IMG/VR virus record: IMGVR_UViG_3300027668_002455
Coordinates: 96,001 to 160,000 of that record
DNA length: 64,000 nucleotides
DNA from: a virus
Strand: one strand, 5' to 3'
Both the position numbers and the translations under genes were made by a program. Shown piece after piece: positions 1 to 64,000 of the stretch (positions are counted from its first letter, which is position 1; each line of letters begins with the position of its first letter). The notes under the pieces are model-generated. The model was not told the DNA's origin. It saw nothing but the letters and a program-made list of their open reading frames with translations, and ran no database searches.

Positions 1-2
1 TT

Positions 3-2075
3 AATACTCTAAGCGGTAAGCTTGTAATTAAGGAGTGCGGAAAAATCGTGGGAGACCTAGAAGAGCAAGAAGTAAACAAAGTATCTAACATGATTCCTAA
101 AAAGTATGGAAACGTCAAAGATATTTACGAGGCATACAGCGAAAATAGCCTAACTGAAGACGGGGAAGATACCGGAGAAGCTCTCTTACCTGATTTCAGA
201 AACTGGTGTGATGAAAATCCACAGATTTTTAAAACCGCTTGTAAATTAAGGGGCTTAATTAAAAATAAAAGTGTCCACCCCTCAGCGGTTCTACTTTCTC
301 ATGAGGAGTTAGAAAATAATTGCCCGACTGAGCTTGACTCTGCCAAGGAAAGTCTCGTTTCATCCTATGATGCAACTTGGGTTTCCATGTTCAACGTAAA
401 ATTAGACATCCTAGGTTTACGGGGGGTGTCCGTTGTTGACCAAACTCTTAAAAACATAAAAGAGATTCACGGTAGAGACTTAAAGCAGCGTGAGATTTTA
501 AATAAATACGCTGACACTGAAAATTTATGGCGTCACCTTGACGACCTACGTCAGAGGCACGGCCTTTTTCACATCGAAGCAGATACCGCTTACAAGGTAT
601 GCCGAAAAGTAAAACCAGAAAGCGTAGATCAACTGAGTGCAGTTCTAGCTCTAGCTAGGCCGGGAGCAATTGATTTCACAGAGCAATATGCGGATGCAAT
701 CAATAACAATATAGATGTCAGCATTCACCCTTTCTTTGACGACATTTTGTCATCAACAGGCGGAGTAGCCCTTTATCAAGAGCAGCTAATGAAAATGGCT
801 CACAAGATGGGCTTTTCACTTGATGATGCTGAATTGCTACGTCGCATCGTGGGCAAAAAGAAGGTGAGCGAAGTTAAGAAGTGGCAAAAAAAAGTTCGGA
901 AGCTAGTTGAAAAAAACGAACAACTACAAGTTAAAAATAGCCTCGAAAAAGACGCTGGTGAAGTTTTTTGGAAAATTCTTGAGGACTCAGCTAATTACAG
1001 CTTTAACAAGTCCCACTCCATTTCCTATGCATCTCTATCAGCAGTAACCGTTTATTTAAAATTTAATTACCCAAAAGAGTTTTTCTTAAGCTTATTGAAG
1101 ATGACCAAGTATGAGCCAGATCCGATGACTGAAATTGCAAAAATACAAAAAGAATTGGATTGCTTTGGTATCAAATTATTACCTCCCCATATTTTAAAAT
1201 CTAAACAAGACTTTTCTATTGAAGGGGGTGACCTCCGATTCGGACTAAGTTCTATTCGTGGTGTGTCAGGAACCACAATGGAAAAAATTGATAACTTTCG
1301 TACAGATGAGGGCTACAAATCCCTAAATAAATTTGAGGTATTTTTAACTGCTAAAGAAGCTGGCATAAACATTGGAGTCCTTTCAGCACTGATCCAAGCT
1401 GGGGCACTTGAAGGCTTTAGCGCAACACGAACCAGACTTGTTTATGAAGCCCAAATGTGGAATCTTCTAACAGATCGAGAGAAACAATATATCTGTGCTA
1501 ATGACTTTAAAATTGCAAAAGAAAAAAAATTCGACCTTAGGGAAATTCTTTATTACTTAGATAAAGAAGCTAAGACAGACAAGGGTAAAAACTTCCTGCG
1601 AGAGACACGACTAAACACCCTTAGAAAAAAATCTGAACCTTATGCGGAAATCTTCAGAATGAATAGTAAAAATGAAGACCTCGCTAACTGGTATTATGAA
1701 AAACATTTTCTTGGGTATTCATATCATACAACTCTAGAAAAATTATTTAATATAAGACTAAACCTAAGGGACGTAGAAGAGTCGTTGGTAGATCGAACCG
1801 TAGAGTATGCGGGGTGGGTGGAAGAGTGTGCCAAGAAGAAATCAAAGAATGGAAACGCCTATCAACAACTCATCCTTTCTGATGAGAAGGCCGAAATGAG
1901 AACGATGATCTTTACAAAAAAGATGGAAGTTTGCGAAGAAAATAATGGTCGCCTCCCCAAAAAGGGAGACATAGTTATCGTAAATGGAACAAAGAAAGAT
2001 GGGGTAGTTTTTGCAAATACTATTGAAATTCCTAATGTAAAAATTTATACTAAATTATCAGATCTTAAGGGATGA
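3..2075 (+). CDS. dnaE: DNA polymerase III alpha subunit (family C), 5'-truncated by the window edge
   Basis: Frame is open from base 3 (NTLSGKLVIKECGKIVG). DnaE motifs: SVHPSAV, KLDILGL, ALARPG, LYQEQLM, LRRIVGKKK, YSFNKSH, RFGLSSIRGV, and a C-terminal OB-fold-like region. Confidence 0.95.
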   Translation, partial: NTLSGKLVIKECGKIVGDLEEQEVNKVSNMIPKKYGNVKDIYEAYSENSLTEDGEDTGEALLPDFRNWCDENPQIFKTACKLRGLIKNKSVHPSAVLLSHEELENNCPTELDSAKESLVSSYDATWVSMFNVKLDILGLRGVSVVDQTLKNIKEIHGRDLKQREILNKYADTENLWRHLDDLRQRHGLFHIEADTAYKVCRKVKPESVDQLSAVLALARPGAIDFTEQYADAINNNIDVSIHPFFDDILSSTGGVALYQEQLMKMAHKMGFSLDDAELLRRIVGKKKVSEVKKWQKKVRKLVEKNEQLQVKNSLEKDAGEVFWKILEDSANYSFNKSHSISYASLSAVTVYLKFNYPKEFFLSLLKMTKYEPDPMTEIAKIQKELDCFGIKLLPPHILKSKQDFSIEGGDLRFGLSSIRGVSGTTMEKIDNFRTDEGYKSLNKFEVFLTAKEAGINIGVLSALIQAGALEGFSATRTRLVYEAQMWNLLTDREKQYICANDFKIAKEKKFDLREILYYLDKEAKTDKGKNFLRETRLNTLRKKSEPYAEIFRMNSKNEDLANWYYEKHFLGYSYHTTLEKLFNIRLNLRDVEESLVDRTVEYAGWVEECAKKKSKNGNAYQQLILSDEKAEMRTMIFTKKMEVCEENNGRLPKKGDIVIVNGTKKDGVVFANTIEIPNVKIYTKLSDLKG

Positions 2076-2977
2076 GATTTCTTGTTACAGGAGGAGCGGG
2101 ATTCATTGGGAGTAATATAGTTGATACTCTCTTACATTACCCCAATAATGTAGCGTGTATCGACAATGAATCCGCTGATAGCAATTCCGAATTTTATTGG
2201 AATAAAAATGCAAAAAATTATCCCATAGATATCAATGACTACGATGCCCTTAAGTGGGTATTTAAACACGAAAAGCCAGAAGTTGTATTTCACACCGCAG
2301 CTGAAGCACGGATTCAACCTACGATTGATGAGCCTCAAAAAGCGTGTCTAACCAACTTCGTAGGAACTTGTAATGTTTTACAAGCGTGTCGTGAATTTGG
2401 GGCGAGAAGACTCATATACTCCTCGACCTCTTCAGCTTATGGTCTAAAAAGTATTCCTCCGCTTCAAGAAGATATGCCTAGGGACTGCCTAAATCCTTAT
2501 TCAGTCTCTAAATCTGCTGGAGAAGACTTGTGTAAAGTATATTATAAAATATATGGTATCGAAACAGTTATTTTAAGATATTTTAATGTATACGGAAATC
2601 GGGAGCCCACAGAGGGTCAATATGCCCCCGTTATTGGTCTCTTCCTTAGGCAAAAGAGAGAGGGTTTGCCTATGACTATCGTGGGTGACGGCAAACAAAC
2701 CAGAGACTTCACCAATGTTAAGGACGTTGTAGACGCTAACATCCTCGCTGCCTTAGGCAATAGTAAGGAACTTCTTGGGGAAGTATTAAATATTGGAACG
2801 GGGCGTAGCTACTCAATCTTAGAAATCTCTCAGATGATTGGGGGAAAAACTACCCATCTCCCAGAGAGACTCGGGGAAGCTCGAGAAACTCTAGCTGATA
2901 ACTCTAAAGCAAAAAAATTAATGGGCTGGGAACCCAAGGTAGACTTAAAAAGCTATTTAAAAAATCTTGACTTTTAA
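2072..2977 (+). CDS. NAD-dependent nucleotide-sugar epimerase/dehydratase (extended SDR)
   Basis: TGGAGFIG Rossmann motif, catalytic YSVSK, LRYFNVYG, GDGKQTRDF. ATGA overlap with dnaE. Confidence 0.93.
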   Translation: MRFLVTGGAGFIGSNIVDTLLHYPNNVACIDNESADSNSEFYWNKNAKNYPIDINDYDALKWVFKHEKPEVVFHTAAEARIQPTIDEPQKACLTNFVGTCNVLQACREFGARRLIYSSTSSAYGLKSIPPLQEDMPRDCLNPYSVSKSAGEDLCKVYYKIYGIETVILRYFNVYGNREPTEGQYAPVIGLFLRQKREGLPMTIVGDGKQTRDFTNVKDVVDANILAALGNSKELLGEVLNIGTGRSYSILEISQMIGGKTTHLPERLGEARETLADNSKAKKLMGWEPKVDLKSYLKNLDF

Positions 2978-2994
2978 TCAATAAACACTAAAAT
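2967..2994 (+). promoter_or_regulatory. sigma70-type promoter, probably giving a leaderless mRNA
   Basis: TTGACT (2967-2972), 16 nt, TAAAAT (2989-2994). ATG at 3001 follows after 6 nt with no SD. Confidence 0.6.
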
Positions 2995-3000
2995 AAATAT

Positions 3001-3549
3001 ATGATACAATTCTATAAACCGAATAAGTCTGTAACGGGAAATGCCTGTTCTTTCTGGCTAAACAGAGATGGCTCTATTATGTCATCCATGATCAAACAAG
3101 ACTCTTGGAACGAACAAAAAAGAGTAGGCTCATTTAGCAAAAATAAAGACAACCCCCAAAAAAGAGTAATTACTAAACTCAGTCGAGTTGAGGTCGCCGG
3201 AATCATTGATTCTATTGAGACTAATCGAGAGTTCTCTGCATACCATCGAAGCCAAAAGCAGGTTCTCCAAATTAAATTTTGCCCCTATATGAGGGAGGGT
3301 AAACAAGTCGGGTTTTCCTTTTCTATTAATAAACAGGATGTAGAAGACTCGACTAATAAAAGTTCTTTTGTAATTGGCTTTTATTTTCCAGAAGCCCGCT
3401 TGCTTCGTCACGATCTCGAAAGTTTTCTAGACAAAACGCTGAGTACGCAGGATTATACCCAAGAGCAAAAGCCGAGTGCACCCAAGGAGACTAAAGAGCC
3501 CAGCCAAGAAGACTCGGGAAGTCCGTTTGAAAATAGTGAAATTTTTTAA
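3001..3549 (+). CDS. Putative ssDNA-binding protein, Whirly/PC4-like fold with acidic C-terminal tail
   Basis: KRVITKLSRVEVAGII...FSAYH...QIKFCP...GFSFSINKQ...FVIGFYFPEARLL parallels the Whirly pattern. Ends in DSGSPFENSEIF. Lies in the replication region. Confidence 0.55.
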   Translation: MIQFYKPNKSVTGNACSFWLNRDGSIMSSMIKQDSWNEQKRVGSFSKNKDNPQKRVITKLSRVEVAGIIDSIETNREFSAYHRSQKQVLQIKFCPYMREGKQVGFSFSINKQDVEDSTNKSSFVIGFYFPEARLLRHDLESFLDKTLSTQDYTQEQKPSAPKETKEPSQEDSGSPFENSEIF

Positions 3550-5468
3550 TGTCTAAAAAGAAAAAAATAGTTTTTCAAAGCGACTACGCTTTGGCTAAAA
3601 CCGGTTTTGGAAGAAATGCCAAGGCGATTTTATCTTATTTATATAAAACAAATAAATATGATATCGTCCATTACTGCTGTGGCATGAATTGGTCTAATCC
3701 CGAACTTAAACGAACTCCTTGGAAATCGGTTGGTTGTCTTCCTGACAACCCCCAAGAAATCCAGCACCTTAACCGAGATCCCGGACTAGCTAGGTCTGCT
3801 AATTATGGCTCTCACTATCTTGATCGCATAATTGAAGAAGAAGAACCTGATATTTATATTGCAGTTCAAGATATTTGGGGGGTTGATTTTGCTGTGGGGC
3901 GACGCTGGTTTAAAAAAATTAATTCCATAATTTGGACCACCCTTGACTCTCTGCCGATTTTACCAACTGCCACTGACAGGGCATCTGAAATTGAAAATTA
4001 TTGGATATGGAGCAATTTCGCCACTAAGGAGATGCACAAGCTCGGTCACAAACATGTCAAAACCGTTCATGGTGCAGTTGAGGATAGTTGCTTCTTTAGA
4101 ATTGAAGATGAAAAGCGTCAACAGCTAAGAAGTAAATTTAATATTTCCCCAGATACTTTTGTAGTTGGATTTGTTTTTCGAAATCAATTAAGAAAATCTG
4201 TTCCTAATTTATTAGAGGGTTATAAATTATGGAAAACAAAAAGTAAAATTAAATCCCCCACCAAACTGCTTCTTCATACCCACTTTGGAGAGGGGTGGGG
4301 TATTATGAAGCTCGCAAAAGAATATGGTATCCCCGAGTCCGAAATCCTTACAACTTATGTGTGTAAAGACTGTGGGAATTACGAGGTTAAAAGCTTCACA
4401 GGTCAAGATTTAACCTGTCCTTCATGTGGTTCTGAAAAAGGACAAATTACTACCAATGTAAATACGGGTGTTACAGAAAAAGAATTAAATGAAGTCTATA
4501 ACTTAATGGACGTATATTGTCACCCATTCACTTCGGGCGGTCAAGAAATTCCTATACAAGAAGCAAAGTTTGCTGAGCTTGTAACCCTAGTGACCGACTA
4601 TAGCTGTGGGGAAGAGATGTGCGAGGATGAGGCTTACTCGTTACCCCTCGAGTGGACAGAATACAGAGAGCATGGCACAGAGTTTATTAAAGCTTCTACC
4701 TCTCCCCTTTCAATCTCTAAAAATCTACAAACTGTTTTCACCATGAAACCAGAAAGACGGTTAGAATGGGGGAGGAAGGCTCGCGAGTGGGCTCTTAAAA
4801 ACTTTTCCACTAGTGCCGTGGGTAAAATTATTGAAGATCAACTCGATAATATGCCCATAATCAAATATGATTTTTCTTTTGAAGAGGAAACTAAGAATCC
4901 AAACGCTGAATTAAAAGATATTGCGGGTGACTCCGAGTGGTTAGTCCATGTATATAAAGAGATTTTAAAAATGGACGTTGATGATCAAGATAGTGGTCAT
5001 CAATACTGGATGCAGGAAATTGAAAAAAAGGTTACCCGCGCAACTATTGTGGACTATTTTCGCAGGGTGGCAATACAAGATAATCAAAAAAATCAAAAAG
5101 TTGAGTTTTCTGAAGTTCTAGATAAAGACGATGAAGGAAAAAGGCTTTTATATGTAATGCCCGAGAGTATTGGTGATATATACCTTTCCACAAGCCTTTT
5201 TAAATCTGCAAAAGAACTTTATCCAGATTATAATCTATATGTAGCTGTTAAAGAGCAGTATTTTGACATTCTGGACGGTAATCCTTTTGTTCATAAGGTT
5301 ATCCCTTACATCCCTCAAATGGACAGCCTACCTTGGTTAGAGGGTCAGGGGAAAAATAAAGGGTTCTTTGAAATTGCATTCTTGCCCTACGGAACGACCC
5401 AGAAGTTCTTAACCTATCTTCACAATGGGAAAGATAAAATTGCCTACAAAGACTATAAATACGATTAA
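3549..5468 (+). CDS. Multidomain glycosyltransferase: GT4 with zinc ribbon, DUF4214-like helices, and the N-terminal half of a GT9
   Basis: GT4: TGFGR, RNQLRKS, YNLMDVYCHPFTSGGQEIPIQEA. Zinc ribbon: CKDC...CPSC. DUF4214-like: WLVHVYKEIL...DSGHQYW. GT9 N-domain: LYVMPESIGDIYLSTSLFKSAKELYPD...ILDGNPFVHKV. Confidence 0.85.
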   Translation: MSKKKKIVFQSDYALAKTGFGRNAKAILSYLYKTNKYDIVHYCCGMNWSNPELKRTPWKSVGCLPDNPQEIQHLNRDPGLARSANYGSHYLDRIIEEEEPDIYIAVQDIWGVDFAVGRRWFKKINSIIWTTLDSLPILPTATDRASEIENYWIWSNFATKEMHKLGHKHVKTVHGAVEDSCFFRIEDEKRQQLRSKFNISPDTFVVGFVFRNQLRKSVPNLLEGYKLWKTKSKIKSPTKLLLHTHFGEGWGIMKLAKEYGIPESEILTTYVCKDCGNYEVKSFTGQDLTCPSCGSEKGQITTNVNTGVTEKELNEVYNLMDVYCHPFTSGGQEIPIQEAKFAELVTLVTDYSCGEEMCEDEAYSLPLEWTEYREHGTEFIKASTSPLSISKNLQTVFTMKPERRLEWGRKAREWALKNFSTSAVGKIIEDQLDNMPIIKYDFSFEEETKNPNAELKDIAGDSEWLVHVYKEILKMDVDDQDSGHQYWMQEIEKKVTRATIVDYFRRVAIQDNQKNQKVEFSEVLDKDDEGKRLLYVMPESIGDIYLSTSLFKSAKELYPDYNLYVAVKEQYFDILDGNPFVHKVIPYIPQMDSLPWLEGQGKNKGFFEIAFLPYGTTQKFLTYLHNGKDKIAYKDYKYD

Positions 5469-5470
5469 TC

Positions 5471-6655
5471 ATGCACCTTGTTGAAACATATGCTTTAAAC
5501 TGTGGCCTTAAAATAGATAAGCCATATATTATCGAAAAATTTTTTCCATTAGACACGGAAAGATTTATCACGTTGCACCCGAACAGTAAATACCCCTCAA
5601 AATGCTACGACTACTGGCAGGACGTGGTGGATATCTTGCTTCCGGTGTTGGAAAAAGAAGACATTAAAATTCTACAGATAGGCGTTAAAGAGGATATACC
5701 CCTTAGGGGGTGCTTGCACTCTCAGGGGCAAGCAAATCTAAATCAAACTGCTTATTTTTTATCGAAATGCATGCTTCATCTTGGGGTAGATAGCTTTCCT
5801 GCCCATGTGGCATCTGGATTTGATAAAAAAATAGTGTGCCTTTACTCTAATAATTATGCTGCCAACTGCAGCCCGTACTGGAGCCGACAAGAAGACATAG
5901 CTCTCTTTGAACCTCTTCGAGAAAATGGAGAAAAACCTTCTTTTTCTGCCGAGGAAGACCCTAAGAGCATAAACGAATTTAACCCAGAAGATATTACTGA
6001 AGCGGTTTTAAATCTTTTAAATATTAAAAGTAATAAAAATTTAAAAACGATCAGAAAGGGGTCCTTTTATAATCATTCGATAGTAGAACTGGTACCGGAC
6101 TGCGTAGCTAATATAAGCTCAATGAATATTGAGTCTATCATTGTAAGGATGGATTTAGAATTTAATGAGGAGGCGTTAGCCACCCAGCTTTCGATGGGAA
6201 AATGCTCCATCATTACCACAAAACCCATAAAATTTGAGATTTTAAATCAATTTAAAGAAAATATAAAAGAATTTGTATATTTTGTAGAAGAGGATCATGA
6301 TCCGACATTTATATCAGAGGTGGTAAAAATTGGTTTCCCAGTTATTTTGATGAGCGAGATGGAGGAGAAAAAGATCGAAGAAGCTAAAATTCATTATATG
6401 GATTTTGGTGTCATTCAAATCCCGCCCACGGCTCTTGAGGAAGACATTCAAGAAATAAAAAACCAAAAAGATAAAAATCTTTTTTATAAATCCAAAAGAG
6501 TATTAATTAGCAAGGGAAAAACTTATAAATCTGAAGCCGCATGGAAAAAGGGAGTCCCCAGTGATCCAAATGACCCCTCTCCGCTGCCTATTATTGATAG
6601 CCCTGAATTCTGGGAAGCTCTGGATGAATATTACATTCTAGCAAAGAAAACTTGA
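5471..6655 (+). CDS. GT9 (heptosyltransferase-like) C-terminal domain plus an unknown domain
   Basis: HLVETY linker, ITLHPNSKYPSKCY, ILQIG, LNQTAYFL, HLGVDSFPAHVASGFDKKIVCLY (GT9 DS..H.A motif). Confidence 0.8.
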   Translation: MHLVETYALNCGLKIDKPYIIEKFFPLDTERFITLHPNSKYPSKCYDYWQDVVDILLPVLEKEDIKILQIGVKEDIPLRGCLHSQGQANLNQTAYFLSKCMLHLGVDSFPAHVASGFDKKIVCLYSNNYAANCSPYWSRQEDIALFEPLRENGEKPSFSAEEDPKSINEFNPEDITEAVLNLLNIKSNKNLKTIRKGSFYNHSIVELVPDCVANISSMNIESIIVRMDLEFNEEALATQLSMGKCSIITTKPIKFEILNQFKENIKEFVYFVEEDHDPTFISEVVKIGFPVILMSEMEEKKIEEAKIHYMDFGVIQIPPTALEEDIQEIKNQKDKNLFYKSKRVLISKGKTYKSEAAWKKGVPSDPNDPSPLPIIDSPEFWEALDEYYILAKKT

Positions 6656-6680
6656 CAAAGAGATTAAAAAGAGCTACCCT
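6652..6680 (+). promoter_or_regulatory. sigma70-type promoter, probably giving a leaderless mRNA
   Basis: TTGACA (6652-6657), 17 nt, TACCCT (6675-6680). ATG at 6687 follows after 6 nt. Confidence 0.55.
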
Positions 6681-6686
6681 TTGTAT

Positions 6687-7421
6687 ATGGTAGCTAAGAA
6701 AAAATCAAAGTGTACTCCTCCGAAACTTATTACACGCAATGAGTATGGCTTAATTGAAGACGTTGATTACATTTTCAATGAGGATGGTTTTATCGATTGG
6801 CGCTCGATGCTAAAAGACAAATGGCTTTATCCCAATCCAAGCAAAAAACTTAATACAAGTGAAGTTTCTAAGCTTCAAGACCGTGACCTTTGCATCCTTT
6901 TAGGCGGCATAAAAGAACTTGCCCAGATTCGTGGCTTCACGAATGTAAGATATTCCCTCCATAGCCCCTCCTCGGATTATGTGGTTGCTTCTTGTGAAAT
7001 AACTTGGATTCCAAATTATGAGACCGAAGGTAGCGACGTCGTATTTACATCCGTAGGAGATGCTGGACCACATAATACTCACGGCTTTGGTCAGAGTTTC
7101 CTTGGGCCTATCGCGGAGAACAGAGCTTTTGTTCGCTGCGTTCGTAACTTTCTAAAAATTAATGTTGTCGCCCAAGACGAGATTGCAGTTAATCCAACGG
7201 CCCCACAAAGAGCCCAAGCGGAGACTACAACTATAGACATTTCTGATCCAAAAGCCCTTCTGTCTAAGCTTATGGGTGAAAAAAATATCAATTTCACCCA
7301 AATAAAAACAAAACTAGAAAAAGAAGATTACCCTAACGCAGAAGACTTTTCCTCAGTAAGTGATATTCCCAATATCAAGATATTTGAATTATTAGATAGA
7401 ATCCAAAAAATTAAGATTTAG
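6687..7421 (+). CDS. Putative single-strand annealing protein (Rad52/Sak-like)
   Basis: VVASCEITW...FTSVGDA...IAENRAFVRCVRNFLKINVVAQDEI matches the AE.RA..R..R helix of Rad52-superfamily annealases. ATG 6687 preferred over TTG 6681. Confidence 0.55.
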   Translation: MVAKKKSKCTPPKLITRNEYGLIEDVDYIFNEDGFIDWRSMLKDKWLYPNPSKKLNTSEVSKLQDRDLCILLGGIKELAQIRGFTNVRYSLHSPSSDYVVASCEITWIPNYETEGSDVVFTSVGDAGPHNTHGFGQSFLGPIAENRAFVRCVRNFLKINVVAQDEIAVNPTAPQRAQAETTTIDISDPKALLSKLMGEKNINFTQIKTKLEKEDYPNAEDFSSVSDIPNIKIFELLDRIQKIKI

Positions 7422-7746
7422 GAAAGTCTTCCTTTGTCTTCATTATAAAATCATTTAATTCATTTAATTTTTCTGGCCTACCCATAGCATTTTCGGTGAT
7501 GGCTTCGAACTGCTTTGTGATGGGCCAGTGCTCAATAATCTGTGACTGTCTCATGTCCACCGCGCGCTCATCGGCTATTTCAGTTTGAACCCCTCCGTCT
7601 TCGCTGTGTGCTATAAGCTCTTCGTAAGATGGTTTGGGGATACTGTTTTCTGGAGACCACTCCAAAGTACCATAGTCATTATTTTTTATAGACCATTGAT
7701 ATTCGCTATATTTATGTGCTAGGATGTCTTCTATATCGGGATTCAT
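7411..7746 (-). CDS. Tail fibre-associated small protein (XkdW/fibre assembly-like)
   Basis: LEW.PENSIPKPSYEEL and WPITKQFEA...KEDFPK, typical of small genes directly downstream of fibre genes. Confidence 0.55.
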   Translation of the reverse strand: MNPDIEDILAHKYSEYQWSIKNNDYGTLEWSPENSIPKPSYEELIAHSEDGGVQTEIADERAVDMRQSQIIEHWPITKQFEAITENAMGRPEKLNELNDFIMKTKEDFPKS

Positions 7747-7747
7747 T

Positions 7748-9475
7748 TTACCACCTTGATCCTGTTGGGTGAGGTTTAATTTCTGATATCAGAAACGATG
7801 AAACAGCCGCATCACCTAGGTAGCCCGATGCGTAAGGATATATATCTGGCCATGACTGCATTCTATTTATATATAAAATTGGACTATAACCCCGCGTCTT
7901 TCTTCGCCCTACCCTTATTTTATAAGTGTGAAGGTCCGTGTCTTCAGCCCTATGAAAGTACTTCATATTAAAAACGTCCGAAGCATTATTAGTAAAAATG
8001 GTTTGGTTCCACGCCCTTATCGGGTTTGCCTCGCTATCTCTAAAAATAGATACAGTAGCATTGCAAATTTCTTTAGCACTTAAATTAAGTTCGGTATCTA
8101 GTATTAAATAATTTCCAATTTCCTGTGCCGTATAATTTATATTAAAAATTTCCAACCCGTCACTTTGAGTAGGATTGGGTGGGACAATTTCTGAAGTTAA
8201 ATATCTATCGGTAAAATTAATACCAGAAATATTTAAACTTTTCATGGTCATTGCGCCTGACACACTCCCAGTTATTCTTAGATCAGAAACAAATATACCA
8301 TCACCTGTAGCCGTAAGAAGCCCAAACACTTCAAGACCAGAAATATTAACTTGTCCCGAAAAAGTTTTTAAGCCAGAAATGACTTGATCTCCGGTAGTCA
8401 TAACTACCTGAGTAGGATCTACATTAATAACCTGCTTTGAGTCGCCACTCCAAATAAACTCATTTAACCCAACACCACCTGTAATATACCCACTTACAGA
8501 ATTCGCTGCGCCGCTTTTTATATTGGAACCCGCGAAACCAAAAGATACCTTATCAGGGGTAATCCCATTGTTCATAACAGTAAACACAGCTAAATCATCC
8601 CCGCTTACGCCCGTGAATCCAATTGTGTCATCATCTACGGCAACACCTAAATTTATTGTTTCCCCTAAAAATATGCGTCCACTTTGCATATTGTAACCGG
8701 CTAGAACGTGATCTCCTGAAACAGTATGAAATTTACCAGTTAAGCCGACAGAGGCGTTGAAATCAACGAATCCAGCACCAGTATGCATAAATATGCCCGT
8801 ATCTACATTAACAGCGTCTTCTGTTATATGAACCCCTGTTCCCTCACCGACATCGAATCTTCTACTAAGAGTTACATCACCACCGCCTAGTAACCCAGAC
8901 CCCGCTATCATTAAAACACCACCGGGGTTATACTGACCAGTGGTTCCGGTGGGGTCAATTTGACGCTGAAAGACATTTCCATTTCCGTCAACAGCCAAGA
9001 AGCCAGTCAGGATATTATTGACGGGGGGATTTAAATATACTAATCCCGCGTGACTTAGTGCTGGGGTTGCGCCCTGAATAGATCCTGAAATACCTAGGTC
9101 GCCAGTAATAGTTAAATTTCCTGTAATTACAACCTCTTCACAGTTGTGAATGCACGGGGCGCTTGAAACCACCTCAAAAGGATAATAAGTTCCCGTACTG
9201 CGCGTATTCATGACCTCGAGAGTCATAAATGCTTCGGGGCTAATATCCGGAAGAGTGCCCGTTACCACACAATAGCCACCATTATGCCCAAACCCTGTAA
9301 CAAATGGAATATTATAAGAGCATCCGCCACAAGTGTCAGACGCTCTGACCCCTGTGGCCGAACACACTCCAGATCCCGTAACCAAAAATTTTCCCCCCGT
9401 GGGGACAATGGTCGGGCTTATTCCTGATACAAAAATATCAGGCTCGTACGTAAAATGAAAACCACCATGTGCCAT
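7748..9475 (-). CDS. Tail fibre protein with N-terminal IPT/Ig-like domain
   Basis: VSGISPTIVPTGGKFLVTGSG (IPT-like start), GSGLLGGGD and TTGDQVISGLKTFSG fibre motifs, C-terminal beta-sandwich tip. Confidence 0.7.
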   Translation of the reverse strand: MAHGGFHFTYEPDIFVSGISPTIVPTGGKFLVTGSGVCSATGVRASDTCGGCSYNIPFVTGFGHNGGYCVVTGTLPDISPEAFMTLEVMNTRSTGTYYPFEVVSSAPCIHNCEEVVITGNLTITGDLGISGSIQGATPALSHAGLVYLNPPVNNILTGFLAVDGNGNVFQRQIDPTGTTGQYNPGGVLMIAGSGLLGGGDVTLSRRFDVGEGTGVHITEDAVNVDTGIFMHTGAGFVDFNASVGLTGKFHTVSGDHVLAGYNMQSGRIFLGETINLGVAVDDDTIGFTGVSGDDLAVFTVMNNGITPDKVSFGFAGSNIKSGAANSVSGYITGGVGLNEFIWSGDSKQVINVDPTQVVMTTGDQVISGLKTFSGQVNISGLEVFGLLTATGDGIFVSDLRITGSVSGAMTMKSLNISGINFTDRYLTSEIVPPNPTQSDGLEIFNINYTAQEIGNYLILDTELNLSAKEICNATVSIFRDSEANPIRAWNQTIFTNNASDVFNMKYFHRAEDTDLHTYKIRVGRRKTRGYSPILYINRMQSWPDIYPYASGYLGDAAVSSFLISEIKPHPTGSRW

Positions 9476-9476
9476 A

Positions 9477-12400
9477 TTAAGAAGCCCCCGTTATACAAAT
9501 ACCTGAATCATACATTAATTCTATGCTTACTGACCCAAAATTTCTAAGTTCTTCACAAGGATAAATTTTAAAAAGCTGAACTTGGCTTCCCACGTCGATA
9601 TATCCTCCATCACCTGTGTAAACGCTGTTAAAGTGCCAGCCGGTTATAGTTTCAGTCGTTTGAGTCATGGCATTGGGGTCATGACTAGGTATCACAGTTG
9701 TTTGGGGAATAAATACGCCGCTATCCATATGACACTCGGCACTTGCATCGGAGTCAGCAATAAATTTAATCCCTGTAACATTGAGTGCATTTCGACCACT
9801 AATATGTAACTGCACACCCCCGTCGCCTCGAGTTGGGGTAACCCCTATCATAACTGGAATTCTACCCGATATTGTAGTTTGGTCTCCTGTAATTTTACTT
9901 ACATTTTGAAGAGCATACGTTTCGCGAAGCTGGATGAAATCCTGTCTTAATAAATCTATATCCACACCAGACTCACTATTGTAGTCGTCAAAGGTATATC
10001 CCAATTCATTATTAAATATTTCATGACGTGAAATTAAGAACGGATTACCGGTGCCTACCACCTGATCATTAAACGTTCCTGTGATAACTGTATATCCAGT
10101 CACATAACCTGCGCTTGCGTCAATGTGAGTTTTATCAAGTTCAAATTTACCAAAGTAAAAATACTTACTATAATTACCACTATTGTGTCTATCTATACCT
10201 ATTTCACTTATGGGCGGATAGGTATTATTTCTCATTGCGTGTGAATCACCAGTGTTCGCTACAAATTCTACCACTCCGTCTCCCGCAGTATAAGGTTGTA
10301 AACTATTCCCCGTAAACCCTAATAATGGAACTAGGTGAGAGGCATTAATTCCAGTTATCCTAAATTGACAGCCAACTTGAGTTTTAACAGTTTCAATACC
10401 AGAAATTGTTGGCATGGGGGTAAATTCCATTGGGGCTTTTATGGGTTGATCTGTATCATTCCATCCACTTATAATTGGTTTTCCCTTTACTAATTCATGA
10501 GGAACCTTTGCCTCAATACCTGTATTATCTATGTAAGTTATATCCATTCCTGATACGTAACGGGTTTGAACATAAGAACTACTCGATATGTCTTCACCTT
10601 GGTAAGCGGGGAACAGAACTATATCAACATCTGGTTCAAAGTTATTACCGGAGAAACTTACGGTTTCACCATAAACTCCAGTAAGAGGAATAAAGCTTCG
10701 AATACCACTAGTCAATATATTCAAGAGCCCTGTTGACATTTGCATTCCTGTTTGAGAAAATAACTGGATAGGGGTATAGGGTGCGCCGCTACTAGGAATA
10801 GAAAAGTTTATTCCCGTTGTGCCTACCCCTGTAAATGGAAGCAGCACCCTATCCTCAGAAAATCCTGAAAGATATAATTTTTGTGCAAGATCTAAAGATT
10901 GGCCATAAACCGAAACCACTTCGTTTGGATACCCAGAAATAGGTGTAAAACGAATGATCTTCATTTGTGGGGCTTCAATTTCAAAAGTACACCCCGTAAC
11001 TGGTGCAAAACCAGTTCCCACGATTGTAATGGGTCCGCTTACTGATTCTGCAGGGACAGTCACGTGTAGTGAAGTTTGATCAGACCTGAACCAGTCTTCT
11101 GCTGGGGTTCTATTGTCACCTACTAATACTCCAGTTATATCGAAGAAATACAACCCCTCTACAGTTAGGCTGTCTCCCCATGCTAATATCTTGCCTCCAG
11201 TGGGACAGCAATGAGAGTCAAAGAAGTAATGGGCATAATGAGGACCGTCTGCATGACACACAAGTTCATTTCGATGATGACAGGATACGAACGGGCGCGG
11301 TGCAACAAATACGCCGGTATATTTTGCATATCCAGTTTCTAGATTGAAACCATCCATTAGACCCTCATAACCAATAGCATCAAGTGAACCACCACCCAGA
11401 GTTAAGGGGCCGCTTTGAATATCAAGGCCGCTCCCGAGAGTAACACCAGCTATCCCTGTCGAGACATACGCTGACGTGCTATACTCTAGAGCTATACCAC
11501 TATAATTAATCATCCCCGCAAAATATCCATTAACATAAGCTTTGACATCTCTATCCTGCCTTGTGAAAGCTACGTGATTCCAATCGCCAGAGTTCCAATA
11601 CCCAAAATATGACCCTGAACTTTGAGTAGAGTTAGTTGTAAAGGCAAATAGTCTATCAGTGGGAATGCCGGGACTAAACTCACCACTACTCCCAGTGGTA
11701 TAATCTGGCCTTAGTCCGGTTATTCTACCCCCGTTAAAAAGATCTATACCAAGTGCTTGTTCGCCGTCGCCGCCTGAAAGGAAGAAGTTAAAGCCACTAC
11801 CTGTTGTTCCGAAGCTTAAAAGAGTTTGTCGTTTAATTCCGTTATCAACTGGGGCTCCGGTTAGAGTGGTAGAATAGGCCGTGCCGCTCGGTTTAATCCA
11901 CATCTCTGCGGTAAAGTCTTCAACTCCCAATGTTATATTTTGAGCAACAAGGGTATTTGCGCGGTTATAAGTCCTACTGCCAGTAGGAAATCTTAGGGCG
12001 TAAGTTCCAAACTTTCCTTCTCCAGTAGCAAATTCAATATTATTTGCAGGAGAACTCACCGAAGTAGTTGTAAACACGCGGGCGTATTGACTATCTCCCG
12101 TTATACCGTCAGCAATTATATTGCTCGGATCGCTCGGGATTTCAAAATTTAACATGGCATCCGTATAAACACCGCTGGTGATGGCACTTGCCGGCTTTGT
12201 GTATTTCCCATTATAGGGGGAAAATACTGCTCTTTTTGTTACATTGATTTCATCAATATACACTCTTTCACCAAGATCACTATTTAGCCAACCACTGTCG
12301 TAAGTTCCCGTTTTGGGAAGACTAGTATACTTTGATCCGCTTGAAATTATAAATTGGTCAACCTGCCCATGATAACTAACCAGTGGGCACTCCTTGAAGA

Positions 12401-15400
12401 TCAGTTGTTTAATAAACACTTCGTTGCCGTAGCCGGGGTTCATGTGGGACCCACCGAAACCCCCAGCTATCTTATCTATCGACGCGGCCACTTCACCGAT
12501 ATCAGGTTGCCCGTGCACCGTATTTCCCCACTGCGGACAGTAAAAATTAATCTTATCACCCTTGGTGACCCCTGTAATTATAGATGTTATAATTTGTTCT
12601 ACAAAACACGCGTTGGTGCCGTAAGCGGACCTGTTTTTTTCATCTACTCTGTGTGAAAAATTAGGAATTCCATAATCTGCCTCTGTTCCCAGTGCTCCGT
12701 GCTTATAGGTGTGGTGCGCGGCACCAGCGGCGCGGTTCATCCGAAAGCCGATTGGGAAGCTCTGTGCGTTTTCATATGTTCCCGTGGTGCCAGTTGAGCC
12801 ATATCTATTATAGATCCAGTTGGTGGTAATATTTGAGACCTGCCCTATCCACGGATACACGGGCTGCCTCTGATGTGTGGTGTGCATCTGATTGCCGCCC
12901 CATCTTGCGACTACCGTCGCCTGACACTCAACTGCAGCACCCTCTTGGACGGTGTACTCGTAACCTCCCGAGGTTGTGTCCATAAAACTGTTAGAAAAAC
13001 TGGAGGTGATGTTCTCCCGCTCCGGGGATAAAAAGTTTATATCAACCAGACCACTTGTAGTGGAATATCTTGGGAAGAACTTACAAGGCTGTGACTCCCA
13101 CAAGAGCCCTGTGTCATCTACTTTATGATAAGATAGGTGGCCCGAGACACCGCCCCCTAAAAACACCTGTTGACCCGTTGCGTCTATCACTGGCATACCA
13201 GTGTAAATATTCCTAGTGTTATGGTTTGCAGCAAAATCTTCAGTTTGCAAAGCACCTGCTGGCTCCCCATTAATATAAGTAAAGAAGTCAGTATTTTCGC
13301 GACACAGTGCAACGTGGTTCCATTCCCCCTTTTTAAAATGAACATCGTTATAAGGCGGTATTAAGTCAAACGAAAGATTCGGATTTTCGTAATCAAAACA
13401 CAGCCTAAATCTATTAGTATAATTATTTAATATAAAAGCTAAGCCATTTCCAGTAGCAAAATTATTATTACTCTGACCAAGTACCCATAGTGTTTGCATG
13501 CCGTTGCCCCCAACTCCGAGACCTTGAGTCGCGCCACTTGGCTTCATCCAGCACTCTACAGTGAAATCACCAGTTCCATAATTAAAATTACTTCCCGTGG
13601 TTTGTATATAGTCTATACCTGTTACCAGTAGACTTTGGGAACCACATTTTGGATTATCATTTACAAAAAGTGGAAAACCACCAGTGGTTATTGTTTGAGA
13701 GTATTTACCGCTATCTACAAAATTACCTTCTAATCCAAGTTGTAAATCAGTTCTAATGAGTCTGCCGGGAACATCTGGGGAGCCAGTAATGCTCGGAGAA
13801 AAACACTGATTATATCCAGTATTAAATGAATCAAAGTTTCCTGTGCAAAGACCACCGAAATAAAATTTTGTTCTTCCTTGTGGAAGATGCGGATCAATAA
13901 GCCCTGTTGGAATTATGTCTCCATATCTACAGCCATTATAATGAAAGCTATAACCCGTTACATCTTTAACGACAGCACAGTGATTGTATCCGCTTTGTGG
14001 AAACCACCCTGTCCATAAGTATTTACTTTCCAACTGTATGCCTGAGAGATTTACGTATGGCTTAATAGTGTTAGTAATTCCTGCAGTGCCGCTTTCACGG
14101 GTATACCCAACGTGGAAAAATGAATTTCCACTTACCCCCGTGTATTCACCGCTAAACCCAAAGAGTGCAATATCTTTACTGTGGTAAGGGTTGTGTTCTA
14201 AACCCGTGTGATCAATTGCAGGATTTATCCAAAACTCTACAGACCACGAATCTTCCTTGCTTAGATCTAACCCCGATGAAGCCTCGGTTTGTAAATAGCC
14301 GCCTCGGAACCTAAGGCTCCCACTACTATTTACTTCAAAGTTTTGTTCTCCACCTGTAGGGAAAAATGCTCCCGTAGCTTCGGATTCAATCCCAGAAAAA
14401 CCATAAAAAATAGCATTTAAAGCAGTTTGCGGATTCCAAATATTATGAGGAACCTCTGTAAATTCATAGACTACACCGCTCGAAACAATGTTTTGATCAT
14501 ACAGAGTATATCCGGTAGAGCCAGTATATAAAGCATGCCCATAACACTGATTAGCGTCACAAGATGTTAGTTCTGGGTCTGGCAATATATAAAAACCACT
14601 TATGCCCTGTTCCGTTGTAACCCCACTAAACGTTTGCACCGGAGGTTGGTCACACCCATCAGGGAAACTGGCGTGTCCTTCGATACAATGGTTTGGAACA
14701 CCGCATGTTCCCTCTTCGGGGGGAAGAAATATTGGGCCCCTCGGCGCGGGCGGCTGGCCCGGTTTCGGCGATCCTTGCGTCCCGATTGGTTGGCCATTCC
14801 ACGGGCCATTTACGGGGGGAAGTAAAATTGGCCCAGTCTTAGGATACCCAAATGATGTGACAGAGGGTATCCTCACGGTTATAAAAGGCGGCGAGGAGGG
14901 GTTTAGGCCGGGGTTTCCAAGGCCCACGGGGAGTTGCTGTTGATAAGACTCTGGCGGCCAGCACAACGGAAACTGTACGGGTGCACTAATTACTCCAGTT
15001 CCATTAGATCCACCAACCGTTGTAGTTGTAAAGGGGTTTTGTGCGGTTGAACAGGACACTATTCTACCGCCCATCAAGATCCGACCTCCAACTGTGGGGT
15101 CCTGTGTAAGCCCCTCTGGACCCGCTGAACCCACACGTGGAACAGTCATTGATTCGCCGGGTCTAAAAAGTACACTCCCTAGACTCCGTGAACCACCCCG
15201 AGAAACGCCCTCTGCACTCACCGTGCTGCCGGGGTTTTGGGGCTCTGGCTGGTTATTTCTTGGTAGTGGTGGCTGCAGTCCCGGCGACTCATGAGTACCC
15301 GGAAAATTAGGGTCAATTGTCTGAATCGCAGGACCACCTCCCGGTGGGGGGTAACTAGAATGAGTGCCCGGTCTGCTACCACCGCAGTTGGAAGTGTTGC

Positions 15401-18158
15401 TGGTCCCCCTTGGATTAGCCGTCTGCGTGCGTATCGAAAAAGCTTGTGCATTAGTACGCTCAAGTGGTGGATTTGGTACGGACGACTGTCTTTGCATGGT
15501 ATTCGGGCGAGGCTCAACCTGCGGAGCTAGAGAGATACGCCTATAACCAAGTGGAGCATTTTCTACCTCGGTTCTGCTACGCGCATATCTAGGCGCACCG
15601 TTTTCCCAAATTGTCGCCTGTGTCCAAAGCCCCCCCATAGAATACCATTTTATCGCATCGAAGATACCGATACTCCCACGGAGATTAACGCGGTTGCCCG
15701 CGTTATTCCTATAAGGTCGCTGAACTGAAGATATTCTGTGTTCTCCAAGAGTGCTAGATGTTATGGGTACTGAGGGGATAGTCGAGCATATCTGCGGTCC
15801 CTGCGATGGGGGATAGGGCCACGTACCGGGCATTTCCCGCACCACTGATTGTTGACCATATAAATTAGTTTGCTCGGAGTTAACTAGTGGCCCAAACGCG
15901 GGCGGCGTTGGAACAGGTTTCTCACTAGACTCTGACTCCCACGGGGGAGGAGATTCCCCACCGGGACCCGGAGGTTGATTACCACCACCGCCCCCTTGAT
16001 CATCACAGTCTTGAGAGTAAGGGTCACAGGGCGGAACCGGTTCGGCGTACGGGGGTTCGTTGGGCGGGTTTCCCGTCGGACAAATCGGTGGCTGTGGAGG
16101 GCCACCCGGCGATGTTGGTGGATGACCAGCGGAAGCTGCCGCCATTTGTACACACGGGTTATTATCATATCTTCCAGAAGCTGCCGTTCTATCAATATTG
16201 TTAAAATTAGTATTTCCAGCCAGCCCCGATGATAACACTTGCGTGGTAAGAAAACAATTAATCAGATCAGGTTGAAAATTAGGAGAATTGACATCCAAAT
16301 ATTCCCAGTGACCGCTAAAATAAAACAAGAACGCCTGCTCACAACCACTTAGGTAGTAAAGCGGAGAATCCCCCCTATCCTTCTTCGCTTGATAATCTTC
16401 CATGCAGGTTTGAACATTAGGGCCTGCTGTTGGATACCAAACACTTATAGGTGCAGGGTCGATCCCTGTGATTTCACACCCCGAAATTCCGCTCATGTAC
16501 CAATTCTGCACCGCGCTATTAACTGGGCGATAACCTAAATTACTTGAAACATTCGGCATCATCATTGAGTCAGATGAACCCTCATTGACAAGTACCCCGC
16601 TACTGTATGTAACCCCCGTCATTATGCCGCTCTCTAGAAGGCCAGTTATAGGGATATTAATATACCCACTTGGTCGTACCACAATACCCGAAATATAACC
16701 TGTAATTACGCCCGTGCCTGAAGCTAATCCGGTTACTACATAACCACTAAACCCCGTATCTAAAACAGTATTGAAACCAGTAACACCGCTTATTGCACCG
16801 CTGATCCCACTTGATAAATATCCGGTCTGGGTCATCATTCGCGGCTCGGACCCCACAGAAAAAACCTGTTCGGAACAGTTGCCCCAACACCCTGTGGTCT
16901 TATATACTCCAGAGTCATAGTTGCCTGTCTCTAAAAGATAGTGGGGCCAGAGACCTATACTATTATTTGTGACACCCGCTTGCATGCGTGTTGTCTCTGG
17001 GGCAAAAGGAGAAACATAATATTTATTATCAGAAATATAATAACCTGTTAATTCTCCATCAATATTTTCATTTTGTTTAATTCTAATGGGCCCAGTTCTA
17101 GCTGTGGCAGGGGTGTATCCTGTTAAGGCAAAAATCTCTGCGCCCGACTTAGGAAGAAACAGTCCAGTTGCTCCCTCTCCAGCAAACGCTACTAGATAAC
17201 CAGCTTCATCATCATAAGTTCCAGTAGTATTTAAAAATTGTCCCTGTGTCCAGTGCATCAATTCGGGTAAAAAATACCTACCCGATATCGTCATTGCTCT
17301 TCCTGAAAAACCTATACCATTGTTACAATCATCCTCTGGAAACCAAGTGCATCCAGTAATTTTTATACTCGGTTTAATTTTTCCTACAGAAGGTTGGCTT
17401 TTTAAATTTCCGCTTGAAAGAATCTGAACGTGACCGTAAAAATTTCCAGATGGTAACGTAAAACTAATTCCTGTATTATTAATTTTTTCAAAGGGTAGAT
17501 AAACAGTAACATCGCCCGTAGTATTAGCATAAACACCCGTTACAGATTGATATATAAAAATATTATTAGTGTTGTCTCCTGTAAATCCAACCCCAGTTAC
17601 CCCCGTCGGTTCTTGCCAATAACCTGATTCATTTTGAGTAAAACCAGTGGTACTCAATAAGGCTAAACCGCTAGCAGATAAAAGGCCATCTCCCACTACA
17701 TAAGCTGTGTCCCCCGATATACCTGAAAGTGGACTCAGATAATTAATCATCGGTATAGCAGTGAAACGTTCTCCACTAATTCCGGAGGCATACCCAGTAA
17801 CGTTTCTGGATGTAGAGATTACCGTGATGGGGGCCGGATAACCATATTTAACCCATTGATCTTTTGGCTGTAATCCGGTTATGGTGTCAATAGAGGGAAC
17901 GGTAAATTGTATTGTATTTTTGTTTACAACTTCATACTCAGCCGAAGTTCCACTTACTAGAATATTTAATCCACCATAGACAGCATTCCCAGTTGGGTCA
18001 CCCGAAGCTCCCGAAGCTAGTCCAGTAGGTGCCCATCCTGTTATGCCACTAGTATAAACTCCGCCAACCCTAACATCATTAATCTTAAAGAATTTACTAC
18101 CCGAGCCAGAGATTGTAACTTGGCTTTTGAGATTTCCAGTTGGAGGAAGAATTACCAT
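9477..18158 (-). CDS. Giant virion adhesin/fibre (2893 aa): IPT/TIG repeats, three LamG domains, Pro-rich insert
   Basis: IPT repeats (FTPISGYPNEVVSVYG, FIPLTGVYGETVSFSG). LamG motifs WSVEFWINP, FTVECWMKP/WNHVALCR, FTAEMWIKP/WNHVAFTR. Confidence 0.75.
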   Translation of the reverse strand: MVILPPTGNLKSQVTISGSGSKFFKINDVRVGGVYTSGITGWAPTGLASGASGDPTGNAVYGGLNILVSGTSAEYEVVNKNTIQFTVPSIDTITGLQPKDQWVKYGYPAPITVISTSRNVTGYASGISGERFTAIPMINYLSPLSGISGDTAYVVGDGLLSASGLALLSTTGFTQNESGYWQEPTGVTGVGFTGDNTNNIFIYQSVTGVYANTTGDVTVYLPFEKINNTGISFTLPSGNFYGHVQILSSGNLKSQPSVGKIKPSIKITGCTWFPEDDCNNGIGFSGRAMTISGRYFLPELMHWTQGQFLNTTGTYDDEAGYLVAFAGEGATGLFLPKSGAEIFALTGYTPATARTGPIRIKQNENIDGELTGYYISDNKYYVSPFAPETTRMQAGVTNNSIGLWPHYLLETGNYDSGVYKTTGCWGNCSEQVFSVGSEPRMMTQTGYLSSGISGAISGVTGFNTVLDTGFSGYVVTGLASGTGVITGYISGIVVRPSGYINIPITGLLESGIMTGVTYSSGVLVNEGSSDSMMMPNVSSNLGYRPVNSAVQNWYMSGISGCEITGIDPAPISVWYPTAGPNVQTCMEDYQAKKDRGDSPLYYLSGCEQAFLFYFSGHWEYLDVNSPNFQPDLINCFLTTQVLSSGLAGNTNFNNIDRTAASGRYDNNPCVQMAAASAGHPPTSPGGPPQPPICPTGNPPNEPPYAEPVPPCDPYSQDCDDQGGGGGNQPPGPGGESPPPWESESSEKPVPTPPAFGPLVNSEQTNLYGQQSVVREMPGTWPYPPSQGPQICSTIPSVPITSSTLGEHRISSVQRPYRNNAGNRVNLRGSIGIFDAIKWYSMGGLWTQATIWENGAPRYARSRTEVENAPLGYRRISLAPQVEPRPNTMQRQSSVPNPPLERTNAQAFSIRTQTANPRGTSNTSNCGGSRPGTHSSYPPPGGGPAIQTIDPNFPGTHESPGLQPPLPRNNQPEPQNPGSTVSAEGVSRGGSRSLGSVLFRPGESMTVPRVGSAGPEGLTQDPTVGGRILMGGRIVSCSTAQNPFTTTTVGGSNGTGVISAPVQFPLCWPPESYQQQLPVGLGNPGLNPSSPPFITVRIPSVTSFGYPKTGPILLPPVNGPWNGQPIGTQGSPKPGQPPAPRGPIFLPPEEGTCGVPNHCIEGHASFPDGCDQPPVQTFSGVTTEQGISGFYILPDPELTSCDANQCYGHALYTGSTGYTLYDQNIVSSGVVYEFTEVPHNIWNPQTALNAIFYGFSGIESEATGAFFPTGGEQNFEVNSSGSLRFRGGYLQTEASSGLDLSKEDSWSVEFWINPAIDHTGLEHNPYHSKDIALFGFSGEYTGVSGNSFFHVGYTRESGTAGITNTIKPYVNLSGIQLESKYLWTGWFPQSGYNHCAVVKDVTGYSFHYNGCRYGDIIPTGLIDPHLPQGRTKFYFGGLCTGNFDSFNTGYNQCFSPSITGSPDVPGRLIRTDLQLGLEGNFVDSGKYSQTITTGGFPLFVNDNPKCGSQSLLVTGIDYIQTTGSNFNYGTGDFTVECWMKPSGATQGLGVGGNGMQTLWVLGQSNNNFATGNGLAFILNNYTNRFRLCFDYENPNLSFDLIPPYNDVHFKKGEWNHVALCRENTDFFTYINGEPAGALQTEDFAANHNTRNIYTGMPVIDATGQQVFLGGGVSGHLSYHKVDDTGLLWESQPCKFFPRYSTTSGLVDINFLSPERENITSSFSNSFMDTTSGGYEYTVQEGAAVECQATVVARWGGNQMHTTHQRQPVYPWIGQVSNITTNWIYNRYGSTGTTGTYENAQSFPIGFRMNRAAGAAHHTYKHGALGTEADYGIPNFSHRVDEKNRSAYGTNACFVEQIITSIITGVTKGDKINFYCPQWGNTVHGQPDIGEVAASIDKIAGGFGGSHMNPGYGNEVFIKQLIFKECPLVSYHGQVDQFIISSGSKYTSLPKTGTYDSGWLNSDLGERVYIDEINVTKRAVFSPYNGKYTKPASAITSGVYTDAMLNFEIPSDPSNIIADGITGDSQYARVFTTTSVSSPANNIEFATGEGKFGTYALRFPTGSRTYNRANTLVAQNITLGVEDFTAEMWIKPSGTAYSTTLTGAPVDNGIKRQTLLSFGTTGSGFNFFLSGGDGEQALGIDLFNGGRITGLRPDYTTGSSGEFSPGIPTDRLFAFTTNSTQSSGSYFGYWNSGDWNHVAFTRQDRDVKAYVNGYFAGMINYSGIALEYSTSAYVSTGIAGVTLGSGLDIQSGPLTLGGGSLDAIGYEGLMDGFNLETGYAKYTGVFVAPRPFVSCHHRNELVCHADGPHYAHYFFDSHCCPTGGKILAWGDSLTVEGLYFFDITGVLVGDNRTPAEDWFRSDQTSLHVTVPAESVSGPITIVGTGFAPVTGCTFEIEAPQMKIIRFTPISGYPNEVVSVYGQSLDLAQKLYLSGFSEDRVLLPFTGVGTTGINFSIPSSGAPYTPIQLFSQTGMQMSTGLLNILTSGIRSFIPLTGVYGETVSFSGNNFEPDVDIVLFPAYQGEDISSSSYVQTRYVSGMDITYIDNTGIEAKVPHELVKGKPIISGWNDTDQPIKAPMEFTPMPTISGIETVKTQVGCQFRITGINASHLVPLLGFTGNSLQPYTAGDGVVEFVANTGDSHAMRNNTYPPISEIGIDRHNSGNYSKYFYFGKFELDKTHIDASAGYVTGYTVITGTFNDQVVGTGNPFLISRHEIFNNELGYTFDDYNSESGVDIDLLRQDFIQLRETYALQNVSKITGDQTTISGRIPVMIGVTPTRGDGGVQLHISGRNALNVTGIKFIADSDASAECHMDSGVFIPQTTVIPSHDPNAMTQTTETITGWHFNSVYTGDGGYIDVGSQVQLFKIYPCEELRNFGSVSIELMYDSGICITGAS

Positions 18159-18161
18159 TTT

Positions 18162-19319
18162 TTAGAATCCTCCATCTTGTACTGTGAATATGCCGGGCAT
18201 GCCGTCTCCGTAGTTTGTGGCGGCTCCCAATTTTGCATCACCACCGGGGGACTTTAAGCCCACTCGACAGGTAATGGCCTCATCCGGTATGGTCGTAACA
18301 ATTGTGGTTGGGGTATGTGTCGTAAAGTGAGTGTACTCTCTTTTTTCATCTCCGAAAGTTACTTCTGTTACATTTTCTAAAGCGGCTCCTGAAATAGTTA
18401 TAGTTGCCCCCACTACTCCAGCAGTCGGAGTAAAGGAAGTAATTGCCGGGGCATTCTGATATTTTTCTTGGCTTAATGAAAGGGTGGTGGTAATTTTTTC
18501 ACCTGCTGTTACATTTATGTTATGTGCTTTTAAGGCTCCTCGGATTTTATAAGACTGCCCCGTAATGCCATTTGAATTACTAAAACCAACAAGCAATTCT
18601 CCCTCGGCTATTCCACTAAAAAATTTATCATTTAAATAATTTTGTTGCTCTGTATCACTAGTGAAGTCACCTACCCCTTCGTCCCACGAAGGTAAGGCAT
18701 AGCCATTGATGCTGGCGTCAATAGTTTTCTTATTAAATCGCAACTCTCTAGGTACTGCGTCTCCGACTGTATAAACTGGTTGCACATTACTTGAGAAAGA
18801 AAAAGAAACACTAGTGGAAGCTTTGACCTGTTCGGTTTCTCCATCCTCGTGAGGGGTTACTCCGGAGATTTGTGTTAATTTACAATCGGTGTAAGTTAAG
18901 ATATCTGCGTCTAGAGTTTCTCGAGTGGGGGCAAACCTCCCCCTAAGGCCTCCATAAAAAGCAATAGTAGCACTAATCATAGCAGGGCCAAATGGAGGGA
19001 CCTCAAAAGAGTAGCTATTTAGAACCCCGCTTGAAAAAGAAAGTCCAGCAAAATTTCCAGATATGAGATTATCAGACTCCATGAAGTTGGCCAGAAAATC
19101 TTCCCCTGTTAGATAATAACTTAAGGAAAGGTTTCCGTCGATTCCCCCTCCAGCTAGATAACCAAAGCTACTTCGATTAGGTAGGAGGTCAATTGCTTTT
19201 AGGTTATTAGTTAAAGAAATTGCTAAATTTTCGACATAGATTGGAACTGCTGCACCCCAAGACCCCCCGGCATAGCTCGCTAGCTCTAATTTGGCATTAT
19301 TATAATTATAATAAGACAT
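18162..19319 (-). CDS. Tail-tube-like protein (duplicated fold) with C-terminal IPT domain
   Basis: LSLSYYL, GVLNSYSFEV and SVSFSFSSNVQPVYTVG echo 45583..46773. C-terminal APAITSFTPTAGVVGATITISG is IPT-like. Confidence 0.55.
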   Translation of the reverse strand: MSYYNYNNAKLELASYAGGSWGAAVPIYVENLAISLTNNLKAIDLLPNRSSFGYLAGGGIDGNLSLSYYLTGEDFLANFMESDNLISGNFAGLSFSSGVLNSYSFEVPPFGPAMISATIAFYGGLRGRFAPTRETLDADILTYTDCKLTQISGVTPHEDGETEQVKASTSVSFSFSSNVQPVYTVGDAVPRELRFNKKTIDASINGYALPSWDEGVGDFTSDTEQQNYLNDKFFSGIAEGELLVGFSNSNGITGQSYKIRGALKAHNINVTAGEKITTTLSLSQEKYQNAPAITSFTPTAGVVGATITISGAALENVTEVTFGDEKREYTHFTTHTPTTIVTTIPDEAITCRVGLKSPGGDAKLGAATNYGDGMPGIFTVQDGGF

Positions 19320-19357
19320 TCTTCCTTTTAACCTTTTACCTTAATAAATTACACATT

Positions 19358-20140
19358 TTACACCAAAAGTTCTTCTTTTAAATTCTTATATTTCGTTAAC
19401 TCCTTTTTTTGCCGATCTACGTCCCAAGGTCTCGAAACTGTTCCATTTCTTACGTTATAGTAGCAAGCGATGACACTATCTACGGGTACCGTTTTAATTC
19501 CTGAAGACTTAAACTCATCCCATAAGAACATATCTTCGTGAGCATCCATTCCTTCATAAAATAACTGCCCATCATCTGGGATTATATCTGCATGCATTAA
19601 GGTGGTCCACGGGCCATATTTGCCTGTTTTTATGGAATCTGTAGCTTTTCTTAAATTTTTTTCACCGTTTTTACAGTGATACCAGCTTCCAACTAGGAAT
19701 CCCTCATTAAGCTCTCGGGCTATCTCGGGCAGAGCAAGGGCTCTTTCTTGGGTAAAAAAATCATCTGCATCTGCTAAAAATACAGCTGGATAATCTTCTT
19801 TATACCCTAAAGTCTTCTCAATTATTCTATTTTTGGCTCCCGCCACTGTTTGTGCCTTTTTAAATTTAAATAGATTAAATTCTTTTGCAGAGCTATATTG
19901 TGAAAAAAAATTAACTATTTTATAAGTATCATCATCACTTTCATCATCAGCAAAGTGCATGACCCAATCCAGATTTTTCATAGCATTCTCAATAGAATTA
20001 AGAACAATTGGCAACCAATCCGAGGCATTTCTCGCGGAAATCACTACTTGACAACCTCTTTTTTCCCATAAATTTTTATTTTTAATTTTCTGGGCTTTTT
20101 GTTGGAAAATTTTCTGCCTCTCTGCCACACTCCGGATCAT
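19358..20140 (-). CDS. GT2-family glycosyltransferase
   Basis: VVISARN, FADDESDD, AKNR, FLADADD (DxD), AHEDMFLW. Start moved to ATG 20140 (MIRSVAE). Confidence 0.88.
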   Translation of the reverse strand: MIRSVAERQKIFQQKAQKIKNKNLWEKRGCQVVISARNASDWLPIVLNSIENAMKNLDWVMHFADDESDDDTYKIVNFFSQYSSAKEFNLFKFKKAQTVAGAKNRIIEKTLGYKEDYPAVFLADADDFFTQERALALPEIARELNEGFLVGSWYHCKNGEKNLRKATDSIKTGKYGPWTTLMHADIIPDDGQLFYEGMDAHEDMFLWDEFKSSGIKTVPVDSVIACYYNVRNGTVSRPWDVDRQKKELTKYKNLKEELLV

Positions 20141-20178
20141 TATTATAATAATAATTTTTCGAAAAATGACTAGAAAAA

Positions 20179-20184
20179 GTGTAA
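20179..20184 (+). promoter_or_regulatory. GTGTAA putative late-promoter motif upstream of the tail-tip operon
   Basis: Same hexamer lies about 10-30 nt upstream of many structural gene starts (see findings). Confidence 0.6.
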
Positions 20185-20205
20185 AACATAGAAGGGATAA
20201 GGTAT

Positions 20206-20736
20206 ATGGCATCAATATATGACACTATAGCTCGGTGGTACACAGAAAATACTTATGTAAAAAACCACATTGTAGAATGGCCAGAGAATTCAAATGATTA
20301 CTGGTACTCTCTAGAAGATAGTAATAAGAGCAACGAGCCGAGCATCGGATCGCCAGTTTGGGGCGGATTCGGGACTACGGACATCCTTGGTATAACAAAG
20401 CCACAATTCTTTTGGCCCTGCTCCTATAACCAAAGTACGTCAATTTCACCTCGTGTTTTAACCATTCGATATGGTGACGGATATACCCAAAGAATTCCTG
20501 ATGGTATTAATAACAATCTATTAAATTTAGAGTTGTCTTTTGATGGGAGAGATGAACAAGAAACTTTAGCTATTATCCATTTTTTAAACGTACGTCGAGC
20601 CTCAGAGGCTTTTCTTTATACTCCACCAGCGCCCTTTGCAACGGAAAGGCTCTTCGTATGCAAAAAAATAACTTCAGCAGTAATCTTTCGCGATAATTTT
20701 AATATAAAAGTTTCTTTTGAAGAAGTTCCGGATTAG
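20206..20736 (+). CDS. Distal tail protein, lambda gpM-like
   Basis: PRVLTIRYGDGYTQRIPDGINN...IIHFL...AFLYTPP...VSFEEV. Confidence 0.9.
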   Translation: MASIYDTIARWYTENTYVKNHIVEWPENSNDYWYSLEDSNKSNEPSIGSPVWGGFGTTDILGITKPQFFWPCSYNQSTSISPRVLTIRYGDGYTQRIPDGINNNLLNLELSFDGRDEQETLAIIHFLNVRRASEAFLYTPPAPFATERLFVCKKITSAVIFRDNFNIKVSFEEVPD

Positions 20737-20740
20737 CATT

Positions 20741-21949
20741 ATGGCTGAAGAATTTGTTAATCCTAAAAATGATAGCGGTGGCGCGGTGATTTCAAAATCA
20801 CAGGCGCAAACGGCCATGAAGAACTTGCAGGCGGAAGCCACCTCTTTATCGCCCACTGCTTTAATAGAATTATTTGAAATAGATTTAAGTGATATACTTA
20901 GTCCTGATAAACTAATAGATCGAGAAGAATTTAATGCATTAAATGTATTTCTGGGAGGCTCGCTAGAAGTGAATATACATAATCCCGAAATAAATTTATT
21001 TAGATTTCATAATAACTTAAAATTAATTTCAAGAAATATTTGGTTTCAAGATAACCTATATAAAGCTATACCCATACAAGCGGATGGCTTTGAAATGAAC
21101 TCTAATGGTGTAGCCGCTACCCCCAAGCTAAGCTTAAGTGTTAGCACGGAAAAAAGTCCACCTCAATTTGCTATTTTTAAACATCTTCTTAAAGATCTTA
21201 ATGATCTAGTGGGCGCTCGGGTAAACCGTATAAGAACTTTTGCAAAGTTTTTAGATTATAAAAATTGGTATGAATTAAAAGCAGACGGAACTCCCGATCT
21301 AAATAAAAGACTATATGAAGATATTCCTAAGAATATTGCTCCAGATGAAGGCTCTTATTTCCCCCCGGATGTTTTTTATATAGATAGAAAATCACACGAA
21401 GATAAATCATCTATCCAATTTGAATTAGCTTCTTTTATTAATTTTGAAGAGCTTCAAATTCCACAAAGAATTTTTAACGTGACCCGATGTCCATGGACGT
21501 ACCGGGGACAGGGGTGTACTTACGAGTATTCCAGCATGGTAAGGGCACAACGAACTTCAGAGCCATTTCAGATGTTTTACAAGACGATGATACCAACAAA
21601 CGCTCCTCCTATAGCTACAGAAAATAATGAAACTATTTCAAGCATTGTAGAGGGATACACCCCCGAAACAACAAATACCCCCGTGCCGTGGGAGCCGGCT
21701 CTTAAATATCCCAAAAAAAGCACTGTCTATGTAACCCATAACAAAATAAATTATTATTTTGTTTCGTCCGCAGATGTACCCGAAAACACACCACCCCCTG
21801 ATAAAGATTATTGGGTAGCAGATGTGTGTGCAAAAGATCTGGGGGCATGTAAGTTAAGGTGGGACAAGAAACTCAACACTGCCCTACAAGGAAGCCCATA
21901 TGGCGCCGCAATTCCTTTTGGCGGTTTTCCAGCAATTAAGCGTCAGTAA
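20741..21949 (+). CDS. Tail tip protein, lambda gpL-like
   Basis: LIELFEIDL, PIQADGFE, GARVNRIRTFAKFLD, CPWTYRGQGCTY, DVCAKDLGACKLRW, PFGGFP (four Cys of the gpL Fe-S cluster). Start at ATG 20741. Confidence 0.92.
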   Translation: MAEEFVNPKNDSGGAVISKSQAQTAMKNLQAEATSLSPTALIELFEIDLSDILSPDKLIDREEFNALNVFLGGSLEVNIHNPEINLFRFHNNLKLISRNIWFQDNLYKAIPIQADGFEMNSNGVAATPKLSLSVSTEKSPPQFAIFKHLLKDLNDLVGARVNRIRTFAKFLDYKNWYELKADGTPDLNKRLYEDIPKNIAPDEGSYFPPDVFYIDRKSHEDKSSIQFELASFINFEELQIPQRIFNVTRCPWTYRGQGCTYEYSSMVRAQRTSEPFQMFYKTMIPTNAPPIATENNETISSIVEGYTPETTNTPVPWEPALKYPKKSTVYVTHNKINYYFVSSADVPENTPPPDKDYWVADVCAKDLGACKLRWDKKLNTALQGSPYGAAIPFGGFPAIKRQ

Positions 21950-21950
21950 A

Positions 21951-22703
21951 ATGATACTCACAAAAAAAAATAAAGAGAAAATAAAAAAACATGCCCGCGA
22001 GGAAAGCCCCCGGGAATGTTGCGGGGTATTAGTGTCTACTAACAAGGGTACTGAAGCGCACCCGTGCATTAATACCTCTTCTTTGCCTGAGTCTAATTTT
22101 AGAGTTTCTCCACGAGATTATATAAAATTTTCTAATTATGGAAAAATAGAAGCCATCTATCATTCTCACCCGTCAGGGAAAGGAGGCTTCTCCTTGGGAG
22201 ATCAACAAAATTATACAGTAAATAAAGAAAGATTTATATTATATAATATAGAAAGTGATGAATTTTTTGATTCACTAGAAGAAGGGGCATCTCCTTACTT
22301 AGGGAGAGACTTCGAACTTGGAAAAACGGATTGTATAAATATAGTTATAGACTATTATTTAAATGAACTTAAAATAAAAAGCAACTACGACGAATGTTGG
22401 CCCGGACCAAAACACTATATTAAGAAAAACGGTTCCTCCAATGTAAAAAAAGTTGTTCGTTCAATTGAAAAAGTATGGAGTGTAGGACGTATTAAAAAAT
22501 CAGAAACTCCGCGCAAACATGATATTATTTTGTATAAGGCTGACGGCATAAGGTCGGAAGTAGGGCTGCATTTAGGCGTTTGTATAGGCCACGGAAAAAT
22601 TATTATTCAACCAGTTGATAAAAAATCATGCCTAATTGATTATGAAGGATTTCTAAAGAAAAAAACAATTATGATATTTAGACCAAATTCTGCAAATGAA
22701 TAA
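21951..22703 (+). CDS. Tail assembly protein, lambda gpK-like (JAB/MPN plus NlpC/P60)
   Basis: PRECCG, IYHSHP...S.GD, YLGRDFELGKTDC, HLGVCIG. Start at ATG 21951. Confidence 0.9.
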   Translation: MILTKKNKEKIKKHAREESPRECCGVLVSTNKGTEAHPCINTSSLPESNFRVSPRDYIKFSNYGKIEAIYHSHPSGKGGFSLGDQQNYTVNKERFILYNIESDEFFDSLEEGASPYLGRDFELGKTDCINIVIDYYLNELKIKSNYDECWPGPKHYIKKNGSSNVKKVVRSIEKVWSVGRIKKSETPRKHDIILYKADGIRSEVGLHLGVCIGHGKIIIQPVDKKSCLIDYEGFLKKKTIMIFRPNSANE

Positions 22704-23493
22704 ATTAGTAAAAATAAAAATGCATGGCATTTTTGGCGAAAGAATCGGAAAGGAATTCAATTTAGCGGTGAAGTCTGTTCCAGAAGCCTTTCATGCTATC
22801 AATACGATAACAAATGGCGCTTGGCAAAGATTTCAGTGCGATATGGTTAACGACTCTCTAAAGTATAACATCTTAGTTAACGAAAAAGAATTAAATTTAA
22901 ATGAACTAGATAACTTAGATTCAAATAGTACAAGGGAAGATGAAAATATCAATTTAATAAAAAACTCTGAATTAAACTTGATCCCTAAAGAGGGTTTAAA
23001 ATCTATAGATATAGTGCCCAGTGTTGAGGGCCAAATGGGCTGGATTGCTGCCACGATTGCTCTTATCATAATAACGACAATAATCACACTAGCATTAATG
23101 AAGCCCCCAGCGTTTAAGAGCTTTAAGGAAATTGAAGACACAAAAAAGGGGTCATCTTACCTTTTTGATGGTCCCAAAAATACAGTAAACGAAGGGGGGC
23201 CAATTCCGCTTGGCTATGGAAGAGTTATGGCGGGATCTCAAGTTATAGCTCAGAGTTATTCGGTTTACCATCAAGACGCCACTGATAGCTCTCTAGATTC
23301 AAACGGAGCACCGACACCAATACAAGGTTATGATGCCTATGATGAAACGGAGCTTTGGGAGAATATGGGGTATCCCGGCATCTTTAATATGACGTCATAT
23401 TTAGAGGCAAAAAATCTAAACAAACCTTTTCTAGGGGAATATGATCCCAATGCCCTTGGTACACGGATCGGAAAAAAATTTATTGGTCTTTAG
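22696..23493 (+). CDS. Tail assembly protein, lambda gpI-like
   Basis: IKMHGIFG...LAVKSVPEAFHAI, IDIVPSVEG, hydrophobic segment, SYLFDGPKNTVNEGGPIPLGYGRVMAGSQVI. Confidence 0.92.
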   Translation: MNKLVKIKMHGIFGERIGKEFNLAVKSVPEAFHAINTITNGAWQRFQCDMVNDSLKYNILVNEKELNLNELDNLDSNSTREDENINLIKNSELNLIPKEGLKSIDIVPSVEGQMGWIAATIALIIITTIITLALMKPPAFKSFKEIEDTKKGSSYLFDGPKNTVNEGGPIPLGYGRVMAGSQVIAQSYSVYHQDATDSSLDSNGAPTPIQGYDAYDETELWENMGYPGIFNMTSYLEAKNLNKPFLGEYDPNALGTRIGKKFIGL

Positions 23494-23522
23494 ACTAAAA
23501 AATATAATAAGGAATTTAACAA

Positions 23523-26500
23523 ATGGCTAATGCAGAACCCGGAATTATAGTAGACGGCATTAAGAAAAAATCTATTTCTAATATAGAAACTATTGACTTA
23601 ATAGCAGAAGGACCCATTGAAGGACCCGTTAAGCAGGAGTACGACTATGTAGGAACACTGGGGGCAACTGGTTGGGATACGGTAAATGCCCAGCCCGAAA
23701 AAAACTTCTTATCCTCTTTATATCTTAATGACACCCCTGTCATGGATGAGCAGGGTCTTTATAATTTTCAAAACATAGAAGTAGCTATTACAAAAGGTCA
23801 ACCAAACGGTGGGATTGGAAACGCTCAATACTTCAATGACTGGGACATGCACGAGGCGGGTGTGGATTATTGGAAAGGTAATTCCCCAGCTTCGTTCAAT
23901 ATTAATGTCAGCCCCGACACTGAGCAAAATCCCGAACAGTATCAAAACTGTGAACTTACAAAAGTTATTAACCCCAATCCTCGTTCGGTTTCTACCTATC
24001 GTCAGAAACAAGCTGTTTTATCTCTGGGGTCCGGGTATCCGGAAAGGTCGAGCTCCGCTGCATATGGTGAGTACTCTGTAAAAATGCCGCCAAGTGCTGC
24101 ACTAGTAGTACGTGACCCGGTGCTTGGTGATGACCTTTATAATTTTTGGCCGCGACAAGGGGGCTTTGTCGCTACGGAGGAAGAAGATTATACTCCTGAG
24201 GAGATAATCGAAGCACAAAACAAACAAGCGTTCACGTTTGAAGCGCAGGTTCAAGGGTCAGACTCAAACGGGCCGCAAGTGTTAGCGGGCAAGGGAAATC
24301 CGAATTACCCGGGAGGGTGGGTACTTATGATGGTTCCTAGTAACGAGGCACTAGATGATGATGGTAATTTTTATTTTAAAGTTACCTTTATCAACAACAA
24401 CATATCACTTGACACAGGTCATGTAATGCAATTTGGGGTTTGGTCTCACGTTGCGGTGTGCCTCAGTGAAAGAGCAGTTAAAATTTTTATTAACGGTGTT
24501 GAGCAGACAGGCGGTGGCAAGAATTATCCCAATATAAAACTTTCTAGCCCCACAGACCTTTTTCTGGGTAGGCATCCTGACGGCTCAACTAACCCCTTAA
24601 GGAATGTATTTTTAGATAATATATGCATGTCAAATAGGGCAAAGTATGCAACTAATTTTACCCCGGGGAAAGTTGAGCCCAATGATAGTACTCTATTTTT
24701 AATAGATGGGGAAGATTGGCGCTTTGAAGGTGAAGTACCAATAATTCCTCAAGATGATTCTATAGAAATTAATACTATGCTGCGAGGCACCTTAGTTAAC
24801 GATCAAAGGTTTGTATTACAAAGTAACCAGATTTTAAAAGATCTCAACACAGCTGCAAACGCCACGTTTTATGACTTTAGTTGTGTAAATGCTAAATTAC
24901 TAAAAAATAATACTCCCCAGTATGACACTACGATTACTGATCCCGGTGGGGGCTCAACACCAAGCATATATTTTGATGGAACCGAAGGTCTTGCAAACGA
25001 AGGTACATTACAAAATACAAGTCGAATGGTGGATTCTTTAACTCCGCATGCAGAGGTATTTCTTAACCCCAACTACTACAACTATACCACAAATGGTAGT
25101 CGTGAGTGGTTATTTGAAACGTGGATTTATCCCGCTTCGATGTCCAATGGGGATGAACAGTTTGTTGCGGGTCTAATGAGAGGCGATGGAACTTCTGCCC
25201 CATGGATGCTAACAACGAAACACGAATCTGGCGCTACTAAAATTTATTGGTCGTGCGTAGATATTACCGATGAATCTGTCAAGCAGCTTTCAGGATCAAT
25301 TTCAACGGCAAGCTGGAATCATGTTCAGGTTATATATAATGGTAGTTATTGTAGACTTTTTGTGGATGGAATACAGGTAGACACACGTGGAATCATCCCT
25401 TCGCACGAAACCCTCAATGAGGATACTCGCTTTTGCATTGCCCGTTCACATCCGAACGTAATAATGGATAGTTTTAAAGGATATATATTCAATGCAAGAA
25501 TACTGGGAGGCGAGTCCATCGCTCCAGTGGAAACAGGGAACACCTCTGTTTGGAGGAAGATTACGGCTATGGGTCCGAGTGTGCCAACAGCGGCGTTTAC
25601 ATCCACGACCAACTGCAAACTACTACTCCATTCAAACACTACGGATGGCTCCACTACGTTCACTGATTCAACTGGTAATTATAGCATAGGCAGATTTGGA
25701 AACGCCGTAAATTCAACGACTAAGAAAAAGTTTGGGACATCTTCGATTTATTTTGATGGATGGAACGATGGCGGCGAACTCGCGTCATCGCTCTATATAG
25801 ACACTACTGCGGGACAACTTGGCGTAGGCGTATATACAGTTGAGATGTGGTTTAACACTAGCAAGTCCGGCCTGCAGTATTTGATATCCAGAAATTCCAG
25901 CCAACAATATGGTGGGCTTTGTATCAGTCCAGAGAGTAACTATATACAATGGGGCGGGAATTGTACTGGTCCAGTCTTGCATGCGAGCGGTGTGACCATT
26001 AATCTAAACACTTGGCACCACGTTGCAGTAGTAAGTAATGGTAAAGGAAACAGCGCCCACATCTACTTTGACGGGGTTCAGGTTGGACACACTTCGTCTT
26101 GGGATAATTGGGGTTATCCGACTGCATCACACCGGATCACCATTGGCGCACAGACTTATAATGGCGCTCGACCTCGTTACCTTTTTGAGGGCTACATAGA
26201 TGAAATTCGTTGGAGTGACGTACCTCGTTATTCGCCTCAGGAGAATTATGCCACATTGAGCTCCACAGACTTCGCAGGTTGCGGCGTGTTGGGCGATGGC
26301 AATTTATCCTTTACAGATGCAAGTGGGCACTGTGCAGCGAGGTCGACCCAAACCATCGCTCCGGGTAAGGGTAAAATCTACTTTGAAGTCCTGTGTATTG
26401 ACGCTGCCAGTATCTGGTCCAGTCCGCCCGCCATCGGGGTCATGGGTGTTGGAAGCCCGATTAGCAGACAACTCGACGCGAGTCCATCAAGATGGGTTCG

Positions 26501-29500
26501 CGGAAACGGGTACAAATATAGTAATGGTTCTGAGATTGCAGCGGGCTACTCCACATGGAGCAATGGCGATATTATTGGGGTAGAGATTGATAGCACCGCA
26601 GGAACTTTCAAATTTAGGATTAACAATGGAAGTTGGACTACCGCATTCACAGATTTAGGAGACACCACTTGGATACCCACGATAAAAATCGCGGAAACAA
26701 GCATTAAGTTGACCGTTAATTTTGGGCAAGATTATTATTTTGCCGGCGGCAAGCCCAGCGGTCAAGATACCAGCCAGACACAATTTTATTACGCGCCCCC
26801 GAGCGATGCAGTAGCACTTAGCTTGCTCACTGTGGGTCAAGCAACGGTCTCGAGCAGTAGGCCGGGGCAGGTGTTTGCTTTGCAGTCTGATGCGGAAGAT
26901 GGTACCACGGAGTTTACGGATCTGTCATCTTATCGAAACGCCATAACAGCTAATGGCTCCGTTGAAAACTCAACCGATGTAAATAACCAAGCGGGAAATC
27001 AGGAGAGTAGCGTTTTCTTCAACAAAGCAGCTGGCACATTTCTTTCCTCAACCGCCGCAAAGGATGGTGCAAATTTTAATAACGACGATTGGACTGTGGA
27101 GCTCTGGGTGCGCCCAGATCACGCGCTGGGCAGCACCGCCGAATGCTTTATGAGTTGCGGAGGCGGCACGGCTAATTGGAATAGTTCTACTGGACACAGC
27201 TGGGCTATCACTAATTATGCCAATAAGATTTATTGGCAGTGGAACACTACTGGTTCGGGTTTTGGGGAAATTTATACGTCAAATACTGCTGTGCCGGCAA
27301 ATGAGTGGACGCACATCGCGATGGTAAATCAGTCAGGAACGAAACGACTTTATATTGGCGGGGTTCAAAAAGGCGAGGACACTACAGAGAAAACAACAAC
27401 GTCAATGCCCACTATGCTTTCATTTGGTCAAACCTCTGTGTTAAATGAAGGACCCTTTGGGGGGTACATTAATAACGCCAGTATCCAGCGCGACTACTGC
27501 AAATATCCCGACGGTGCCACCTTCCTTCCCTCCACGGCTCGCTTGGTCGGATATTGGAGTAGCGGAGCTACATGGATGAATAGGCAATATGGACCCGGTG
27601 AAGGGACTAACGGTCAGCCTTACTTTACTCCAAATACCAGCCAGTTTATAGGAAATATCACAGTCGCGAACGATGGGGAGCTAGTAATACAAAAAGATTT
27701 TATTGGTACAGGTAAGCTGTTAAAAGTAACTCGTCCCGAGGATTCCATAGAAGTTGAAAGATCGGGGGGCCTTAATGTTCACGTGATTCAGTGGGGGAGT
27801 GGCAAACCCTATCCTACATACGGGACTCACTACCCATGGAATGACACCATAAACAAAAATCGACCCGGTATAGATGAAAGTACATGGGTTCCGGGCGACT
27901 ATGGTGACCTTGATGGCACGTCATTTTCGAGCCATCGCGGAAATTATATCAGAGGTCATGTCGCCAATACTCCCGTTGTAGAAACTGAACACCTTATCAA
28001 AAAGAGATTTTTTGTGCAAAAGGTTCCGCTTAAGGGTGGGGAGAATTATACTATCTCGTGCAGGTCTTATAGGGCTACAAACACATCCCAAGGCAATGCC
28101 GGGTTTAAATTTGTTGCGTGGTTGGATTCAGGTAGTGGTCCCTATGCTGAATCAAGTACTTTTACCCCTATCGCAGAGAAGTTGTCTTCTGTAGATGAAT
28201 CCCAAAATGCCATGTCTTATACCTTCACTGCCCCGCCGGGTACGATGGAAAGCTGGATCGGAGTAGAGCTTCTACACGGAAACTCAACTCTATACTTTGA
28301 TAAAGTGACACTTGAAAGCAGTAAGGGTTTCCCCCTAACTAAAGCCAAAGCAATTAAGGAAAGATTAAGGGGCCCTACTGTAGATGGAAGCGGAAATCCA
28401 ACAGGTGATAATTATTCCGTCGACATGTTTGCAAAAAAATATAGAATTGTAAACAAGCATTGTGTGGGAGCAGAAGTTCACCTTAAAATTGACGCCTTAT
28501 ATAACAGCGTTAAAAGCTCGGGCGACTTGATTGACGCCTCTATAAATAATATCGTGGTTAAATTTAGACCACTTATACACAATGGTACCTCAGCTTATAA
28601 GGACGCCTATGATCAGCAAATTACCGGAAGGGCAGATGTACCATTTCTGTGGGTTTTTGATTTAGATTTTAAAGAAGTCATTAGTAGTTTCTCAGCTTCG
28701 GATAGAAATAACTTCTATGGATGGGAAATAAAAATTTATAGAACAGAGCCAGAAGTAACAGTAACGAACATAAAAAAATCTACAACAGTTGATGTGTTAG
28801 TAGAAAAATATGATACTGCGGCAGCCTATCCCAATTCCTCAGTCATTAGGCAGCGCTTTAATGCAGCGTATTTTAATAGCATTCCCAGTAGGTCTGTAGA
28901 TGTTCGACTTCTTCGGGTAAGAGTTCCGAGTAATTATAATCCAATCAAAAAAACATACGACGAAAGCCAAGGCCCATGGGATGGCACATGGAAAACCCAA
29001 AAATACTGGACTGATAATCCGGCTTGGTGTTTTTTAGATATGATTACCAATGACCGATATGGGTTGGGTCGGTATATACCCCTTGATGGTTTTGATAAGT
29101 GGACTCTTTATAAAATTGCACAATATTGTGATGTTATTGTCCCAGATGGTGCGGGGGGCATGGAGCCGCGATTGACCCTTAATACTATAATTACCAGTCG
29201 AGAAGATGCATTTAAAGTCATAAATGATATGGCAAGTGTTTTTAGGGGACTTCTTTATTACGCTGCAGGACAAATTTACGCAATTCAAGATTCTAAAAAA
29301 GATCCGATTTATACTTTTACAAATGCAAACGCACAAGACGGAAACTTTACTTACTCTAATAAGAGCCGTAAAGAAAGATATAATGTAGGCATTATAAGGT
29401 ATAATGATAAAACAAATTTTTATAAGCCCGCAATAGAATATGTAGAAGATTTGGCAGGTATTAGAGCTAACGGAGTTCGGGAACAAGAAATAACAGCATT

Positions 29501-32153
29501 TGGTTGCACTTCTCGTGGTCAAGCTATTAGGCTGGGTAAGTGGTTGGTTTATACAAATAATCTTGAAATAGAAAATGTATCTTTTAAAGCTGGCGTGGAG
29601 GCTAGTTATTTGCGTCCGGGAGATACCATATCCATATCTGATAATAACCGAAACCCATTCCGATGGGGAGGGCGAACAACAGTTATTTCAGGCGCAGACA
29701 CGACTACGAATACACCCGAAACTATTCAGTTAGATTCCTTTTTGGACCCCGAATACATTAATAATGATCAAGTATACAAGTTATCCCTTATAACCCCCGG
29801 ATGGAATTATGATAGTTACAATGTAAGCGGACTGAACTCCGACGACACCCCGGACATCAGGCGTAGTCAGGTGCAGGATTTTTTAATTAGCGGTAGCTTT
29901 ATTGATATGGGTTTAGATTTAGAAACTACTGCTCCTCCAAAATTTAGCACAATAAAATTAGGGGGTGCCACCGCAGTTCATTGGCCAGCATGGCTAGCTG
30001 GCGGTTTTGACGGCTCTACAAAAAATATTAACAGATCTGATTATACTGTAGGTAACAATCAGATTTGGACAATTAACCCAACAGGTAAAGAATTTGCCCT
30101 CGGAAGCTCTTTTGATGCATCTACTACTAAAGAGAAGCTTTTTCGAATAGTAGACGTAAAAGAAGATGAGAAACAAGTATTCTCGATTAAGGCTGTTGAA
30201 AATAACCCCATAAAATATGATAGAATAGAAGATGATTTATTATTCGAGCAGGCTGGGTTATATAACTCGCCCACACTAAAAGTTCCGGATGGACCCACGA
30301 GCCTCGCTCTTAAGATAGATCAATTTTCCCCAAATTCAGCACAAGTTAAATATTCTATTGGGGCCCCAACCAGCAAAAATGGTTTAGACGCTTATCAGGT
30401 ATTTGCAAAAGAAAATTCTCCTTTCTTTAGCATCTCAGACTTTACTGGAAATTACCCGGTGCTGTGGACACAGTATACCGGAGGATCACTAAGTGGACGG
30501 GCGTTTATAGATAATACCCCCCTTACAAAAGTAGTCTCTTCAGGTACCCAATATATCCCTGATAATGAACATAGAATCACCAGAATTCCAGCCCTAGCTC
30601 AGGCGCAAGGAATATTCAGACCTGAGCAATCAGGATCATGTCTATTTAAAGTATTTTCTGTGAATAACATGAATCAATACTCCTTGTCTTCTAGGTCCGA
30701 GAGGATAATCGTTCCCACGATTCACCCTATTGAAGATGTTGAGGTAGAAAACCTTGGACTATCAACCAATGAAGGTAGTCTTATAACGGCTGAAAAAAAG
30801 AAAAAACCAAGAATCGAATTTACTGGAGGTAGCCCAACTATACTTTGGACATCGACACTAGCTGCGTCCGGGTTTGTACCAAGCTCCTATGCGTACAGAC
30901 TTACGGTTAGAGAGCCTTCTGAAGGTACTCCCATTCCGAATCCAAACATTATCCATGAGATAACAGGATACAAGTCCGCTGACCGAGCGGCGACAAACTT
31001 AAGTGGATTTGCATTTACTTATGATTTAACAGGAAATTTATTTTATGCTTCTGGGAGGCGGACTTTTGACATCGTAGTAGAAGCTCATAATGAATATGGT
31101 GAAAGCTCTGCGGGCGGTAAATTTGGGTACAGCCTAGATCCAAGCGCACAGCCCTATACTGACAGTTCGGGGAATCTTATTACTGAAACTTATACAAAAT
31201 TAGATTCTCATTATACCAACATATATGGGTATGATATAGTCAGGCTAAATAATCCCCCCGTTCATGCCCACCTATCAAGCGACGGGGATGTTTGTGCTCC
31301 TAGTGATGATATTTGCACTACCCAGCAAATCACATTAGATAATAAAGTTAAAATGGTTTTTGAAAAAAATAGCCCCCAGAGTTTTAATAGGGATGTAGCT
31401 GGTGGATTTTTATACGTTTCCCCTCAGTATTTTGACGTTACTGGGGTACAGGGTGTTCTTCAAAATGACTTGCGCCATGACATTCAAAGAATAAAATTTG
31501 ATTATGCTCCGACCATTGAAGTTACCCCTACTGGGAATCTTTTACTAGATGGTTCGGCTTATATGGCTTACAGCCTTTATGATACCTTTGATCAAGAGAG
31601 AGACATCGCGTATCGTACTAATACAAAAAATAATCCAATCAAAAATAGAGGCTTTGATATGGCTAGAATGTTATCTGTAAGCTCTGTTCGTGAAGTTAAA
31701 CTCGACGACACAAACACAGTAAGAAAGATTATTAAACAGGGAAATCAAACCCTCACGTTTACCCTACCAGCCCAACGCCAATGGCACTTCCTTAAGATAG
31801 AGGGATCTCTCCAAGGGGAGAGGACCTTGTATACTAACGCTGAGTCTCAAAATGAGAAATGGCAGGAATTAAGTGAACTCAAAAATTGGAAAGTTTATGT
31901 TAATGACATCAGGGTAGATCAAGCTGAAAACTGGGCTTCTAATCCGCCCTCGGATAAAAACTTTGTATTTTGTAAAAATTCAAAATGGAATGGATCAACA
32001 GATTTATTGCCAGTATTTAATATACTTTCTAAAGGCGTTCCGCTTGAACAATTTAATAGAGACACAACCCTTACGGTTAAGCTAGAATTTGAAGGGACTA
32101 ATGTGGAATTTATTAACTTCAGCGCTGAAGCTGATTATGGAAGAAGGTATTAG
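23523..32153 (+). CDS. Central tail fibre/tip attachment protein, lambda gpJ-like, with large LamG/SPRY insertion
   Basis: DLIAEGPIEG, LYLNDTPV, VRVPSNYNP, WDGTWK...WTDNPAWCFLD, DKWTLYKIAQYCD, AFGCTSRGQAIRLGKW, LRPGD. Confidence 0.93.
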   Translation: MANAEPGIIVDGIKKKSISNIETIDLIAEGPIEGPVKQEYDYVGTLGATGWDTVNAQPEKNFLSSLYLNDTPVMDEQGLYNFQNIEVAITKGQPNGGIGNAQYFNDWDMHEAGVDYWKGNSPASFNINVSPDTEQNPEQYQNCELTKVINPNPRSVSTYRQKQAVLSLGSGYPERSSSAAYGEYSVKMPPSAALVVRDPVLGDDLYNFWPRQGGFVATEEEDYTPEEIIEAQNKQAFTFEAQVQGSDSNGPQVLAGKGNPNYPGGWVLMMVPSNEALDDDGNFYFKVTFINNNISLDTGHVMQFGVWSHVAVCLSERAVKIFINGVEQTGGGKNYPNIKLSSPTDLFLGRHPDGSTNPLRNVFLDNICMSNRAKYATNFTPGKVEPNDSTLFLIDGEDWRFEGEVPIIPQDDSIEINTMLRGTLVNDQRFVLQSNQILKDLNTAANATFYDFSCVNAKLLKNNTPQYDTTITDPGGGSTPSIYFDGTEGLANEGTLQNTSRMVDSLTPHAEVFLNPNYYNYTTNGSREWLFETWIYPASMSNGDEQFVAGLMRGDGTSAPWMLTTKHESGATKIYWSCVDITDESVKQLSGSISTASWNHVQVIYNGSYCRLFVDGIQVDTRGIIPSHETLNEDTRFCIARSHPNVIMDSFKGYIFNARILGGESIAPVETGNTSVWRKITAMGPSVPTAAFTSTTNCKLLLHSNTTDGSTTFTDSTGNYSIGRFGNAVNSTTKKKFGTSSIYFDGWNDGGELASSLYIDTTAGQLGVGVYTVEMWFNTSKSGLQYLISRNSSQQYGGLCISPESNYIQWGGNCTGPVLHASGVTINLNTWHHVAVVSNGKGNSAHIYFDGVQVGHTSSWDNWGYPTASHRITIGAQTYNGARPRYLFEGYIDEIRWSDVPRYSPQENYATLSSTDFAGCGVLGDGNLSFTDASGHCAARSTQTIAPGKGKIYFEVLCIDAASIWSSPPAIGVMGVGSPISRQLDASPSRWVRGNGYKYSNGSEIAAGYSTWSNGDIIGVEIDSTAGTFKFRINNGSWTTAFTDLGDTTWIPTIKIAETSIKLTVNFGQDYYFAGGKPSGQDTSQTQFYYAPPSDAVALSLLTVGQATVSSSRPGQVFALQSDAEDGTTEFTDLSSYRNAITANGSVENSTDVNNQAGNQESSVFFNKAAGTFLSSTAAKDGANFNNDDWTVELWVRPDHALGSTAECFMSCGGGTANWNSSTGHSWAITNYANKIYWQWNTTGSGFGEIYTSNTAVPANEWTHIAMVNQSGTKRLYIGGVQKGEDTTEKTTTSMPTMLSFGQTSVLNEGPFGGYINNASIQRDYCKYPDGATFLPSTARLVGYWSSGATWMNRQYGPGEGTNGQPYFTPNTSQFIGNITVANDGELVIQKDFIGTGKLLKVTRPEDSIEVERSGGLNVHVIQWGSGKPYPTYGTHYPWNDTINKNRPGIDESTWVPGDYGDLDGTSFSSHRGNYIRGHVANTPVVETEHLIKKRFFVQKVPLKGGENYTISCRSYRATNTSQGNAGFKFVAWLDSGSGPYAESSTFTPIAEKLSSVDESQNAMSYTFTAPPGTMESWIGVELLHGNSTLYFDKVTLESSKGFPLTKAKAIKERLRGPTVDGSGNPTGDNYSVDMFAKKYRIVNKHCVGAEVHLKIDALYNSVKSSGDLIDASINNIVVKFRPLIHNGTSAYKDAYDQQITGRADVPFLWVFDLDFKEVISSFSASDRNNFYGWEIKIYRTEPEVTVTNIKKSTTVDVLVEKYDTAAAYPNSSVIRQRFNAAYFNSIPSRSVDVRLLRVRVPSNYNPIKKTYDESQGPWDGTWKTQKYWTDNPAWCFLDMITNDRYGLGRYIPLDGFDKWTLYKIAQYCDVIVPDGAGGMEPRLTLNTIITSREDAFKVINDMASVFRGLLYYAAGQIYAIQDSKKDPIYTFTNANAQDGNFTYSNKSRKERYNVGIIRYNDKTNFYKPAIEYVEDLAGIRANGVREQEITAFGCTSRGQAIRLGKWLVYTNNLEIENVSFKAGVEASYLRPGDTISISDNNRNPFRWGGRTTVISGADTTTNTPETIQLDSFLDPEYINNDQVYKLSLITPGWNYDSYNVSGLNSDDTPDIRRSQVQDFLISGSFIDMGLDLETTAPPKFSTIKLGGATAVHWPAWLAGGFDGSTKNINRSDYTVGNNQIWTINPTGKEFALGSSFDASTTKEKLFRIVDVKEDEKQVFSIKAVENNPIKYDRIEDDLLFEQAGLYNSPTLKVPDGPTSLALKIDQFSPNSAQVKYSIGAPTSKNGLDAYQVFAKENSPFFSISDFTGNYPVLWTQYTGGSLSGRAFIDNTPLTKVVSSGTQYIPDNEHRITRIPALAQAQGIFRPEQSGSCLFKVFSVNNMNQYSLSSRSERIIVPTIHPIEDVEVENLGLSTNEGSLITAEKKKKPRIEFTGGSPTILWTSTLAASGFVPSSYAYRLTVREPSEGTPIPNPNIIHEITGYKSADRAATNLSGFAFTYDLTGNLFYASGRRTFDIVVEAHNEYGESSAGGKFGYSLDPSAQPYTDSSGNLITETYTKLDSHYTNIYGYDIVRLNNPPVHAHLSSDGDVCAPSDDICTTQQITLDNKVKMVFEKNSPQSFNRDVAGGFLYVSPQYFDVTGVQGVLQNDLRHDIQRIKFDYAPTIEVTPTGNLLLDGSAYMAYSLYDTFDQERDIAYRTNTKNNPIKNRGFDMARMLSVSSVREVKLDDTNTVRKIIKQGNQTLTFTLPAQRQWHFLKIEGSLQGERTLYTNAESQNEKWQELSELKNWKVYVNDIRVDQAENWASNPPSDKNFVFCKNSKWNGSTDLLPVFNILSKGVPLEQFNRDTTLTVKLEFEGTNVEFINFSAEADYGRRY

Positions 32154-35100
32154 CTTCTCTTTTCGCTGTAGAGAAGACCACCGGGGCGTTTTTGGTAAAC
32201 AATCTCCTGTACCACTGCGCCTTTAATTCTAACGCCAAGCTCTTTATTGCGCTCGTTTTCCTCTAATCCGCCCTGTGTATTTTGATCCTTTTCGCCGAGT
32301 GCTGTCCTTCCGTCGTCACTACCGCCACCCTCATTGGTAACATTAACATTGATAGTAAAGTCATTATTAACTGAGGAAGCGCTTCCGCCGCCAGAAGAAG
32401 GTGTCTCACCCCCGCCTCGTGGACCTACGTAGCCGCCCTCGGCAAAGTGCTGTACTTCTCCTTTATTTAATTTGTTCATGAAACCCATACCATACAAGTC
32501 TACGGTTTCCTTGGGAACCACCCACTCCCCGGCTGTTAGCATGGCGGGAACCGTGTCCCGGCCCCTTGTGTGTGCAGGTCCCCCAGCAGCCACGTGCATC
32601 GTATCGTGATCCTGCCTAAATAACTTCAGCCTTGACGCATCGATCATTGTCTTCGGTCTCGTAATTCCGCCACCGCCGTCACCTTTCGTTAAGTTACTGG
32701 TTGCGCCCAAGATATTCACATCGCCTAAGCCGCCCTTTTTGCCCGTGCCCCCAGCTTTCTTCGATGGTGTCGTCAAGGGGCTGCCATAATTCGCTCCCGG
32801 TTGAAAACCTAACAATTGTTGTAGAAAGTTTTGTTTGGGAGTTCTGTCCTTTGTGAATTGCTTAAGCATAGCTTGATCCTGCATCTGCTCCATTACTCTA
32901 TCAGCCCGGGCAACTTTATCCGACCCGTACACGCCTCCGCCGGGTGCCGTAGCAGGAAACCCTGTAGTCTTAGCCATCTGCATGTCCCGCACGCCTTGTG
33001 CCTTGTACTGCTGGACTTCTATCTGCGCAGGCGTACCCCCAATCGAACTGACGGGCGCACTGCTTATCGCCTGTGCCCAACCGCTACTGCCGGGTTTAAT
33101 GACTTTTCCGCCTTTCGTTAGGACCTCGCCCGACTTGAGTGGCTTGCCCGTTTTCGGGTTCTTCGCCTTGGGCGAGGAACCCATTGACTGCATTCCAGCC
33201 TGAATGCCCACCATTGCAATTTGCATAACTGCGCTTTGAATGATCTTCCTTCTTTGGGTCTTGTATGCCATCATGGCATTTTTCTTCATTTCATCATCGG
33301 CGGCTTTGTCTTTGAGGTATTGATCAAGGGTAGCTTCTCTAGAGAATTTATATGCATTTTGCGGATTGCTGCTATCCATCTGTCCGAGGGCCGACAGCCT
33401 AGAATCAACATTAAACGACCCCGCCGTAGGTTTCTTTGGGTCATTCCAGTCGTAGGTGTTTTGAAGGTTACTCCGCGCAGAATCAGCCGACCCACCAGCT
33501 GCAAATTTATTAACTCTTCCTGCATTTAGATCGTTTAGATAATTAGTTCCATATTTGCGAGCAGATGATTCTTTTATGACATACTCTCCACGTCCCAATC
33601 TGGCGGGAATGTCATCTACACCACCCTTACCGCCCGACACTAGACCACCCTTCTGGAAAGTCTGGACACCCCGTATGCCGCCTACGACATGACCGCCTGT
33701 GGCAGCACCCGGAGCACCGGGTTGAGGTATTAAAGCTTTTCCAACAGCATTAAAAGCAGTATTAACGAGGCTACTAATGGAGGTGCTGAGCATATCAGCA
33801 GCTATATCCTGCATTACCTTGGCCATCGCCTCCCTGAAGGTCATGGTGCCATTAATGGCAGCAGCAAAAGCGTCTTTTACGCCATCCTTGAATGCCTTAC
33901 CATTCCGATCAATCATTTTGATAAAATCTTTTTGGGCCGCATTTTTTTCTAGATGAGTTAGAGCCATAAGGGTGCTTTTAAGTGCGCTGTTAAAATCCCC
34001 CGCGCTCATGTCACCCTCCATCATGGTTTCAGCTAGCGCCCTCATGCCTGACTCGTACTCCGCCTGTGCGATGGTTCCGTCAGCGAGTGCTAGATTAAGT
34101 CTTTCTTGCTCCATTGGAGCACGCGCTTTCGCCATTCTGATCTCAGCTTGATTGGCATTAATCTGCCCATCTTTTAGCTGATTAAGAATATCGACCCTCT
34201 TTTTATCTAATTCAATCGAGTCGTTTTCAAGTTTATTAAGATTTTGTTTAGTCAGTGCCATCCCCATTGCGCGCCGAGCACCAATATCCGTATTGTCAGC
34301 CTCCATACCAGCGTTCATTGCACCAAGTTTGGTGTTAAGACTCGCGCCAAACGCGCCCTTTACTTCGCCCTCCCGCTTATCCCGCATTCGGCCAGCGTCC
34401 TTATAGATATTGAGGGGGTTGTACACGTCATCATTACTAAGGTTGTCCAGTGTCGTCTGTACATTGTCATAAGTGCTGCCGCCTTTGAGCATTTTTGCAT
34501 TGTTTCGGTCAACTTCATCCTGTTTTAGTTTTTTCGGATCATAGGATCCCAGCATACCTAATTCGCGATTTAGTTTTGCTGTTGCGTGTGTCGCTTCTTT
34601 TGTCTTCTCACTAAGTAGGAAGTTAGCAGTCGCTTGGGTGATTATCCCGTTGGAAACTTTTTGCGCAATTTCTGTTCTGTATAGATCAAGTTCGTTATTT
34701 TTCTCAATAGCAGCGGCTAAGTCCCCAGTAACTTTATAGTATTCCACGGCAGCTGCTTTTTGTGACTCTATGACTTGTGCGTTGGCAGCATTAAGACTAC
34801 CGATTAAAGCCGAACCAAGTTTTTTAGTTACTTCGCTGCTCCTCATCGCGCGTACCGCCTCGTTACCCACATCTCCTAAGGCTGCGACATAGCCCTTTAA
34901 ACTTTCCCCCGCCTGCCTAGTTCCGTCTTCTACGCCTTCTTGCAAAAATTTAGTAATATCGCTTTTAAATTGATCTGGGTCTAAAAAGCCTTTTTCGCGT
35001 TTGGATTTTTTCACTGCCTCTTGTGCTTTTCTCATCGCCTCAGCCAACTCTGTGATGTCGTCACCCGCGATTTCTCCATCCGCAGCGACACTCCTTAGTA

Positions 35101-38100
35101 CAGTACCCAAGTTGCTCATCGCGTTCGTAGCCACTTCACCCTCAATACCATATTTCGACATCTGTAACCTTAGGTCCTGCATCGAGGAGGAGGTCTCAAG
35201 GATTACGTCTCTTGCATCGATACTACCCTTAATTGCCGCAGACTCTTTATCCCTAGCCTCAGAAAGTTTGAGCAATTGGTCGATTTGTTTGGTTAAATCA
35301 ACCTCGGTCTTTTTACCCTTAGCATCATTGACTAGCGCATCCATGGTTTTCGAAATACCATTTTGTACTTCTTCAAAATTTTTCCTGCCAGCCGTGAATG
35401 ACGACATATTAATGGTATCTTGGAAGAGCATTATTTCTTTTCGAGCTTGCTTAAGCTTCTCTGCCATAAGTGCAGGGTCTATATCTTTTAAATCAAGATC
35501 TTGTCCTTTCTGATTTTTAAACAATGAGTCACTCAGCTCTGTCATGAATTTTTCAACTTTTTCCCGTTCTTTGTCGGGTAAAGATCTATTCGACCCACTA
35601 AAATCTTGGACAGCCTTCGCTATATTCTCCATATTAGCCGCACGACTTGGAGCAGCGATTGTCTCGACCTTGTCCCGAGCTCTTCCCGCTTGAACCGGGT
35701 TCAGTGGATTACCGTCCCCAAAGGGTGCGGACGTCTCACCCAAGGATATCATCTGTGCCTTAGTCTTTATCTCTTCAAGTGAGTCTTTAAGTTGTTTCAT
35801 ATCTGCGGCAGAAAGTACACCATCATCATCAGTAAGCCTCGTAAGTAGTTCGTTCATGTCATAAAAGCCATCAACAATCATTTGGTCACCTTCTTTTGTG
35901 CCTGCGAAACCCTTAAGATTTGACATCTCGCCAAACGCCTTGCTGATCATCGTCGTCATCGACCCTACATTTTCCCTGCTCTTCTCCATGCCCCCCTTAT
36001 CCAGCTGGTTGAGCGCTGTAGTCAACTTACCTAGACTAGTTGTATTGTTCTGAAGTTCGGTTTTTAGCTGACCGATTTCTTTATTATATTGTGTGATCGC
36101 CTTCTCCTGCGAGGCCTTCGCCCTTTCCAGATTCGCAATACTCTTCTCGGCAGCTACTCTCTTTTTGGTGGCTTCATCCGCAGCGCGCTGCCAAGTTGAT
36201 TCATTCGCCAACATAGCATCATACTCTCGAGTGTTCTCACGCTTGTTACTCGGAAAATCGGGCTTTCCCGCTCTGAAGGCCTCCTCGTACATTGGTGTAC
36301 CGTATTTGTGGCCCGCCGGCAGTGCTTTGCCCTCCTCGGGTGTTCGCCCCCAGCGACCAGTGTCCTTGTCACCGATCCAAGTCCCTCCTCTGGCATTCTT
36401 TTCAAAAGCTTCGCGGGCTGCCCTTGTTGTTTCTTTATTTTTCAGTGAAGTTTCTTCGTTTTGTTTCAAAAGAGCCAACCCCTCAATAGTTTTAGTAAGG
36501 GCGGCACTGGTTCTGGCAAAGGCTTCTGCCGCGACGCCGCGGGCGTGCTCGCGCCCTTTTAAAGTTTGCGCGATTTTGTCCCCTTCGGCTCCCCCTCCAG
36601 CATATTGTTTTTGTAATCTTTGAAGTTCCTTTGACTGTTCACTCCCGGCTGAGAAAGCTGCCATTGGATTACCCAAACCCCTTCTCGCTGCCCAATTGGC
36701 TCTGGGTTGCCCGGGGATGCTACCGCCCCCACCAAAGCCCGGGCCGCGATCACCACCGACGCCGCCCTGCGCGCCAATGGGCAGCCCGGTGACAGGGTCA
36801 GTTCCCCCTCCCCCTTCTTTACCAGCATCCTGCCAATTTGCAATAAACACCTTTAAGTTGTTTTTGCCATCAAATGAGAATCTCTCGTTTTGAGAAAACA
36901 GATCTTTTATCTCTCTGTCAGGTTTAATTAAATTTTTAGCTTGAGTTCTTGAAATGTCTTCTAGTTTTTTGTTGCTGAAGATTTGCTCCGACGACCCACC
37001 GAGCATTTTATCTAAGAATAACCTATGATTCTTTTGAAGTTGCTGGGTTAAGGGTTCAACATAGGCATTAGCGGGGTTATTGCCACCGGGGTCGGTAAGG
37101 CTTCTGAGCATTTTAAGATTGGCTATCATGCCGCTCGTTTGTAAATCCCTGCCCGAATCCCCAAGCATATTTCCTTGTTTATAATTTAATTTGTTAGATT
37201 CCCAGTCTTTAAAAGCTTTGATGGGGGCTCCGGCAGCGCCCCCGATACCACCTGCAAAACTTATTTGCTGAGCTAATTTCAACTGAGCCGTAGCAGCTAC
37301 TTTCATCGCTTTCGCGTAGTCCATCTCTGCCTTCTGCTTAGCCCTCATCACTGTAATTTCTCGAGATGTTGCGGAAGTGAGGTCCTCTAACGCTTCCCGA
37401 TGCTTCTTCATATTAGCGACAACAACTCTATTCTCCGCACCACCGGCGGGGCCCTTTGCCATTTTAATGGCATCAGCGATAGCCTTGTCTGCCCCTGATA
37501 AATCTGCATTTCTTATTGCTTCAAAAAATGCTGGGCCAAACTTTTTATTTATTTGGTTCTGAAAGTCTTTACCCATGAAGCCGCCCTTCTGAGGAGTAAG
37601 CTTTTCAGTCCCCCTTACCTTACTAAGAAGATGTGTTTCGAGATCCGACATTAGAGCTTCTTGTTTTTTAACCTGAAGGTCATTTAGCTCGTTCGCATGT
37701 TTTATTCTGAGCCTGCGCTCTTCTGAAGCGGCGTTAAATTCTATTAGCGTTCGTTCTGAAGCTGTTTTAGAAAGATTATCTACTAGAGTCTTAGTTCCAA
37801 GGTCAAACATCTTAAGAGTCTGATCTTCGAAAAGTTTAGTTAGTGATTTTTTTAATGTTATTTGATTTTTAAGACCCTTAAGGTTGTTTTTGAATTTTTG
37901 AATTTCGTCATGAAGAAGACTAGTTTCCTTCGCAAATGCATCCTCTTCTTTAATCAAGCCCTCTTCCATAGTGGCCCGCCGCTTTAAAATTGGAAGTAAT
38001 TTTCCATTGATGATCATGTGCAATCTCATGAAGTCATCTTCATCTAGATTAACTTTTTGATCCATTTCCTTGAGTGATTCGAGAAGATCCTTCTGCTCTG

Positions 38101-41100
38101 CTGAAAGACCGTCAAGGGAAGAGAGTTGTGCCACCACCTTCCTATTGTAGGCTTGCGCTTCATCTTGGGAGATATTATACTCATCTGAGAGACTCTTACC
38201 ACTGTCCTTCAAATTAGTAAACTCCTTCAACATTTCTCTAGCCTTCTTCTGACCCACACCATCCAGCATACTTGCAAACCCCTGTGCCGCCTTAGCCATG
38301 TTTTCTGCAGAGGTATCCTTTGAATATAGCATACCTTGATTTTGAGCGAAGGCATCTAGTGCCGTTGCTGAAGCCCCTGCCCCTTGGGCCATTTGATTAA
38401 ATCTCGATGCGGCACTTTTTATAGCTGCATTAAGCTCTCGAATATCTTCTACACTCGTATTAACATCTTGGATTTTTGAAATAACCTCGGCCTTGGTGTT
38501 TAACTTATCTTTGCCAACAGTAACACCACCACTCCTCTTCATTGTGTCGCCAATGCCGGCGAGATTCAGGCTTCTGATTATGTCATTCTTTGCAGCCGCG
38601 ACCCCAGCCGCGTCCCCTTTACCAAGGGCTTTACCAAACGCAGAGGTTGCCTCACTGGCTTTGGACATGTGTTCATTAAGATTTTTAAAAGACTCGGCAG
38701 ATTTTTTTGCAGCCTCTTGTACTCGTTTACGGGCAGCCGCTCCCTTTGCGTCATAAGCCCCCTGCATTAGCTTATTAACCCCGATTCCAACCGCCGCTAC
38801 TGCGAGAGCAATTGCAACCGCTGGGTTAGCCGCTGCTGCGGCATACGCAGCGCGCCCGCCACGTGCAATTCCGCCGCCCATCCTAGCTCCCAGACCCTTC
38901 GTGCCACCCCCCTTATTAGCTTTAAAACGCATATCCGGCTTTCCGGACTTAGTAAGAGGCCCACTGAAGGCACTTTTTCCCATACTGACTTTCGCAGAGG
39001 CGATGACGCTTTTAGTCCATACAGCCAACCCTGCGATGCTGGCGCTAATCCCTGTACCAAGTTTACTAAGAGCGCCCAATATTCCCCCGTAGCTTTGGGT
39101 AGCCATTGCAATCATGGGATAATACATCGCAAAAGAGGCCGATAAATCCAGTACACTGCTACTAAATGTAGAGACACCCTCATTTGTCTCTTTTAGTCTA
39201 TCACTCATGACGCTCAGTTGACTACCGACCATCATCATGCCCATTGACATGCCCATGCCCATATCATCGCCGCCACCTTGTTTTTTCTGTGCAAAGTTAG
39301 GAATATAACCATCCGCTTTTCCCTGTCTTTGGATGCTTTTCATGGTCGCACCGGAAGCTAGATGCATATTAATTGCATTACCTAGTGAACCCTCTTTGGT
39401 ATTGTAAACCCCTGTACCGCCGTTCAAGCGATCATCATGACCCACGCGTACCTGATCTCTTCTTACTCCAGCGCGGTCTTCTCTATCTATAGCTGCTCCA
39501 AGCCCTCCAAGTGCGAAGTTTGGAATAAAACCTCCCGCCTTGGTTTTTTTGGACAGGAGCCCTGTATCGGCTCTTGCAGACGTATTGTTTGTCGGCCTAG
39601 AAATTAAGCTCTCAAACTCAATCTTATTCCGACGAAGCCCGTCAACAACAACTTCCTTTGGCATACTGCCTACCATACCTTGAAGCTGTTTTAAGCTTCT
39701 AAATTTTTTCTCTGGCCCCACTTCAGGCATTGAGAAGATGCCAGATGTGACCATGTTCGGTCTCATTCTGTGTCGAAGCTGGGGAAACGCAACTTTACTC
39801 ATCCCTTCGAAAGGTGACATGCGGCCTAATAATTCAGATTTTCTTTTCTCAGGTGACTGCGAAGGGAGACCGGCCCAAAGTTGATTGATTAACTGGCTTG
39901 AATATATTGGTTTGCCTGTCTCTTGGCTGACATTAGCTAACTCTTTAAATTGTTGAAATCCCCTTCCTTTTTGTTTTGACATGTTATATTGAATCTGAAG
40001 GGCCTCCTGCCCGGCAAGCCCTGAAGAACGCGAGTGCATCTTGCCCGATGTGTAATCCATCCTCCCACCCTCATCACCACCAATATACTTCATGCCCCCG
40101 CGCTCGCCATCATCCCAACGCCGCAAGCCCGGTGCTAGCTTGTTCTTATTGAGCGTCTTAGCTAGGTGAGCCCTCTGTTTCTCCGCCCAAGGGTTACCTC
40201 TTGGGGCCATAAAATTAGGAACAAAACCGAGTGCCGAAATTGCCTTCTGCATTCTAGTCGCCGTACTCAGCTTTTGTTTTTGAGTCATTTTCCGCGCACC
40301 AGACGAACCGGGTCCAGCCTTCAGATTTTTTCCAAGCCCGGGTAACTCTGTCGCGAACCTCGCCCCCAGCCCCATATCATCAAGAAGACCCTCGGTATAT
40401 GCCTTATTTATAAGACTTTGCTTGGCCTCACCCGTAGCTGACCTTTTTGCATCAGCCTTCTTTAATTGGGAACCGAATTTAAAAGTTTTTATAAATTTAG
40501 AGTTTGCTTTCTCCCCTCTCCCCTCTTCAAAATCAAACGGAGCCTTAAAGCTTCCGCCCGCCTCCGATAGCTCATCTAGCTGCCCGGGGGTATTGGTGGC
40601 AATCCTTGCTAGATTTTCAAATATGTCTCCCTCCGTACCGGGGGATAAAAAGGCATTTGATTTTTTAAGTGAATCTACTAGCCCTTTCTTGTCTTTAAGT
40701 CTGCCTTTATGGTTAAGTCCTGTATGCTTAAGAAACTGCTCAGTTAAACTTACCATTGGCCCTGCCATGTGATCTGAGATTTGTTGAGAAAACTTTTTCG
40801 AAGTTTCATCTCCTTTTTTTGGCATACTTTGAAGAGAGCTTATCTGCAAACCTGTAAATTTTATCGAATCATTTGATAAATCATTACTCTTCATTAGGTC
40901 CGAAAGTGCAGGTATTTTCTTAATCGGCAGTTGAGCGTGGTCTGACTTATTCGGCGTTCCATAATAAGATAAAAGACCTATTGCTCCCTGCGTATTATAT
41001 GTATGTATATTTCGGGGATTTTTGGGCTCTCTGCCAGCCTTAGATTCTTTTATATTTTTTTGTGTACCATAACTATAACCCTGACCCGACGCCACATGAC

Positions 41101-43153
41101 TAGGGTCGAGTTTTCCCTCATTTATTTTTCGAGTAATAGTGGATTGAGACATAGACCCTTTGCCCATTATGCCTGCCCCTAGCGATGTAAGTTTTAAGTT
41201 AGCAAAATTCGGAACAAATCCACCCGCAGAATTATAAGGGTCATACCCATGTACACCCTTAAATGAGTCTCTGTAATTATTGCCCGCAGAAGACGTTCGT
41301 GGTGGCATAATGCCCGGCTGTTGTAATCCCGGAAATTTCTTTATTTCTTCATTACCATTATAAGTAACTTTTCCTACCCCCGGAATGGTGGCTTCTTTTA
41401 TTTTGCCCGCTTGGTAGCCGCCAGCTTTCGCGAGCCTTTTTTCTTGAACTTCTTGACTAAAGTTAGGAACAAATCCAGAAGCAGCGCCCATATTGAAGCT
41501 GGGAATAAAACCGCCTGCCTTGGGTTTTTTGCCCCCCGTTCTCTTTGCGCCCCCCTGCATTGCTAATACCGCTGGCGCAGCCTTTTGTGCAGCCAGCGTA
41601 AGTTTTTCCATTTCTGCTCTAGATTCTTTAATTTTCTGAGCCAACACACGAGCGACTGCCACCATCCCCTCTTCTGAAGCTGTGGCTTGATTAATAAGCG
41701 CGGGGCGTTGAGCTAAAATATTTTGAATTATATTTTGTGTACTTGCTAGTTTTTGGGAAGCAGTTTCCATTCCCATGAAACCCGCAGCAGCGTCTTTGAC
41801 AAATACTGCTAACTTAGCTCCTATTTTGACAAGCACAAAACCAAGCAATGCTAGCCCCGGACCGCTTATGATTTTCCCCATGCCCTCATACACAGCGGTA
41901 CCAACTGTTTCACCCAAACCAAAAAAGTTTTTAGGGCTTATCAAATCAGCAAAGCCATTTACCATTTTAAGAATTCTATCTAAAGCGGGTTTAACAGTAA
42001 GGGCACCTACCTCTGTTGCAAACTTGGTTAAATTAACCATCGTTTTATTTACCATACCTTCAGTGGTAGAAGTCAAAAGTCCCATGCGTTGAGTAGCTTC
42101 ATTAGTAGTTTCATTGGCTACCATTAATGCTTTTTGATATTTTCCTGTCTCATTAGCTAGTTCAGGCAGAACAGCTTTTAAAACGTTTACCTGAAAAACA
42201 CCCGCTAACATTTCAGAAGAGGTAGCTCTAAGTGATGGAGCTAGTGAACCATAAACTTTTGCATAGTTTTCTAAAACTTTCATAGCAGGAAGTAGCTCCC
42301 CGCTTGTTTTTCGTACAGCCACGCCAAGAGATTCTAGTTGACGCAGGGTTTCTGGTCTCTGAATCCTCGTAAAAATAGTTTTAAAGCTATTACCAATAAC
42401 CGCACCACCCCGAGCAGTCTTTTCTTGAGCGGTGGTTACAATCGAAATCAATTCCTCGAAACTAACATTCGCACTATTAGCCGCAGCACCCGTCCTTTTG
42501 ATAGCTTCTGCCAAATCACCAGAGCTAACAGCAAATTTAGCATCTACCTGAGCCATCTTATTAACAATCTGCGTTGAGTTACCAGCAGCTTTACCAAAGG
42601 TGTTTATGGCGGCGGTTAGTGATTCCGTTGCATTTTTAACATCCATACCACCTAATTTTGCAAGGGTCATGGCGGCGGTTGTTCTTTTTAGTGACTGTTC
42701 AACATTTAAACCCTGCCTAGCAAATTCTTCCGCAGATTCAGCAACCTCATAAAAACTATGCCCCGTGGCTTTGGCAGCCTTGAAAAGTCCATTTGAAAAT
42801 CTTTCGAAATCTTTACCGGTGGCATTCAGAAGGACTTGAATATTTGTGAGTTGCTGCTCTACTTTGATAGTCGTCTTAACGAGCTCTGACATCGCTTTTT
42901 GAACAGCAAAAATAGCACCAGCCGAAGCACCGAATGCAATGACACGAGCGTTAGAAGCTTCTAGTGATTTATTGAACTCATTTGCCGCCCCAGTAATACG
43001 TCCAAGGGGCTGTGTAAAATTCTTGGCAACAATGGGGTTTTTATTGAAGGACTGAGTTTTATTGAAAAGGGCTTGAAGCTGCTGCTCCGCCTTCCGCATT
43101 TCTGAAGCGGGGACGTTGATTCCAATATCAATTGTTGCACTATTCCTAGCCAT
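32150..43153 (-). CDS. Tape measure protein (TP901-type core, 3667 aa)
   Basis: Core EVAESAEEFARQG...AVSSGDLAEAIKRTG...GGAVIGNSFKTIFTRI. Long Ala/Lys-rich helices and hydrophobic segments. C-terminal DDIPARLGRGEYVI and DTVPAMLTAGEWVV motifs. Confidence 0.93.
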   Translation of the reverse strand: MARNSATIDIGINVPASEMRKAEQQLQALFNKTQSFNKNPIVAKNFTQPLGRITGAANEFNKSLEASNARVIAFGASAGAIFAVQKAMSELVKTTIKVEQQLTNIQVLLNATGKDFERFSNGLFKAAKATGHSFYEVAESAEEFARQGLNVEQSLKRTTAAMTLAKLGGMDVKNATESLTAAINTFGKAAGNSTQIVNKMAQVDAKFAVSSGDLAEAIKRTGAAANSANVSFEELISIVTTAQEKTARGGAVIGNSFKTIFTRIQRPETLRQLESLGVAVRKTSGELLPAMKVLENYAKVYGSLAPSLRATSSEMLAGVFQVNVLKAVLPELANETGKYQKALMVANETTNEATQRMGLLTSTTEGMVNKTMVNLTKFATEVGALTVKPALDRILKMVNGFADLISPKNFFGLGETVGTAVYEGMGKIISGPGLALLGFVLVKIGAKLAVFVKDAAAGFMGMETASQKLASTQNIIQNILAQRPALINQATASEEGMVAVARVLAQKIKESRAEMEKLTLAAQKAAPAVLAMQGGAKRTGGKKPKAGGFIPSFNMGAASGFVPNFSQEVQEKRLAKAGGYQAGKIKEATIPGVGKVTYNGNEEIKKFPGLQQPGIMPPRTSSAGNNYRDSFKGVHGYDPYNSAGGFVPNFANLKLTSLGAGIMGKGSMSQSTITRKINEGKLDPSHVASGQGYSYGTQKNIKESKAGREPKNPRNIHTYNTQGAIGLLSYYGTPNKSDHAQLPIKKIPALSDLMKSNDLSNDSIKFTGLQISSLQSMPKKGDETSKKFSQQISDHMAGPMVSLTEQFLKHTGLNHKGRLKDKKGLVDSLKKSNAFLSPGTEGDIFENLARIATNTPGQLDELSEAGGSFKAPFDFEEGRGEKANSKFIKTFKFGSQLKKADAKRSATGEAKQSLINKAYTEGLLDDMGLGARFATELPGLGKNLKAGPGSSGARKMTQKQKLSTATRMQKAISALGFVPNFMAPRGNPWAEKQRAHLAKTLNKNKLAPGLRRWDDGERGGMKYIGGDEGGRMDYTSGKMHSRSSGLAGQEALQIQYNMSKQKGRGFQQFKELANVSQETGKPIYSSQLINQLWAGLPSQSPEKRKSELLGRMSPFEGMSKVAFPQLRHRMRPNMVTSGIFSMPEVGPEKKFRSLKQLQGMVGSMPKEVVVDGLRRNKIEFESLISRPTNNTSARADTGLLSKKTKAGGFIPNFALGGLGAAIDREDRAGVRRDQVRVGHDDRLNGGTGVYNTKEGSLGNAINMHLASGATMKSIQRQGKADGYIPNFAQKKQGGGDDMGMGMSMGMMMVGSQLSVMSDRLKETNEGVSTFSSSVLDLSASFAMYYPMIAMATQSYGGILGALSKLGTGISASIAGLAVWTKSVIASAKVSMGKSAFSGPLTKSGKPDMRFKANKGGGTKGLGARMGGGIARGGRAAYAAAAANPAVAIALAVAAVGIGVNKLMQGAYDAKGAAARKRVQEAAKKSAESFKNLNEHMSKASEATSAFGKALGKGDAAGVAAAKNDIIRSLNLAGIGDTMKRSGGVTVGKDKLNTKAEVISKIQDVNTSVEDIRELNAAIKSAASRFNQMAQGAGASATALDAFAQNQGMLYSKDTSAENMAKAAQGFASMLDGVGQKKAREMLKEFTNLKDSGKSLSDEYNISQDEAQAYNRKVVAQLSSLDGLSAEQKDLLESLKEMDQKVNLDEDDFMRLHMIINGKLLPILKRRATMEEGLIKEEDAFAKETSLLHDEIQKFKNNLKGLKNQITLKKSLTKLFEDQTLKMFDLGTKTLVDNLSKTASERTLIEFNAASEERRLRIKHANELNDLQVKKQEALMSDLETHLLSKVRGTEKLTPQKGGFMGKDFQNQINKKFGPAFFEAIRNADLSGADKAIADAIKMAKGPAGGAENRVVVANMKKHREALEDLTSATSREITVMRAKQKAEMDYAKAMKVAATAQLKLAQQISFAGGIGGAAGAPIKAFKDWESNKLNYKQGNMLGDSGRDLQTSGMIANLKMLRSLTDPGGNNPANAYVEPLTQQLQKNHRLFLDKMLGGSSEQIFSNKKLEDISRTQAKNLIKPDREIKDLFSQNERFSFDGKNNLKVFIANWQDAGKEGGGGTDPVTGLPIGAQGGVGGDRGPGFGGGGSIPGQPRANWAARRGLGNPMAAFSAGSEQSKELQRLQKQYAGGGAEGDKIAQTLKGREHARGVAAEAFARTSAALTKTIEGLALLKQNEETSLKNKETTRAAREAFEKNARGGTWIGDKDTGRWGRTPEEGKALPAGHKYGTPMYEEAFRAGKPDFPSNKRENTREYDAMLANESTWQRAADEATKKRVAAEKSIANLERAKASQEKAITQYNKEIGQLKTELQNNTTSLGKLTTALNQLDKGGMEKSRENVGSMTTMISKAFGEMSNLKGFAGTKEGDQMIVDGFYDMNELLTRLTDDDGVLSAADMKQLKDSLEEIKTKAQMISLGETSAPFGDGNPLNPVQAGRARDKVETIAAPSRAANMENIAKAVQDFSGSNRSLPDKEREKVEKFMTELSDSLFKNQKGQDLDLKDIDPALMAEKLKQARKEIMLFQDTINMSSFTAGRKNFEEVQNGISKTMDALVNDAKGKKTEVDLTKQIDQLLKLSEARDKESAAIKGSIDARDVILETSSSMQDLRLQMSKYGIEGEVATNAMSNLGTVLRSVAADGEIAGDDITELAEAMRKAQEAVKKSKREKGFLDPDQFKSDITKFLQEGVEDGTRQAGESLKGYVAALGDVGNEAVRAMRSSEVTKKLGSALIGSLNAANAQVIESQKAAAVEYYKVTGDLAAAIEKNNELDLYRTEIAQKVSNGIITQATANFLLSEKTKEATHATAKLNRELGMLGSYDPKKLKQDEVDRNNAKMLKGGSTYDNVQTTLDNLSNDDVYNPLNIYKDAGRMRDKREGEVKGAFGASLNTKLGAMNAGMEADNTDIGARRAMGMALTKQNLNKLENDSIELDKKRVDILNQLKDGQINANQAEIRMAKARAPMEQERLNLALADGTIAQAEYESGMRALAETMMEGDMSAGDFNSALKSTLMALTHLEKNAAQKDFIKMIDRNGKAFKDGVKDAFAAAINGTMTFREAMAKVMQDIAADMLSTSISSLVNTAFNAVGKALIPQPGAPGAATGGHVVGGIRGVQTFQKGGLVSGGKGGVDDIPARLGRGEYVIKESSARKYGTNYLNDLNAGRVNKFAAGGSADSARSNLQNTYDWNDPKKPTAGSFNVDSRLSALGQMDSSNPQNAYKFSREATLDQYLKDKAADDEMKKNAMMAYKTQRRKIIQSAVMQIAMVGIQAGMQSMGSSPKAKNPKTGKPLKSGEVLTKGGKVIKPGSSGWAQAISSAPVSSIGGTPAQIEVQQYKAQGVRDMQMAKTTGFPATAPGGGVYGSDKVARADRVMEQMQDQAMLKQFTKDRTPKQNFLQQLLGFQPGANYGSPLTTPSKKAGGTGKKGGLGDVNILGATSNLTKGDGGGGITRPKTMIDASRLKLFRQDHDTMHVAAGGPAHTRGRDTVPAMLTAGEWVVPKETVDLYGMGFMNKLNKGEVQHFAEGGYVGPRGGGETPSSGGGSASSVNNDFTINVNVTNEGGGSDDGRTALGEKDQNTQGGLEENERNKELGVRIKGAVVQEIVYQKRPGGLLYSEKRS

Positions 43154-43191
43154 ATAATCCTTTTACCGACTATAATTACACTAAAAAAAAG

Positions 43192-44199
43192 CTATTCGCC
43201 GTGTAATTTTATTAAGTCATCCATGTCCAAATGACCGCCCTTTTCAGCAGCAGCTTTGGCTAAGGATACGCCTCCATCCGGTGCACCAGATGTAAGACCC
43301 ATGCGCTTCATGTCTTCCTGTGTGGCACCCACTACGGTAGTAGCCGAAGATTCGTCCATTTTTTGCTTTATTTTGTCACTGTTTTTACTGACATTGAATA
43401 AGTCAATTAGCTTATCTGGATCTGACATCGTTTCTGGGTCTGGGTCATGTTTAAGCTCAGAAAGTATATGTTTAAAGTATTTACCGAAACTAAAGAGTTC
43501 GTTTTGATTAAATGTTAATTCCACAACAGGTCTTCCATAAAAAATAAATGGATTGTCCTCACATAAATAAAAAGAATTAAGAAAAAATCCCGAAAGAGCA
43601 ACCCTTTTAAGGTTGTGGTCAGAATACATCTCAGAAAGGACGTTGTAATTAGCAATTAATAAAAGGATATCTTTTTCATGAATTTCCTCGAAAACTTCTG
43701 CACTAAAAAGTGGCACCTTGCATTCTGCGTCTTTATAAGAGGTTGTATATATAAAAAATTCATTTACTTTTTTTGTAGCATAAGACTCTACCGTGTATCC
43801 GACTAACTCGAGTTTCTCTGAAGCGATCTCTGCATGTTCTTGTTGTACATCATTAATCTGCTTCTGAATAGAGTCCATATCAGCCTGCAATATGAATTTA
43901 GATTTTGTTATCTTTAAGGCTGATGCTTGTTGTAAGCACTCTTTTATTCGAGTATCTTTTTCAGAAGACCACAAACCTTCCTTTTCTAGATCTTTTAGTT
44001 TTTCCTCTTCAGTTGGAAGACCCTTACTTTTTGCATGATTTTCATATTCTTTTTTTCTTTCATCAATCTCCTCTGAAGAGAAGAGATCTATATGTTTTAG
44101 ATAAAAGGTGCCAAATTTTTCTAAATAAGATTTATTATACCCACGGATTACATCCATGTATACTCCTCTTAATAGATGTGGTTCAATTTTTTTAGACAT
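43192..44199 (-). CDS. Tail assembly chaperone, long form (GT-like)
   Basis: Directly upstream of the tape measure. Paralogous to 44248..45249 (GLPT...G.WS; TVESYATKK) with an extra C-terminal domain. Confidence 0.6.
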   Translation of the reverse strand: MSKKIEPHLLRGVYMDVIRGYNKSYLEKFGTFYLKHIDLFSSEEIDERKKEYENHAKSKGLPTEEEKLKDLEKEGLWSSEKDTRIKECLQQASALKITKSKFILQADMDSIQKQINDVQQEHAEIASEKLELVGYTVESYATKKVNEFFIYTTSYKDAECKVPLFSAEVFEEIHEKDILLLIANYNVLSEMYSDHNLKRVALSGFFLNSFYLCEDNPFIFYGRPVVELTFNQNELFSFGKYFKHILSELKHDPDPETMSDPDKLIDLFNVSKNSDKIKQKMDESSATTVVGATQEDMKRMGLTSGAPDGGVSLAKAAAEKGGHLDMDDLIKLHGE

Positions 44200-44202
44200 T
44201 AC

Positions 44203-44228
44203 AAAAAAGGCCCCATTTTCATGGGGCC
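44203..44228 (-). terminator. Intrinsic terminator between the two chaperone genes
   Basis: GGCCCCAT-GAAA-ATGGGGCC then TTTTTT on the - strand. Confidence 0.75.
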
Positions 44229-44247
44229 CGTGTGTTCTTTTTATAAC

Positions 44248-45249
44248 CTATGCATTGTTATCAGAACTTTCTTGTGAATCTTCGGTTGACCCCGAGTCTT
44301 CCACGGGAGGCTCTTCCACGGGAGGCTCTTCCACGGGAGGCTCTTCCACGGGAGGCTCTTCTACGGGGGGCTCTTCTACGGGGACTTTCTTTTTTGCCTT
44401 TTTCTTTTTAGCAGTTTTCTTTTGAGGGGGATCTGCCTCTTCAGTAGATTCTTCTTTTTTATCTCCAGCTTGCGCGAGTGCTTCCATTGAGGCATCCTCC
44501 AGTCCTGAAGCTTCTAGTTCTCCCAAAAGCTTCTTAAACTCTTCTTCGGTTTGAGCATTACCCACGTACCAATAGCTTACATAATAAATCAACTTCCTAA
44601 GAAGCTCTTCATAAAAAGGATCATCCGACTCCTCCAAGGAGTCATAGGAGCTTAGTCTTTCCTCATGAATATCACCCGGAAAAACGTTTATAGGATTTTC
44701 TCCATTGTCATCTGTCAGATAAGCGAGATTTAACACCCACCATAAAATGGTTTTATTGCGTGCTCGATTTTCTGCAGTTTGTTCAAATAGAGATGCCTGA
44801 GCTAATTCAAAATCTTGAATTTTTCTTTTAAGAATACCACCCTCTTTCACAAAGGTAGCAAATTGACCCTTTTGCTCTTCGCTTCGGTTGTCAGACTTAA
44901 CTGCTGAAAGCCTCTCTATTTCTCTTTGATTTTCAAATAACTCTAGATAAAGATCAGCGTATTCCTCTTTATCGTCATCACTCATCACTCCGCCATCATT
45001 AGAAAATCTTTTAGCTAAAAGAGCTCTTGTCAAAAGCCCAGCTTTAATGCCTTTGGAAAGAATTACGCCATAGTAAAGCTCCGCGTCATCAAACATGATT
45101 CGATTGGGTTTACGCAAGATAACGTGTTGCTCTACCTCAACTTCTACCTCTTTGCTGACAGTGACCTCGTTGCCTTCTGAGTCTTTGCTTTTTTCTTCTA
45201 CTTTCGTAGTTGAACTTTTTTTCAGAACAAACTGATATAATCTTTTCAT
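44248..45249 (-). CDS. Tail assembly chaperone, short form (G-like) with acidic repeat tail
   Basis: Between tail tube and tape measure. Helical and acidic, with motifs GLLT and TAENRARNK. Confidence 0.6.
   Translation of the reverse strand: MKRLYQFVLKKSSTTKVEEKSKDSEGNEVTVSKEVEVEVEQHVILRKPNRIMFDDAELYYGVILSKGIKAGLLTRALLAKRFSNDGGVMSDDDKEEYADLYLELFENQREIERLSAVKSDNRSEEQKGQFATFVKEGGILKRKIQDFELAQASLFEQTAENRARNKTILWWVLNLAYLTDDNGENPINVFPGDIHEERLSSYDSLEESDDPFYEELLRKLIYYVSYWYVGNAQTEEEFKKLLGELEASGLEDASMEALAQAGDKKEESTEEADPPQKKTAKKKKAKKKVPVEEPPVEEPPVEEPPVEEPPVEEPPVEDSGSTEDSQESSDNNA
44297..44383. repeat. 15-bp tandem repeat (about 5.8 copies) encoding (PVEEP)n
   Basis: Four exact TCTTCCACGGGAGGC units plus two variant units. 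Confidence 0.95.
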
Positions 45250-45254
45250 ACCTT

Positions 45255-45485
45255 TTACCTTAGTTTAATATCAAAATTATCTAAATAATCTTCGATTTCC
45301 CGAGTAGCATCGTTACCGTGATCGAGCACTCTTTTTCGGAGTTTTTGATAAGTTTCCTCATCAATATTATAGTCTTTATCTTTTAAGTCTTCTAAAATAA
45401 ATAAGAAGCTTTTATAAAGATTTTTAACTTTTCTATTGATCTGGAATTCAAGGAAGTCCTTTTCCCTATTACCTTTTTCCTCCAT
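45255..45485 (-). CDS. Hypothetical helical protein
   Basis: 76-aa ORF filling the gap, with AAGGTAAAGGG leader and GTGTAA motif upstream. Confidence 0.75.
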   Translation of the reverse strand: MEEKGNREKDFLEFQINRKVKNLYKSFLFILEDLKDKDYNIDEETYQKLRKRVLDHGNDATREIEDYLDNFDIKLR

Positions 45486-45533
45486 AACCCTTTACCTTCA
45501 TATAGATTTACACGAAAGTATGTGTAAGAGAAC

Positions 45534-45561
45534 AAAAAAAAGCACCCCAAAAGGGGTGCTT
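45534..45561 (-). terminator. Intrinsic terminator after the major tail tube gene
   Basis: AAGCACCCC-TTTT-GGGGTGCTT followed by a T-run on the - strand. Confidence 0.85.
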
Positions 45562-45582
45562 GTATTTATTAATATAAGTTTT

Positions 45583-46773
45583 TTAGTGAGCTAGACCACT
45601 AATGAATAGTCCGACAGTACTTTGCTTCGGTCCACCAACCTGAGCCGAGAAGGACAGGGAAACGGATTTGTTTGAACCAATGTCAGAAGTGTACTCTTGA
45701 CTGTCAAGCTTACATTTCTTCAGTACGTAGCGAGCCATAACATTATCAGCGTTAGAGGTGCCCGGGGCATTGAGCTTGATGTCAAGATCATATGCGCTAT
45801 CAGCATCAATAATGTCAGCCAAACTACCAGTCGTAATATCACCAAGGTTTGCATCTACCGAGCACGTCACGGTCACAGGGAAGGTAATTTCCCGCGCGAA
45901 CGCGAAGCGTGAACCAAGCTTTTGCAGTGGGTCACGAGCAAGGTCGAAGGACAAGCTGTAGCTTTGAATCTTAGCGTCACTAAGACTTACACCGGTTAAT
46001 TCGGTAATCGCAGTCGTTCCACCATTGGGATACCAACTTAACGTAATGTCGCCCGGACGAAGGGCACTTACACCAGATACGTTATTACTGGCTTCGCCAG
46101 AGGCCAACGCATACTTGGTAGCAGTGATCTTAGCGCCATCTGCGGGTGTAATTGCGGGAATAGCATTACCCGATACACCTTTGTCAAATTGCATATTCAG
46201 ACCCTCAATACTTACCGAGGCTGTTGGGAAATCACCAACTGCGCCTTCAGTCGTATACGAGCTAATAAAGCCGTTACCAATACCAATTACACTGGTATTG
46301 CTAGTGGTGCTCGGGTCTAAAACATCCGAGTCACCTAAGGCGTCATTACCCTCTGGGACTGTTTTAATAAAGTAATTTCTTTCATCCGACTCTTTATTTA
46401 GAAATCCAGAGAGAGCAGCAAATACAGCTGTGCTTCCACTGGGCGTCATAGAGAAGCCGAGGATGTCTTCGTTCTCTAAAGATCCGAGGATATAAGAAGT
46501 GTCCAACGAAACCGTGGGAGACTCCAAAATAACCCGGTCAATAGCAGCTAGCTCGCCAAACTGATTAACGTCTTGGCGGGTGATGTTGAAACTGTAATTA
46601 GCAGTTTGTACTCTTTGAAGTTGTTTAACCTTGCTTCGCCCATCATTGGTCGTGGTTATGGAATTGACGCCCGTCCACACAGTTGTGGTTGTTTGCTCTA
46701 GGTGGAAACCTGTAGAGGGAGAAGGTCCAGCATAAACTGCTTCACTTTGATAAATAATTCTATTTCTTGGCAT
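45583..46773 (-). CDS. Major tail tube protein (internally duplicated fold)
   Basis: Follows the neck genes, precedes the chaperones, and has its own terminator. Two repeats: VQTANYSFNITRQDVNQFG and IQSYSLSFDLARDPLQKLG. Confidence 0.8.
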   Translation of the reverse strand: MPRNRIIYQSEAVYAGPSPSTGFHLEQTTTTVWTGVNSITTTNDGRSKVKQLQRVQTANYSFNITRQDVNQFGELAAIDRVILESPTVSLDTSYILGSLENEDILGFSMTPSGSTAVFAALSGFLNKESDERNYFIKTVPEGNDALGDSDVLDPSTTSNTSVIGIGNGFISSYTTEGAVGDFPTASVSIEGLNMQFDKGVSGNAIPAITPADGAKITATKYALASGEASNNVSGVSALRPGDITLSWYPNGGTTAITELTGVSLSDAKIQSYSLSFDLARDPLQKLGSRFAFAREITFPVTVTCSVDANLGDITTGSLADIIDADSAYDLDIKLNAPGTSNADNVMARYVLKKCKLDSQEYTSDIGSNKSVSLSFSAQVGGPKQSTVGLFISGLAH

Positions 46774-46839
46774 AGGTTTTTCCTTATATTATGTCAATAA
46801 TTACATTTTTTTTGGTTATATGTGAAATTTATTTTTAAC

Positions 46840-47730
46840 TTATCTTACTTTTTGTAGTTCAAAATCAACTAAGGCACTGTAGGTGTTGGGGTTCACATTA
46901 TTAATCCCGGCAAAGGATGCCCCTCCGATCTTACTTACACGTATATTTTCAATAAAGCACGCATTATTTGTACTTTTTGCTGCTACGATATTAGTATAAT
47001 TATAGCCATTTTTAGGGTCACTTTGATCTTGAAAATCGCCTAAATTATTAAAGGGCATTTCATTTTCCGCGAGAAGATCAATATATTTATCTTTTTGATC
47101 CCTAAACACAGAGCAAGCTCCATCTAACAAAAATTGTGAATCAGCCACAATAATTGCCCTTACATCCATATTGGTTTGCTGGGTTCCCCCTAGCTGAAAT
47201 GGGTTATTTTGGCCGCCCATATTCTTAAGAAATATAGCTGGATAAGTCAATGAGTCTGGGGGAAGACCCGTGGCAGTTAAACCCATTTTATTTTTTAAGG
47301 TAAATTGAGTTTCAAAAAGTAGCTTCTCTTCAGTTTGATTGGTTAAATAAATATTATAATCTTTTACTGCATAATCACCGCTAACTGTTTTTGATGATAA
47401 AGCTCCACCGGCACCCGTAAAAAAGGACTGCCCTTTACTGTAATTAATTCCACTCAATAACCCTGACCCACGCAGGTTAAAATCCGCATCTGTACCAACA
47501 GTTCCTTTATCGGTTACGTACACACCACTCATAACCGTGGCCCCCGCGATAGAGCTATCAGCAACAAACTGCCTAAATGGAGATCCATGAATGTAATAAT
47601 TTTGATAAATATTATTAACAGGAAAAAGCTCAGACCCAAAATTTGAATAGGCCTGACCAACACTTAATAAGGTGTGATCAGCCCACAAATAAAAGCTTGA
47701 CATAGCCTGATTGTCAAATTGTCCTATCAT
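46840..47730 (-). CDS. Putative tail terminator/completion protein
   Basis: Upstream of the tube. TYPAIFL...FQLGG...DVRAIIVADSQFLLDG pattern. Confidence 0.55.
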   Translation of the reverse strand: MIGQFDNQAMSSFYLWADHTLLSVGQAYSNFGSELFPVNNIYQNYYIHGSPFRQFVADSSIAGATVMSGVYVTDKGTVGTDADFNLRGSGLLSGINYSKGQSFFTGAGGALSSKTVSGDYAVKDYNIYLTNQTEEKLLFETQFTLKNKMGLTATGLPPDSLTYPAIFLKNMGGQNNPFQLGGTQQTNMDVRAIIVADSQFLLDGACSVFRDQKDKYIDLLAENEMPFNNLGDFQDQSDPKNGYNYTNIVAAKSTNNACFIENIRVSKIGGASFAGINNVNPNTYSALVDFELQKVR

Positions 47731-48374
47731 CCTTTAATTCTTCTCCCCTGTAATCTTCGTATATAATGATTAATCATTTCAGACATATATTTAGATGGTT
47801 TATACATTGCACCGCTATGCACTGAGTTGCGAGACTGAATACCTTGTCCTGATCTGCCTTGCCCCATCTGTCGAGCTAGGTAATAACTTAACCCAGAGAT
47901 TCCTCGCTCAATTGCCCTAACCCAGCTTCGTCCACCCTCCCAAGGCATTGGGGTAAAACCCTCGATTTGGTTCATATTAGGAACCTCTACCTTGAAGGCA
48001 TAAGAACCACGACGGGTACCTTTTCTCTGAAGCCTTGTTCTTTTAGAAACATGTCCTGTAGATTTAAGATAACTTTTCACTTCTGACGTTGGATTTGAAC
48101 TGTTATCAAATCCAATAAATCCAAATAAAGAGCCCTCTCCATAAGGTAATCCCAATAAATTTCTACTAATATTTTTTGTGTTAGAAGCCCCCGCATCAAT
48201 TTCTTTGGTTATCGCGTGAGAGTCAAACTCTTTTACTAATTCATCCCTAGCGTTTTTAGCAGTCTCCTCTGCCTTATCATAAGCCTTATCCTTGATACTT
48301 TTAGCGTCAAGACCTCTAGAAACTTGTCTCTCAAAAGTCCCTTTGTTAATTTTTAATTTAAAAAATTTACCCAT
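47727..48374 (-). CDS. Putative neck/tail completion protein (basic)
   Basis: Basic protein between stopper and terminator positions. WVRAIERG...YMSEMI ending. Confidence 0.45.
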   Translation of the reverse strand: MGKFFKLKINKGTFERQVSRGLDAKSIKDKAYDKAEETAKNARDELVKEFDSHAITKEIDAGASNTKNISRNLLGLPYGEGSLFGFIGFDNSSNPTSEVKSYLKSTGHVSKRTRLQRKGTRRGSYAFKVEVPNMNQIEGFTPMPWEGGRSWVRAIERGISGLSYYLARQMGQGRSGQGIQSRNSVHSGAMYKPSKYMSEMINHYIRRLQGRRIKG

Positions 48375-48823
48375 TAGTCTGTCTTCTCTAGGTAAAAAAT
48401 ATAATAGTACAAGCCAAGATAGTTTTGTACTTGTTCGCTAGAATACTTATTAAAAGTATTTCCATCAATTTTTATTGATTCAGTTTTGGTTCCATCCAGA
48501 ATAAAGTCGCGGGCGCTTTGTTCAACTTTTATTTTTACTGACCCTTTGTTAATGATAACATTTCCGATATTGTCTCCAAGCTCTGGAGTCTGATCTGAAT
48601 AATAACTCACGATAGCTGAATAAACCCCTGAAACTGGGATGTATGTAAATTCAATTGGGTTAGAGCTTTCACCGTAGCCCGCGTAATTGTTATTGGAGTA
48701 CACATTACTTATGACTTTAATGGGTTCTTTGAATATCACGACGTCCCTCTTAAAGGTATCGAAATGATCCCCCAACGCCCCTGTGAGCGCCAGCTTGTCA
48801 CTAGATGTTACTAGGCTGGCCAT
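48374..48823 (-). CDS. Putative head closure (stopper) protein
   Basis: Position, size and beta-rich pattern (IKIDGNTF...YYIFYLEK). Confidence 0.5.
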   Translation of the reverse strand: MASLVTSSDKLALTGALGDHFDTFKRDVVIFKEPIKVISNVYSNNNYAGYGESSNPIEFTYIPVSGVYSAIVSYYSDQTPELGDNIGNVIINKGSVKIKVEQSARDFILDGTKTESIKIDGNTFNKYSSEQVQNYLGLYYYIFYLEKTD

Positions 48824-48825
48824 TA

Positions 48826-49323
48826 TTAGATTTTATAACGATTTATGTAGCTTTCTAAACGGGTGTCCTCGTTCTCTGCAATGGTGTCATCACCGGCGAC
48901 CTGTAAGGGTTCGCTCGCAGTAATTCGATAAGCGGTTATCAACCTAGTGAGTTCTTCCTGCTCTGCACTCCTAGCGGCTAACCATGTTTTACTTAATTCA
49001 TTTTTATTGATTTTACGGACCCGAGCTCCATCTGAGGAAACTTCGATTACAGAGTCTGTTCCCGCAGCGCCAAGTGTCGAGCGGATTTTTAAATCATAAA
49101 AATGTATAAAATATAACTTCTTGAAAATTACTGCTTGATCAGCAGTTAGTCCGGTGCCGCTAAGTTCAAGAGTGACACCATCTATTTCTATACTTATATT
49201 GAGCAGGTTGTTAAGTTGTCCTAAATTTGTACGCAACCAAAAAGAAATGGTAGCAATTGACATATCTGTAGGATTTCCTAACTCTCGATAAATTTCATCT
49301 GAAATTGAAACAATTTTAGCCAT
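48826..49323 (-). CDS. Putative head-tail adaptor
   Basis: Helical protein with a beta hairpin (VIEVSSDGARVRK), located after the capsid genes. Confidence 0.5.
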   Translation of the reverse strand: MAKIVSISDEIYRELGNPTDMSIATISFWLRTNLGQLNNLLNISIEIDGVTLELSGTGLTADQAVIFKKLYFIHFYDLKIRSTLGAAGTDSVIEVSSDGARVRKINKNELSKTWLAARSAEQEELTRLITAYRITASEPLQVAGDDTIAENEDTRLESYINRYKI

Positions 49324-49325
49324 AA

Positions 49326-49673
49326 TTAAAAACGTATGCTTGGGTTAATATTGATATATCCCTTAACTGCTTCCACTCTACTTTTCTGAGTGGAACTGTC
49401 TATAACCTGAATGTCATAAACGCCCTGTGTCGCTGCTAGGCCCGTTATAAGGCTACCTGTGAGGCTAATATCCACAACGCCGTTAGCGTAGCCTGATACT
49501 ACCCTCATGGGGTTTAAATCAAGAAGAACACCAGAAGCACCATAAGTTGATCGGGCTTGACCACTAACTAAATAGTTAGTTAAGTTAATGAAAGTACCGC
49601 CCGCACCAGTTAAATGAAACTGGTGGTAGAAATCCGTTCCCGCCGATAAATTTATGTCAAAAGAAGCAGCCAT
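49326..49673 (-). CDS. Virion Ig-like collar/fibre-attachment protein (BppU-N/p132-like)
   Basis: INLSAGTDF...INLTNY...GVVDISLT...GVYDIQV...VKGYININP. Confidence 0.6.
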   Translation of the reverse strand: MAASFDINLSAGTDFYHQFHLTGAGGTFINLTNYLVSGQARSTYGASGVLLDLNPMRVVSGYANGVVDISLTGSLITGLAATQGVYDIQVIDSSTQKSRVEAVKGYININPSIRF

Positions 49674-49715
49674 AATACATCTAGTATTACACCTACTTCT
49701 GTAACTTTATAAGAT

Positions 49716-50114
49716 TTATCTTCCTTCCGCTAAAATATCTTTAGCTTTTTGAGAAAGCGGCTTTGAACGGGTTTTGATTTGCGGCATCCTATAGGTAGCC
49801 GTGTGCTTTGTGAATTCCCCTATGAGACGTTTATAAAGATTTTCTTTATTGTCTATAGGGATGATACCCATCTCAGCGGCGTGACGATGTAAATCAGTTT
49901 TATTTAAAGAATCTAAATAACCTTTATATTCGCCCGCATCTAATGTCCGGTATTTACTGAGACCTGTATCGCCCCACACTTGATCAAGAGTGGAAGGGAT
50001 AACCTTTGGAGTTTCCTCTCGTTTGCCGTGGGTTTGCTCTAGATCTGTTACCTTTTTTACCCTCTTAGCCGTAGCCTTTTTAGTACTTTTTTTATTAGTT
50101 TTTTTAGCTGCCAT
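49716..50114 (-). CDS. Basic protein with Rho-N/HeH-like helical motif
   Basis: LDSLNKTDLHRHAAEMGIIPIDNKENLYKRL, Lys-rich N-terminus. Confidence 0.5.
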   Translation of the reverse strand: MAAKKTNKKSTKKATAKRVKKVTDLEQTHGKREETPKVIPSTLDQVWGDTGLSKYRTLDAGEYKGYLDSLNKTDLHRHAAEMGIIPIDNKENLYKRLIGEFTKHTATYRMPQIKTRSKPLSQKAKDILAEGR

Positions 50115-50171
50115 AACCTTTTACCTCATTGAAGCTTACACATTTGCCTATTTCTTGTGAAGTTATATAAT

Positions 50172-50197
50172 AAAAAAAACCCAGCCTTTCGGCTGGG
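50172..50197 (-). terminator. Intrinsic terminator after the major capsid gene
   Basis: CCCAGCC-GAAA-GGCTGGG followed by T8 on the - strand. Confidence 0.88.
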
Positions 50198-50221
50198 CTT
50201 GTTTTAATTGTGAATATCGGT

Positions 50222-51343
50222 TTAGTTGTTATCAACAGTGACACCAACCACAGCGCGAGAATCGATACAAACACGACCCTCCTCGAGATAACCGTAGAAG
50301 CCAGTCTTTTCTTGACGGGCAACAAACTGATCATCAGGAATCGCAGTGAAGGTGCTTCCACCGCCGTCTTGACGAGCAATCGGACGAATGAAGGCCTCAC
50401 GACCCATGTCAACTCCAACGAGAATTTCGTCAGTAGCTGCACTCCAGTTACCACTTGATCCAGCACCCGGAATAGTTACGCCAGAACCACTAACCATCTC
50501 GTCAAAGAGGGTGTTGTACTTCTTGCCAATTCCAAGTTCGAGAAGCTCATGCAACACGATACCAAAGATTTCTTGCATACCAGAGGCACGGAAGATTTCT
50601 TCACGAATGGTGTAGGGAAGAGCAACAGGACCAGCGCTAAGACTACCTGTAGTATTAACAGGGTTGTAAGCGAAGCCGCGTACATATCCCATAATCTCAG
50701 GACTCACGAATAGATCCGTCACGCCCTTGCTGTCCCAATCAGAGGGGGTACCGTTAGCAAAAGAGGTATTAATTCTTTTAGCGCGGGTCATCAAGGTAGA
50801 TAGATCACCGGGTTTAAACGAGCTATTTGCATCAGCGCCAACAACATGTGTTAAACCGTTCGTGCTGGCCTCAGCCAACGCCTTAAGGATAACGGCCCAA
50901 GCATTGCGCTCTTGCTTAACAAGAACTTCTTGCGCCATTCTTTCAACAGCCTTGCTAACCACGTCCAAACGACCACGACGAGCGTAGCGTTTGAGGAAGC
51001 TAACTGCACTGTCCAAACGATAAGTGGCAATCTTCATTTCTGAGAGACCGCTTACCTGACTAGTGGGAAGACCACCGGCTACCGCTTGGGACCAAACACT
51101 GACGTAATCTACGCCCGCGTCATAAAAGAGGTCCAACGGAATGCTGGGGCTATCATCTTCATCATACAGACTATCATGATAAATCATGCCAGCTGTACCA
51201 GCTTGAGATAGTACCTTCTGAGCGACGGGTGCGATAAAAGCGGCGAACGCTTCAGCAGCCTGTGCTTGCTCCAGCGGGTTCTTGGAACCCAAAGCTTTGA
51301 TAAGCTCTACCTGTTCTGGTGTTTCTTTTAATTTTAATTTCAT
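50222..51343 (-). CDS. Major capsid protein (HK97 fold)
   Basis: 373 aa, after protease/scaffold and decoration genes. Spine helix LDVVSKAVERMAQEVLVKQERNAW, ending GFYGYLEEGRVCIDSRAV. Strong AGGAG SD and downstream terminator. Confidence 0.85.
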   Translation of the reverse strand: MKLKLKETPEQVELIKALGSKNPLEQAQAAEAFAAFIAPVAQKVLSQAGTAGMIYHDSLYDEDDSPSIPLDLFYDAGVDYVSVWSQAVAGGLPTSQVSGLSEMKIATYRLDSAVSFLKRYARRGRLDVVSKAVERMAQEVLVKQERNAWAVILKALAEASTNGLTHVVGADANSSFKPGDLSTLMTRAKRINTSFANGTPSDWDSKGVTDLFVSPEIMGYVRGFAYNPVNTTGSLSAGPVALPYTIREEIFRASGMQEIFGIVLHELLELGIGKKYNTLFDEMVSGSGVTIPGAGSSGNWSAATDEILVGVDMGREAFIRPIARQDGGGSTFTAIPDDQFVARQEKTGFYGYLEEGRVCIDSRAVVGVTVDNN

Positions 51344-51371
51344 TTTAAAATACTCCTATTTATTTAAAGGT

Positions 51372-51947
51372 TTACAGTTCGAGCTTGAGCATGATAAGAC
51401 CATCGCTGGAATTACCACCTAATGCCATACCAACCTTTGTTGATTTTGCAATGTGAGCAGCACTCGTTGAGAGTTCTCCATCACCAGCAGCATAAACTGC
51501 AAGCCCGGGGGTAACAGCATCAGCCTTAAGGGTCGCTCCGCTATAAAGCACAATTCCGCGTGTAAGGACGGGGCAGGCTTGTCCGCTGATTACCCAGTCA
51601 TTCTCCGCAGCTTTACGGGGATGATAGAGCAGCTTCTCGCCGTTCTCGTCAGTTTCACGCACATCATATAAAAGCATACCAAGTGGGATATCTTTCACGC
51701 CAGCTGAGCCTGAACCACAAGCAACAACTTGAGCCTGAGTCCGATATCGTTGGGACACTGTGTTTCCATACGCATTTCCTGCAGCACCAAACATTTCCAC
51801 TGGATCGGCTGCACCGGCTTGGAAGCCAGTAGCAGTAGCGATTTTTACCATCAACCCTTTGGTTGCTGGAACCGCTCCGCTCCACGAAAATAAATTGATC
51901 ACATCATGCGGATCATAATCATGTAATGGTTTTAATGTAGTAGCCAT
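51372..51947 (-). CDS. Capsid decoration/cement protein
   Basis: PLGMLL...GQACPVLTRG...PGLAVYAAGDGEL...KVGMALG beta-tulip-like pattern. Sits between scaffold and capsid; AGGAG SD. Confidence 0.7.
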   Translation of the reverse strand: MATTLKPLHDYDPHDVINLFSWSGAVPATKGLMVKIATATGFQAGAADPVEMFGAAGNAYGNTVSQRYRTQAQVVACGSGSAGVKDIPLGMLLYDVRETDENGEKLLYHPRKAAENDWVISGQACPVLTRGIVLYSGATLKADAVTPGLAVYAAGDGELSTSAAHIAKSTKVGMALGGNSSDGLIMLKLEL

Positions 51948-51971
51948 ATTATTTTACTCCTATTCTTTTAA

Positions 51972-52622
51972 TTATCTTAATTCAAATTGATCCAAATCGA
52001 AAGCACTTTTGTACTTTTCAAAAATGGTAGGTTCAGCAGCTTCCATGACATTGGGAATATCAGCCTCTTGAGGCTCAGAGTTCTCAATAGCCTCTTCGAC
52101 TACATCTTTAGCAGAAGCTTCAACCGCCTCTTGCGACTCTTGAGCCGCGGCAGCTTCTTCTTCTGCTTTTTTCTGTTCCTCCATCGCCTCAACGATCTCG
52201 CGGCGCTTAGTTTTCATAAGCACGTTAAGTTTGTCTTGGTATGAAGAAAAGTCTTCGTCACCCATGTCTTTAATGTCAGCGGCGATAAGCTCGCGCTCTT
52301 CATCCTCAAGGACAAACTCCTCATCCATTAGAGACATGCGTTGTGTAAACTGCTCTTCCGATTCCTTGGCAGCCTTTTCGGCTTCCAATTTGTGGAGGAC
52401 AGTTTGTACTCTATCGAGGGACTCACGTACTTCGGCGTGTTCCTTTTCCAAGGCTTCGTGCTTTTCATTGGCTTGTGTTAGCTCAGAGTCGAATCTCTTC
52501 TTTTCTGTGCTAAATTGTTCCGAAGCCGATTTAAGCTGCTCTTGAATAAAGTCACTTACGGCAGAAGCTTCAAGTACCTTGACGCTTTCTTCGGTAATAT
52601 CTTCAAGTTTTGTAATTTTCAT
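51972..52622 (-). CDS. Nested in-frame scaffolding protein (internal start MKITKLEDI)
   Basis: In-frame ATG after a low-complexity linker. ATGTAA motif at 52643-52648 at the late-promoter spacing. Confidence 0.55.
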   Translation of the reverse strand: MKITKLEDITEESVKVLEASAVSDFIQEQLKSASEQFSTEKKRFDSELTQANEKHEALEKEHAEVRESLDRVQTVLHKLEAEKAAKESEEQFTQRMSLMDEEFVLEDEERELIAADIKDMGDEDFSSYQDKLNVLMKTKRREIVEAMEEQKKAEEEAAAAQESQEAVEASAKDVVEEAIENSEPQEADIPNVMEAAEPTIFEKYKSAFDLDQFELR

Positions 52623-53456
52623 AGCTTTACTCGTATTGTTTTTTACATTATTATTTGGGGTTTGTGAAATACTTTCTTCACTAGTTTTAACTATTTTTTC
52701 TGTTTTTGGTGATTTGGTCTTATGAGTGCAAACCCCTTCGACTTCTGCCGCTGGAGCTTCCGTTAGACCAATGCCTAGCGGGATGACGTCATTGAACACC
52801 TGTCGATAGACCTTTCGGCCATCTTCCAGAGCCCCAGAGCCGCCAAGACCCTGTAAATTCTCACTTAATTCCTCAATTATCTCAGGGTTCTCGATGATTT
52901 GGGCGTCTTCAAGGTTTTTATTATTTCCTATTAGAACTGCAAGCTTGTATTCAGAGAATCCCAGTTCCCAGCTAGCAGAAATCTTATTGTAATTTTCATC
53001 TTCAGGATCGCTTGAATTTTCAATTAATTCTGCAAGATCCGTATTTACCACTTTCCAGATAACTCCACCCAAGGTGACATTAAATGGTCTTTTTATATCT
53101 TTTACCTGATCCTCTGTTAGGGGCTTGTCAGTTCCAAATTCACTAAATCCAGCTGTCAAAATCGTTCCGATTACACGACTACGATTATGTTCAATATTAA
53201 TTGGTTTATTAATAAAGTTTTTATAAATTTCTAATGCTGTCCCTGTATTAATTACATCCCCATTTTTATTAACACGATTAGCCACGAAAGCATTGAAGGC
53301 CACAGGCAGTAAATCTACGTTAGATGCAGTATCAATCTCAGGGATAAAATCTCCGATATCCACCAAGCTAGCCATAGCTAGGTACTTGTCTTTCTCCTCC
53401 GAAACTAAAGGTTTGACTATCGAACTAAAACTTGTTTTATATTTAAATTCCTTCAT
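51972..53456 (-). CDS. Prohead protease fused to scaffolding domain
   Basis: NKNGDVI...FINKPINIEHNRSRVIGTI...ISASWELGF (His/Ser protease motifs), followed by an acidic coiled coil. Confidence 0.8.
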   Translation of the reverse strand: MKEFKYKTSFSSIVKPLVSEEKDKYLAMASLVDIGDFIPEIDTASNVDLLPVAFNAFVANRVNKNGDVINTGTALEIYKNFINKPINIEHNRSRVIGTILTAGFSEFGTDKPLTEDQVKDIKRPFNVTLGGVIWKVVNTDLAELIENSSDPEDENYNKISASWELGFSEYKLAVLIGNNKNLEDAQIIENPEIIEELSENLQGLGGSGALEDGRKVYRQVFNDVIPLGIGLTEAPAAEVEGVCTHKTKSPKTEKIVKTSEESISQTPNNNVKNNTSKAMKITKLEDITEESVKVLEASAVSDFIQEQLKSASEQFSTEKKRFDSELTQANEKHEALEKEHAEVRESLDRVQTVLHKLEAEKAAKESEEQFTQRMSLMDEEFVLEDEERELIAADIKDMGDEDFSSYQDKLNVLMKTKRREIVEAMEEQKKAEEEAAAAQESQEAVEASAKDVVEEAIENSEPQEADIPNVMEAAEPTIFEKYKSAFDLDQFELR

Positions 53457-53471
53457 AAAAAATTCCTTTCA

Positions 53472-53744
53472 CTAAGCAGAGTATGGGGATTTAGCTTCGT
53501 AATAAACGATGGACATCGCGGCGTGACCGGGCGTGAAGCTAGAACACATAATCGGTGGGTTTAAGGTAATAGAGCCGACAGGAGCTTCCAAGACTGCCAG
53601 ATCACCATCGTCCGCAAAAGTTAAAGTGCTTGCGGCGGAATGAGAATTGGTTACGGCGGTAACTAGAATCTTATAATCGGTGGCAGCCGAGACTTTAGCA
53701 ACTCCATTATTTGATATTTTATTGGCGAAATATTGTGCGGGCAT
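53472..53744 (-). CDS. Small beta-rich hypothetical protein, possibly virion
   Basis: 90-aa ORF with AAGGA SD in the head operon. Confidence 0.7.
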   Translation of the reverse strand: MPAQYFANKISNNGVAKVSAATDYKILVTAVTNSHSAASTLTFADDGDLAVLEAPVGSITLNPPIMCSSFTPGHAAMSIVYYEAKSPYSA

Positions 53745-53760
53745 ATTTTATTTTCCTTTT

Positions 53761-53874
53761 TTATTTACTCTCTTCTTGGTGACAGGCGCATTCGCAACCG
53801 ACATCTGTGCCATCACAGCATTCACATACTTGGTTGTTACAATTACATTCTTTATTTTCACATCCACATTCCAT
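53761..53874 (-). CDS. Metallothionein-like 37-aa Cys-rich peptide (absent from ORF track)
   Basis: Hand translation MECGCENKECNCNNQVCECCDGTDVGCECACHQEESK*: 10 Cys, 1 His, no aromatics. Fills the gap between two co-oriented genes. Confidence 0.75.
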   Translation of the reverse strand: MECGCENKECNCNNQVCECCDGTDVGCECACHQEESK

Positions 53875-53885
53875 AATTATTCTTT

Positions 53886-54509
53886 CTACCAGACAAAGCC
53901 AAGGGGTTTGTAGTCTTCTAAATACAATTCATCTATGTTTTCAAAATCATAATTTAATCCGTGTTCTTTTATATCCTCGGAAGCTTGTTCAAAGTCTCCA
54001 TCTCTAGGGGTTAATGCGCCAGTTAAATCAAACTCCTCTTCTTTAGTTGGCAACTCTTTGGAAAGAACAATATCCATTTGAAAAGTTGGTGATTTTGCTT
54101 TGGGGGTAAGCGAAGCTTTCTCTGCATTAATTTTTGATTTGTTACTTTTTATTTCCAAAAACATATTCACTCGAGCCAACGCCCATTGTCCCCTCGTTTT
54201 ACCTAGGGACTCAGAAGGTGAAAAAGCGTTTGCGCCTCCTCGGTAAACCGTTTTTAATTGGGACAAGGTGACTTTGTTAGAAGGGTATTTTTTATTGTGC
54301 CCTTTGAGTTTGCCCTTTAAGAGAAAAACAACCTTTGAAGAAAAAGCGATAGCTAGGTTGGTTTCACGAGTGGTCTCTGAAGGCTCAACCTCGGGAGAGA
54401 CAGAGACAAAAGTAGCCGACGCATTCTTATCGGCTGTAGACTTTTTTTCAGGTGCTCCAAAGTCTTCAAAGCCGAAATTCTGATTATTTAAGTTTATATC
54501 TTTAGCCAT
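53886..54509 (-). CDS. Hypothetical head-region protein with DUF5824-like helical motif
   Basis: LSQLKTVYRGGANAF...QWALARVNMFL. Confidence 0.5.
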   Translation of the reverse strand: MAKDINLNNQNFGFEDFGAPEKKSTADKNASATFVSVSPEVEPSETTRETNLAIAFSSKVVFLLKGKLKGHNKKYPSNKVTLSQLKTVYRGGANAFSPSESLGKTRGQWALARVNMFLEIKSNKSKINAEKASLTPKAKSPTFQMDIVLSKELPTKEEEFDLTGALTPRDGDFEQASEDIKEHGLNYDFENIDELYLEDYKPLGFVW

Positions 54510-54573
54510 TATGGATGCGCCGCCTTTTCAGTACTAAATACACAAAAAGGAAAGGGTTTAGAAAAAAAGAAAC

Positions 54574-54601
54574 AAAAAAGCTCACATTTTTAATGTGAGC
54601 T
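54574..54601 (-). terminator. Intrinsic terminator after the small lipoprotein gene
   Basis: AGCTCACATT-AAA-AATGTGAGCT followed by a T-run on the - strand. Confidence 0.8.
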
Positions 54602-54633
54602 GTGATCTTAGTAATTTAGATGTATATATCTAA

Positions 54634-54849
54634 TTATTCTTTATCAACCTTTAGAGTAGGCAGTGGGACATTAATATCCACGAGCGGTACGGTGACCGTA
54701 AGGGCCTCCTTGCTAACCGTAGCCCCTAAAACGGACTTATGGTTAGCTGCTCCTCCGACTGTTACTGAGGGTAGTTTCTGTGAAATAGCACAACCCATTG
54801 TAAAAGTGGTCATAAGTGCTCCGACTGCAATCAACTTAATAGTTTTCAT
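54634..54849 (-). CDS. Small lipoprotein
   Basis: Signal peptide II MKTIKLIAVGALMTTFTMG-C, followed by alternating beta strands. Confidence 0.75.
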   Translation of the reverse strand: MKTIKLIAVGALMTTFTMGCAISQKLPSVTVGGAANHKSVLGATVSKEALTVTVPLVDINVPLPTLKVDKE

Positions 54850-54884
54850 AGTTTAAAAAGAGCCATACTGTGACTCAGAACAAG

Positions 54885-54913
54885 AGTATAGGACAAATCT
54901 GAAAATAAGTCAA
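54885..54913 (-). promoter_or_regulatory. sigma70-type promoter for the small lipoprotein
   Basis: TTGACT (54913-54908), 17 nt, TATACT (54890-54885). Confidence 0.7.
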
Positions 54914-54920
54914 ATCTTTT

Positions 54921-55424
54921 TTAGTTAGGTTTTATTAAAAAAATAATCTTCACTAAGGTTGAATCTCCCCAATAAGTAAGAATGTCAGAATCAACAGGGA
55001 AACACACCCAGTGGTAATAAATCGTATTTTTCTTTTTTATCAAAATAATAGATATATCGGTCTCTTTAAGTTGCTTAAAATTTTTAATCTTTTTAATTTG
55101 AAAGCCCCGAGACTCAAAATACCTAATAATTTCACTAGGCATTGTTATTTCCCTAGCTTTATAGGTAAAAACAGAAAGAAGGCTCCTAGCCCAGTTTCCG
55201 TGGTCTAATATCTCCTTACTGATGCTCGAACTAAAAACATTTCCCCCAAGGGCGTCGTGGGCTTTTCGGATAGCTATGGGGCCGCAACTATAAACATGAA
55301 GGGGGTCAAAACCGTTGGCCCTTTTTTCGCGCGCGAACTTACTCTCACTAAGGTTATATAGTGTGCCGCAGCCAACAGAAAAAAACAAAAGATTAAAAAT
55401 AAGAATGTTAATTACATTCTTCAC
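54921..55424 (-). CDS. Lipoprotein with peptidase C39-like (papain-fold) domain
   Basis: Lipobox FSVG-C; YSCGPIAI (catalytic Cys) and YYHWVCF (His). Confidence 0.65.
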   Translation of the reverse strand: MKNVINILIFNLLFFSVGCGTLYNLSESKFAREKRANGFDPLHVYSCGPIAIRKAHDALGGNVFSSSISKEILDHGNWARSLLSVFTYKAREITMPSEIIRYFESRGFQIKKIKNFKQLKETDISIILIKKKNTIYYHWVCFPVDSDILTYWGDSTLVKIIFLIKPN

Positions 55425-55723
55425 TTTGGCATGAGGTCAATATATGATTTTAAAAGCACATACTGGTAAAGATTCAAGGCAACGCTTATTCCCAATAAAA
55501 AAGAAAAAGTCATTGCCCACAAGTTTTCCTTGGAAAAGAATGCACTTAAAAAATCAAGCTTTTTCTTATCTAGGTTCTCAATGGGATTTACACATGAACT
55601 CATCGTCTTTTTTTTGTTTCCTTCCGTATCTTTTATTAACCACCAATCTCCGTTTTTATCTTTATAAGCCCACTCTTTTTCTGAACTTATCCACCATTTT
55701 GTATTTTTATCTATGATTTTCAC
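55421..55723 (-). CDS. Hypothetical membrane protein
   Basis: C-terminal hydrophobic helix, Trp-rich N-terminus. Confidence 0.6.
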   Translation of the reverse strand: MKIIDKNTKWWISSEKEWAYKDKNGDWWLIKDTEGNKKKTMSSCVNPIENLDKKKLDFLSAFFSKENLWAMTFSFLLGISVALNLYQYVLLKSYIDLMPK

Positions 55724-56107
55724 TCACGCATCACTCCTTGATGGATTCGGGGTCTCGTATCCGTTAAGCTTATTAAGCTCATCTACCAGTTGTTGAATAA
55801 TTGCTCTATATCTAAAAATAATTTCACTAGCTCTTTCTATTAGCTGTTTTTGAGAAGCGTTAACTATTTCTGTGTTATAGACTCGTCGCTCTAATCCCTC
55901 AGTTTGTTTTTTATGGTATTCTCCTTGTGCAGCCATAGCCGCATCAGTGCTTTCTACTAGTTCTACTATTTTTTCAGTATACTGAATATCCCGGAGATTG
56001 ATAAAAATACCTGTACAAGTTATAGATGTAACTAGAACTCCCGCAAAAAAGCTACTAAAAAACATTTTTTTTGCGCCATCTTTTATCTTAAGAAGAAAAG
56101 CTTTCAT
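55724..56107 (-). CDS. Membrane-anchored coiled-coil protein (possible i-spanin)
   Basis: N-terminal TM (FFSSFFAGVLVTSITCTGIFI) followed by a coiled coil. Confidence 0.55.
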   Translation of the reverse strand: MKAFLLKIKDGAKKMFFSSFFAGVLVTSITCTGIFINLRDIQYTEKIVELVESTDAAMAAQGEYHKKQTEGLERRVYNTEIVNASQKQLIERASEIIFRYRAIIQQLVDELNKLNGYETPNPSRSDA

Positions 56108-56137
56108 AGCTGTATATTAAATTACACTTATTTTAAT

Positions 56138-56172
56138 AAAAAAAGAGGAGAAACCTTTCGGTTTCCCCCCTT
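56138..56172 (-). terminator. Intrinsic terminator after the tubulin-holin-lipoprotein operon
   Basis: GGGGGGAAACC-GAAA-GGTTTCTCCTC (with G-U pairs) then T7 on the - strand. Confidence 0.8.
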
Positions 56173-56226
56173 AGTGGGTGATATCGCACTAGTTACATAT
56201 ATAAAGTACCAACGCTTTGTGGGTAA

Positions 56227-56448
56227 TTAGTCTTCTTCTCTTGGTATACCTCCAGCATACCAACCTTCAGGTAGCTTCACTTTATTTTTAGAAAGAACCC
56301 ATTCTCCGTTTTTTAGTACGTAAACACGAGCCTCAGAATCAGGGCCAATTCTTACTAGGTCTGACTGTGTATCCACGAAAACAACCCTAGTTGAACCACA
56401 CCCAGCTAAAAAGAGTAAACTACTCAGAAGTATTATCATCTTCTTCAT
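56227..56448 (-). CDS. Lipoprotein, possible o-spanin
   Basis: Canonical lipobox LLFLAG-C. Overlaps the upstream gene by 29 nt, downstream of the holin. Confidence 0.65.
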   Translation of the reverse strand: MKKMIILLSSLLFLAGCGSTRVVFVDTQSDLVRIGPDSEARVYVLKNGEWVLSKNKVKLPEGWYAGGIPREED

Positions 56449-56608
56449 TTTTCTTTACTTTCTTTACTTTCTTTTCTTGTTCTTCTATTCTTTTTCGCCA
56501 TCTGTCCTTTAGGGACTTGGGCATAGAATCTCCGTCACTTGCCTTTGTATCTTCTTTAACAAGTGCGGTTAACCAATCTAGCAGAGCCTTAATAAAGGCA
56601 ACCCACAT
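56420..56608 (-). CDS. Small amphipathic lysis-cassette protein
   Basis: MWVAFIKALLDWLTALVK amphipathic helix plus charged tail, between holin and lipoprotein. Confidence 0.55.
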   Translation of the reverse strand: MWVAFIKALLDWLTALVKEDTKASDGDSMPKSLKDRWRKRIEEQEKKVKKVKKNEEDDNTSE

Positions 56609-56611
56609 AAA

Positions 56612-56830
56612 TTAGCTACCTTTCTTGGCAAGACCTCTTGAGATAGTATAACCCAGAGCGGCAGCAGCAGAGCAGACAAATCCAAAGATTTTATCAGCAT
56701 TCGATGCACCTTCTGGGTCTACGACTCCCGCTCCCCATGCTAGAGAACACACAGTGACGGTAACCGTAACCCAAAACTCAGTCGTCTTCCAACCGGGTTT
56801 TACTTCATTTGTTTTTTTTGTAGTAGCCAT
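56612..56830 (-). CDS. Putative holin (two TM helices)
   Basis: KPGWKTTEFW, two hydrophobic segments, YTISRGLAK ending. Confidence 0.7.
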   Translation of the reverse strand: MATTKKTNEVKPGWKTTEFWVTVTVTVCSLAWGAGVVDPEGASNADKIFGFVCSAAAALGYTISRGLAKKGS

Positions 56831-56848
56831 AGCTTTTTTATTTCCTTA

Positions 56849-58039
56849 TTATTCTAAATCGCCAAGTTTTTTCAATTCTTCTAATTTGGCATGAGGTTTT
56901 TGTATTCCCCCAATTGCCGTGTAGACTGTTAGATCGGGTTTGTCCCCGCTATAAATTCCACGATGGACAACGCTCCCCTTTGTTAGCATGCGGGAGAATT
57001 GATCAAAAGCCCTATCAAGATTCTGTTGTGGTAATGTCTCTAAAATTTGTTTTCCGCCAACGATAACTACACCAGCAGAGTTACCACTACTTAAATCAAC
57101 ACCACCAGAAAGCATGTTGTTTTTTAAATTATCTCTAACCACTTTGCTAATACTGGAGGGACCATCCCAGTCGCTAACGCCAGCGGCACCAAAAACAATT
57201 AACCCAGTATCTAACACCTGTTTATAGTCATTGGAATCAAAAGCAGAATAGCTGCTATTTTTAGCTGCGGTATGATTAAATAGGTGAAATAATCCCGCAA
57301 TACTCATGTTAGCGGTTTCCCAGAAAGTCCCCACTGGTAACCCCGGATAAAGAGTATTGATTTTTTCGTTGTCTAGTATTATTAGAGGAGATACTATTCC
57401 GCGCTCAACCAGATCCCAAACCTTAACCAAGGTGGCATAAGCATTTGCATTAACCTTTTTTCCTTCGGAATGTTTTGGTAATGCAAGCACAACGCCTACT
57501 TTATCAGTGGGAGCCTTAATGGTCCGTTGCATTTCTTGGGCGGTCTCAACCAATGGACAAACAGTTCCTGCACCCGAGCCACCGCCAGCCCCAGCACAAA
57601 CAAAAATTCTATCTACTGACTCCCCAAAAGAATCATACATGAAATCGAGAACATCTTCTCTATGATCAGTATATAGTCTTTCAGCAATATCGGGGTTTTT
57701 TCCAGCCCCTCCATTACCAATACAGAGTTTATTATCAAGATTAATTGTATTTAAATCCTGCTGAGCTGTGTTAAGAACGGCAATTTTTCTATAGCCTAAT
57801 TTATGAAAAGATTCTGCAATTCTAGAGCCTCCCTGCCCCGCACCGATAAAAGCAAAGTTAAAAGCGACATTGCAATTATCCTTATTTTTATCTTCCTTTT
57901 CCGCCACCACTTTAGGCATCGGGATAGGAATTTCAGGCATAGAAATATCGACACTAGAATCTGTATTCATATAAGAATCTAGATCATCAACGGGGGGTTG
58001 ATTATCTGGCGTGGGAGAATTTAGATTTTCAGTATTCAT
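56849..58039 (-). CDS. Tubulin/FtsZ-superfamily GTPase (TubZ/PhuZ/CetZ-like)
   Basis: IGAGQGGSRIA (T1), LNTAQQDL, GGAGKNP (T3), AGAGGGSGAG (T4 signature), LPKHSEG, ILDNE, FDSND (T7). Confidence 0.92.
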   Translation of the reverse strand: MNTENLNSPTPDNQPPVDDLDSYMNTDSSVDISMPEIPIPMPKVVAEKEDKNKDNCNVAFNFAFIGAGQGGSRIAESFHKLGYRKIAVLNTAQQDLNTINLDNKLCIGNGGAGKNPDIAERLYTDHREDVLDFMYDSFGESVDRIFVCAGAGGGSGAGTVCPLVETAQEMQRTIKAPTDKVGVVLALPKHSEGKKVNANAYATLVKVWDLVERGIVSPLIILDNEKINTLYPGLPVGTFWETANMSIAGLFHLFNHTAAKNSSYSAFDSNDYKQVLDTGLIVFGAAGVSDWDGPSSISKVVRDNLKNNMLSGGVDLSSGNSAGVVIVGGKQILETLPQQNLDRAFDQFSRMLTKGSVVHRGIYSGDKPDLTVYTAIGGIQKPHAKLEELKKLGDLE

Positions 58040-58052
58040 TAGTGATTACTAA

Positions 58053-58250
58053 TTACACGGGCTTTTCTTCTTGAGTCTCCTCTTTTTCAGACTCCGCCTT
58101 ATTTAAGGCTTCTAAGACCGTTTGAACTGACTGCTCCAGAACAAGATGTTCTTTGTGACTTAACTTCATTTCTCGTGCAATTCCAACCAGATTGTTGAAA
58201 GCCGTGTCGATAGTCATTTCGTTTTGATTTGTGGGATTTTCTTCACTCAT
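58053..58250 (-). CDS. Small helical hypothetical protein
   Basis: 65-aa ORF between a sigma70-type promoter and the tubulin gene. Confidence 0.7.
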   Translation of the reverse strand: MSEENPTNQNEMTIDTAFNNLVGIAREMKLSHKEHLVLEQSVQTVLEALNKAESEKEETQEEKPV

Positions 58251-58261
58251 AATTAATAACC

Positions 58262-58290
58262 ATTATAGTATCATCTAAATAAAAAATCAA
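58262..58290 (-). promoter_or_regulatory. sigma70-type promoter upstream of the 65-aa gene and tubulin
   Basis: TTGATT (58290-58285), 17 nt, TATAAT (58267-58262). Confidence 0.65.
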
Positions 58291-58291
58291 A

Positions 58292-58813
58292 TTAATTAAT
58301 AATGTCTTTTAAAACTAAATGGCTAGAAACCATAAGGACTAGCCATGTTTGACGGTTATTTACTTTATTAACCCTATGTATTGTTTTGGGAGAAAATTCA
58401 ATAGCGTGGTACCGAGGTACATATGCCATAAAGTCTTCAAACTCAATAGCTCCATCACTTTCTAAAGCTATTGAAAAAAACTTCCCTATAATAGCCTTAG
58501 ATTGTTGCCACATAAAATAGTCCATCCAATCTAAAAAATCTCCGCGCTGAAATCTAAGAATGTAATTAACAAGGAGGTGCGGAGTTAAATTCAGGTCATC
58601 TGTGAGAGTGTGTAATTCTTTTTTAAGTAGACTATTTTTAAAAACTGAACGAGTATTTATGTATTCGTATTCTGAAAGATTTTCCCTCTCCATAGAGTTC
58701 CCGGTCCGTCTACCAAAGCCAGAAGCTCTCTTAAATTTTTGTCCCTTTATATAAGATGAAAAATTATCTATTTCTTCTTTATGAGACGATAGATTATGGG
58801 TTTTAAATTGCAT
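58292..58813 (-). CDS. 2OG-Fe(II) oxygenase-fold protein with altered metal site
   Basis: ILRFQRGDFLDWMD (W replaces the H of HxD), FFSIAL, IHRVNKV. Confidence 0.55.
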   Translation of the reverse strand: MQFKTHNLSSHKEEIDNFSSYIKGQKFKRASGFGRRTGNSMERENLSEYEYINTRSVFKNSLLKKELHTLTDDLNLTPHLLVNYILRFQRGDFLDWMDYFMWQQSKAIIGKFFSIALESDGAIEFEDFMAYVPRYHAIEFSPKTIHRVNKVNNRQTWLVLMVSSHLVLKDIIN

Positions 58814-59354
58814 ATAAAAAAGTAGCGCTATACCTCTTTGACTTTACAGGAGGAACCCAGTGAACTAAGTGAACACCGTCGAACCTGTAACCGTTGCCTT
58901 TTATATCGGGAAATGATTTGGTTTTTCCTTCCTTATCAGATTCTTCTACGCTTGTGCCATTATAATAACACTCAGGGTCACCAATTACAAGTTTATTTTC
59001 GCAATCATCTTGCAGGGGTACGATAATAGTGTGAATGGATCTCTGCATATCTTTGTGGGGCGGAATAAAATCCCCAACTTCATATCTATTAAGCTGGACT
59101 TCTTTCACCGGAAGTCCATTGAAAGTAATGTCTAGGTGTTCCTTAAAAATATCACTAAAGCAATCTCTAGAAAATTGACAAGAAAAATACTCTCCTAAAT
59201 CTTTTTTTAATCCATAGTTCGGAAAAAAAGTTTTTCGTGACTTAAAAATGTCAGGATTATCTTCTGCAAAAGATACTAAAAAATCACAAGAGAAAGAAGA
59301 TAAAAAATCCTTTTCTATTTTTATATCACTGAGTATTTCCCTTGTTAGGTCCAC
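58803..59354 (-). CDS. 2OG-Fe(II) oxygenase (prolyl-4-hydroxylase-like)
   Basis: LNRYEVGDFIPPHKD...VHWVPPVKSKRYSATF (HxD...H...RxS). Confidence 0.85.
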   Translation of the reverse strand: MDLTREILSDIKIEKDFLSSFSCDFLVSFAEDNPDIFKSRKTFFPNYGLKKDLGEYFSCQFSRDCFSDIFKEHLDITFNGLPVKEVQLNRYEVGDFIPPHKDMQRSIHTIIVPLQDDCENKLVIGDPECYYNGTSVEESDKEGKTKSFPDIKGNGYRFDGVHLVHWVPPVKSKRYSATFLYAI

Positions 59355-60021
59355 CGAGTCCTTTATTTACGAGCCAAACATTACCGGTTGAAACATCCGG
59401 AGCTTCGGCTATATCATGGTGGGGCATCTGTTGAGACTTAGGCCCCAGTTCCTCATGTAAGCCACCATCAAGCTCCCGCCCAAGTCTTGCCACCATTTCC
59501 TCTTTACTTTCATATTCAAAAGAAGGGTTATCCTTATAAGCCTCTTTAAAGTTTTTACCGGACCCACGCCGACCCTTTACATAATCTAAAATAGATTTAA
59601 AATCATCAACCTCTTCTCCCGAAAGATTATTTTTTTCAATTAATTTTTCTACCACGTCAAAGAGAACGTTCACTTGATTATGCCAATCATGTACATCCCT
59701 AATTGAATAACCTGTTTGGGTATCTATTTCTTCCTCACTAATTCGAACAGGGGCATTAATAACTTCCACCAAGGCCCCATTATCAAAGTCTCCACGCCAC
59801 TCATGAATGGTTGGGTCAAATTTAAGTCTTTTAAATTTATAATGAGTTGAGTCGTGCTCTGTGGAACCAACGTTCCCGACGGCTCGCCCCATGTATGCCC
59901 CTGATGCTTTATTAAAAATAAGCAAAAAATCAGTAGCGCCGGAGCCCTCCATTAACTCATGAAGCTTGTCGCCCTGCTCATGAATGTGACTATTTAATTG
60001 GACATTGATTGTATCGCTCAT
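59326..60021 (-). CDS. Hypothetical protein, probably fibre-associated
   Basis: 231-aa ORF directly downstream of the fibre gene. Confidence 0.6.
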   Translation of the reverse strand: MSDTINVQLNSHIHEQGDKLHELMEGSGATDFLLIFNKASGAYMGRAVGNVGSTEHDSTHYKFKRLKFDPTIHEWRGDFDNGALVEVINAPVRISEEEIDTQTGYSIRDVHDWHNQVNVLFDVVEKLIEKNNLSGEEVDDFKSILDYVKGRRGSGKNFKEAYKDNPSFEYESKEEMVARLGRELDGGLHEELGPKSQQMPHHDIAEAPDVSTGNVWLVNKGLGGPNKGNTQ

Positions 60022-60045
60022 AATATTTTTTATTCTATTAACTTA

Positions 60046-61545
60046 TCAACCTGCCGTGAAGTGAAGCGTCCACGTTCCATTAACTACTTGATAAAAATCC
60101 CTTCGGTGAGCAGTCGCGCCACAAGTACCATTACCGCAACCGTAAGTATAATACCAATGATAATAAACAATTACCATACCATTTTGAATTCCGCCATAGC
60201 TAGCATTGACTATGCTTTGCGCTCTAGCGACGATGTTACTGCTCCCGTTACCGATATTAACGGCGAGAGCCTTCATGCCTACTTGACCCACAGAGCTAAA
60301 GCTGGTTCCGTCTGCAAATACAAGAGCGTTACATCTTACGGTTCCGTTTACATCAAGCTTGTACGCGGGGCTATTGGTGCCAATGCCGACTCGGCCTTGT
60401 GAATTAACATATATTCTTTCATTACCACTAGTTCTTACCATCCAAGTATCATTCTGGAATCGCATGTATGTATCGGTGTCTCCGTTATGATAAATGTATT
60501 CATTTACAGCAACATCACCAGCAATCTCCAAGTCGAAAGATGGTGTCTCCGTCCCGATGCCGACGTTGCCGTTTTGGGCTACGGTGACTGCGGTTCCTAA
60601 TGCTGAGTCTATTTTGTACTTATCACTATCATCTCCATCATTATAAATTTGCCATTTGAAAGCGTCGGCCTCATAAAGTCTGATTCCAGCATTGAGATTA
60701 GTTGCAGAATCTAAATCAAGATATGCAGAAGATGTGCTTTTTATATCAAGATTTCCGTGGGGATTGGTGGTCCCGATGCCGACGTAGCCAGTGTCATTAT
60801 GAATGATCATATCAGCACTGGCTCTACCACCTGCCATGAGCTCTAAATTTTTACTAGAGTCGCAATTTATCCGAGCTCCTAACGATCCACCATCATATAA
60901 ATCAACGCTACTTGCACCGCCACCTCCTGAGTCAATTCTGATCCTCGTACTTCCACCAGAGGATACTTCTAGAAGCTCACCCGGCGCATTCGTTCCGATA
61001 CCGACTTTGCCACTCTCTTTGATTCTCATGACCTCACCCCCACTGTCAGCGGAGAAGTAAATATCAGCATCATTAGAACTGTCAACCGTTGCGTCAGTTT
61101 GAATTCGAAGCCCAGTATCGGACATACCAAAGTTAGCACTACCATATGATGGTGCAGTAACACGTATATAAGCACCTGTACCACCTGCGCTTTGAACATG
61201 AAGCAGCTGTGATGGCGCAGTCGTCCCGATGCCGACTTTGCCACCAGCAAGGACAGTAAGACGTGTTGTATATGTATCGCTACCCGCACTAGCACCAGAA
61301 GATTGAGTGCCACTAGATATCTCCAAAGCATCACTAACCGTTTCTTGAGCCGCTATTCTAAAGTTTGTATGAGAAGCACTACTTGTTCCAAAATATAAAT
61401 CAGGACTTCCTGTTTCTATTAGTAGATTACCATTTACGTGTAGCTTAGTAGATGGTGAAGCCGTCCCGATGCCGACATTCGACATCATATAGACATTGTA
61501 GTCAAATCTTGCTGGGTTTATGTTTCTTAATGAAATTGATGCCAT
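60046..61545 (-). CDS. Tail fibre protein with six VGIGT..P repeats
   Basis: NVGIGTASP, KVGIGTTAP, KVGIGTNAP, YVGIGTTNP, NVGIGTETP, RVGIGTNSP. Confidence 0.8.
   Translation of the reverse strand: MASISLRNINPARFDYNVYMMSNVGIGTASPSTKLHVNGNLLIETGSPDLYFGTSSASHTNFRIAAQETVSDALEISSGTQSSGASAGSDTYTTRLTVLAGGKVGIGTTAPSQLLHVQSAGGTGAYIRVTAPSYGSANFGMSDTGLRIQTDATVDSSNDADIYFSADSGGEVMRIKESGKVGIGTNAPGELLEVSSGGSTRIRIDSGGGGASSVDLYDGGSLGARINCDSSKNLELMAGGRASADMIIHNDTGYVGIGTTNPHGNLDIKSTSSAYLDLDSATNLNAGIRLYEADAFKWQIYNDGDDSDKYKIDSALGTAVTVAQNGNVGIGTETPSFDLEIAGDVAVNEYIYHNGDTDTYMRFQNDTWMVRTSGNERIYVNSQGRVGIGTNSPAYKLDVNGTVRCNALVFADGTSFSSVGQVGMKALAVNIGNGSSNIVARAQSIVNASYGGIQNGMVIVYYHWYYTYGCGNGTCGATAHRRDFYQVVNGTWTLHFTAG
60377..61476 (-). 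repeat. Dispersed 14-nt repeat GTCGGCATCGGGAC at fibre module boundaries
   Basis: Exact copies at 60551-60564, 60770-60783, 61223-61236, 61463-61476. Variants at 60377-60390 and 60992-61005. Confidence 0.85.
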
Positions 61546-61560
61546 ATAGACTCCTTACAC

Positions 61561-62991
61561 TCAATATACCGGAAAAAGATCAAAAGACCTTGATTGTGAT
61601 ATAAAATTACCCGCGTCATCCACCAGCCATCCTGTCGCTGAAGTTGACGAACTAGGATCATATTTTAGGTACTGGTATTGGTTTTGTTTTACATTTCCAC
61701 TAACCCAAAAATTTCTATGGGGATTATCAAAATCGATTTCAATTTCAAAATTTAAAGAGGTACTCTTATTCGCTCCAATGCTAGAGGTGTAATCTGCAGT
61801 AAGTAGTCGGGCCCCAGATATTTGGTAACTTAGCACTCTCTCCCTAACCCCTGCGGTGCCCGGAGCAACGTCGTCGGGGCCCGCATCCACAGGTAAATTA
61901 ACTTTTCCATTACAATCAATTTTTAAATCATAATCAGAGTCTTTACGTAGAGATTGTAGGAAGTTGCCCGTAACATTACCGCTAGTAAGAAGACTCATGC
62001 TAACAGTTCCTTTCAGGGGTAGTTTGGTGGGTCTGTAAGTATACAGTTTATGACCAAGGTAAGCTGTGCCGGGATCTCGACTAACATCAAAAGATATCTC
62101 ACAGCTTTGAACTGTATCAATTAGCCAGTTGATACCAGAGGGAGCCCTTTCAGTGATGGATAAACTTATATCCTTGGAGGAAAAAACATTAGAGGGATAT
62201 TTATTCGCATCCCCGGCACCATCGACCTCCTTGAAGACTTTTGGGAAAAAAATCTGTTCGTCACGATCTACAGTTTGTCCATTTTTTGAATTCAGAGTGG
62301 GGAGCTTTAAACCGCTAGCCGTGTCATAAAAAATAGCATTATCTCCAATGTAGCTTACATCTACAGAGGCTATTTCTCCAACAGCAAATTTTACGCCATA
62401 CTTGTTTAGGTAGCAATTTTGAAAAACTAAAGTATTATAATTAGGACTATTGGGATCAATAACCTCATCAATATTAATATGTCCACCGGAATCATTATCA
62501 ATCGTCGGATACCCAGCCTCCTCAATGTCCTGAATTTGGTCTTCCCCTTCCTTGGTGGATATTAGGTAAACATTTCTAGCATCTGTTCCGCTCTCCATTA
62601 GCCCTGAAAAAAATGAAGTATGAGAAGTGGTAAGTTGATTATAGGTAGTTAGCCCCATGCGGGATTCATTATTAATACCATCTAACATGTAACTTAATGT
62701 TAACTGAACGGACGCGGGGGAGGTTTCTATTTTTTTAGTAAGCGGGGATACCTTTCCTAAGACGAGAGGTGAAGTCTTCGGGGCATCAAAGGTATAACTA
62801 AAGCTTTGAACCTGCTCTAGTCGCTGAAGACAACACAGAGATGCTCCAACCAAATCCCCGTCCCCCGTAAAGCCTGTAATATTAAAAGCCTTTATGGTAT
62901 TGAGCGCAGGCCAAGCGGTGTTCGAATTACCAAGGGGAGAGCCTACGAATACATCTTGTACCGCATATGTTACCCTGTTCCTGTTGCCCAT
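61561..62991 (-). CDS. Second tail-tube paralogue
   Basis: Aligns by eye with 45583..46773: RNRVTY/RNRIIY, QVQSFSYTF/RVQTANYSF, SFDVSRDP/SFDLARDP, YTSSIGANKS/YTSDIGSNKS. Confidence 0.8.
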   Translation of the reverse strand: MGNRNRVTYAVQDVFVGSPLGNSNTAWPALNTIKAFNITGFTGDGDLVGASLCCLQRLEQVQSFSYTFDAPKTSPLVLGKVSPLTKKIETSPASVQLTLSYMLDGINNESRMGLTTYNQLTTSHTSFFSGLMESGTDARNVYLISTKEGEDQIQDIEEAGYPTIDNDSGGHINIDEVIDPNSPNYNTLVFQNCYLNKYGVKFAVGEIASVDVSYIGDNAIFYDTASGLKLPTLNSKNGQTVDRDEQIFFPKVFKEVDGAGDANKYPSNVFSSKDISLSITERAPSGINWLIDTVQSCEISFDVSRDPGTAYLGHKLYTYRPTKLPLKGTVSMSLLTSGNVTGNFLQSLRKDSDYDLKIDCNGKVNLPVDAGPDDVAPGTAGVRERVLSYQISGARLLTADYTSSIGANKSTSLNFEIEIDFDNPHRNFWVSGNVKQNQYQYLKYDPSSSTSATGWLVDDAGNFISQSRSFDLFPVY

Positions 62992-63004
62992 GACATTTTA
63001 GTCC

Positions 63005-64000
63005 TTAAACCTTACTTATGTATAAAATACTTGCTAAATACTCATCGACCTGATGACGTGCAGAAATTTCCCTAATTTTAGAAATTCTTTCGTCATTCGT
63101 ATCAACGGGTTTTTTAACATATTTATCTATAGACTTTCTCCAATTTTGTGGTTCTTCATTTGCGATGATAACTCCCACGATGTCGTGTGCTATAGATTTT
63201 TGTCGTTTACTAAGTCTTTTGATTTTATGATACTTTCTCAAGGAGGCCTCTACGCCTTTAACCAAGCTATTTGCTGAAACCATATTGGTAGAAATCTTTT
63301 GTAAGCTGTACCCCTCCTTCTCAGCCTTGCTTTGCTCCCCCTCTCCAATTGGGCTAACCTTATTGGTTTCCTTCGGAACTCCTGTTCCCGGTGGACGCCC
63401 ATTTTCTTGAGGCCCCTTCTGTGGTGAGGGTTGCCCACCCAGATTGGGATTATGTGGGTGCGCCCCGCCACCGACCAGAGGCTCGTAAAGACCTGATTCC
63501 TTAAGCTTTCTAAATCTCTTCTGAGATTCTTCAGATTCTTCCTGAGTCGGCAGCCTGCCAGAGTCGATAGCCGTCAAGCCCTCTTCCGCTGTCAAGATGC
63601 CAAGCTCAATGAGACGATTAATCACTCGAGACTTGGTCGCATCATCACTCAGGCAGATGTGTTCAAAATAAGGAGTAGGATAATTCTTGAACCCCATAGT
63701 TTGAGAAACTCGTTTTATTTCAGGGAGTAAAAATTCATTTATAAAAGATTCCCTTGCCTGTCTTAATCGAGCCATGAAGACATCAATTTTAATTGATTGA
63801 TTAGCAAATTTTTCTCCACTTAACAAAATATTTTGAAGCCCACTTTGGATATCTCTATCTACTACTTCATATTTTTCGGGGCCAAGTAAATTGCCAATCT
63901 CTGGAATAACAAATTCAGCTTTGGTTGTGTAATCTGCAATTAGCACTCTTCCCACGGATTCATTTGTAAAAAGGGTTTGCATCGCTGCAAGATTTTTTTG
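63005..64000 (-). CDS. Portal protein, C-terminal part (5'-truncated by the window edge)
   Basis: Frame is open to 64000. VLIADYTTKAEFVIP...KYEVVDRDIQSGL...PTPYFEHICLSD...LIELGILTAEE, then GRP-containing tail. Confidence 0.75.
   Translation of the reverse strand, partial: QKNLAAMQTLFTNESVGRVLIADYTTKAEFVIPEIGNLLGPEKYEVVDRDIQSGLQNILLSGEKFANQSIKIDVFMARLRQARESFINEFLLPEIKRVSQTMGFKNYPTPYFEHICLSDDATKSRVINRLIELGILTAEEGLTAIDSGRLPTQEESEESQKRFRKLKESGLYEPLVGGGAHPHNPNLGGQPSPQKGPQENGRPPGTGVPKETNKVSPIGEGEQSKAEKEGYSLQKISTNMVSANSLVKGVEASLRKYHKIKRLSKRQKSIAHDIVGVIIANEEPQNWRKSIDKYVKKPVDTNDERISKIREISARHQVDEYLASILYISKV

What the first reader, a model, noticed from the sequence alone, without database searches (positions are those of the whole stretch)
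7748..20140. Candidate virion glycan shield: Ser/Thr-Gly saturated surface proteins plus phage glycosyltransferases
Seen: in the 575-aa fibre I count by hand about 37 [ST]G dipeptides among about 76 Gly, versus about 10 for the reverse G[ST]. The 2893-aa protein is visibly saturated too (e.g. TQTGYLSSGISGAISGVTGFNTVLDTGFSGYVVTGLASGTGVITGYISG). The motif also dots the tube paralogues and neck proteins, and is not conspicuous in DnaE or the tape measure. The window encodes GT4, split GT9, GT2 and an epimerase. Established: Ser-Gly is an O-glycosylation sequon in proteoglycans, and mycobacteriophage Che8 glycosylates its virion with its own GTs. Inference: [ST]G is a selected sequon for dense O-glycosylation of exposed virion proteins.
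Basis: partly seen in the sequence, partly recalled or inferred. Interest (0 to 1): 0.8.

Follow-up and report, generated by a model that had tools for sequence, protein, structure and literature searches.

The report
Ser/Thr-Gly signature on phage fibres
Two tail-fibre proteins of an uncultured marine phage, like the fibres of many related phages, put a serine or threonine before about half of their glycines; the protein folds do not need this pattern, so it may mark sugar-attachment sites, but no chemistry shows that yet.

Summary
The 575-aa fibre has 37 [ST]G against 10 G[ST] (observed/expected 2.8, z 7.8). The 2893-aa fibre has 164 against 52 (O/E 2.5, z 14.9). All other window ORFs pooled give O/E 1.03. 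The bias sits at the amino-acid level (mixed codons), is directional, and is specific to Ser/Thr: Asp-Gly and Asn-Gly are depleted. Sites are 89% conserved by position in 18 homologues.

The fold does not require it. The same virion's gpJ-like protein has four Laminin_G_3 domains at O/E about 1 or less, and 140 unrelated Laminin_G_3 proteins range 0.54-1.6.

In 85 related phage loci the variable fibre cassette is bimodal: 72 of 110 proteins exceed O/E 2, 26 fall below 0.7 (one has 0 sites against 18 expected), and few are normal.

The link to the named glycosyltransferases is circumstantial. The GT4-like gene and the split GT9 are clade-wide core genes between DnaE and a possible recombinase, and they persist in phages with no fibre cassette. 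GT2 heads the fibre operon, but only in this subclade.

I rate an O-linked modification sequon the best single reading (about 0.4), with a purely structural loop grammar close behind (about 0.33). This scan had already noted the same signal in at least eight other genomes.

The parts
7748..9475 (-). 575-aa distal fibre (P0001). It has a TIG-like N-terminus, an [ST]G-rich shaft (aa 101-426: 27 sites against 9.1 expected) and a C-terminal tip domain (aa 427-575) that is not enriched.
   Evidence: 26 homologues
9477..18158 (-). 2893-aa giant fibre protein (P0002). [ST]G O/E is 2-4 in almost every 100-aa block outside aa 701-1200. It contains Laminin_G_3/ConA-like domains.
14559..16058 (-). Pro-rich, GC-rich insert of the giant protein (aa 701-1200). 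[ST]G is depleted (4 against 11 expected, P 0.006), with 15 G[ST].
12999..14561 (-). Laminin-G-like domain pair of the giant protein (aa 1200-1720, P0028), used for the same-fold control and the AlphaFold model.
18162..19319 (-). 385-aa IPT/TIG-domain protein in the same operon. It is not enriched here (O/E 0.88), but its shorter orthologues in cassette-less relatives reach O/E about 3.
19358..20215 (-). GT2-family glycosyltransferase, the first gene of the minus-strand fibre operon. Among the fetched loci it occurs only in this subclade.
7411..7746 (-). 111-aa last gene of the fibre operon (phrog_9114, function unknown).
2072..2977 (+). NAD-dependent sugar epimerase/dehydratase, GalE-like and below equivalog cut-offs. 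Found in 13 of the fetched loci, the subclade that carries P0001-type fibres.
3549..5468 (+). 639-aa GT4-like GT-B enzyme with an inserted CxxC...CxxC zinc ribbon. Its C-terminal end resembles the first ~55 positions of GT9 heptosyltransferases. It is a clade core gene, 61-97% identical in 224 IMG/VR relatives.
5471..6655 (+). 394-aa protein with the C-terminal Rossmann half of a GT9 heptosyltransferase at its N-terminus, plus about 200 aa of unknown function.
6681..7421 (+). 246-aa clade core protein that abuts the fibre cassette. The only lead is Sak/Rad52-like single-strand annealing proteins.
23523..32153 (+). 2876-aa gpJ-like tail-tip protein with four Laminin_G_3 domains, used as the internal same-fold control. 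O/E is 0.25-1.1 over aa 1-1600 and 2.0-2.9 in parts of the C-terminal third.

Best explanation
[ST]G is a selected, lineage-specific surface-loop motif of the distal fibre proteins of this phage clade. Most probably it marks Ser/Thr residues that receive an O-linked modification, with glycosylation by phage enzymes the leading candidate. Shown: the motif is overlaid on several unrelated folds, is conserved by position with free Ser/Thr exchange, and is avoided in sibling fibre proteins and in the Pro-rich insert. Inferred: a phage transferase recognises a hydroxyl residue followed by Gly at a strand-loop junction, in the way autotransporter heptosyltransferases act on loops of beta-helical adhesins. 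Also inferred: the clade-wide GT4-like/split-GT9 pair would start the glycan, and variable neighbouring enzymes (GT2 and the epimerase here; GT8, extra GT9 and an Anp1-like GT in relatives) would elaborate it.
For: The enrichment is real, directional and at the amino-acid level. Half of all Gly in 70 enriched fibres follow Ser/Thr (T 3.15x, S 2.42x), while every other residue, including Asp (0.64) and Asn (0.48), is depleted before Gly. The fold does not require it: gpJ-like Laminin_G_3 domains in the same virion sit at O/E 1 or below, and 140 unrelated Laminin_G_3 proteins range 0.54-1.6, with only the closest kin above 1.8. Sites replace the family's D/N-Gly, or arise where the family has no Gly at all. 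The motif occurs in at least 7 BLAST-distinct fibre clusters, including propeller-like repeats and collagen-like (G-A-T/G-S-T)n. The cassette distribution is bimodal, with avoidance as extreme as 0 observed against 18 expected. In the model, 14 of 18 sites are in coil or at strand edges, and the contexts are heterogeneous rather than one stereotyped turn. The tip domain is spared. GT2 heads the fibre operon, and accessory GT genes accumulate at the fibre junction in relatives. Precedent for dense Ser heptosylation of beta-rich adhesins: PMC4358343.
Against: There is no chemical evidence of any modification. The GT4-like/GT9 pair lies on the DnaE strand, between DnaE and a possible recombinase, and persists in about 20 loci with no fibre cassette. 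It could act on DNA, on host glycans or on something else. No variation in GT presence was available, so co-occurrence could not be tested. The hydrophobic flanks, 89% positional conservation and 6-residue spacing in parts of the shaft also fit a purely structural hairpin motif. Equally exposed gpJ Laminin_G domains are not enriched. L049 has enriched fibres but no GT2 next to them. No known transferase uses this sequon. Cyanophage S-CBS4 has a distant GT homologue in its head module and shows no enrichment.
Confidence: 0.4

Rival explanations
1. A purely structural grammar. Hydrophobic-[ST]-Gly-hydrophobic would be the preferred strand-to-loop junction (a hairpin or beta-bulge cap) of a pool of all-beta fibre modules that these phages exchange among themselves. 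It would be inherited and kept because it helps folding or trimer assembly, with no modification involved.
For: The flanks are hydrophobic (I/V before, I/V/L/Y after). Sites are 89% conserved by position, against 68% for other Ser/Thr. The commonest spacing in the 575-aa fibre is 6 residues, with hexad runs at aa 118-130 and 361-379 and a BppL_N-like motif. When Ser/Thr is lost, Val/Ile often replaces it. Sites sit next to strands. The disordered Pro-rich insert, which has no turns, lacks the motif.
Against: The same fold in the same virion, and in 140 unrelated proteins, does without it. Classic turn formers Asp/Asn before Gly are depleted rather than co-enriched. The motif spans unrelated folds, including a collagen-like triple helix. 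Near-total avoidance in sibling proteins (0 against 18 expected) has no structural rationale. The secondary-structure contexts of the sites are heterogeneous.
Confidence: 0.33
2. A chemical-stability or other non-glycan role. Ser/Thr could replace Asn/Asp before Gly to avoid deamidation and isoaspartate formation in long-lived extracellular fibres. Or the hydroxyl could carry a different modification, such as phosphate, sulfate or an acyl group.
For: Asn-Gly and Asp-Gly are depleted (O/E 0.48 and 0.64) while Ser/Thr-Gly are enriched. At family-conserved Gly turns, D/N is replaced by S/T (aa 1255 and 1513). Unchecked first-reader notes report sulfotransferase-like genes upstream in this genome.
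Against: Avoiding deamidation should apply to every virion protein, yet gpJ, the TIG protein and the head-side proteins are normal. It does not explain new [ST]G at positions without a family Gly, nor the avoidance in sibling proteins.
Confidence: 0.12
3. The neighbouring glycosyltransferases have nothing to do with the fibres. The GT4-like/split-GT9 pair would modify phage DNA or replication proteins, and the accessory GTs would remodel host surface glycans (receptor masking). The [ST]G bias would then be an independent feature.
For: The gene order DnaE, epimerase, p182, GT4-like, GT9-like, p246 (Sak/Rad52-like lead) is fixed in 80+ loci, on the strand opposite the fibres, and is kept where fibres are absent. 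The nearest atlas clusters include 'GT4-conflict' families.
Against: GT2 is co-oriented with the fibre genes and lies first in their operon. Variable GT islands sit exactly at the fibre junction. Even in cassette-less relatives the tail-tip proteins (TIG about 3, gpL and gpJ about 1.6-2) carry the clade-wide bias. This rival concerns the enzymes and leaves the bias itself unexplained.
Confidence: 0.15

Closest known systems
Mycobacteriophage virion O-glycosylation by phage-encoded glycosyltransferases (Che8, Corndog, Myrna; Freeman et al. 2023, cited from my own knowledge; that paper was not read here)
   Same: A tailed phage that carries its own glycosyltransferases near structural genes. The proposed outcome is the same: a glycan coat on the virion.
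   Different: In those phages the acceptors are Ser/Thr-rich C-terminal tails of capsid and tail-tube subunits. Here the candidates are about 200 dispersed [ST]G dipeptides inside folded fibre domains. Capsid-side proteins are not enriched, and no chemistry exists.
Bacterial autotransporter heptosyltransferases TibC/Aah acting on TibA, AIDA-I and Ag43 (PMC4358343)
   Same: Cytoplasmic GT-B enzymes related to LPS heptosyltransferases that add many sugars to Ser in the loops of a repetitive all-beta adhesin. Here there is a GT9-like enzyme, beta-rich adhesin-like fibres and sites at strand-loop junctions. A four-Cys metal-binding insert exists, but in the neighbouring GT4-like protein.
   Different: No sequence match to TibC at E up to 10; the best solved match is WaaF (1PSW, E 4e-4). 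The GT9 is split over two genes. The N-terminal beta-barrel, the hairpin thumb and the dodecamer assembly are not demonstrable. The phage substrates are not beta-helical autotransporters.
Ser-Gly xylosylation sites of eukaryotic proteoglycans
   Same: A hydroxyl residue followed by Gly serves as a minimal acceptor.
   Different: Proteoglycan sites use Ser, with acidic neighbours, in disordered regions. Here Thr is as frequent as Ser, the flanks are hydrophobic, the sites lie in folded domains, and the disordered Pro-rich insert is depleted.
Thr-in-Y-position collagen-like proteins whose Thr is glycosylated (Bacillus BclA GPT repeats; Riftia cuticle collagen), from my own knowledge
   Same: Related phages carry a fibre with long (G-A-T/G-S-T)n runs, so every Thr precedes a Gly (L050, L052, L060, L067).
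   Different: That protein is not in this window. Glycosylation of it is untested.
Beta-hairpin loops ending in Ser/Thr-Gly (type I turn plus G1 bulge, for example ubiquitin T9-G10), from my own knowledge and note e1-5923207
   Same: Ser/Thr-Gly at a strand-loop junction with hydrophobic strand residues on both sides.
   Different: That motif normally tolerates Asp/Asn before Gly and is not enriched 2.5-4-fold across whole multi-domain proteins. Here Asp/Asn-Gly are depleted.

Membership tests
Phage-encoded virion glycosylation (mycobacteriophage type) | The phage genome encodes glycosyltransferases | tested here: met
   GT2 PF00535 E 3.7e-13. GT9 PF01075 E 1e-7 to 1e-6. GT4-like phrog_2170 E 2.3e-10.
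Phage-encoded virion glycosylation (mycobacteriophage type) | Acceptors are Ser/Thr-rich C-terminal extensions of capsid or tail-tube subunits | tested here: not met
   The enrichment is confined to two fibre proteins. Head-side ORFs pool to O/E 1.25 and all other ORFs to 1.03.
Phage-encoded virion glycosylation (mycobacteriophage type) | Glycan demonstrated on virion proteins | not testable with these tools
   Needs glycoproteomics or glycan staining of virions. The phage is uncultured.
BAHT family (TibC/Aah) | Sequence or profile similarity to TibC/Aah | tested here: not met
   A profile of the GT9-like protein against all PDB sequences hits only WaaF (1PSW, E 4e-4) and no TibC at E up to 10. 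The GT4-like profile finds no GT at all.
BAHT family (TibC/Aah) | Four-Cys iron-finger insert, beta-hairpin thumb, dodecameric ring | tested here: inconclusive
   A CxxC...CxxC zinc-ribbon insert exists, but in the GT4-like protein (aa 270-296). The oligomeric state cannot be tested. Family features taken from PMC4358343.
CAZy GT9 heptosyltransferase (WaaC/WaaF-like) | Two Rossmann-like halves of a GT-B fold matching GT9 models along their whole length | tested here: inconclusive
   Only model positions 2-56 (end of ORF 3549-5468, E 0.002-0.13) and 242-338 (start of ORF 5471-6655, E 3e-5 to 9e-3) match. All scores are far below the curated cut-offs. The two pieces lie in different reading frames.
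Proteoglycan-type Ser-Gly sequon | Ser (not Thr) followed by Gly, with acidic flanks, in disordered regions | tested here: not met
   Thr-Gly (88) is at least as common as Ser-Gly (76). The flanks are I/V/L/Y. The disordered Pro-rich insert is depleted.
Laminin_G_3 / ConA-like lectin domains (for aa ~1240-1700 of the giant fibre) | Pfam PF13385 match above cut-off and a jelly-roll LG fold | tested here: met
   PF13385 E 1e-15, 58.6 bits against a 27.6-bit cut-off. The AlphaFold model matches laminin/neurexin LG pairs, Foldseek E 2e-9.
Generic beta-turn/G1-bulge motif as the sole cause | Other turn formers (Asp, Asn) also enriched before Gly, and the same bias in the same fold elsewhere | tested here: not met
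   D-Gly 0.64 and N-Gly 0.48. Laminin_G_3 baseline median 1.18, maximum among non-kin about 1.6. gpJ Laminin_G domains are at 1.1 or below.

The most novel reading that the evidence does not exclude
An abundant clade of uncultured marine and freshwater siphophages coats its distal tail fibres with a phage-made glycan, using a minimal, fold-independent [ST]-Gly sequon. Target fibres are saturated with the sequon and non-target fibre proteins are purged of it. A conserved GT4-like/split-GT9 pair would start the glycan, and swappable accessory transferases would vary it together with the fibre cassette, much as O-antigen loci vary.
Probability: 0.3. Interest if true: 0.85.

Novelty: new variant of a known kind. 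Interest (0 to 1): 0.6.

Why it matters
If the motif marks glycosylation sites, it would be the first defined sequon for virion glycosylation in phages. It would sit on the receptor-binding apparatus of a widespread aquatic phage clade. Candidate sites could then be read directly from metagenomes, by both enrichment and avoidance. That bears on host recognition, on virion survival in water and on evasion of enzymes or grazers. If the motif is only structural, it is still a strong lineage-specific design rule for beta-rich fibres that current fold families do not predict. A single mass-spectrometry experiment on one expressed fibre fragment would distinguish the two.

Tried and rejected
1. DNA-level or codon-pair motif: rejected, because the sites use 20 or more codon pairs in proportion to overall usage.
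2. A composition artefact: rejected by shuffles.
3. A property of the Laminin_G_3 fold: rejected.
4. A single repeat family spread by duplication: rejected. The giant protein has no internal BLAST repeats, and at least 7 BLAST-distinct clusters share the bias.
5. AlphaFold monomer of the 575-aa fibre: uninformative for the shaft (pLDDT 43).
7. The window's own genome: not held.
8. Cultured relatives: none for the fibres. The GT4-like protein has only 21-23% identical hits in Synechococcus phages S-CBS4 and S-EIVl, and S-CBS4 shows no [ST]G bias.
9. Co-loss of Ser/Thr and Gly as a unit: about 2-fold above independence in cluster 13. I do not rely on it, because misalignment gives the same signal.
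10. The ORF (c25) between the two GT9 halves in 13 relatives as a homing endonuclease: rejected, since it hits the Anp1 mannosyltransferase family.
11. Literature searches found no report of an [ST]G sequon in phages.
12. Co-occurrence with GT presence could not be tested. Every one of the 85 loci has the GT pair, 80 of them by design of the search.
Full report
**What the window is.** The window comes from a large uncultured siphovirus-like phage. On the plus strand it carries a DnaE fragment, an epimerase, a 182-aa protein, a 639-aa GT4-like protein, a 394-aa GT9-like protein and a 246-aa protein. On the minus strand lies an operon of GT2, a TIG-domain protein, a 2893-aa protein, a 575-aa protein and a 111-aa protein. 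After that come lambda-like tail-tip genes (gpM, gpL, gpK/JAB, gpI and a 2876-aa gpJ-like protein), a 3667-aa tape measure and head-side genes. No whole genome is held for the window. Neither fibre has a relative among 50,697 deposited phage genomes. The homologues found come from marine and other metagenomes.

**The observation.**
- The 575-aa protein has 76 Gly, 37 [ST]G and 10 G[ST]. Expected is 13.3, O/E 2.77, z 7.8.
- The 2893-aa protein has 164 against 52. Expected is 65, O/E 2.52, z 14.9.
- All other window ORFs pooled give 199 observed against 193.6 expected, with 194 G[ST]. The bias is therefore confined to these two proteins.
- The suggested spill-over to tube and neck proteins is marginal: three ORFs at z 2.3-2.7, and a pooled O/E of 1.25 for the 43-64 kb block.
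- Codons at the sites are diverse, so this is an amino-acid-level signal.
- Only Ser and Thr are favoured before Gly (T 2.7-3.0x, S 2.4-2.6x). Asp, Asn and every other residue are under-represented. The usual flanks are hydrophobic.

**Distribution within the two proteins.** In the giant protein the bias is uniform, O/E 2-4 per 100 residues. The exception is a Pro-rich, GC-rich insert at aa 701-1200, with 4 sites against 11 expected (P 0.006). In the 575-aa fibre the C-terminal tip domain (aa 427-575) is not enriched. It is also the only part that AlphaFold models with confidence.

**Conservation.** Eighteen homologues of the 575-aa fibre, down to 39% identity, keep O/E 2.0-3.2. At the reference sites, [ST]G is retained in 89% of cells, with free Ser/Thr exchange. 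Other Ser/Thr stay Ser/Thr in only 68%.

**The clade.** A scan of IMG/VR with the fibre alignment gave five loci. A scan with the GT4-like alignment found 224 relatives, of which 80 loci were kept. All share one layout:
- DnaE, (epimerase), p182, GT4-like, (an Anp1-like GT in 13 loci), GT9-like, p246;
- then a variable fibre cassette on the opposite strand;
- then the TIG protein, (GT2), and gpM-gpJ.

About 20 loci have no cassette at all yet keep the GT4-like gene, the GT9-like gene and p246. These genes are therefore clade core genes and are not tied to the fibres. The epimerase occurs in 13 loci and GT2 in 5, and both are restricted to the subclade with P0001-type fibres. In cassette-less relatives the tail-tip proteins themselves carry a milder bias (TIG about 3, gpL and gpJ about 1.6-2).

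**The cassette is bimodal.** Of 110 distinct cassette proteins with at least 5 sites expected, 72 have O/E above 2, 26 are below 0.7, and only 12 lie between 0.7 and 2.
- The enriched proteins fall into at least seven BLAST-distinct clusters. These include propeller-like repeats and a collagen-like protein with long (G-A-T/G-S-T)n runs.
- The depleted proteins are as extreme as the enriched ones. Cluster 35 has 0 sites against 18.1 expected, 0 against 13.5 and 3 against 18.9. Cluster 45 has 1 against 9.
- Across 70 enriched fibres, 50% of all Gly follow Ser/Thr. In non-enriched cassette proteins the figure is 10%, and both Ser and Thr are under-represented before Gly.

**Does the fold require it? 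No.** The gpJ-like protein of the same virion has four Laminin_G_3 domains (E 3e-48), but its O/E over aa 1-1600 is 0.25-1.1. The Laminin-G region of the giant fibre (aa 1200-1720) runs at 2.4-4.3 per 100-aa block. An exhaustive HMMER search with that region against 1.84 billion representative proteins gave 150 Laminin_G_3 proteins. Their median O/E is 1.18 and the 5-95% range is 0.80-1.62. The minimum is 0.54 among the 140 with at least 6 sites expected. Only the seven closest relatives exceed 1.8. Column mapping shows two kinds of site. Some replace the family's Asp/Asn-Gly with Ser/Thr-Gly (aa 1255, 1513). Many lie where the family has no Gly at all.

**Where the sites sit.** An AlphaFold model of the region has mean pLDDT 62, and Foldseek places it with laminin/neurexin LG pairs at E 2e-9. 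Of the 18 sites in confident parts, 14 are in coil or at strand edges and 4 are inside strands. The contexts vary, so they do not look like one stereotyped turn.

**The enzymes.**
- GT2 (PF00535, E 3.7e-13) is the first gene of the fibre operon.
- The epimerase is GalE-like but below equivalog cut-offs.
- The 639-aa protein is a divergent GT-B/GT4-like enzyme with an inserted zinc ribbon.
- Its last ~100 residues weakly match positions 2-56 of five LPS heptosyltransferase models. The next ORF matches positions 242-338 of the same models, and WaaF (1PSW) at E 4e-4. There is no match to TibC.
- p246 has only a Sak/Rad52-like lead. That lead, plus the shared strand with DnaE, allows a DNA-related role for the core pair.
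- Relatives L016 and L033 carry a GT8 and two further GT9 genes exactly at the fibre junction.
- Cyanophage S-CBS4 has a 23%-identical homologue of the GT4-like enzyme in its head module and shows no [ST]G bias.

**Weighing the readings.** Several results favour a selected recognition motif, most simply an O-linked modification site:
- independence from fold;
- restriction to Ser/Thr with Asp/Asn excluded;
- directionality;
- new sites at positions without a family Gly;
- a spared tip domain;
- near-total avoidance in sibling proteins.

Other features fit a structural strand-loop motif equally well: hydrophobic flanks, strict positional conservation and hexad spacing in parts of the shaft. The two readings are not exclusive, because TibC/Aah-type enzymes act on loops of beta-rich adhesins (PMC4358343). 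Nothing here links the motif to a particular enzyme, and no chemistry exists. I therefore give the modification reading 0.4 and the purely structural reading 0.33, with the remainder to other roles.

**Earlier notes of this scan.** The same signal has been noted in at least eight other genomes, with similarly split verdicts. Unchecked notes on this genome report a large glycan-synthesis gene set upstream of the window. I could not verify them. I found no published description of an [ST]G sequon in phages.

Noticed in passing
window 56849-58039 (-): A 396-aa tubulin/FtsZ-family protein (PF00091 E 9e-11; Tubulin_2 E 4.5e-6) in a siphovirus-like phage. It may be a PhuZ/TubZ-type phage cytoskeleton or partition protein.
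   Followed up: no
window 14559-16058 (-), aa 701-1200 of the giant fibre: A Pro-rich (83 Pro in 500 aa), GC-rich (about 50% against about 40%) insert, probably disordered. Relative P0030 lacks everything before aa 1188. It is depleted in [ST]G, which is the opposite of what mucin-like O-glycosylated linkers would suggest.
   Followed up: partly
L016:17441-19465, L033:17458-19335, L036:14060-17266, L028:14081-16129: Fibre-cassette proteins (cluster 35) that are rich in Ser/Thr and Gly yet almost free of [ST]G (0 against 18, 0 against 13.5, 3 against 19, 4 against 13 expected). L028 contains three near-identical tandem repeats of about 100 aa.
   Followed up: partly
L052:15286-16680, L050:15286-16707, L060:15296-16645, L067:15462-16811: A collagen-like fibre protein with long (Gly-Ala-Thr / Gly-Ser-Thr)n runs and almost no Pro. 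Thr in the Y position is the arrangement that is glycosylated in Bacillus BclA and Riftia collagen (from my own knowledge).
   Followed up: no
L016:14042-17448 and L033:14036-17469: An accessory island inserted between p246 and the fibre cassette: one unknown gene, a GT8 (E 4e-6) and two GT9 genes (E 1.6e-14 and 1.2e-9).
   Followed up: partly
L004:13987-14685 and 12 other loci (cluster 25): A 213-232-aa ORF that sits exactly between the two halves of the split GT9. It matches the Anp1 mannosyltransferase family (PF03452, E 2e-9) and is not a homing endonuclease.
   Followed up: partly
window 23523-32153 (+), aa 1601-1800 and 2201-2600: The distal third of the gpJ-like protein shows a moderate local [ST]G excess (O/E 2.0-2.9), although its N-terminal Laminin_G/SPRY part has none. 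gpJ and gpL of cassette-less relatives have O/E 1.6-2.1.
   Followed up: partly
window 3549-5468 (+), aa 268-303: A CxxC...CxxC zinc ribbon inserted into the GT-B fold of the GT4-like enzyme. It is invariant in six orthologues. The protein is unusually conserved for a phage accessory enzyme (61-97% identity over 224 relatives).
   Followed up: partly
L086/L087 (Synechococcus phage S-CBS4, NC_016766.1: 9916-12282): A cultured cyanosiphovirus carries a glycosyltransferase, a galactosyltransferase and a methyltransferase between its portal and head-protease genes. That position suggests virion modification, but none of its structural proteins shows an [ST]G bias.
   Followed up: partly

Follow-up and report, generated by a model that had tools for sequence, protein, structure and literature searches.

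Tape measure proteins of the TP901-1 family (Pfam: PF10145) combine a PhageMin_Tail domain at the N-terminus with hydrophobic helices, a long Ala/Lys/Glu-rich rod and C-terminal modules, and their genes lie in a tail-gene neighbourhood. Further functional domains can be embedded in the ruler, where they are the first to reach the host envelope: the tape measure of mycobacteriophage TM4 reportedly has a peptidoglycan-hydrolase motif, and pb2 of phage T5 is said to have muralytic and fusogenic activities. Proteolysis of tape measures has a precedent in the single C-terminal maturation cuts of T5 pb2 and of lambda gpH (to gpH*) during tail assembly. Polymorphic toxins, such as CdiA with its VENN motif, Rhs proteins with PxxxxDPxGL and phage MuF-toxin fusions, have a demarcating motif and a single toxin at the C-terminus, with an immunity gene next to it. 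The polyvalent proteins encoded by phages and conjugative elements are giant, mosaic, built of many unrelated domains and presumed to be delivered with the DNA and processed (Iyer, Burroughs, Anand, de Souza, Aravind 2017, PMC5512222). That paper mentions no tape measures (0 occurrences) and describes no conserved separator peptide.

We analysed a window of 64,000 nucleotides from the genome (~176 kb) of an uncultured marine siphophage. Its tape measure shares all the features of the TP901-1 family named above, but between the N-terminal domain and the rod it has an array of modules fenced by a short motif, which characterised members lack. TM4 and T5 pb2 are like it in having extra domains inside the ruler; these are single recognisable cell-wall enzymes with no repeated junction peptide, whereas the family described here has 3 to about 20 mostly uncharacterised modules, a fixed separator and combinatorial swapping. 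With polyvalent proteins it shares the giant size, the stringing together of unrelated domains and the mosaicism. The polyvalent hallmark domains (the zincin-like MPTase, a processing enzyme, as well as SNF2, methylases, ART and ParB) were not detected in the window protein or in the modules of relatives. Polyvalent proteins are further defined by several effector or enzymatic domains; here the modules are unrelated and are predicted to fold autonomously, and none in the window is recognisable. As in polymorphic toxin systems, a short conserved motif marks the exchange of variable modules on a constant scaffold. Unlike in those systems, the modules are internal and multiple, occupying the N-terminal third, and the ORF is not followed by an immunity-like gene. 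The candidate cleavage sites are likewise six internal junctions in the N-terminal third, in contrast to the single C-terminal cuts of lambda gpH and T5 pb2.

We found no published description of a motif-fenced tape measure array. Literature searches with the motif strings returned only unrelated human-proteomics papers, and those on tape measures with nuclease domains, polymorphic toxins, processing or linear motifs returned nothing on this architecture.

The tape measure and its junction peptide

The tape measure ORF (P0001; 32150..43153, minus strand, as are all features of it given below) encodes 3667 amino acids and was identified from the ORF list with translation, Pfam, PHROG and gene context. 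The PhageMin_Tail domain at aa 127-314 (42212..42775) matches PF10145 with an E-value of 2e-28 and 100.1 bits, against a gathering cut-off of 33.2, and is the only Pfam hit on the whole protein at E-values up to 1. PHROG tape measure families match at both ends, aa 1-545 and aa 3100-3667. The ORF adjoins tail genes, and these upstream tail genes are kept in relatives. Opposite to it lies a convergent lambda-like gpL/gpK/gpI/gpJ operon, in which gpL is PF05100, the gpK-like protein has a JAB domain and the gpJ-like protein is PF13550; the gene directly after the tape measure is the convergent gpJ-like tail tip gene. With PF10145, the position in the tail module, and the rod, hydrophobic segments and C-terminal modules all present, P0001 is classed by its sequence features as a TP901-type tape measure.

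A Kyte-Doolittle scan detected membrane-helix-like segments on both sides of the array and none within it. The first, at aa 424-457 (41783..41884, peak 2.25), precedes the first junction motif by about 95 aa, and 110 of 128 related tape measures have a similar hydrophobic segment ahead of their array. The second, at aa 1435-1466 (38756..38851, peak 2.01), lies past the array; a downstream segment exceeds the threshold in only 51 of the 128. By composition and PHROG matches, the rest consists of the rod, from about aa 1500 to 3140, and the C-terminal tape measure modules at aa 3141-3667 (together 32153..38656). The rod is rich in Ala, Lys, Glu and Leu, and neither part has a copy of the motif. 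Inferring tail length from tape measure length is affected here, because about 740 of the 3667 residues are not rod.

A regular expression scan of the translation found six copies of the junction motif G[FY][IV]P[NS]F: GFIPSF at aa 548-553 (41495..41512), GFVPNF at aa 560-565 (41459..41476), aa 645-650 (41204..41221) and aa 976-981 (40211..40228), GFIPNF at aa 1208-1213 (39515..39532) and GYIPNF at aa 1282-1287 (39293..39310). All six have an Ala two residues ahead of the Gly. The first two are separated by a gap of 6 aa, and in relatives, too, the first junction frequently consists of two sites in tandem. The core [FYW][IVL]PNF has no copy elsewhere in the window in any of the six frames. From the composition of the ORF itself 0.0002 copies of the motif would be expected, and only 5 of 20000 shuffles had at least one.

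Throughout the family the motif is the core of a longer junction peptide, [KA][AS]xG[FLHY][IV]PN[FY][AS], which in the array of the window reads [KA][AS]xG[FY][IV]PN[F][AS]. In the family logo, whose G and P follow from the search pattern itself, N reaches 94%, the final F 92%, and A or S at position -2 is present in 86%. In the AlphaFold models of the first two modules, built from deep alignments, the motifs lie in tails with pLDDT below 50, so the junction peptide probably sits in exposed linkers of low model confidence. Codon usage differs between the copies to the extent that all four Pro and all four Gly codons are present. Because of these different codons, it is as a peptide, and not as DNA, that the motif is kept by selection. 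Some variants are lineage-wide, with PNY in six of the seven copies of one relative (L006) and PNL in all three copies of another (P0230). Such concerted changes suggest a single trans-acting reader of the junction peptide.

Modules of the array

After the PhageMin_Tail domain and the first hydrophobic helix, the array contains the modules F1 (79 aa), F2 (325 aa), F12 (226 aa) and F3 (68 aa), in this order. The first-pass annotation had reported the six motifs with their Ala, which the scan reproduced exactly, and segments of about 80, 325, 225 and 68 aa that do not look like tape measure helix. These lengths agree with ours, and the models likewise point away from tape measure helix, as F1 is predicted as an alpha-beta4-alpha and F2 as an alpha/beta domain. 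None of the modules in the window matched a known family or fold; for the two long ones there was no match in Pfam, NCBIfam, PHROG, the PDB or fold libraries.

F1 (aa 566-644; 41222..41458) is the near-universal first bookend of the arrays, with 115 segments among 120 homologues, a prevalence which, like those of F2 and F3, is inflated because F1 or this cassette served as the query in collecting the homologues. The mean column identity of F1 is 59%. Its AlphaFold model is a small unit with a pLDDT of 65, and fold searches gave no usable match (best Z 2.4). F3 (aa 1214-1281; 39311..39514) is the near-universal last bookend (83 segments, alignment A4) and is also found in the 'F1|F2' class, where the variant motif HG[VI]PN[FY] comes after it. 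The two short modules had been described as resembling each other; indeed both family consensuses contain E..AG...G.G.YN..E, but the profile comparison is weak (hhalign P 0.0025, probability 12%, 33 columns). A predicted complex of F1 and F3, in which the bookends would pair with the cargo looped out, scored 0.17 against a mark of 0.32, which speaks neither for nor against such pairing.

F2 (aa 651-975; 40229..41203) is the commonest central module, with 105 homologues. Its model has a pLDDT of 70 and a pTM of 0.59. Searches with Foldseek against the PDB, by shape and by features against the ESM Atlas, and against BFVD gave nothing usable, nor did the comparison with VIA, where the best Z of 5.3 was confined to one helical hairpin. 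Neither PDB profiles nor NCBIfam matched, and none of the 105 members has a Pfam match. Four residues, E846, D874, K903 and K917, are invariant across the 105 homologues (alignment A1). Three of them, E846, D874 and K903, belong to the pattern GxIFE ... PFDFEE ... ADAK, where the conservation of D901 reaches at least 90%. The residue order fits E ... D ... (D/E)xK, which makes F2, by sequence pattern only, a candidate PD-(D/E)xK nuclease. Set against the restriction-endonuclease-like core of these nucleases (alpha-beta-beta-beta-alpha-beta), the model drops to a pLDDT of about 57-61 around D874, and there is no match in the PDB, BFVD or the Atlas.

F12 (aa 982-1207; 39533..40210) is a rare accessory module, for which the homologue search returned only 18 matches among 1.84 billion representatives. 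It sits between two motifs in giant tape measures with at least two motifs, and in four cases an F12-like domain is a stand-alone protein without the motif. A GNAT-like assignment of F12 was considered and rejected, without Pfam support.

The enzymatic look ascribed to the two long modules thus comes down, within the window, to the E/D/K pattern of F2; an enzyme family was recognised in relatives only. Module M18, which is found in three relatives (L013, L031 and L037) and is absent from the window, matches PF00565 in two of its three members with 28.0 and 28.3 bits (cut-off 21) and a PDB thermonuclease with an E-value of 6e-4 over residues 13-140 of 143. It shows DGD ... RL ... DAxE ... YGR with the catalytic pattern intact, which places it by homology in the staphylococcal-type (SNase) nuclease family. 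The only other recognisable module in relatives is F6, with a borderline cytidylyltransferase-related match; most modules of relatives have no recognisable enzymatic family. One relative has a glucosaminidase domain (Pfam: PF01832), located outside the array. No peptidase match was found among about 45 modules of relatives. Neither the tape measure nor the scanned ORFs of the window, which covers 64 kb of the ~176 kb genome, have a recognisable protease domain. The JAB-domain gene (21900-22703) is the usual gpK-like gene of lambda-type tails.

Module exchange in the family

The junction peptide recurs in over 500 tape measures from metagenomes and at 250 IMG/VR loci, and each of these has about 3 to 21 copies of it. 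The protein matches comprise 480 long and 94 shorter sequences, nearly all of them PF10145 tape measures. In 120 proteins we distinguished 35 module families in 21 architectures, and in 87 loci 53 module families in 33 architectures. F1 and F3 are near-constant bookends and F2 is usually kept, while the extra modules between the bookends vary, and the same accessory module can occur in different backbones, as M8 does after M4, M5 or M28. The long modules are mutually unrelated in hhalign comparisons. Modules of more than 50 unrelated families are inserted, lost or swapped between the bookends at the junction peptide.

Two close pairs of relatives locate the exchange at the nucleotide level. 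At the third junction motif of the window, a relative of 173 kb (L002) is longer by 83 aa, which comprise module F5 and one motif, and a 14-nt direct repeat, TTTGTTCCGAATTT, flanks this insert. Between L081 and L066 there is a whole-module indel of 100 aa with its crossover inside the motif. In both indels the crossover is placed by alignment inside motif-coding DNA, whose repeats supply the 14-18 nt of microhomology where crossovers fall. A third indel, between L067 and L038, has its protein edges within 2 aa of motifs, but its DNA flanks are too diverged to place the crossover. More divergent pairs were left out of the indel count because gap positions in global alignments are unreliable. 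Between the window and L002 there are mosaic breakpoints outside the motifs as well; the fourth junction motif ends a patch of low identity between them. The synonymous differences between copies of the motif make a site of pure DNA recombination unlikely.

The first-pass annotation had taken the motif for a cleavage or recombination boundary by which the tail would deliver swappable effectors. The boundary is borne out by the architecture counts, in which the flanks are constant and the segments between motifs differ in kind and number, and by the whole-module indels that fall exactly on the motif. Swapping applies to the extra modules, but not to the two short modules and usually not to the 325-aa module, which are conserved.

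Members of the family are known from metagenomes, with no cultured member, and in tblastn neither the array of the window nor that of a typical relative matched any of 50,697 deposited phage genomes. A species-genome scan found only seven MAG contigs, labelled Flavobacteriales, 'Proteobacteria' and Neomarinimicrobiota. As these are probably binned phage contigs, their labels do not settle the host. Two proteins (P0173 and P0176) considered as free-standing modules or split genes were rejected as such; on the long-read contig L001, where they lie, the tape measure is broken up into many ORFs.

What the junction peptide may do

We read the locus as a tape measure carrying an array of peptide-jointed modules, in which inserts are exchanged at the joints, the whole travels as polyvalent cargo and the peptide is read in trans. 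We give this reading a probability of about 0.55. Tape measures are the first to leave the tail. Because of this order of exit and because the array lies between two membrane-helix-like segments, we infer that at infection it reaches the envelope or the cytoplasm of the host as a string of polyvalent cargo. One trans-acting factor would then read the junction peptide as a processing site, the string would be cut and the modules would act separately. Processing is the favoured function of the peptide, at about one chance in three on its own, with docking almost as likely. We regard as tentative the further proposal that the peptide is a portable processing or translocation signal, by which any flanked domain would be loaded in the tail, leave it before the DNA does and be set free in the host.

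Several observations tell against this reading of the locus. Cuts at the junctions would part the conserved N-terminal domain from the rod, and we know of no TP901-type tape measure in which this happens. There is no protease domain in the tape measure or the scanned window ORFs, no catalytic fold was recognised in the modules of the window, only 51 of 128 relatives have a detectable second hydrophobic segment, and the breakpoints between the window and L002 also fall outside motifs.

Should the array be cargo, proteins made in advance, in a changeable set, would enter the cell through a long non-contractile tail before any expression of phage genes. T4 internal proteins, P1 Dar proteins and the N4 RNA polymerase are packaged in heads for such a role; to our knowledge, modular delivery of pre-made proteins has not been described for tape measures. 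If the peptide is a portable signal, marine siphophages would have a polymorphic effector delivery, nucleases included, inside a structural gene. The peptide also gives a sequence handle to find cargo modules in metagenomes, most of them protein dark matter, and it sets exact module boundaries for expression and allows processing to be tested with peptides or point mutants.

The rival explanation that survives best, though we consider it doubtful, is a polyprotein in the strict sense, in which a protease or self-cleavage cuts every junction and all modules are freed as effectors in the host. It would account for the n+1 separators around n modules, each strongly conserved, for their position in low-confidence and probably exposed linkers, for the frequent doubling of the first junction and for the lineage-wide variants, which would indicate a reader that evolves along with the peptide. 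With its almost invariant Asn ahead of Phe, the peptide resembles the Asn-dependent autocleavage sites of some capsid proteins. Polyvalent virion proteins have been argued to need processing (Iyer et al. 2017, PMC5512222), which we count in its favour. However, neither the gene nor the window ORFs scanned near it yielded a protease, a cut would leave the N-terminal domain detached from the rod, and a Pro-Asn turn between aromatic residues is just as characteristic of docking motifs.

Such docking, without any cut, is on the whole an unlikely explanation. The peptide would be a short linear motif that plugs into a pocket of a host hub protein or of a tail component, such as an assembly chaperone, the tube lumen or the terminator. 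The bulky modules would be held or ordered, tethered as a loop between the two membrane-helix-like segments; in this phage and in relatives close to it, hydrophobic segments do lie on either side of the array. Docking suits the aromatic-x-Pro-Asn-aromatic shape, the multivalency and the low-confidence surroundings of the peptide, the concerted variants fit a single reader, and the whole upstream tail module is conserved alongside the motif-bearing tape measures. Yet the analysis revealed no partner, one would expect redundant sites to show stronger decay than they do, and docking leaves unexplained why every module boundary needs a site.

Lower still we rate a passive joint, a folding insulator or hinge with neither a trans-acting reader nor cargo, whose modules merely tune tail assembly or length; the peptide would be conserved because every mobile module comes with a copy of it, and its DNA microhomology would drive the shuffling. 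Crossovers do map to motif-coding DNA, and most modules have no recognisable enzymatic family. The peptide is nearly invariant, however, while adjacent modules drop to 28% column identity, and because synonymous codons vary freely its conservation does not simply follow from DNA homology. A spacer is also hard to reconcile with an SNase module whose catalytic pattern is intact. Chance, a low-complexity repeat or an assembly artefact had nothing in its favour and is refuted by the 0.0002 copies expected, the hundreds of homologues with the motif and the recovery of the stretch, free of differences, in contigs from several independent marine studies.

In the contig comparison, where bins without coverage carry no evidential weight, marine metagenomes from these studies carry the stretch almost unchanged. 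The ends of Logan contigs are often at or near motif-coding DNA (39486, 39531, 39561, 40228, 41231 and 41500), which hints at branch points between strains.

Genomic setting of the tape measure

The 3667 aa ORF P0001 (32150-43153, minus strand; from the ORF list and its translation) has PhageMin_Tail (Pfam: PF10145) at aa 127-314 (E 2e-28) as its sole Pfam match. Tape-measure families of PHROG match at both ends (aa 1-545 and 3100-3667), and no significant PHROG match was found for aa 540-3100. The same-strand genes upstream form a tail module that is kept in relatives, and the facing plus-strand operon contains gpL-like (Pfam: PF05100), JAB gpK-like, gpI-sized and gpJ-like genes. The Pfam match, the PHROG ends and both gene neighbourhoods identify the ORF as the tape measure of a siphophage of the lambda-tip type.

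The gpJ-like tail tip protein (2876 aa, 23523-32153, plus strand) carries PF13550, four Laminin_G_3 stretches and a SPRY domain. Its gene is convergent with the tape measure gene, their stop codons overlapping at 32150-32153. The ORFs directly upstream of the tape measure (43192-44199 and 44248-45249, both minus strand) are conserved in the relatives L002, L004 and L006 and have no mutual BLASTP similarity (best E 2.4). A C-terminal tape-measure module of the usual type (GG.V.G ... D.[IV]PA.L..GE.V ... FA.GG) is present in two copies, at aa ~3150-3230 and ~3530-3580 (about 33464-33706 and 32414-32566), and PHROG families match in two stretches. The stretch is found again in marine metagenomes: at least half of its words are present in eleven runs from about eight studies, and zero-difference pieces were recovered from four runs of four studies. 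The longest contig of the cluster has 175,849 bp.

Modules are shuffled at a conserved junction peptide

A regular expression search reproduces all six G[FY][IV]P[NS]F motifs of the first-pass annotation, at aa 548, 560, 645, 976, 1208 and 1282, at the noted coordinates and with the Ala at position -2 of the Gly in six of six motifs; the segments between them have 6, 79, 325, 226 and 68 aa. A six-frame scan of the window gave no further copy of the core; 0.0002 copies are expected from the composition of the ORF, and 5 of 20000 shuffles had at least one copy.

Searching 5.8 billion proteins with aa 530-1300 gave 480 proteins between 2016 and 6418 aa long, plus 94 shorter matches; almost all are metagenomic PF10145 tape measures. 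Relatives of the first module, F1 (aa 566-644), are found at 250 IMG/VR loci, and the 50,697 deposited phage genomes gave no match. The 679 distinct motif instances, about 3 to 21 per protein, give the logo [KA][AS]xG-F(80%)-[VI]-P-N(94%)-F(92%)-[AS]. The variants HG[VI]PN[FY] and G[MKA][IV]PNY also occur in the family, making [IV]PN[FY] the most constant core.

For a module census, we cut proteins and loci at the motif and clustered the pieces. The 120 homologous proteins yielded 35 module families in 21 architectures, and the 87 loci 53 families, 26 of them singletons, in 33 architectures; as proposed, inter-motif segments thus differ in number and identity among relatives. F1 (79 aa in the window, mean column identity 59%) is nearly always the first module, F3 (68 aa, aa 1214-1281) nearly always the last, the apparent 'F1|F2' class included, and the usual central module is F2-like, with the frequencies of these three inflated because F1 or the window cassette served as the query. 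Beyond them the window has F12 (aa 982-1207), and its closest relative, the 173-kb L002, has F12 and F5. Among the loci, replacement or addition is seen in M1|M4|M2, M1|M4|M8|M2 and M1|M4|M12|M2, and M8 is found after M5 and M28 too. About 20 modules are present in one NCBI protein. The long module families have no mutual relationship by hhalign; the suggested resemblance of the short segments F1 and F3 is reduced to a weak local pattern (hhalign P 0.0025).

Between the window and L002, DNA identity is 91-99% over most of the tape measure gene, and L002 has one insertion, of 249 nt, which is exactly F5 plus one motif; TTTGTTCCGAATTT flanks the insert on both sides in L002 and is single copy in the window. 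In the independent pair L081/L066 (79% identical), the difference is a 100-aa module plus motif, and the homology switch falls within the motif codons. In a third pair, at the protein level only, indel edges lie at most 2 aa from motifs. Module architecture and shuffling at the joint are shown by these data.

Patches of 60-70% nucleotide identity to L002 interrupt the gene at aa ~780-978, ~1290-1500 and ~2200-2450 (about 40220-40815, 38654-39286 and 35804-36556). The divergent F2 patch has one edge at the aa 976 motif; its other edge and further mosaic patches lie away from motifs. The alignment indicates mosaic recombination inside the tape measure beyond the exchange of whole modules. The motif, suggested as a cleavage or recombination boundary, is thus a preferred, not the sole, breakpoint.

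In several marine studies, the ends of short-read unitig contigs often lie at or beside motif-coding DNA (39486-39561, 40228, 41231, 41500), which may be strain-level branch points at the joints. In L002 the tape measure is annotated as two ORFs of 2522 and 1201 aa (L002 13569-13663), which may reflect a real split or an assembly error. On the 178.6-kb long-read contig L001, the tape measure of a relative falls into more than 15 small ORFs, most probably through indel errors, and short database 'proteins' from such contigs, which mimic stand-alone modules, were set aside.

Module content

To the first-pass annotation, the long segments looked enzymatic. In F2 (aa 651-975), E846, D874, K903 and K917 are invariant and PFDFEE and ADAK near-invariant, a residue order compatible with a PD-(D/E)xK nuclease, but profile and fold searches give this no support; from the pattern, F2 is a doubtful candidate for such a nuclease. 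Fold searches with F1 were without match. Only 18 relatives of F12 were found among 1.84 billion representatives, motif-bracketed in giant tape measures with at least two motifs; four lack motifs and stand alone as proteins, on short phage-like contigs, so a module can be an independent gene.

A Pfam scan of about 45 of the relatives' modules identified, above threshold, one family of staphylococcal-type nucleases, M18, with a full-length match to a solved thermonuclease and an intact catalytic DGD, RL, DAxE, YGR pattern. It is motif-bracketed in three related tape measures (L013:11018-11632, L031:4278-4868, L037:10283-10837). F6 has a borderline cytidylyltransferase-related Pfam match, and the glucosaminidase of the relative P0086 lies outside the array.

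There are known tape measures in which one cell-wall enzyme is embedded. Among published concepts, the closest is that of polyvalent proteins (Iyer et al. 2017, PMC5512222), where tape measures are unmentioned and whose hallmark domains, by Pfam, are absent from the window tape measure. In the searchable literature we found no description of modules that are exchanged combinatorially around a conserved separator peptide.

Possible roles of the junction peptide

The six window copies and 16 copies from four relatives use all four Gly, all four Pro, both Asn and both Phe codons. This synonymous variation disfavours a DNA-level recombinase site, and at the level of sequence, selection is shown to act on the junction peptide. 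In two lineages, the only such ones seen, most copies have changed in concert, to PNY in 6 of 7 copies in L006 and to PNL in 3 of 3 copies in P0230, a pattern that a single co-evolving reader would produce.

The peptide may be a cleavage site of a polyprotein, to which we give a probability of about 0.3; no protease was recognised in the tape measure gene or the scanned neighbours. That it is a docking motif, bound and left uncut, is only slightly less likely, and a passive hinge is improbable. Both AlphaFold models built from deep alignments place the motifs in tails (pLDDT <50) beside a modelled domain.

Going by what tape measures do, the array would be delivered at infection. The window tape measure has membrane-helix-like segments at aa 424-457 and at aa 1435-1466, and none lies inside the array in the window or in 128 relatives, of which 110 have the upstream and 51 the downstream segment. 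Helices of other tape measures have been proposed to enter the host membrane; if these did so, they would present the array on one side, as a loop.

Elsewhere in the window, a second giant ORF (2893 aa, 9477-18158, minus strand) has Laminin_G_3 domains; beside it are a fibre-like protein of 575 aa and, at 19358-20215, a glycosyltransferase of family 2. This genome of siphophage type also has a Tubulin/FtsZ GTPase-domain ORF (396 aa, 56849-58039, minus strand; Pfam: PF00091, E 9e-11, 42.8 bits against 33).

Follow-up and report, generated by a model that had tools for sequence, protein, structure and literature searches.

A cysteine-cluster micro-gene in the head gene unit of a marine phage as a candidate metal-thiolate module

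Upstream of the presumed prohead protease/scaffold gene of an uncultured marine long-tailed phage lies an ORF that is very short and very rich in cysteine codons. This locus raises three questions: whether the ORF is a gene at all, whether it belongs to the head-assembly genes among which it is found, and whether its product binds metal. The window, by which we mean the entire 64,000-nt stretch that was analysed (positions 96,001 to 160,000 of IMG/VR record IMGVR_UViG_3300027668_002455), also encodes a TP901-like tape measure (PF10145, E 2e-28). The features discussed below are collected in Table 1.

Table 1. Features of the window referred to in the text, with positions counted from the first nucleotide of the window.
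Feature	Positions	Strand	Basis or remark
37-codon Cys-cluster gene, stop codon included	53761..53874	minus	Translation; ATG at 53874, TAA at 53761-53763
11-nt spacer with purine-rich, weak Shine-Dalgarno-like stretch GAAAGAA	53875..53885	minus	Sequence; putative ribosome site
207-aa DUF5824-like gene	53886..54509	minus	Pfam PF19141 E 1.2e-4, below cut-off; first gene of the unit
Terminator-like hairpin with T-run	54579..54601	minus	End of the upstream lipoprotein genes; delimits the unit that contains the ORF
90-aa gene	53472..53744	minus	Second accessory gene of the slot; no family match
494-aa protein, presumed prohead protease/scaffold fusion	51972..53456	minus	Right border of the slot; position and acidic coiled-coil C-terminus
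191-aa protein	51372..51947	minus	Pfam PF23982 (minor capsid protein, XM1 gp53), weak match with E 4.8e-4, below cut-off
373-aa major capsid protein (Mu GpT-like / Phage_capsid_4-like)	50222..51343	minus	ESM Atlas features
Two lipoprotein genes	54634-54849 and 54921-55424	minus	Lipoboxes TMGC and SVGC; directly upstream of the head unit
Promoter-like site TTGACT-17-TATACT	54913-54885		By the lipoprotein genes
Tubulin/FtsZ-family GTPase	56849-58039	minus	PF00091 E 9e-11; upstream of small membrane and lipoprotein genes
Lambda-like tail-tip genes	20206-22703	plus	gpM-like (PF05939), gpL-like (PF05100) and JAB-domain gpK-like
DnaE-type DNA polymerase III alpha subunit	90-2075	plus	Finger, HHH and OB domains; adjoined by sugar-modifying genes (epimerase/dehydratase, glycosyltransferases)

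Coding status and conservation of the Cys-cluster gene

Translation of the minus strand yields a peptide of 37 residues (P0002) with 10 Cys (27%), one His and no Phe, Tyr or Trp, a mass of 4 kDa and a net charge of about -7. Its cysteines follow the pattern CxC-x4-CxC-x4-CxCC-x6-CxCxCH. This may be viewed as a series of four units of ~7 residues, each beginning with CxC. A sequence-only reading of this DNA, which named no strand, had described ten Cys in CxC-type groups without aromatic residues, set 11 nt after one stop codon and 16 nt before the next start codon, and both the translation and the stop and start positions bear this description out. The TAG of the upstream 207-aa gene occupies 53886-53888, 11 nt ahead of the ATG, and 16 nt separate the TAA from the ATG (53744) of the following 90-aa gene. 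The spacer reads AAGGAA in two related contigs (L089 and L163), which is a better Shine-Dalgarno-like match than the GAAAGAA of the window; other genes of the window use AGGAG- or AAGGA-type sites. The product carries no signal peptide, and upstream of the ATG its frame is open for just 18 codons, which lie inside the preceding gene; it is therefore predicted to be cytoplasmic.

A phmmer search against 1.84 billion representative proteins returned a single match, P0003, an orthologue of 37 aa with 83% identity, which is found on three ENA contigs and is called as a gene in ENA assemblies. Orthologues were also revealed by a degenerate-pattern scan in six marine metagenome contigs (L089, L091, L140, L159, L163 and L172), in which the ORF has the same position and the same spacers as in the window. 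The capsid genes of the orthologue-bearing contigs are 97-98% identical to that of the window, with L091 and L172 ending before this gene. Taken together, the window, the contigs and P0003 provide six distinct free-standing variants of the peptide, in which 10/10 Cys and the His are invariant. Only positions 2, 9, 16, 23, 25, 26, 28, 30, 36 and 37 vary, and the non-Cys residues kept in the orthologues are Asn14, Asp21, Gly22, Asp24 and the C-terminal HQEE.

Seven aligned orthologues exhibit 13 codons with synonymous variation only and 8 with non-synonymous variation. TGT and TGC are swapped at six of the ten Cys codons and Cys is lost at none, and in a subset of five sequences the third codon position accounts for 19 of the 28 variable sites. 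The pairwise dN/dS of the ORF is 0.03-0.10, compared with 0.02-0.09 for the capsid gene and mostly 0.1-0.4 (range 0.08-0.42) for the flanking accessory genes, and its synonymous sites are near saturation across the lineages compared. The pN/pS ratio is 0.11 in the Cys-cluster frame versus 1.6 and 2.4 in two open antisense frames. Because of the invariant Cys, the TGT/TGC swaps, the low dN/dS, the synteny and the lack of constraint in the other frames, the ORF is, on this comparative evidence, a genuine protein-coding gene in which strong purifying selection is confined to the Cys-cluster frame, and the same comparisons indicate that selection acts on the potential ligand set, i.e. the 10 Cys and the His. 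The sequence-only reading had looked to syntenic homologues with conserved Cys; six contigs and P0003 supply them with every Cys kept, and the ORF, far from being unconserved, is syntenic in all six contigs. What draws attention to this locus is a tiny gene, mostly missed by gene callers, that is under selection as strong as that of the capsid gene and holds 11 potential ligands in 37 residues.

Two other accounts of the locus were rejected. The plus-strand frame over the same positions, a hydrophobic 77-aa ORF unrelated to P0002, is unconstrained (pN/pS 1.6). Entry into the frame of the ORF from the 207-aa gene by programmed frameshifting is not supported either, as no slippery site is conserved and the ORF keeps its own ATG.

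The gene recurs in ocean metagenomes of several studies: marine sequencing runs of these studies contain the surrounding 1.2 kb, and the runs so listed include no RNA run. DNA contigs of runs X7 and X10 show no difference wherever they overlap it. Run X12 has five differences, and the three that were listed agree with known variants, namely two synonymous changes and Thr23Ala. A 38-nt piece that is 84% like window positions 53823-53860, with unrelated flanks, occurs in contigs of runs X7, X12 and X13; it may belong to a further Cys-rich gene or be due to chance. No match to the ORF was found among GenBank phages by blastn and tblastn, searches in which the low-complexity filter may mask the query, and a 46-aa extended query returned zero candidates in a homologous-protein search. 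A genome scan for the host matched only binned MAG contigs, whose taxonomy was inconsistent.

With regard to the core-pattern scan of IMG/VR, most matches were discarded as artefacts, being antisense frames of Ala-rich tape-measure genes. Frames of the form CSCCDxSDxDCDC, which mimic Cys-rich ORFs, were observed antisense to Ala-rich tape-measure-like genes in L208, L225, L229, L230, L234, L242, L245, L249, L251, L253 and L256. L081, from the first pattern scan, was discarded as a chance match.

The head gene unit and its variable slot

The genes follow the order 207-aa DUF5824-like gene, Cys-cluster ORF, 90-aa gene, 494-aa gene, 191-aa gene and 373-aa gene. The 207-aa gene forms the conserved left border of a slot and has homologues in 73 of 80 related loci, and the 494-aa gene is kept in all related loci. 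Neither a family match nor a PDB match was found for the 494-aa protein, whose role as protease/scaffold is presumed from gene order. The 90-aa gene is conserved in the same contigs as the ORF and also in L002 and L094, and an NCBIfam search of the genes neighbouring the ORF returned no family. The 373-aa protein has ESM Atlas feature scores of 0.96-0.99 to Mu GpT domain and major capsid protein clusters (PF25209) and 276 viral relatives; its AlphaFold2 model (pLDDT 42) was unusable.

The sequence-only reading had assigned the ORF to a head-assembly operon, which was only partly confirmed. The placement is supported because the 373-aa protein is Mu GpT-like, and no terminator was found from the 207-aa gene through to the capsid gene; the ORF is probably co-transcribed with the head genes, late in infection. 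In contrast, a role as a core head gene does not stand. In a survey of the 73 related IMG/VR loci that have both border genes, the slot was empty in 49, where the 207-aa gene abuts the 494-aa gene, and held inserts of >400 nt with varied content in 17. The closest IMG/VR relatives are among those with an empty slot, and the relatives L001 and L003 (capsid 82% identical) carry neither the ORF nor the 90-aa gene. Because the slot is empty in so many relatives, the closest ones included, the Cys-cluster ORF is, as judged from gene content, an accessory gene that does not belong to the head-assembly core.

The site where the DUF5824-like gene meets the presumed protease/scaffold gene (51972-54509; L001-L080) is a hot spot of gene gain and loss. 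In loci with a filled slot, its content may be a DUF5754-like protein (268-390 aa), a trypsin-like protease, small acidic proteins or the 90-aa gene.

No metal-homeostasis genes (transporter, metal sensor) were found in the neighbourhood of the ORF. The suggestion that its product might serve the Zn-, Fe- and Fe-S-dependent proteins of the window was not upheld, as nothing was found that connects the ORF to them. A related explanation is that the peptide, which is small and Cys-rich, is a RiPP precursor of the thioether or thiazole type, or an Fe-S carrier for the Fe-S tail-tip protein of the phage. The window does contain 2OG-Fe(II) oxygenase-like genes and a lambda gpL-like tail-tip protein (PF05100), a family known for its [4Fe-4S] cluster. 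However, the tail-tip genes, which encode the metal-dependent virion proteins that the sequence-only reading hinted at, are located 30 kb away on the opposite strand, no connection between them and the Cys-cluster gene was found, and the CxC spacing is not an Fe-S motif. Moreover, the peptide exhibits no leader/core architecture, and no radical-SAM, YcaO, lanthipeptide or other maturase is present among the window ORFs scanned with Pfam, which cover the small ORFs in part. We consider this explanation highly improbable.

Comparison with known metallothioneins and Cys-rich proteins

No family was found for P0002 in all of Pfam at E <= 10, PF02069 and the eukaryotic Metallothio_* families (PF00131 etc.) included, nor in PHROGs. 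Sequence and profile searches of the PDB gave chance-level matches only (PHD fingers, glucosidase II beta, sarafotoxin) and no match to solved metallothioneins, and no cellular homologue, MymT included, was present among the 1.84 billion representatives searched with phmmer. The ESM Atlas scores of P0002 were <= 0.86; the insect metallothionein cluster (PF02067) reached 0.81 at rank 12, below the lead threshold. AlphaFold2, run on an eight-sequence alignment, gave a pLDDT of 54.7 and no secondary structure, a result that is compatible with a metal-requiring fold and would be weak evidence for it.

Metallothioneins are operationally recognised as proteins below about 10 kDa with a high content of Cys in conserved CxC and CC motifs, few or no aromatic residues and much metal bound in metal-thiolate clusters. 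At the sequence level, P0002 matches this definition, as the sequence-only reading had claimed, since it is small, Cys-rich with CxC and CC, and devoid of aromatic residues. In an alignment-free comparison, it is similar to short single-domain metallothioneins, such as fungal Cu-thioneins and the mammalian alpha and beta domains, in its size and 27% Cys, as well as in its repeated CxC and one CC, the lack of aromatic residues and of predicted secondary structure, and an apparent repetition of CxC units. Its 11 potential ligands equal the number found in a four-metal cluster domain. Unlike these metallothioneins, P0002 is strongly acidic, has invariant Asn and Asp residues, is encoded in a phage late structural operon and is also found inserted into a larger protein; a sequence relationship to any Pfam family of metallothioneins or to a solved metallothionein is not detectable.

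With regard to bacterial metallothioneins, SmtA holds four Zn with a Cys9His2 ligand set, and the Pseudomonas protein PflQ2 MT has a Zn3Cys9His cluster (PMC7387436). P0002, in which metal binding is predicted, resembles SmtA/BmtA and the Pseudomonas proteins as a small Cys/His protein of the prokaryote world with a comparable number of ligands. The difference from cyanobacterial SmtA noted in the sequence-only reading was confirmed: P0002 has no PF02069 match, lacks the zinc-finger-like core of SmtA, with its aromatic residues and its two His ligands (0 aromatics, 1 His in P0002), and has no SmtB-type regulator nearby. It is also shorter, with 37 aa versus about 55-80 aa for bacterial metallothioneins, and published SmtA, Pseudomonas metallothioneins and MymT differ from it in length, His content and fold (PMC7387436). 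These sequence comparisons exclude membership in the known metallothionein families; in its chemistry, P0002 may reasonably be regarded as a candidate metallothionein-like peptide.

Phage "metallothionein" auxiliary genes have been annotated in virome surveys (PMC12917443 citing Huang et al. 2021; PMC13317609); these annotations rely on similarity to cellular genes, and the habitats are metal-rich. The Cys-cluster gene resembles them in being carried by a virus and proposed for metal handling, whereas its family has no cellular homologue among the representatives searched and stems from open-ocean metagenomes. To our knowledge, no phage metallothionein has been characterised so far.

Related phages also encode Cys-rich lipoproteins, which are similar to P0002 in phage group, accessory region and the skeleton CxC...CC[DE]xG...CxCxC followed by K/H. 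In contrast to P0002, they have a signal peptide and a lipobox and act outside the cytoplasm. Homology between the two was considered and found to be unsupported (hhalign probability 27%; none found by the module HMM). The members of this lipoprotein family are 45-50 aa long (L029 6414-6557, L009 6793-6945, L032 near 14091; proteins P0004-P0008) and share a layout of signal peptide, lipobox, CNWG and 8-10 further Cys ending in CxCxCK. The L009 lipoprotein gene is located in the same 207-aa/494-aa slot and adjoins a secreted trypsin-like protease.

These lipoproteins share a similar Cys pattern and must reach an oxidising compartment by export. By analogy, P0002 could be a disulfide-rich or redox-active peptide that does not bind metal. 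It might buffer thiols and ROS in the infected cell, or it might be a small piece associated with the virion, perhaps with an acidic Ca-binding loop, that forms a disulfide knot by oxidation after release into seawater. Its location in the head gene unit and the similarity of nine residues, CDCCDGTDE, to the LDLa-like Ca-loop CECCDGTD of glucosidase II beta speak for this alternative. However, the PDB matches have E values of about 1-10 for a resemblance over 9-14 residues, which is chance level, Ldl_recept_a gave no Pfam match, and P0002 has neither the six-Cys framework of LDLa nor its hydrophobic core residues. The peptide also lacks the signal peptide of the lipoproteins, to which its homology is undemonstrated. 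In general, CxC and CC spacings are typical of thiolate clusters and poor for disulfide knots, and ten cytoplasmic thiols are likelier to be metal-bound than disulfide-bonded. A disulfide or redox function therefore appears unlikely.

Free and fused forms of a putative metal-thiolate module

In sister phages, the same slot is occupied by a larger protein that contains the Cys module, an occurrence that the sequence-only reading had overlooked. L002 and its kin L082, L094, L129 and L137 (capsid about 79% identical) carry there a protein of 388-398 aa with an N-terminal match to phrog_7595 and a weak one to DUF5754. A 7-Cys version of the module, CxC-x4-CxCC-x6-CxC, lies in its interdomain linker (tblastn E 9e-6; HMM E 1e-10), whereas members of this carrier family in other related phages have no Cys insert. 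Across the sister phages, the DUF5754-like carriers with the module are 320-400 aa long. A region-restricted database search and a cluster listing gave ten distinct fused variants. Eight are of the 7-Cys type, in which all Cys are invariant and most residues between them vary; the other two have 10 Cys and the His, end in CxCxCH like P0002 and continue with a His/Met/Cys-rich stretch (P0013). The Cys module is retained even in carriers that lack the helical domain. In an alignment of free and fused forms (A1), the invariant columns are the seven Cys, Asn14, Asp21 and Asp24, the last of which is not strictly retained in the wider fused set. The free and fused forms thus belong to one module family. 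As far as the sequences tell, a metal-knot module that is self-contained would explain the fused occurrence no less well than a free "buffer" would, and the fused forms suggest a structural rather than a buffering role.

The free gene could also be an evolutionary leftover, i.e. a fragment of a DUF5754-like carrier reduced to its Cys-rich linker, perhaps translated but functionless. It occupies the exact slot of the 320-400-aa carrier, between the 207-aa and 90-aa genes, in a region prone to gain and loss. On the other hand, it has its own conserved ATG, stop codon and spacers, its dN/dS of 0.03-0.10 is held across lineages with near-saturated synonymous sites, and 11/11 ligand residues are kept, which is not expected of a dead fragment. 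A functionless remnant is therefore very unlikely.

We favour the view, with a probability of roughly 0.58, that the free peptide is a metal-thiolate cluster module which is autonomous, belongs to a new family restricted to phages and is encoded by an accessory late gene. This mechanism is proposed because the peptide has no signal peptide, is acidic, is under selection on its ligands and is tolerated both free and embedded in a larger protein. On its own, the acidic 37-residue chain would have no stable fold; it would fold only when its thiolates, together with the terminal His, enclose several metal ions in the manner of metallothioneins. From metallothionein chemistry, 11 ligands would be expected to bind about 3-4 Zn(II)/Cd(II) or 6-8 Cu(I). 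The gene would be transcribed late with the head genes from the variable accessory slot, and the module would be used either free, in the clade of the window's phage, or grafted into the DUF5754-like linker, in the sister clades, as a portable metal-knot domain. Possible roles would be a metal sink or metal hand-over in late infection, or a structural knot acting with the other proteins of the slot; we infer metal binding, stoichiometry and physiological role alike. A metal-buffer role for this putative metal binder is plausible but unsupported, and a structural or partner-binding role is equally possible.

The His/Met/Cys-rich stretch that follows the fused module of P0013 counts for the metal-thiolate reading. 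Several findings count against it: no Pfam family or solved metallothionein is matched and the ESM lead is weak, the charge of about -7 and the invariant Asn14 and Asp21 are untypical of classical metallothioneins, the Shine-Dalgarno site is weak, and neither a transporter nor a metal sensor is nearby.

A broader interpretation, which we put forward tentatively and regard as doubtful, is that of a phage-born metallothionein family without cellular ancestor, which marine siphophages deploy free or grafted and which captures or redistributes scarce or toxic Zn, Cd and Cu. If this were true, viral infection would be linked to ocean trace-metal cycling. If the module binds metal, it would represent a new metallothionein family and would imply that phages evolve their own metal-handling modules and graft them into proteins; it would also provide an easily synthesised 4-kDa peptide for direct tests of viral effects on marine trace metals. 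If it does not, the locus is still a clean case of a conserved micro-gene in a hypervariable head-operon slot.

Finally, given its small size, its density of Cys codons and the mere 16 nt that separate it from the following gene, the ORF could be regarded as a regulatory uORF or leader, in which ribosomes stalling at the Cys codons would sense cysteine or Cys-tRNA and tune the head genes downstream. Tiny Cys-only ORFs preceded by a Shine-Dalgarno site do occur in other phage contigs. However, no terminator/antiterminator is found downstream, the non-Cys residues Asn14, Asp21, Gly22, Asp24 and HQEE are conserved too, and the same module is present inside proteins of 320-400 aa, where a leader role is impossible. 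We find this explanation scarcely credible, and a metal-thiolate module remains the reading that we prefer.

The tiny ORFs of other contigs comprise 14-16 codons, nearly all for Cys, Asp or Gly, with the pattern MCxCCDCCDCxCxC, and were observed in L237 (about 7106-7156), L219 (about 6619-6669), L257 (about 1759-1803) and L248 (about 11530-11580). All four follow a strong Shine-Dalgarno-type AGGAG, which reads GGGAG in L248, and the contigs are AT-rich and belong to unrelated phages. These mini-ORFs may encode mini metal-binding peptides or Cys-sensing leader peptides.
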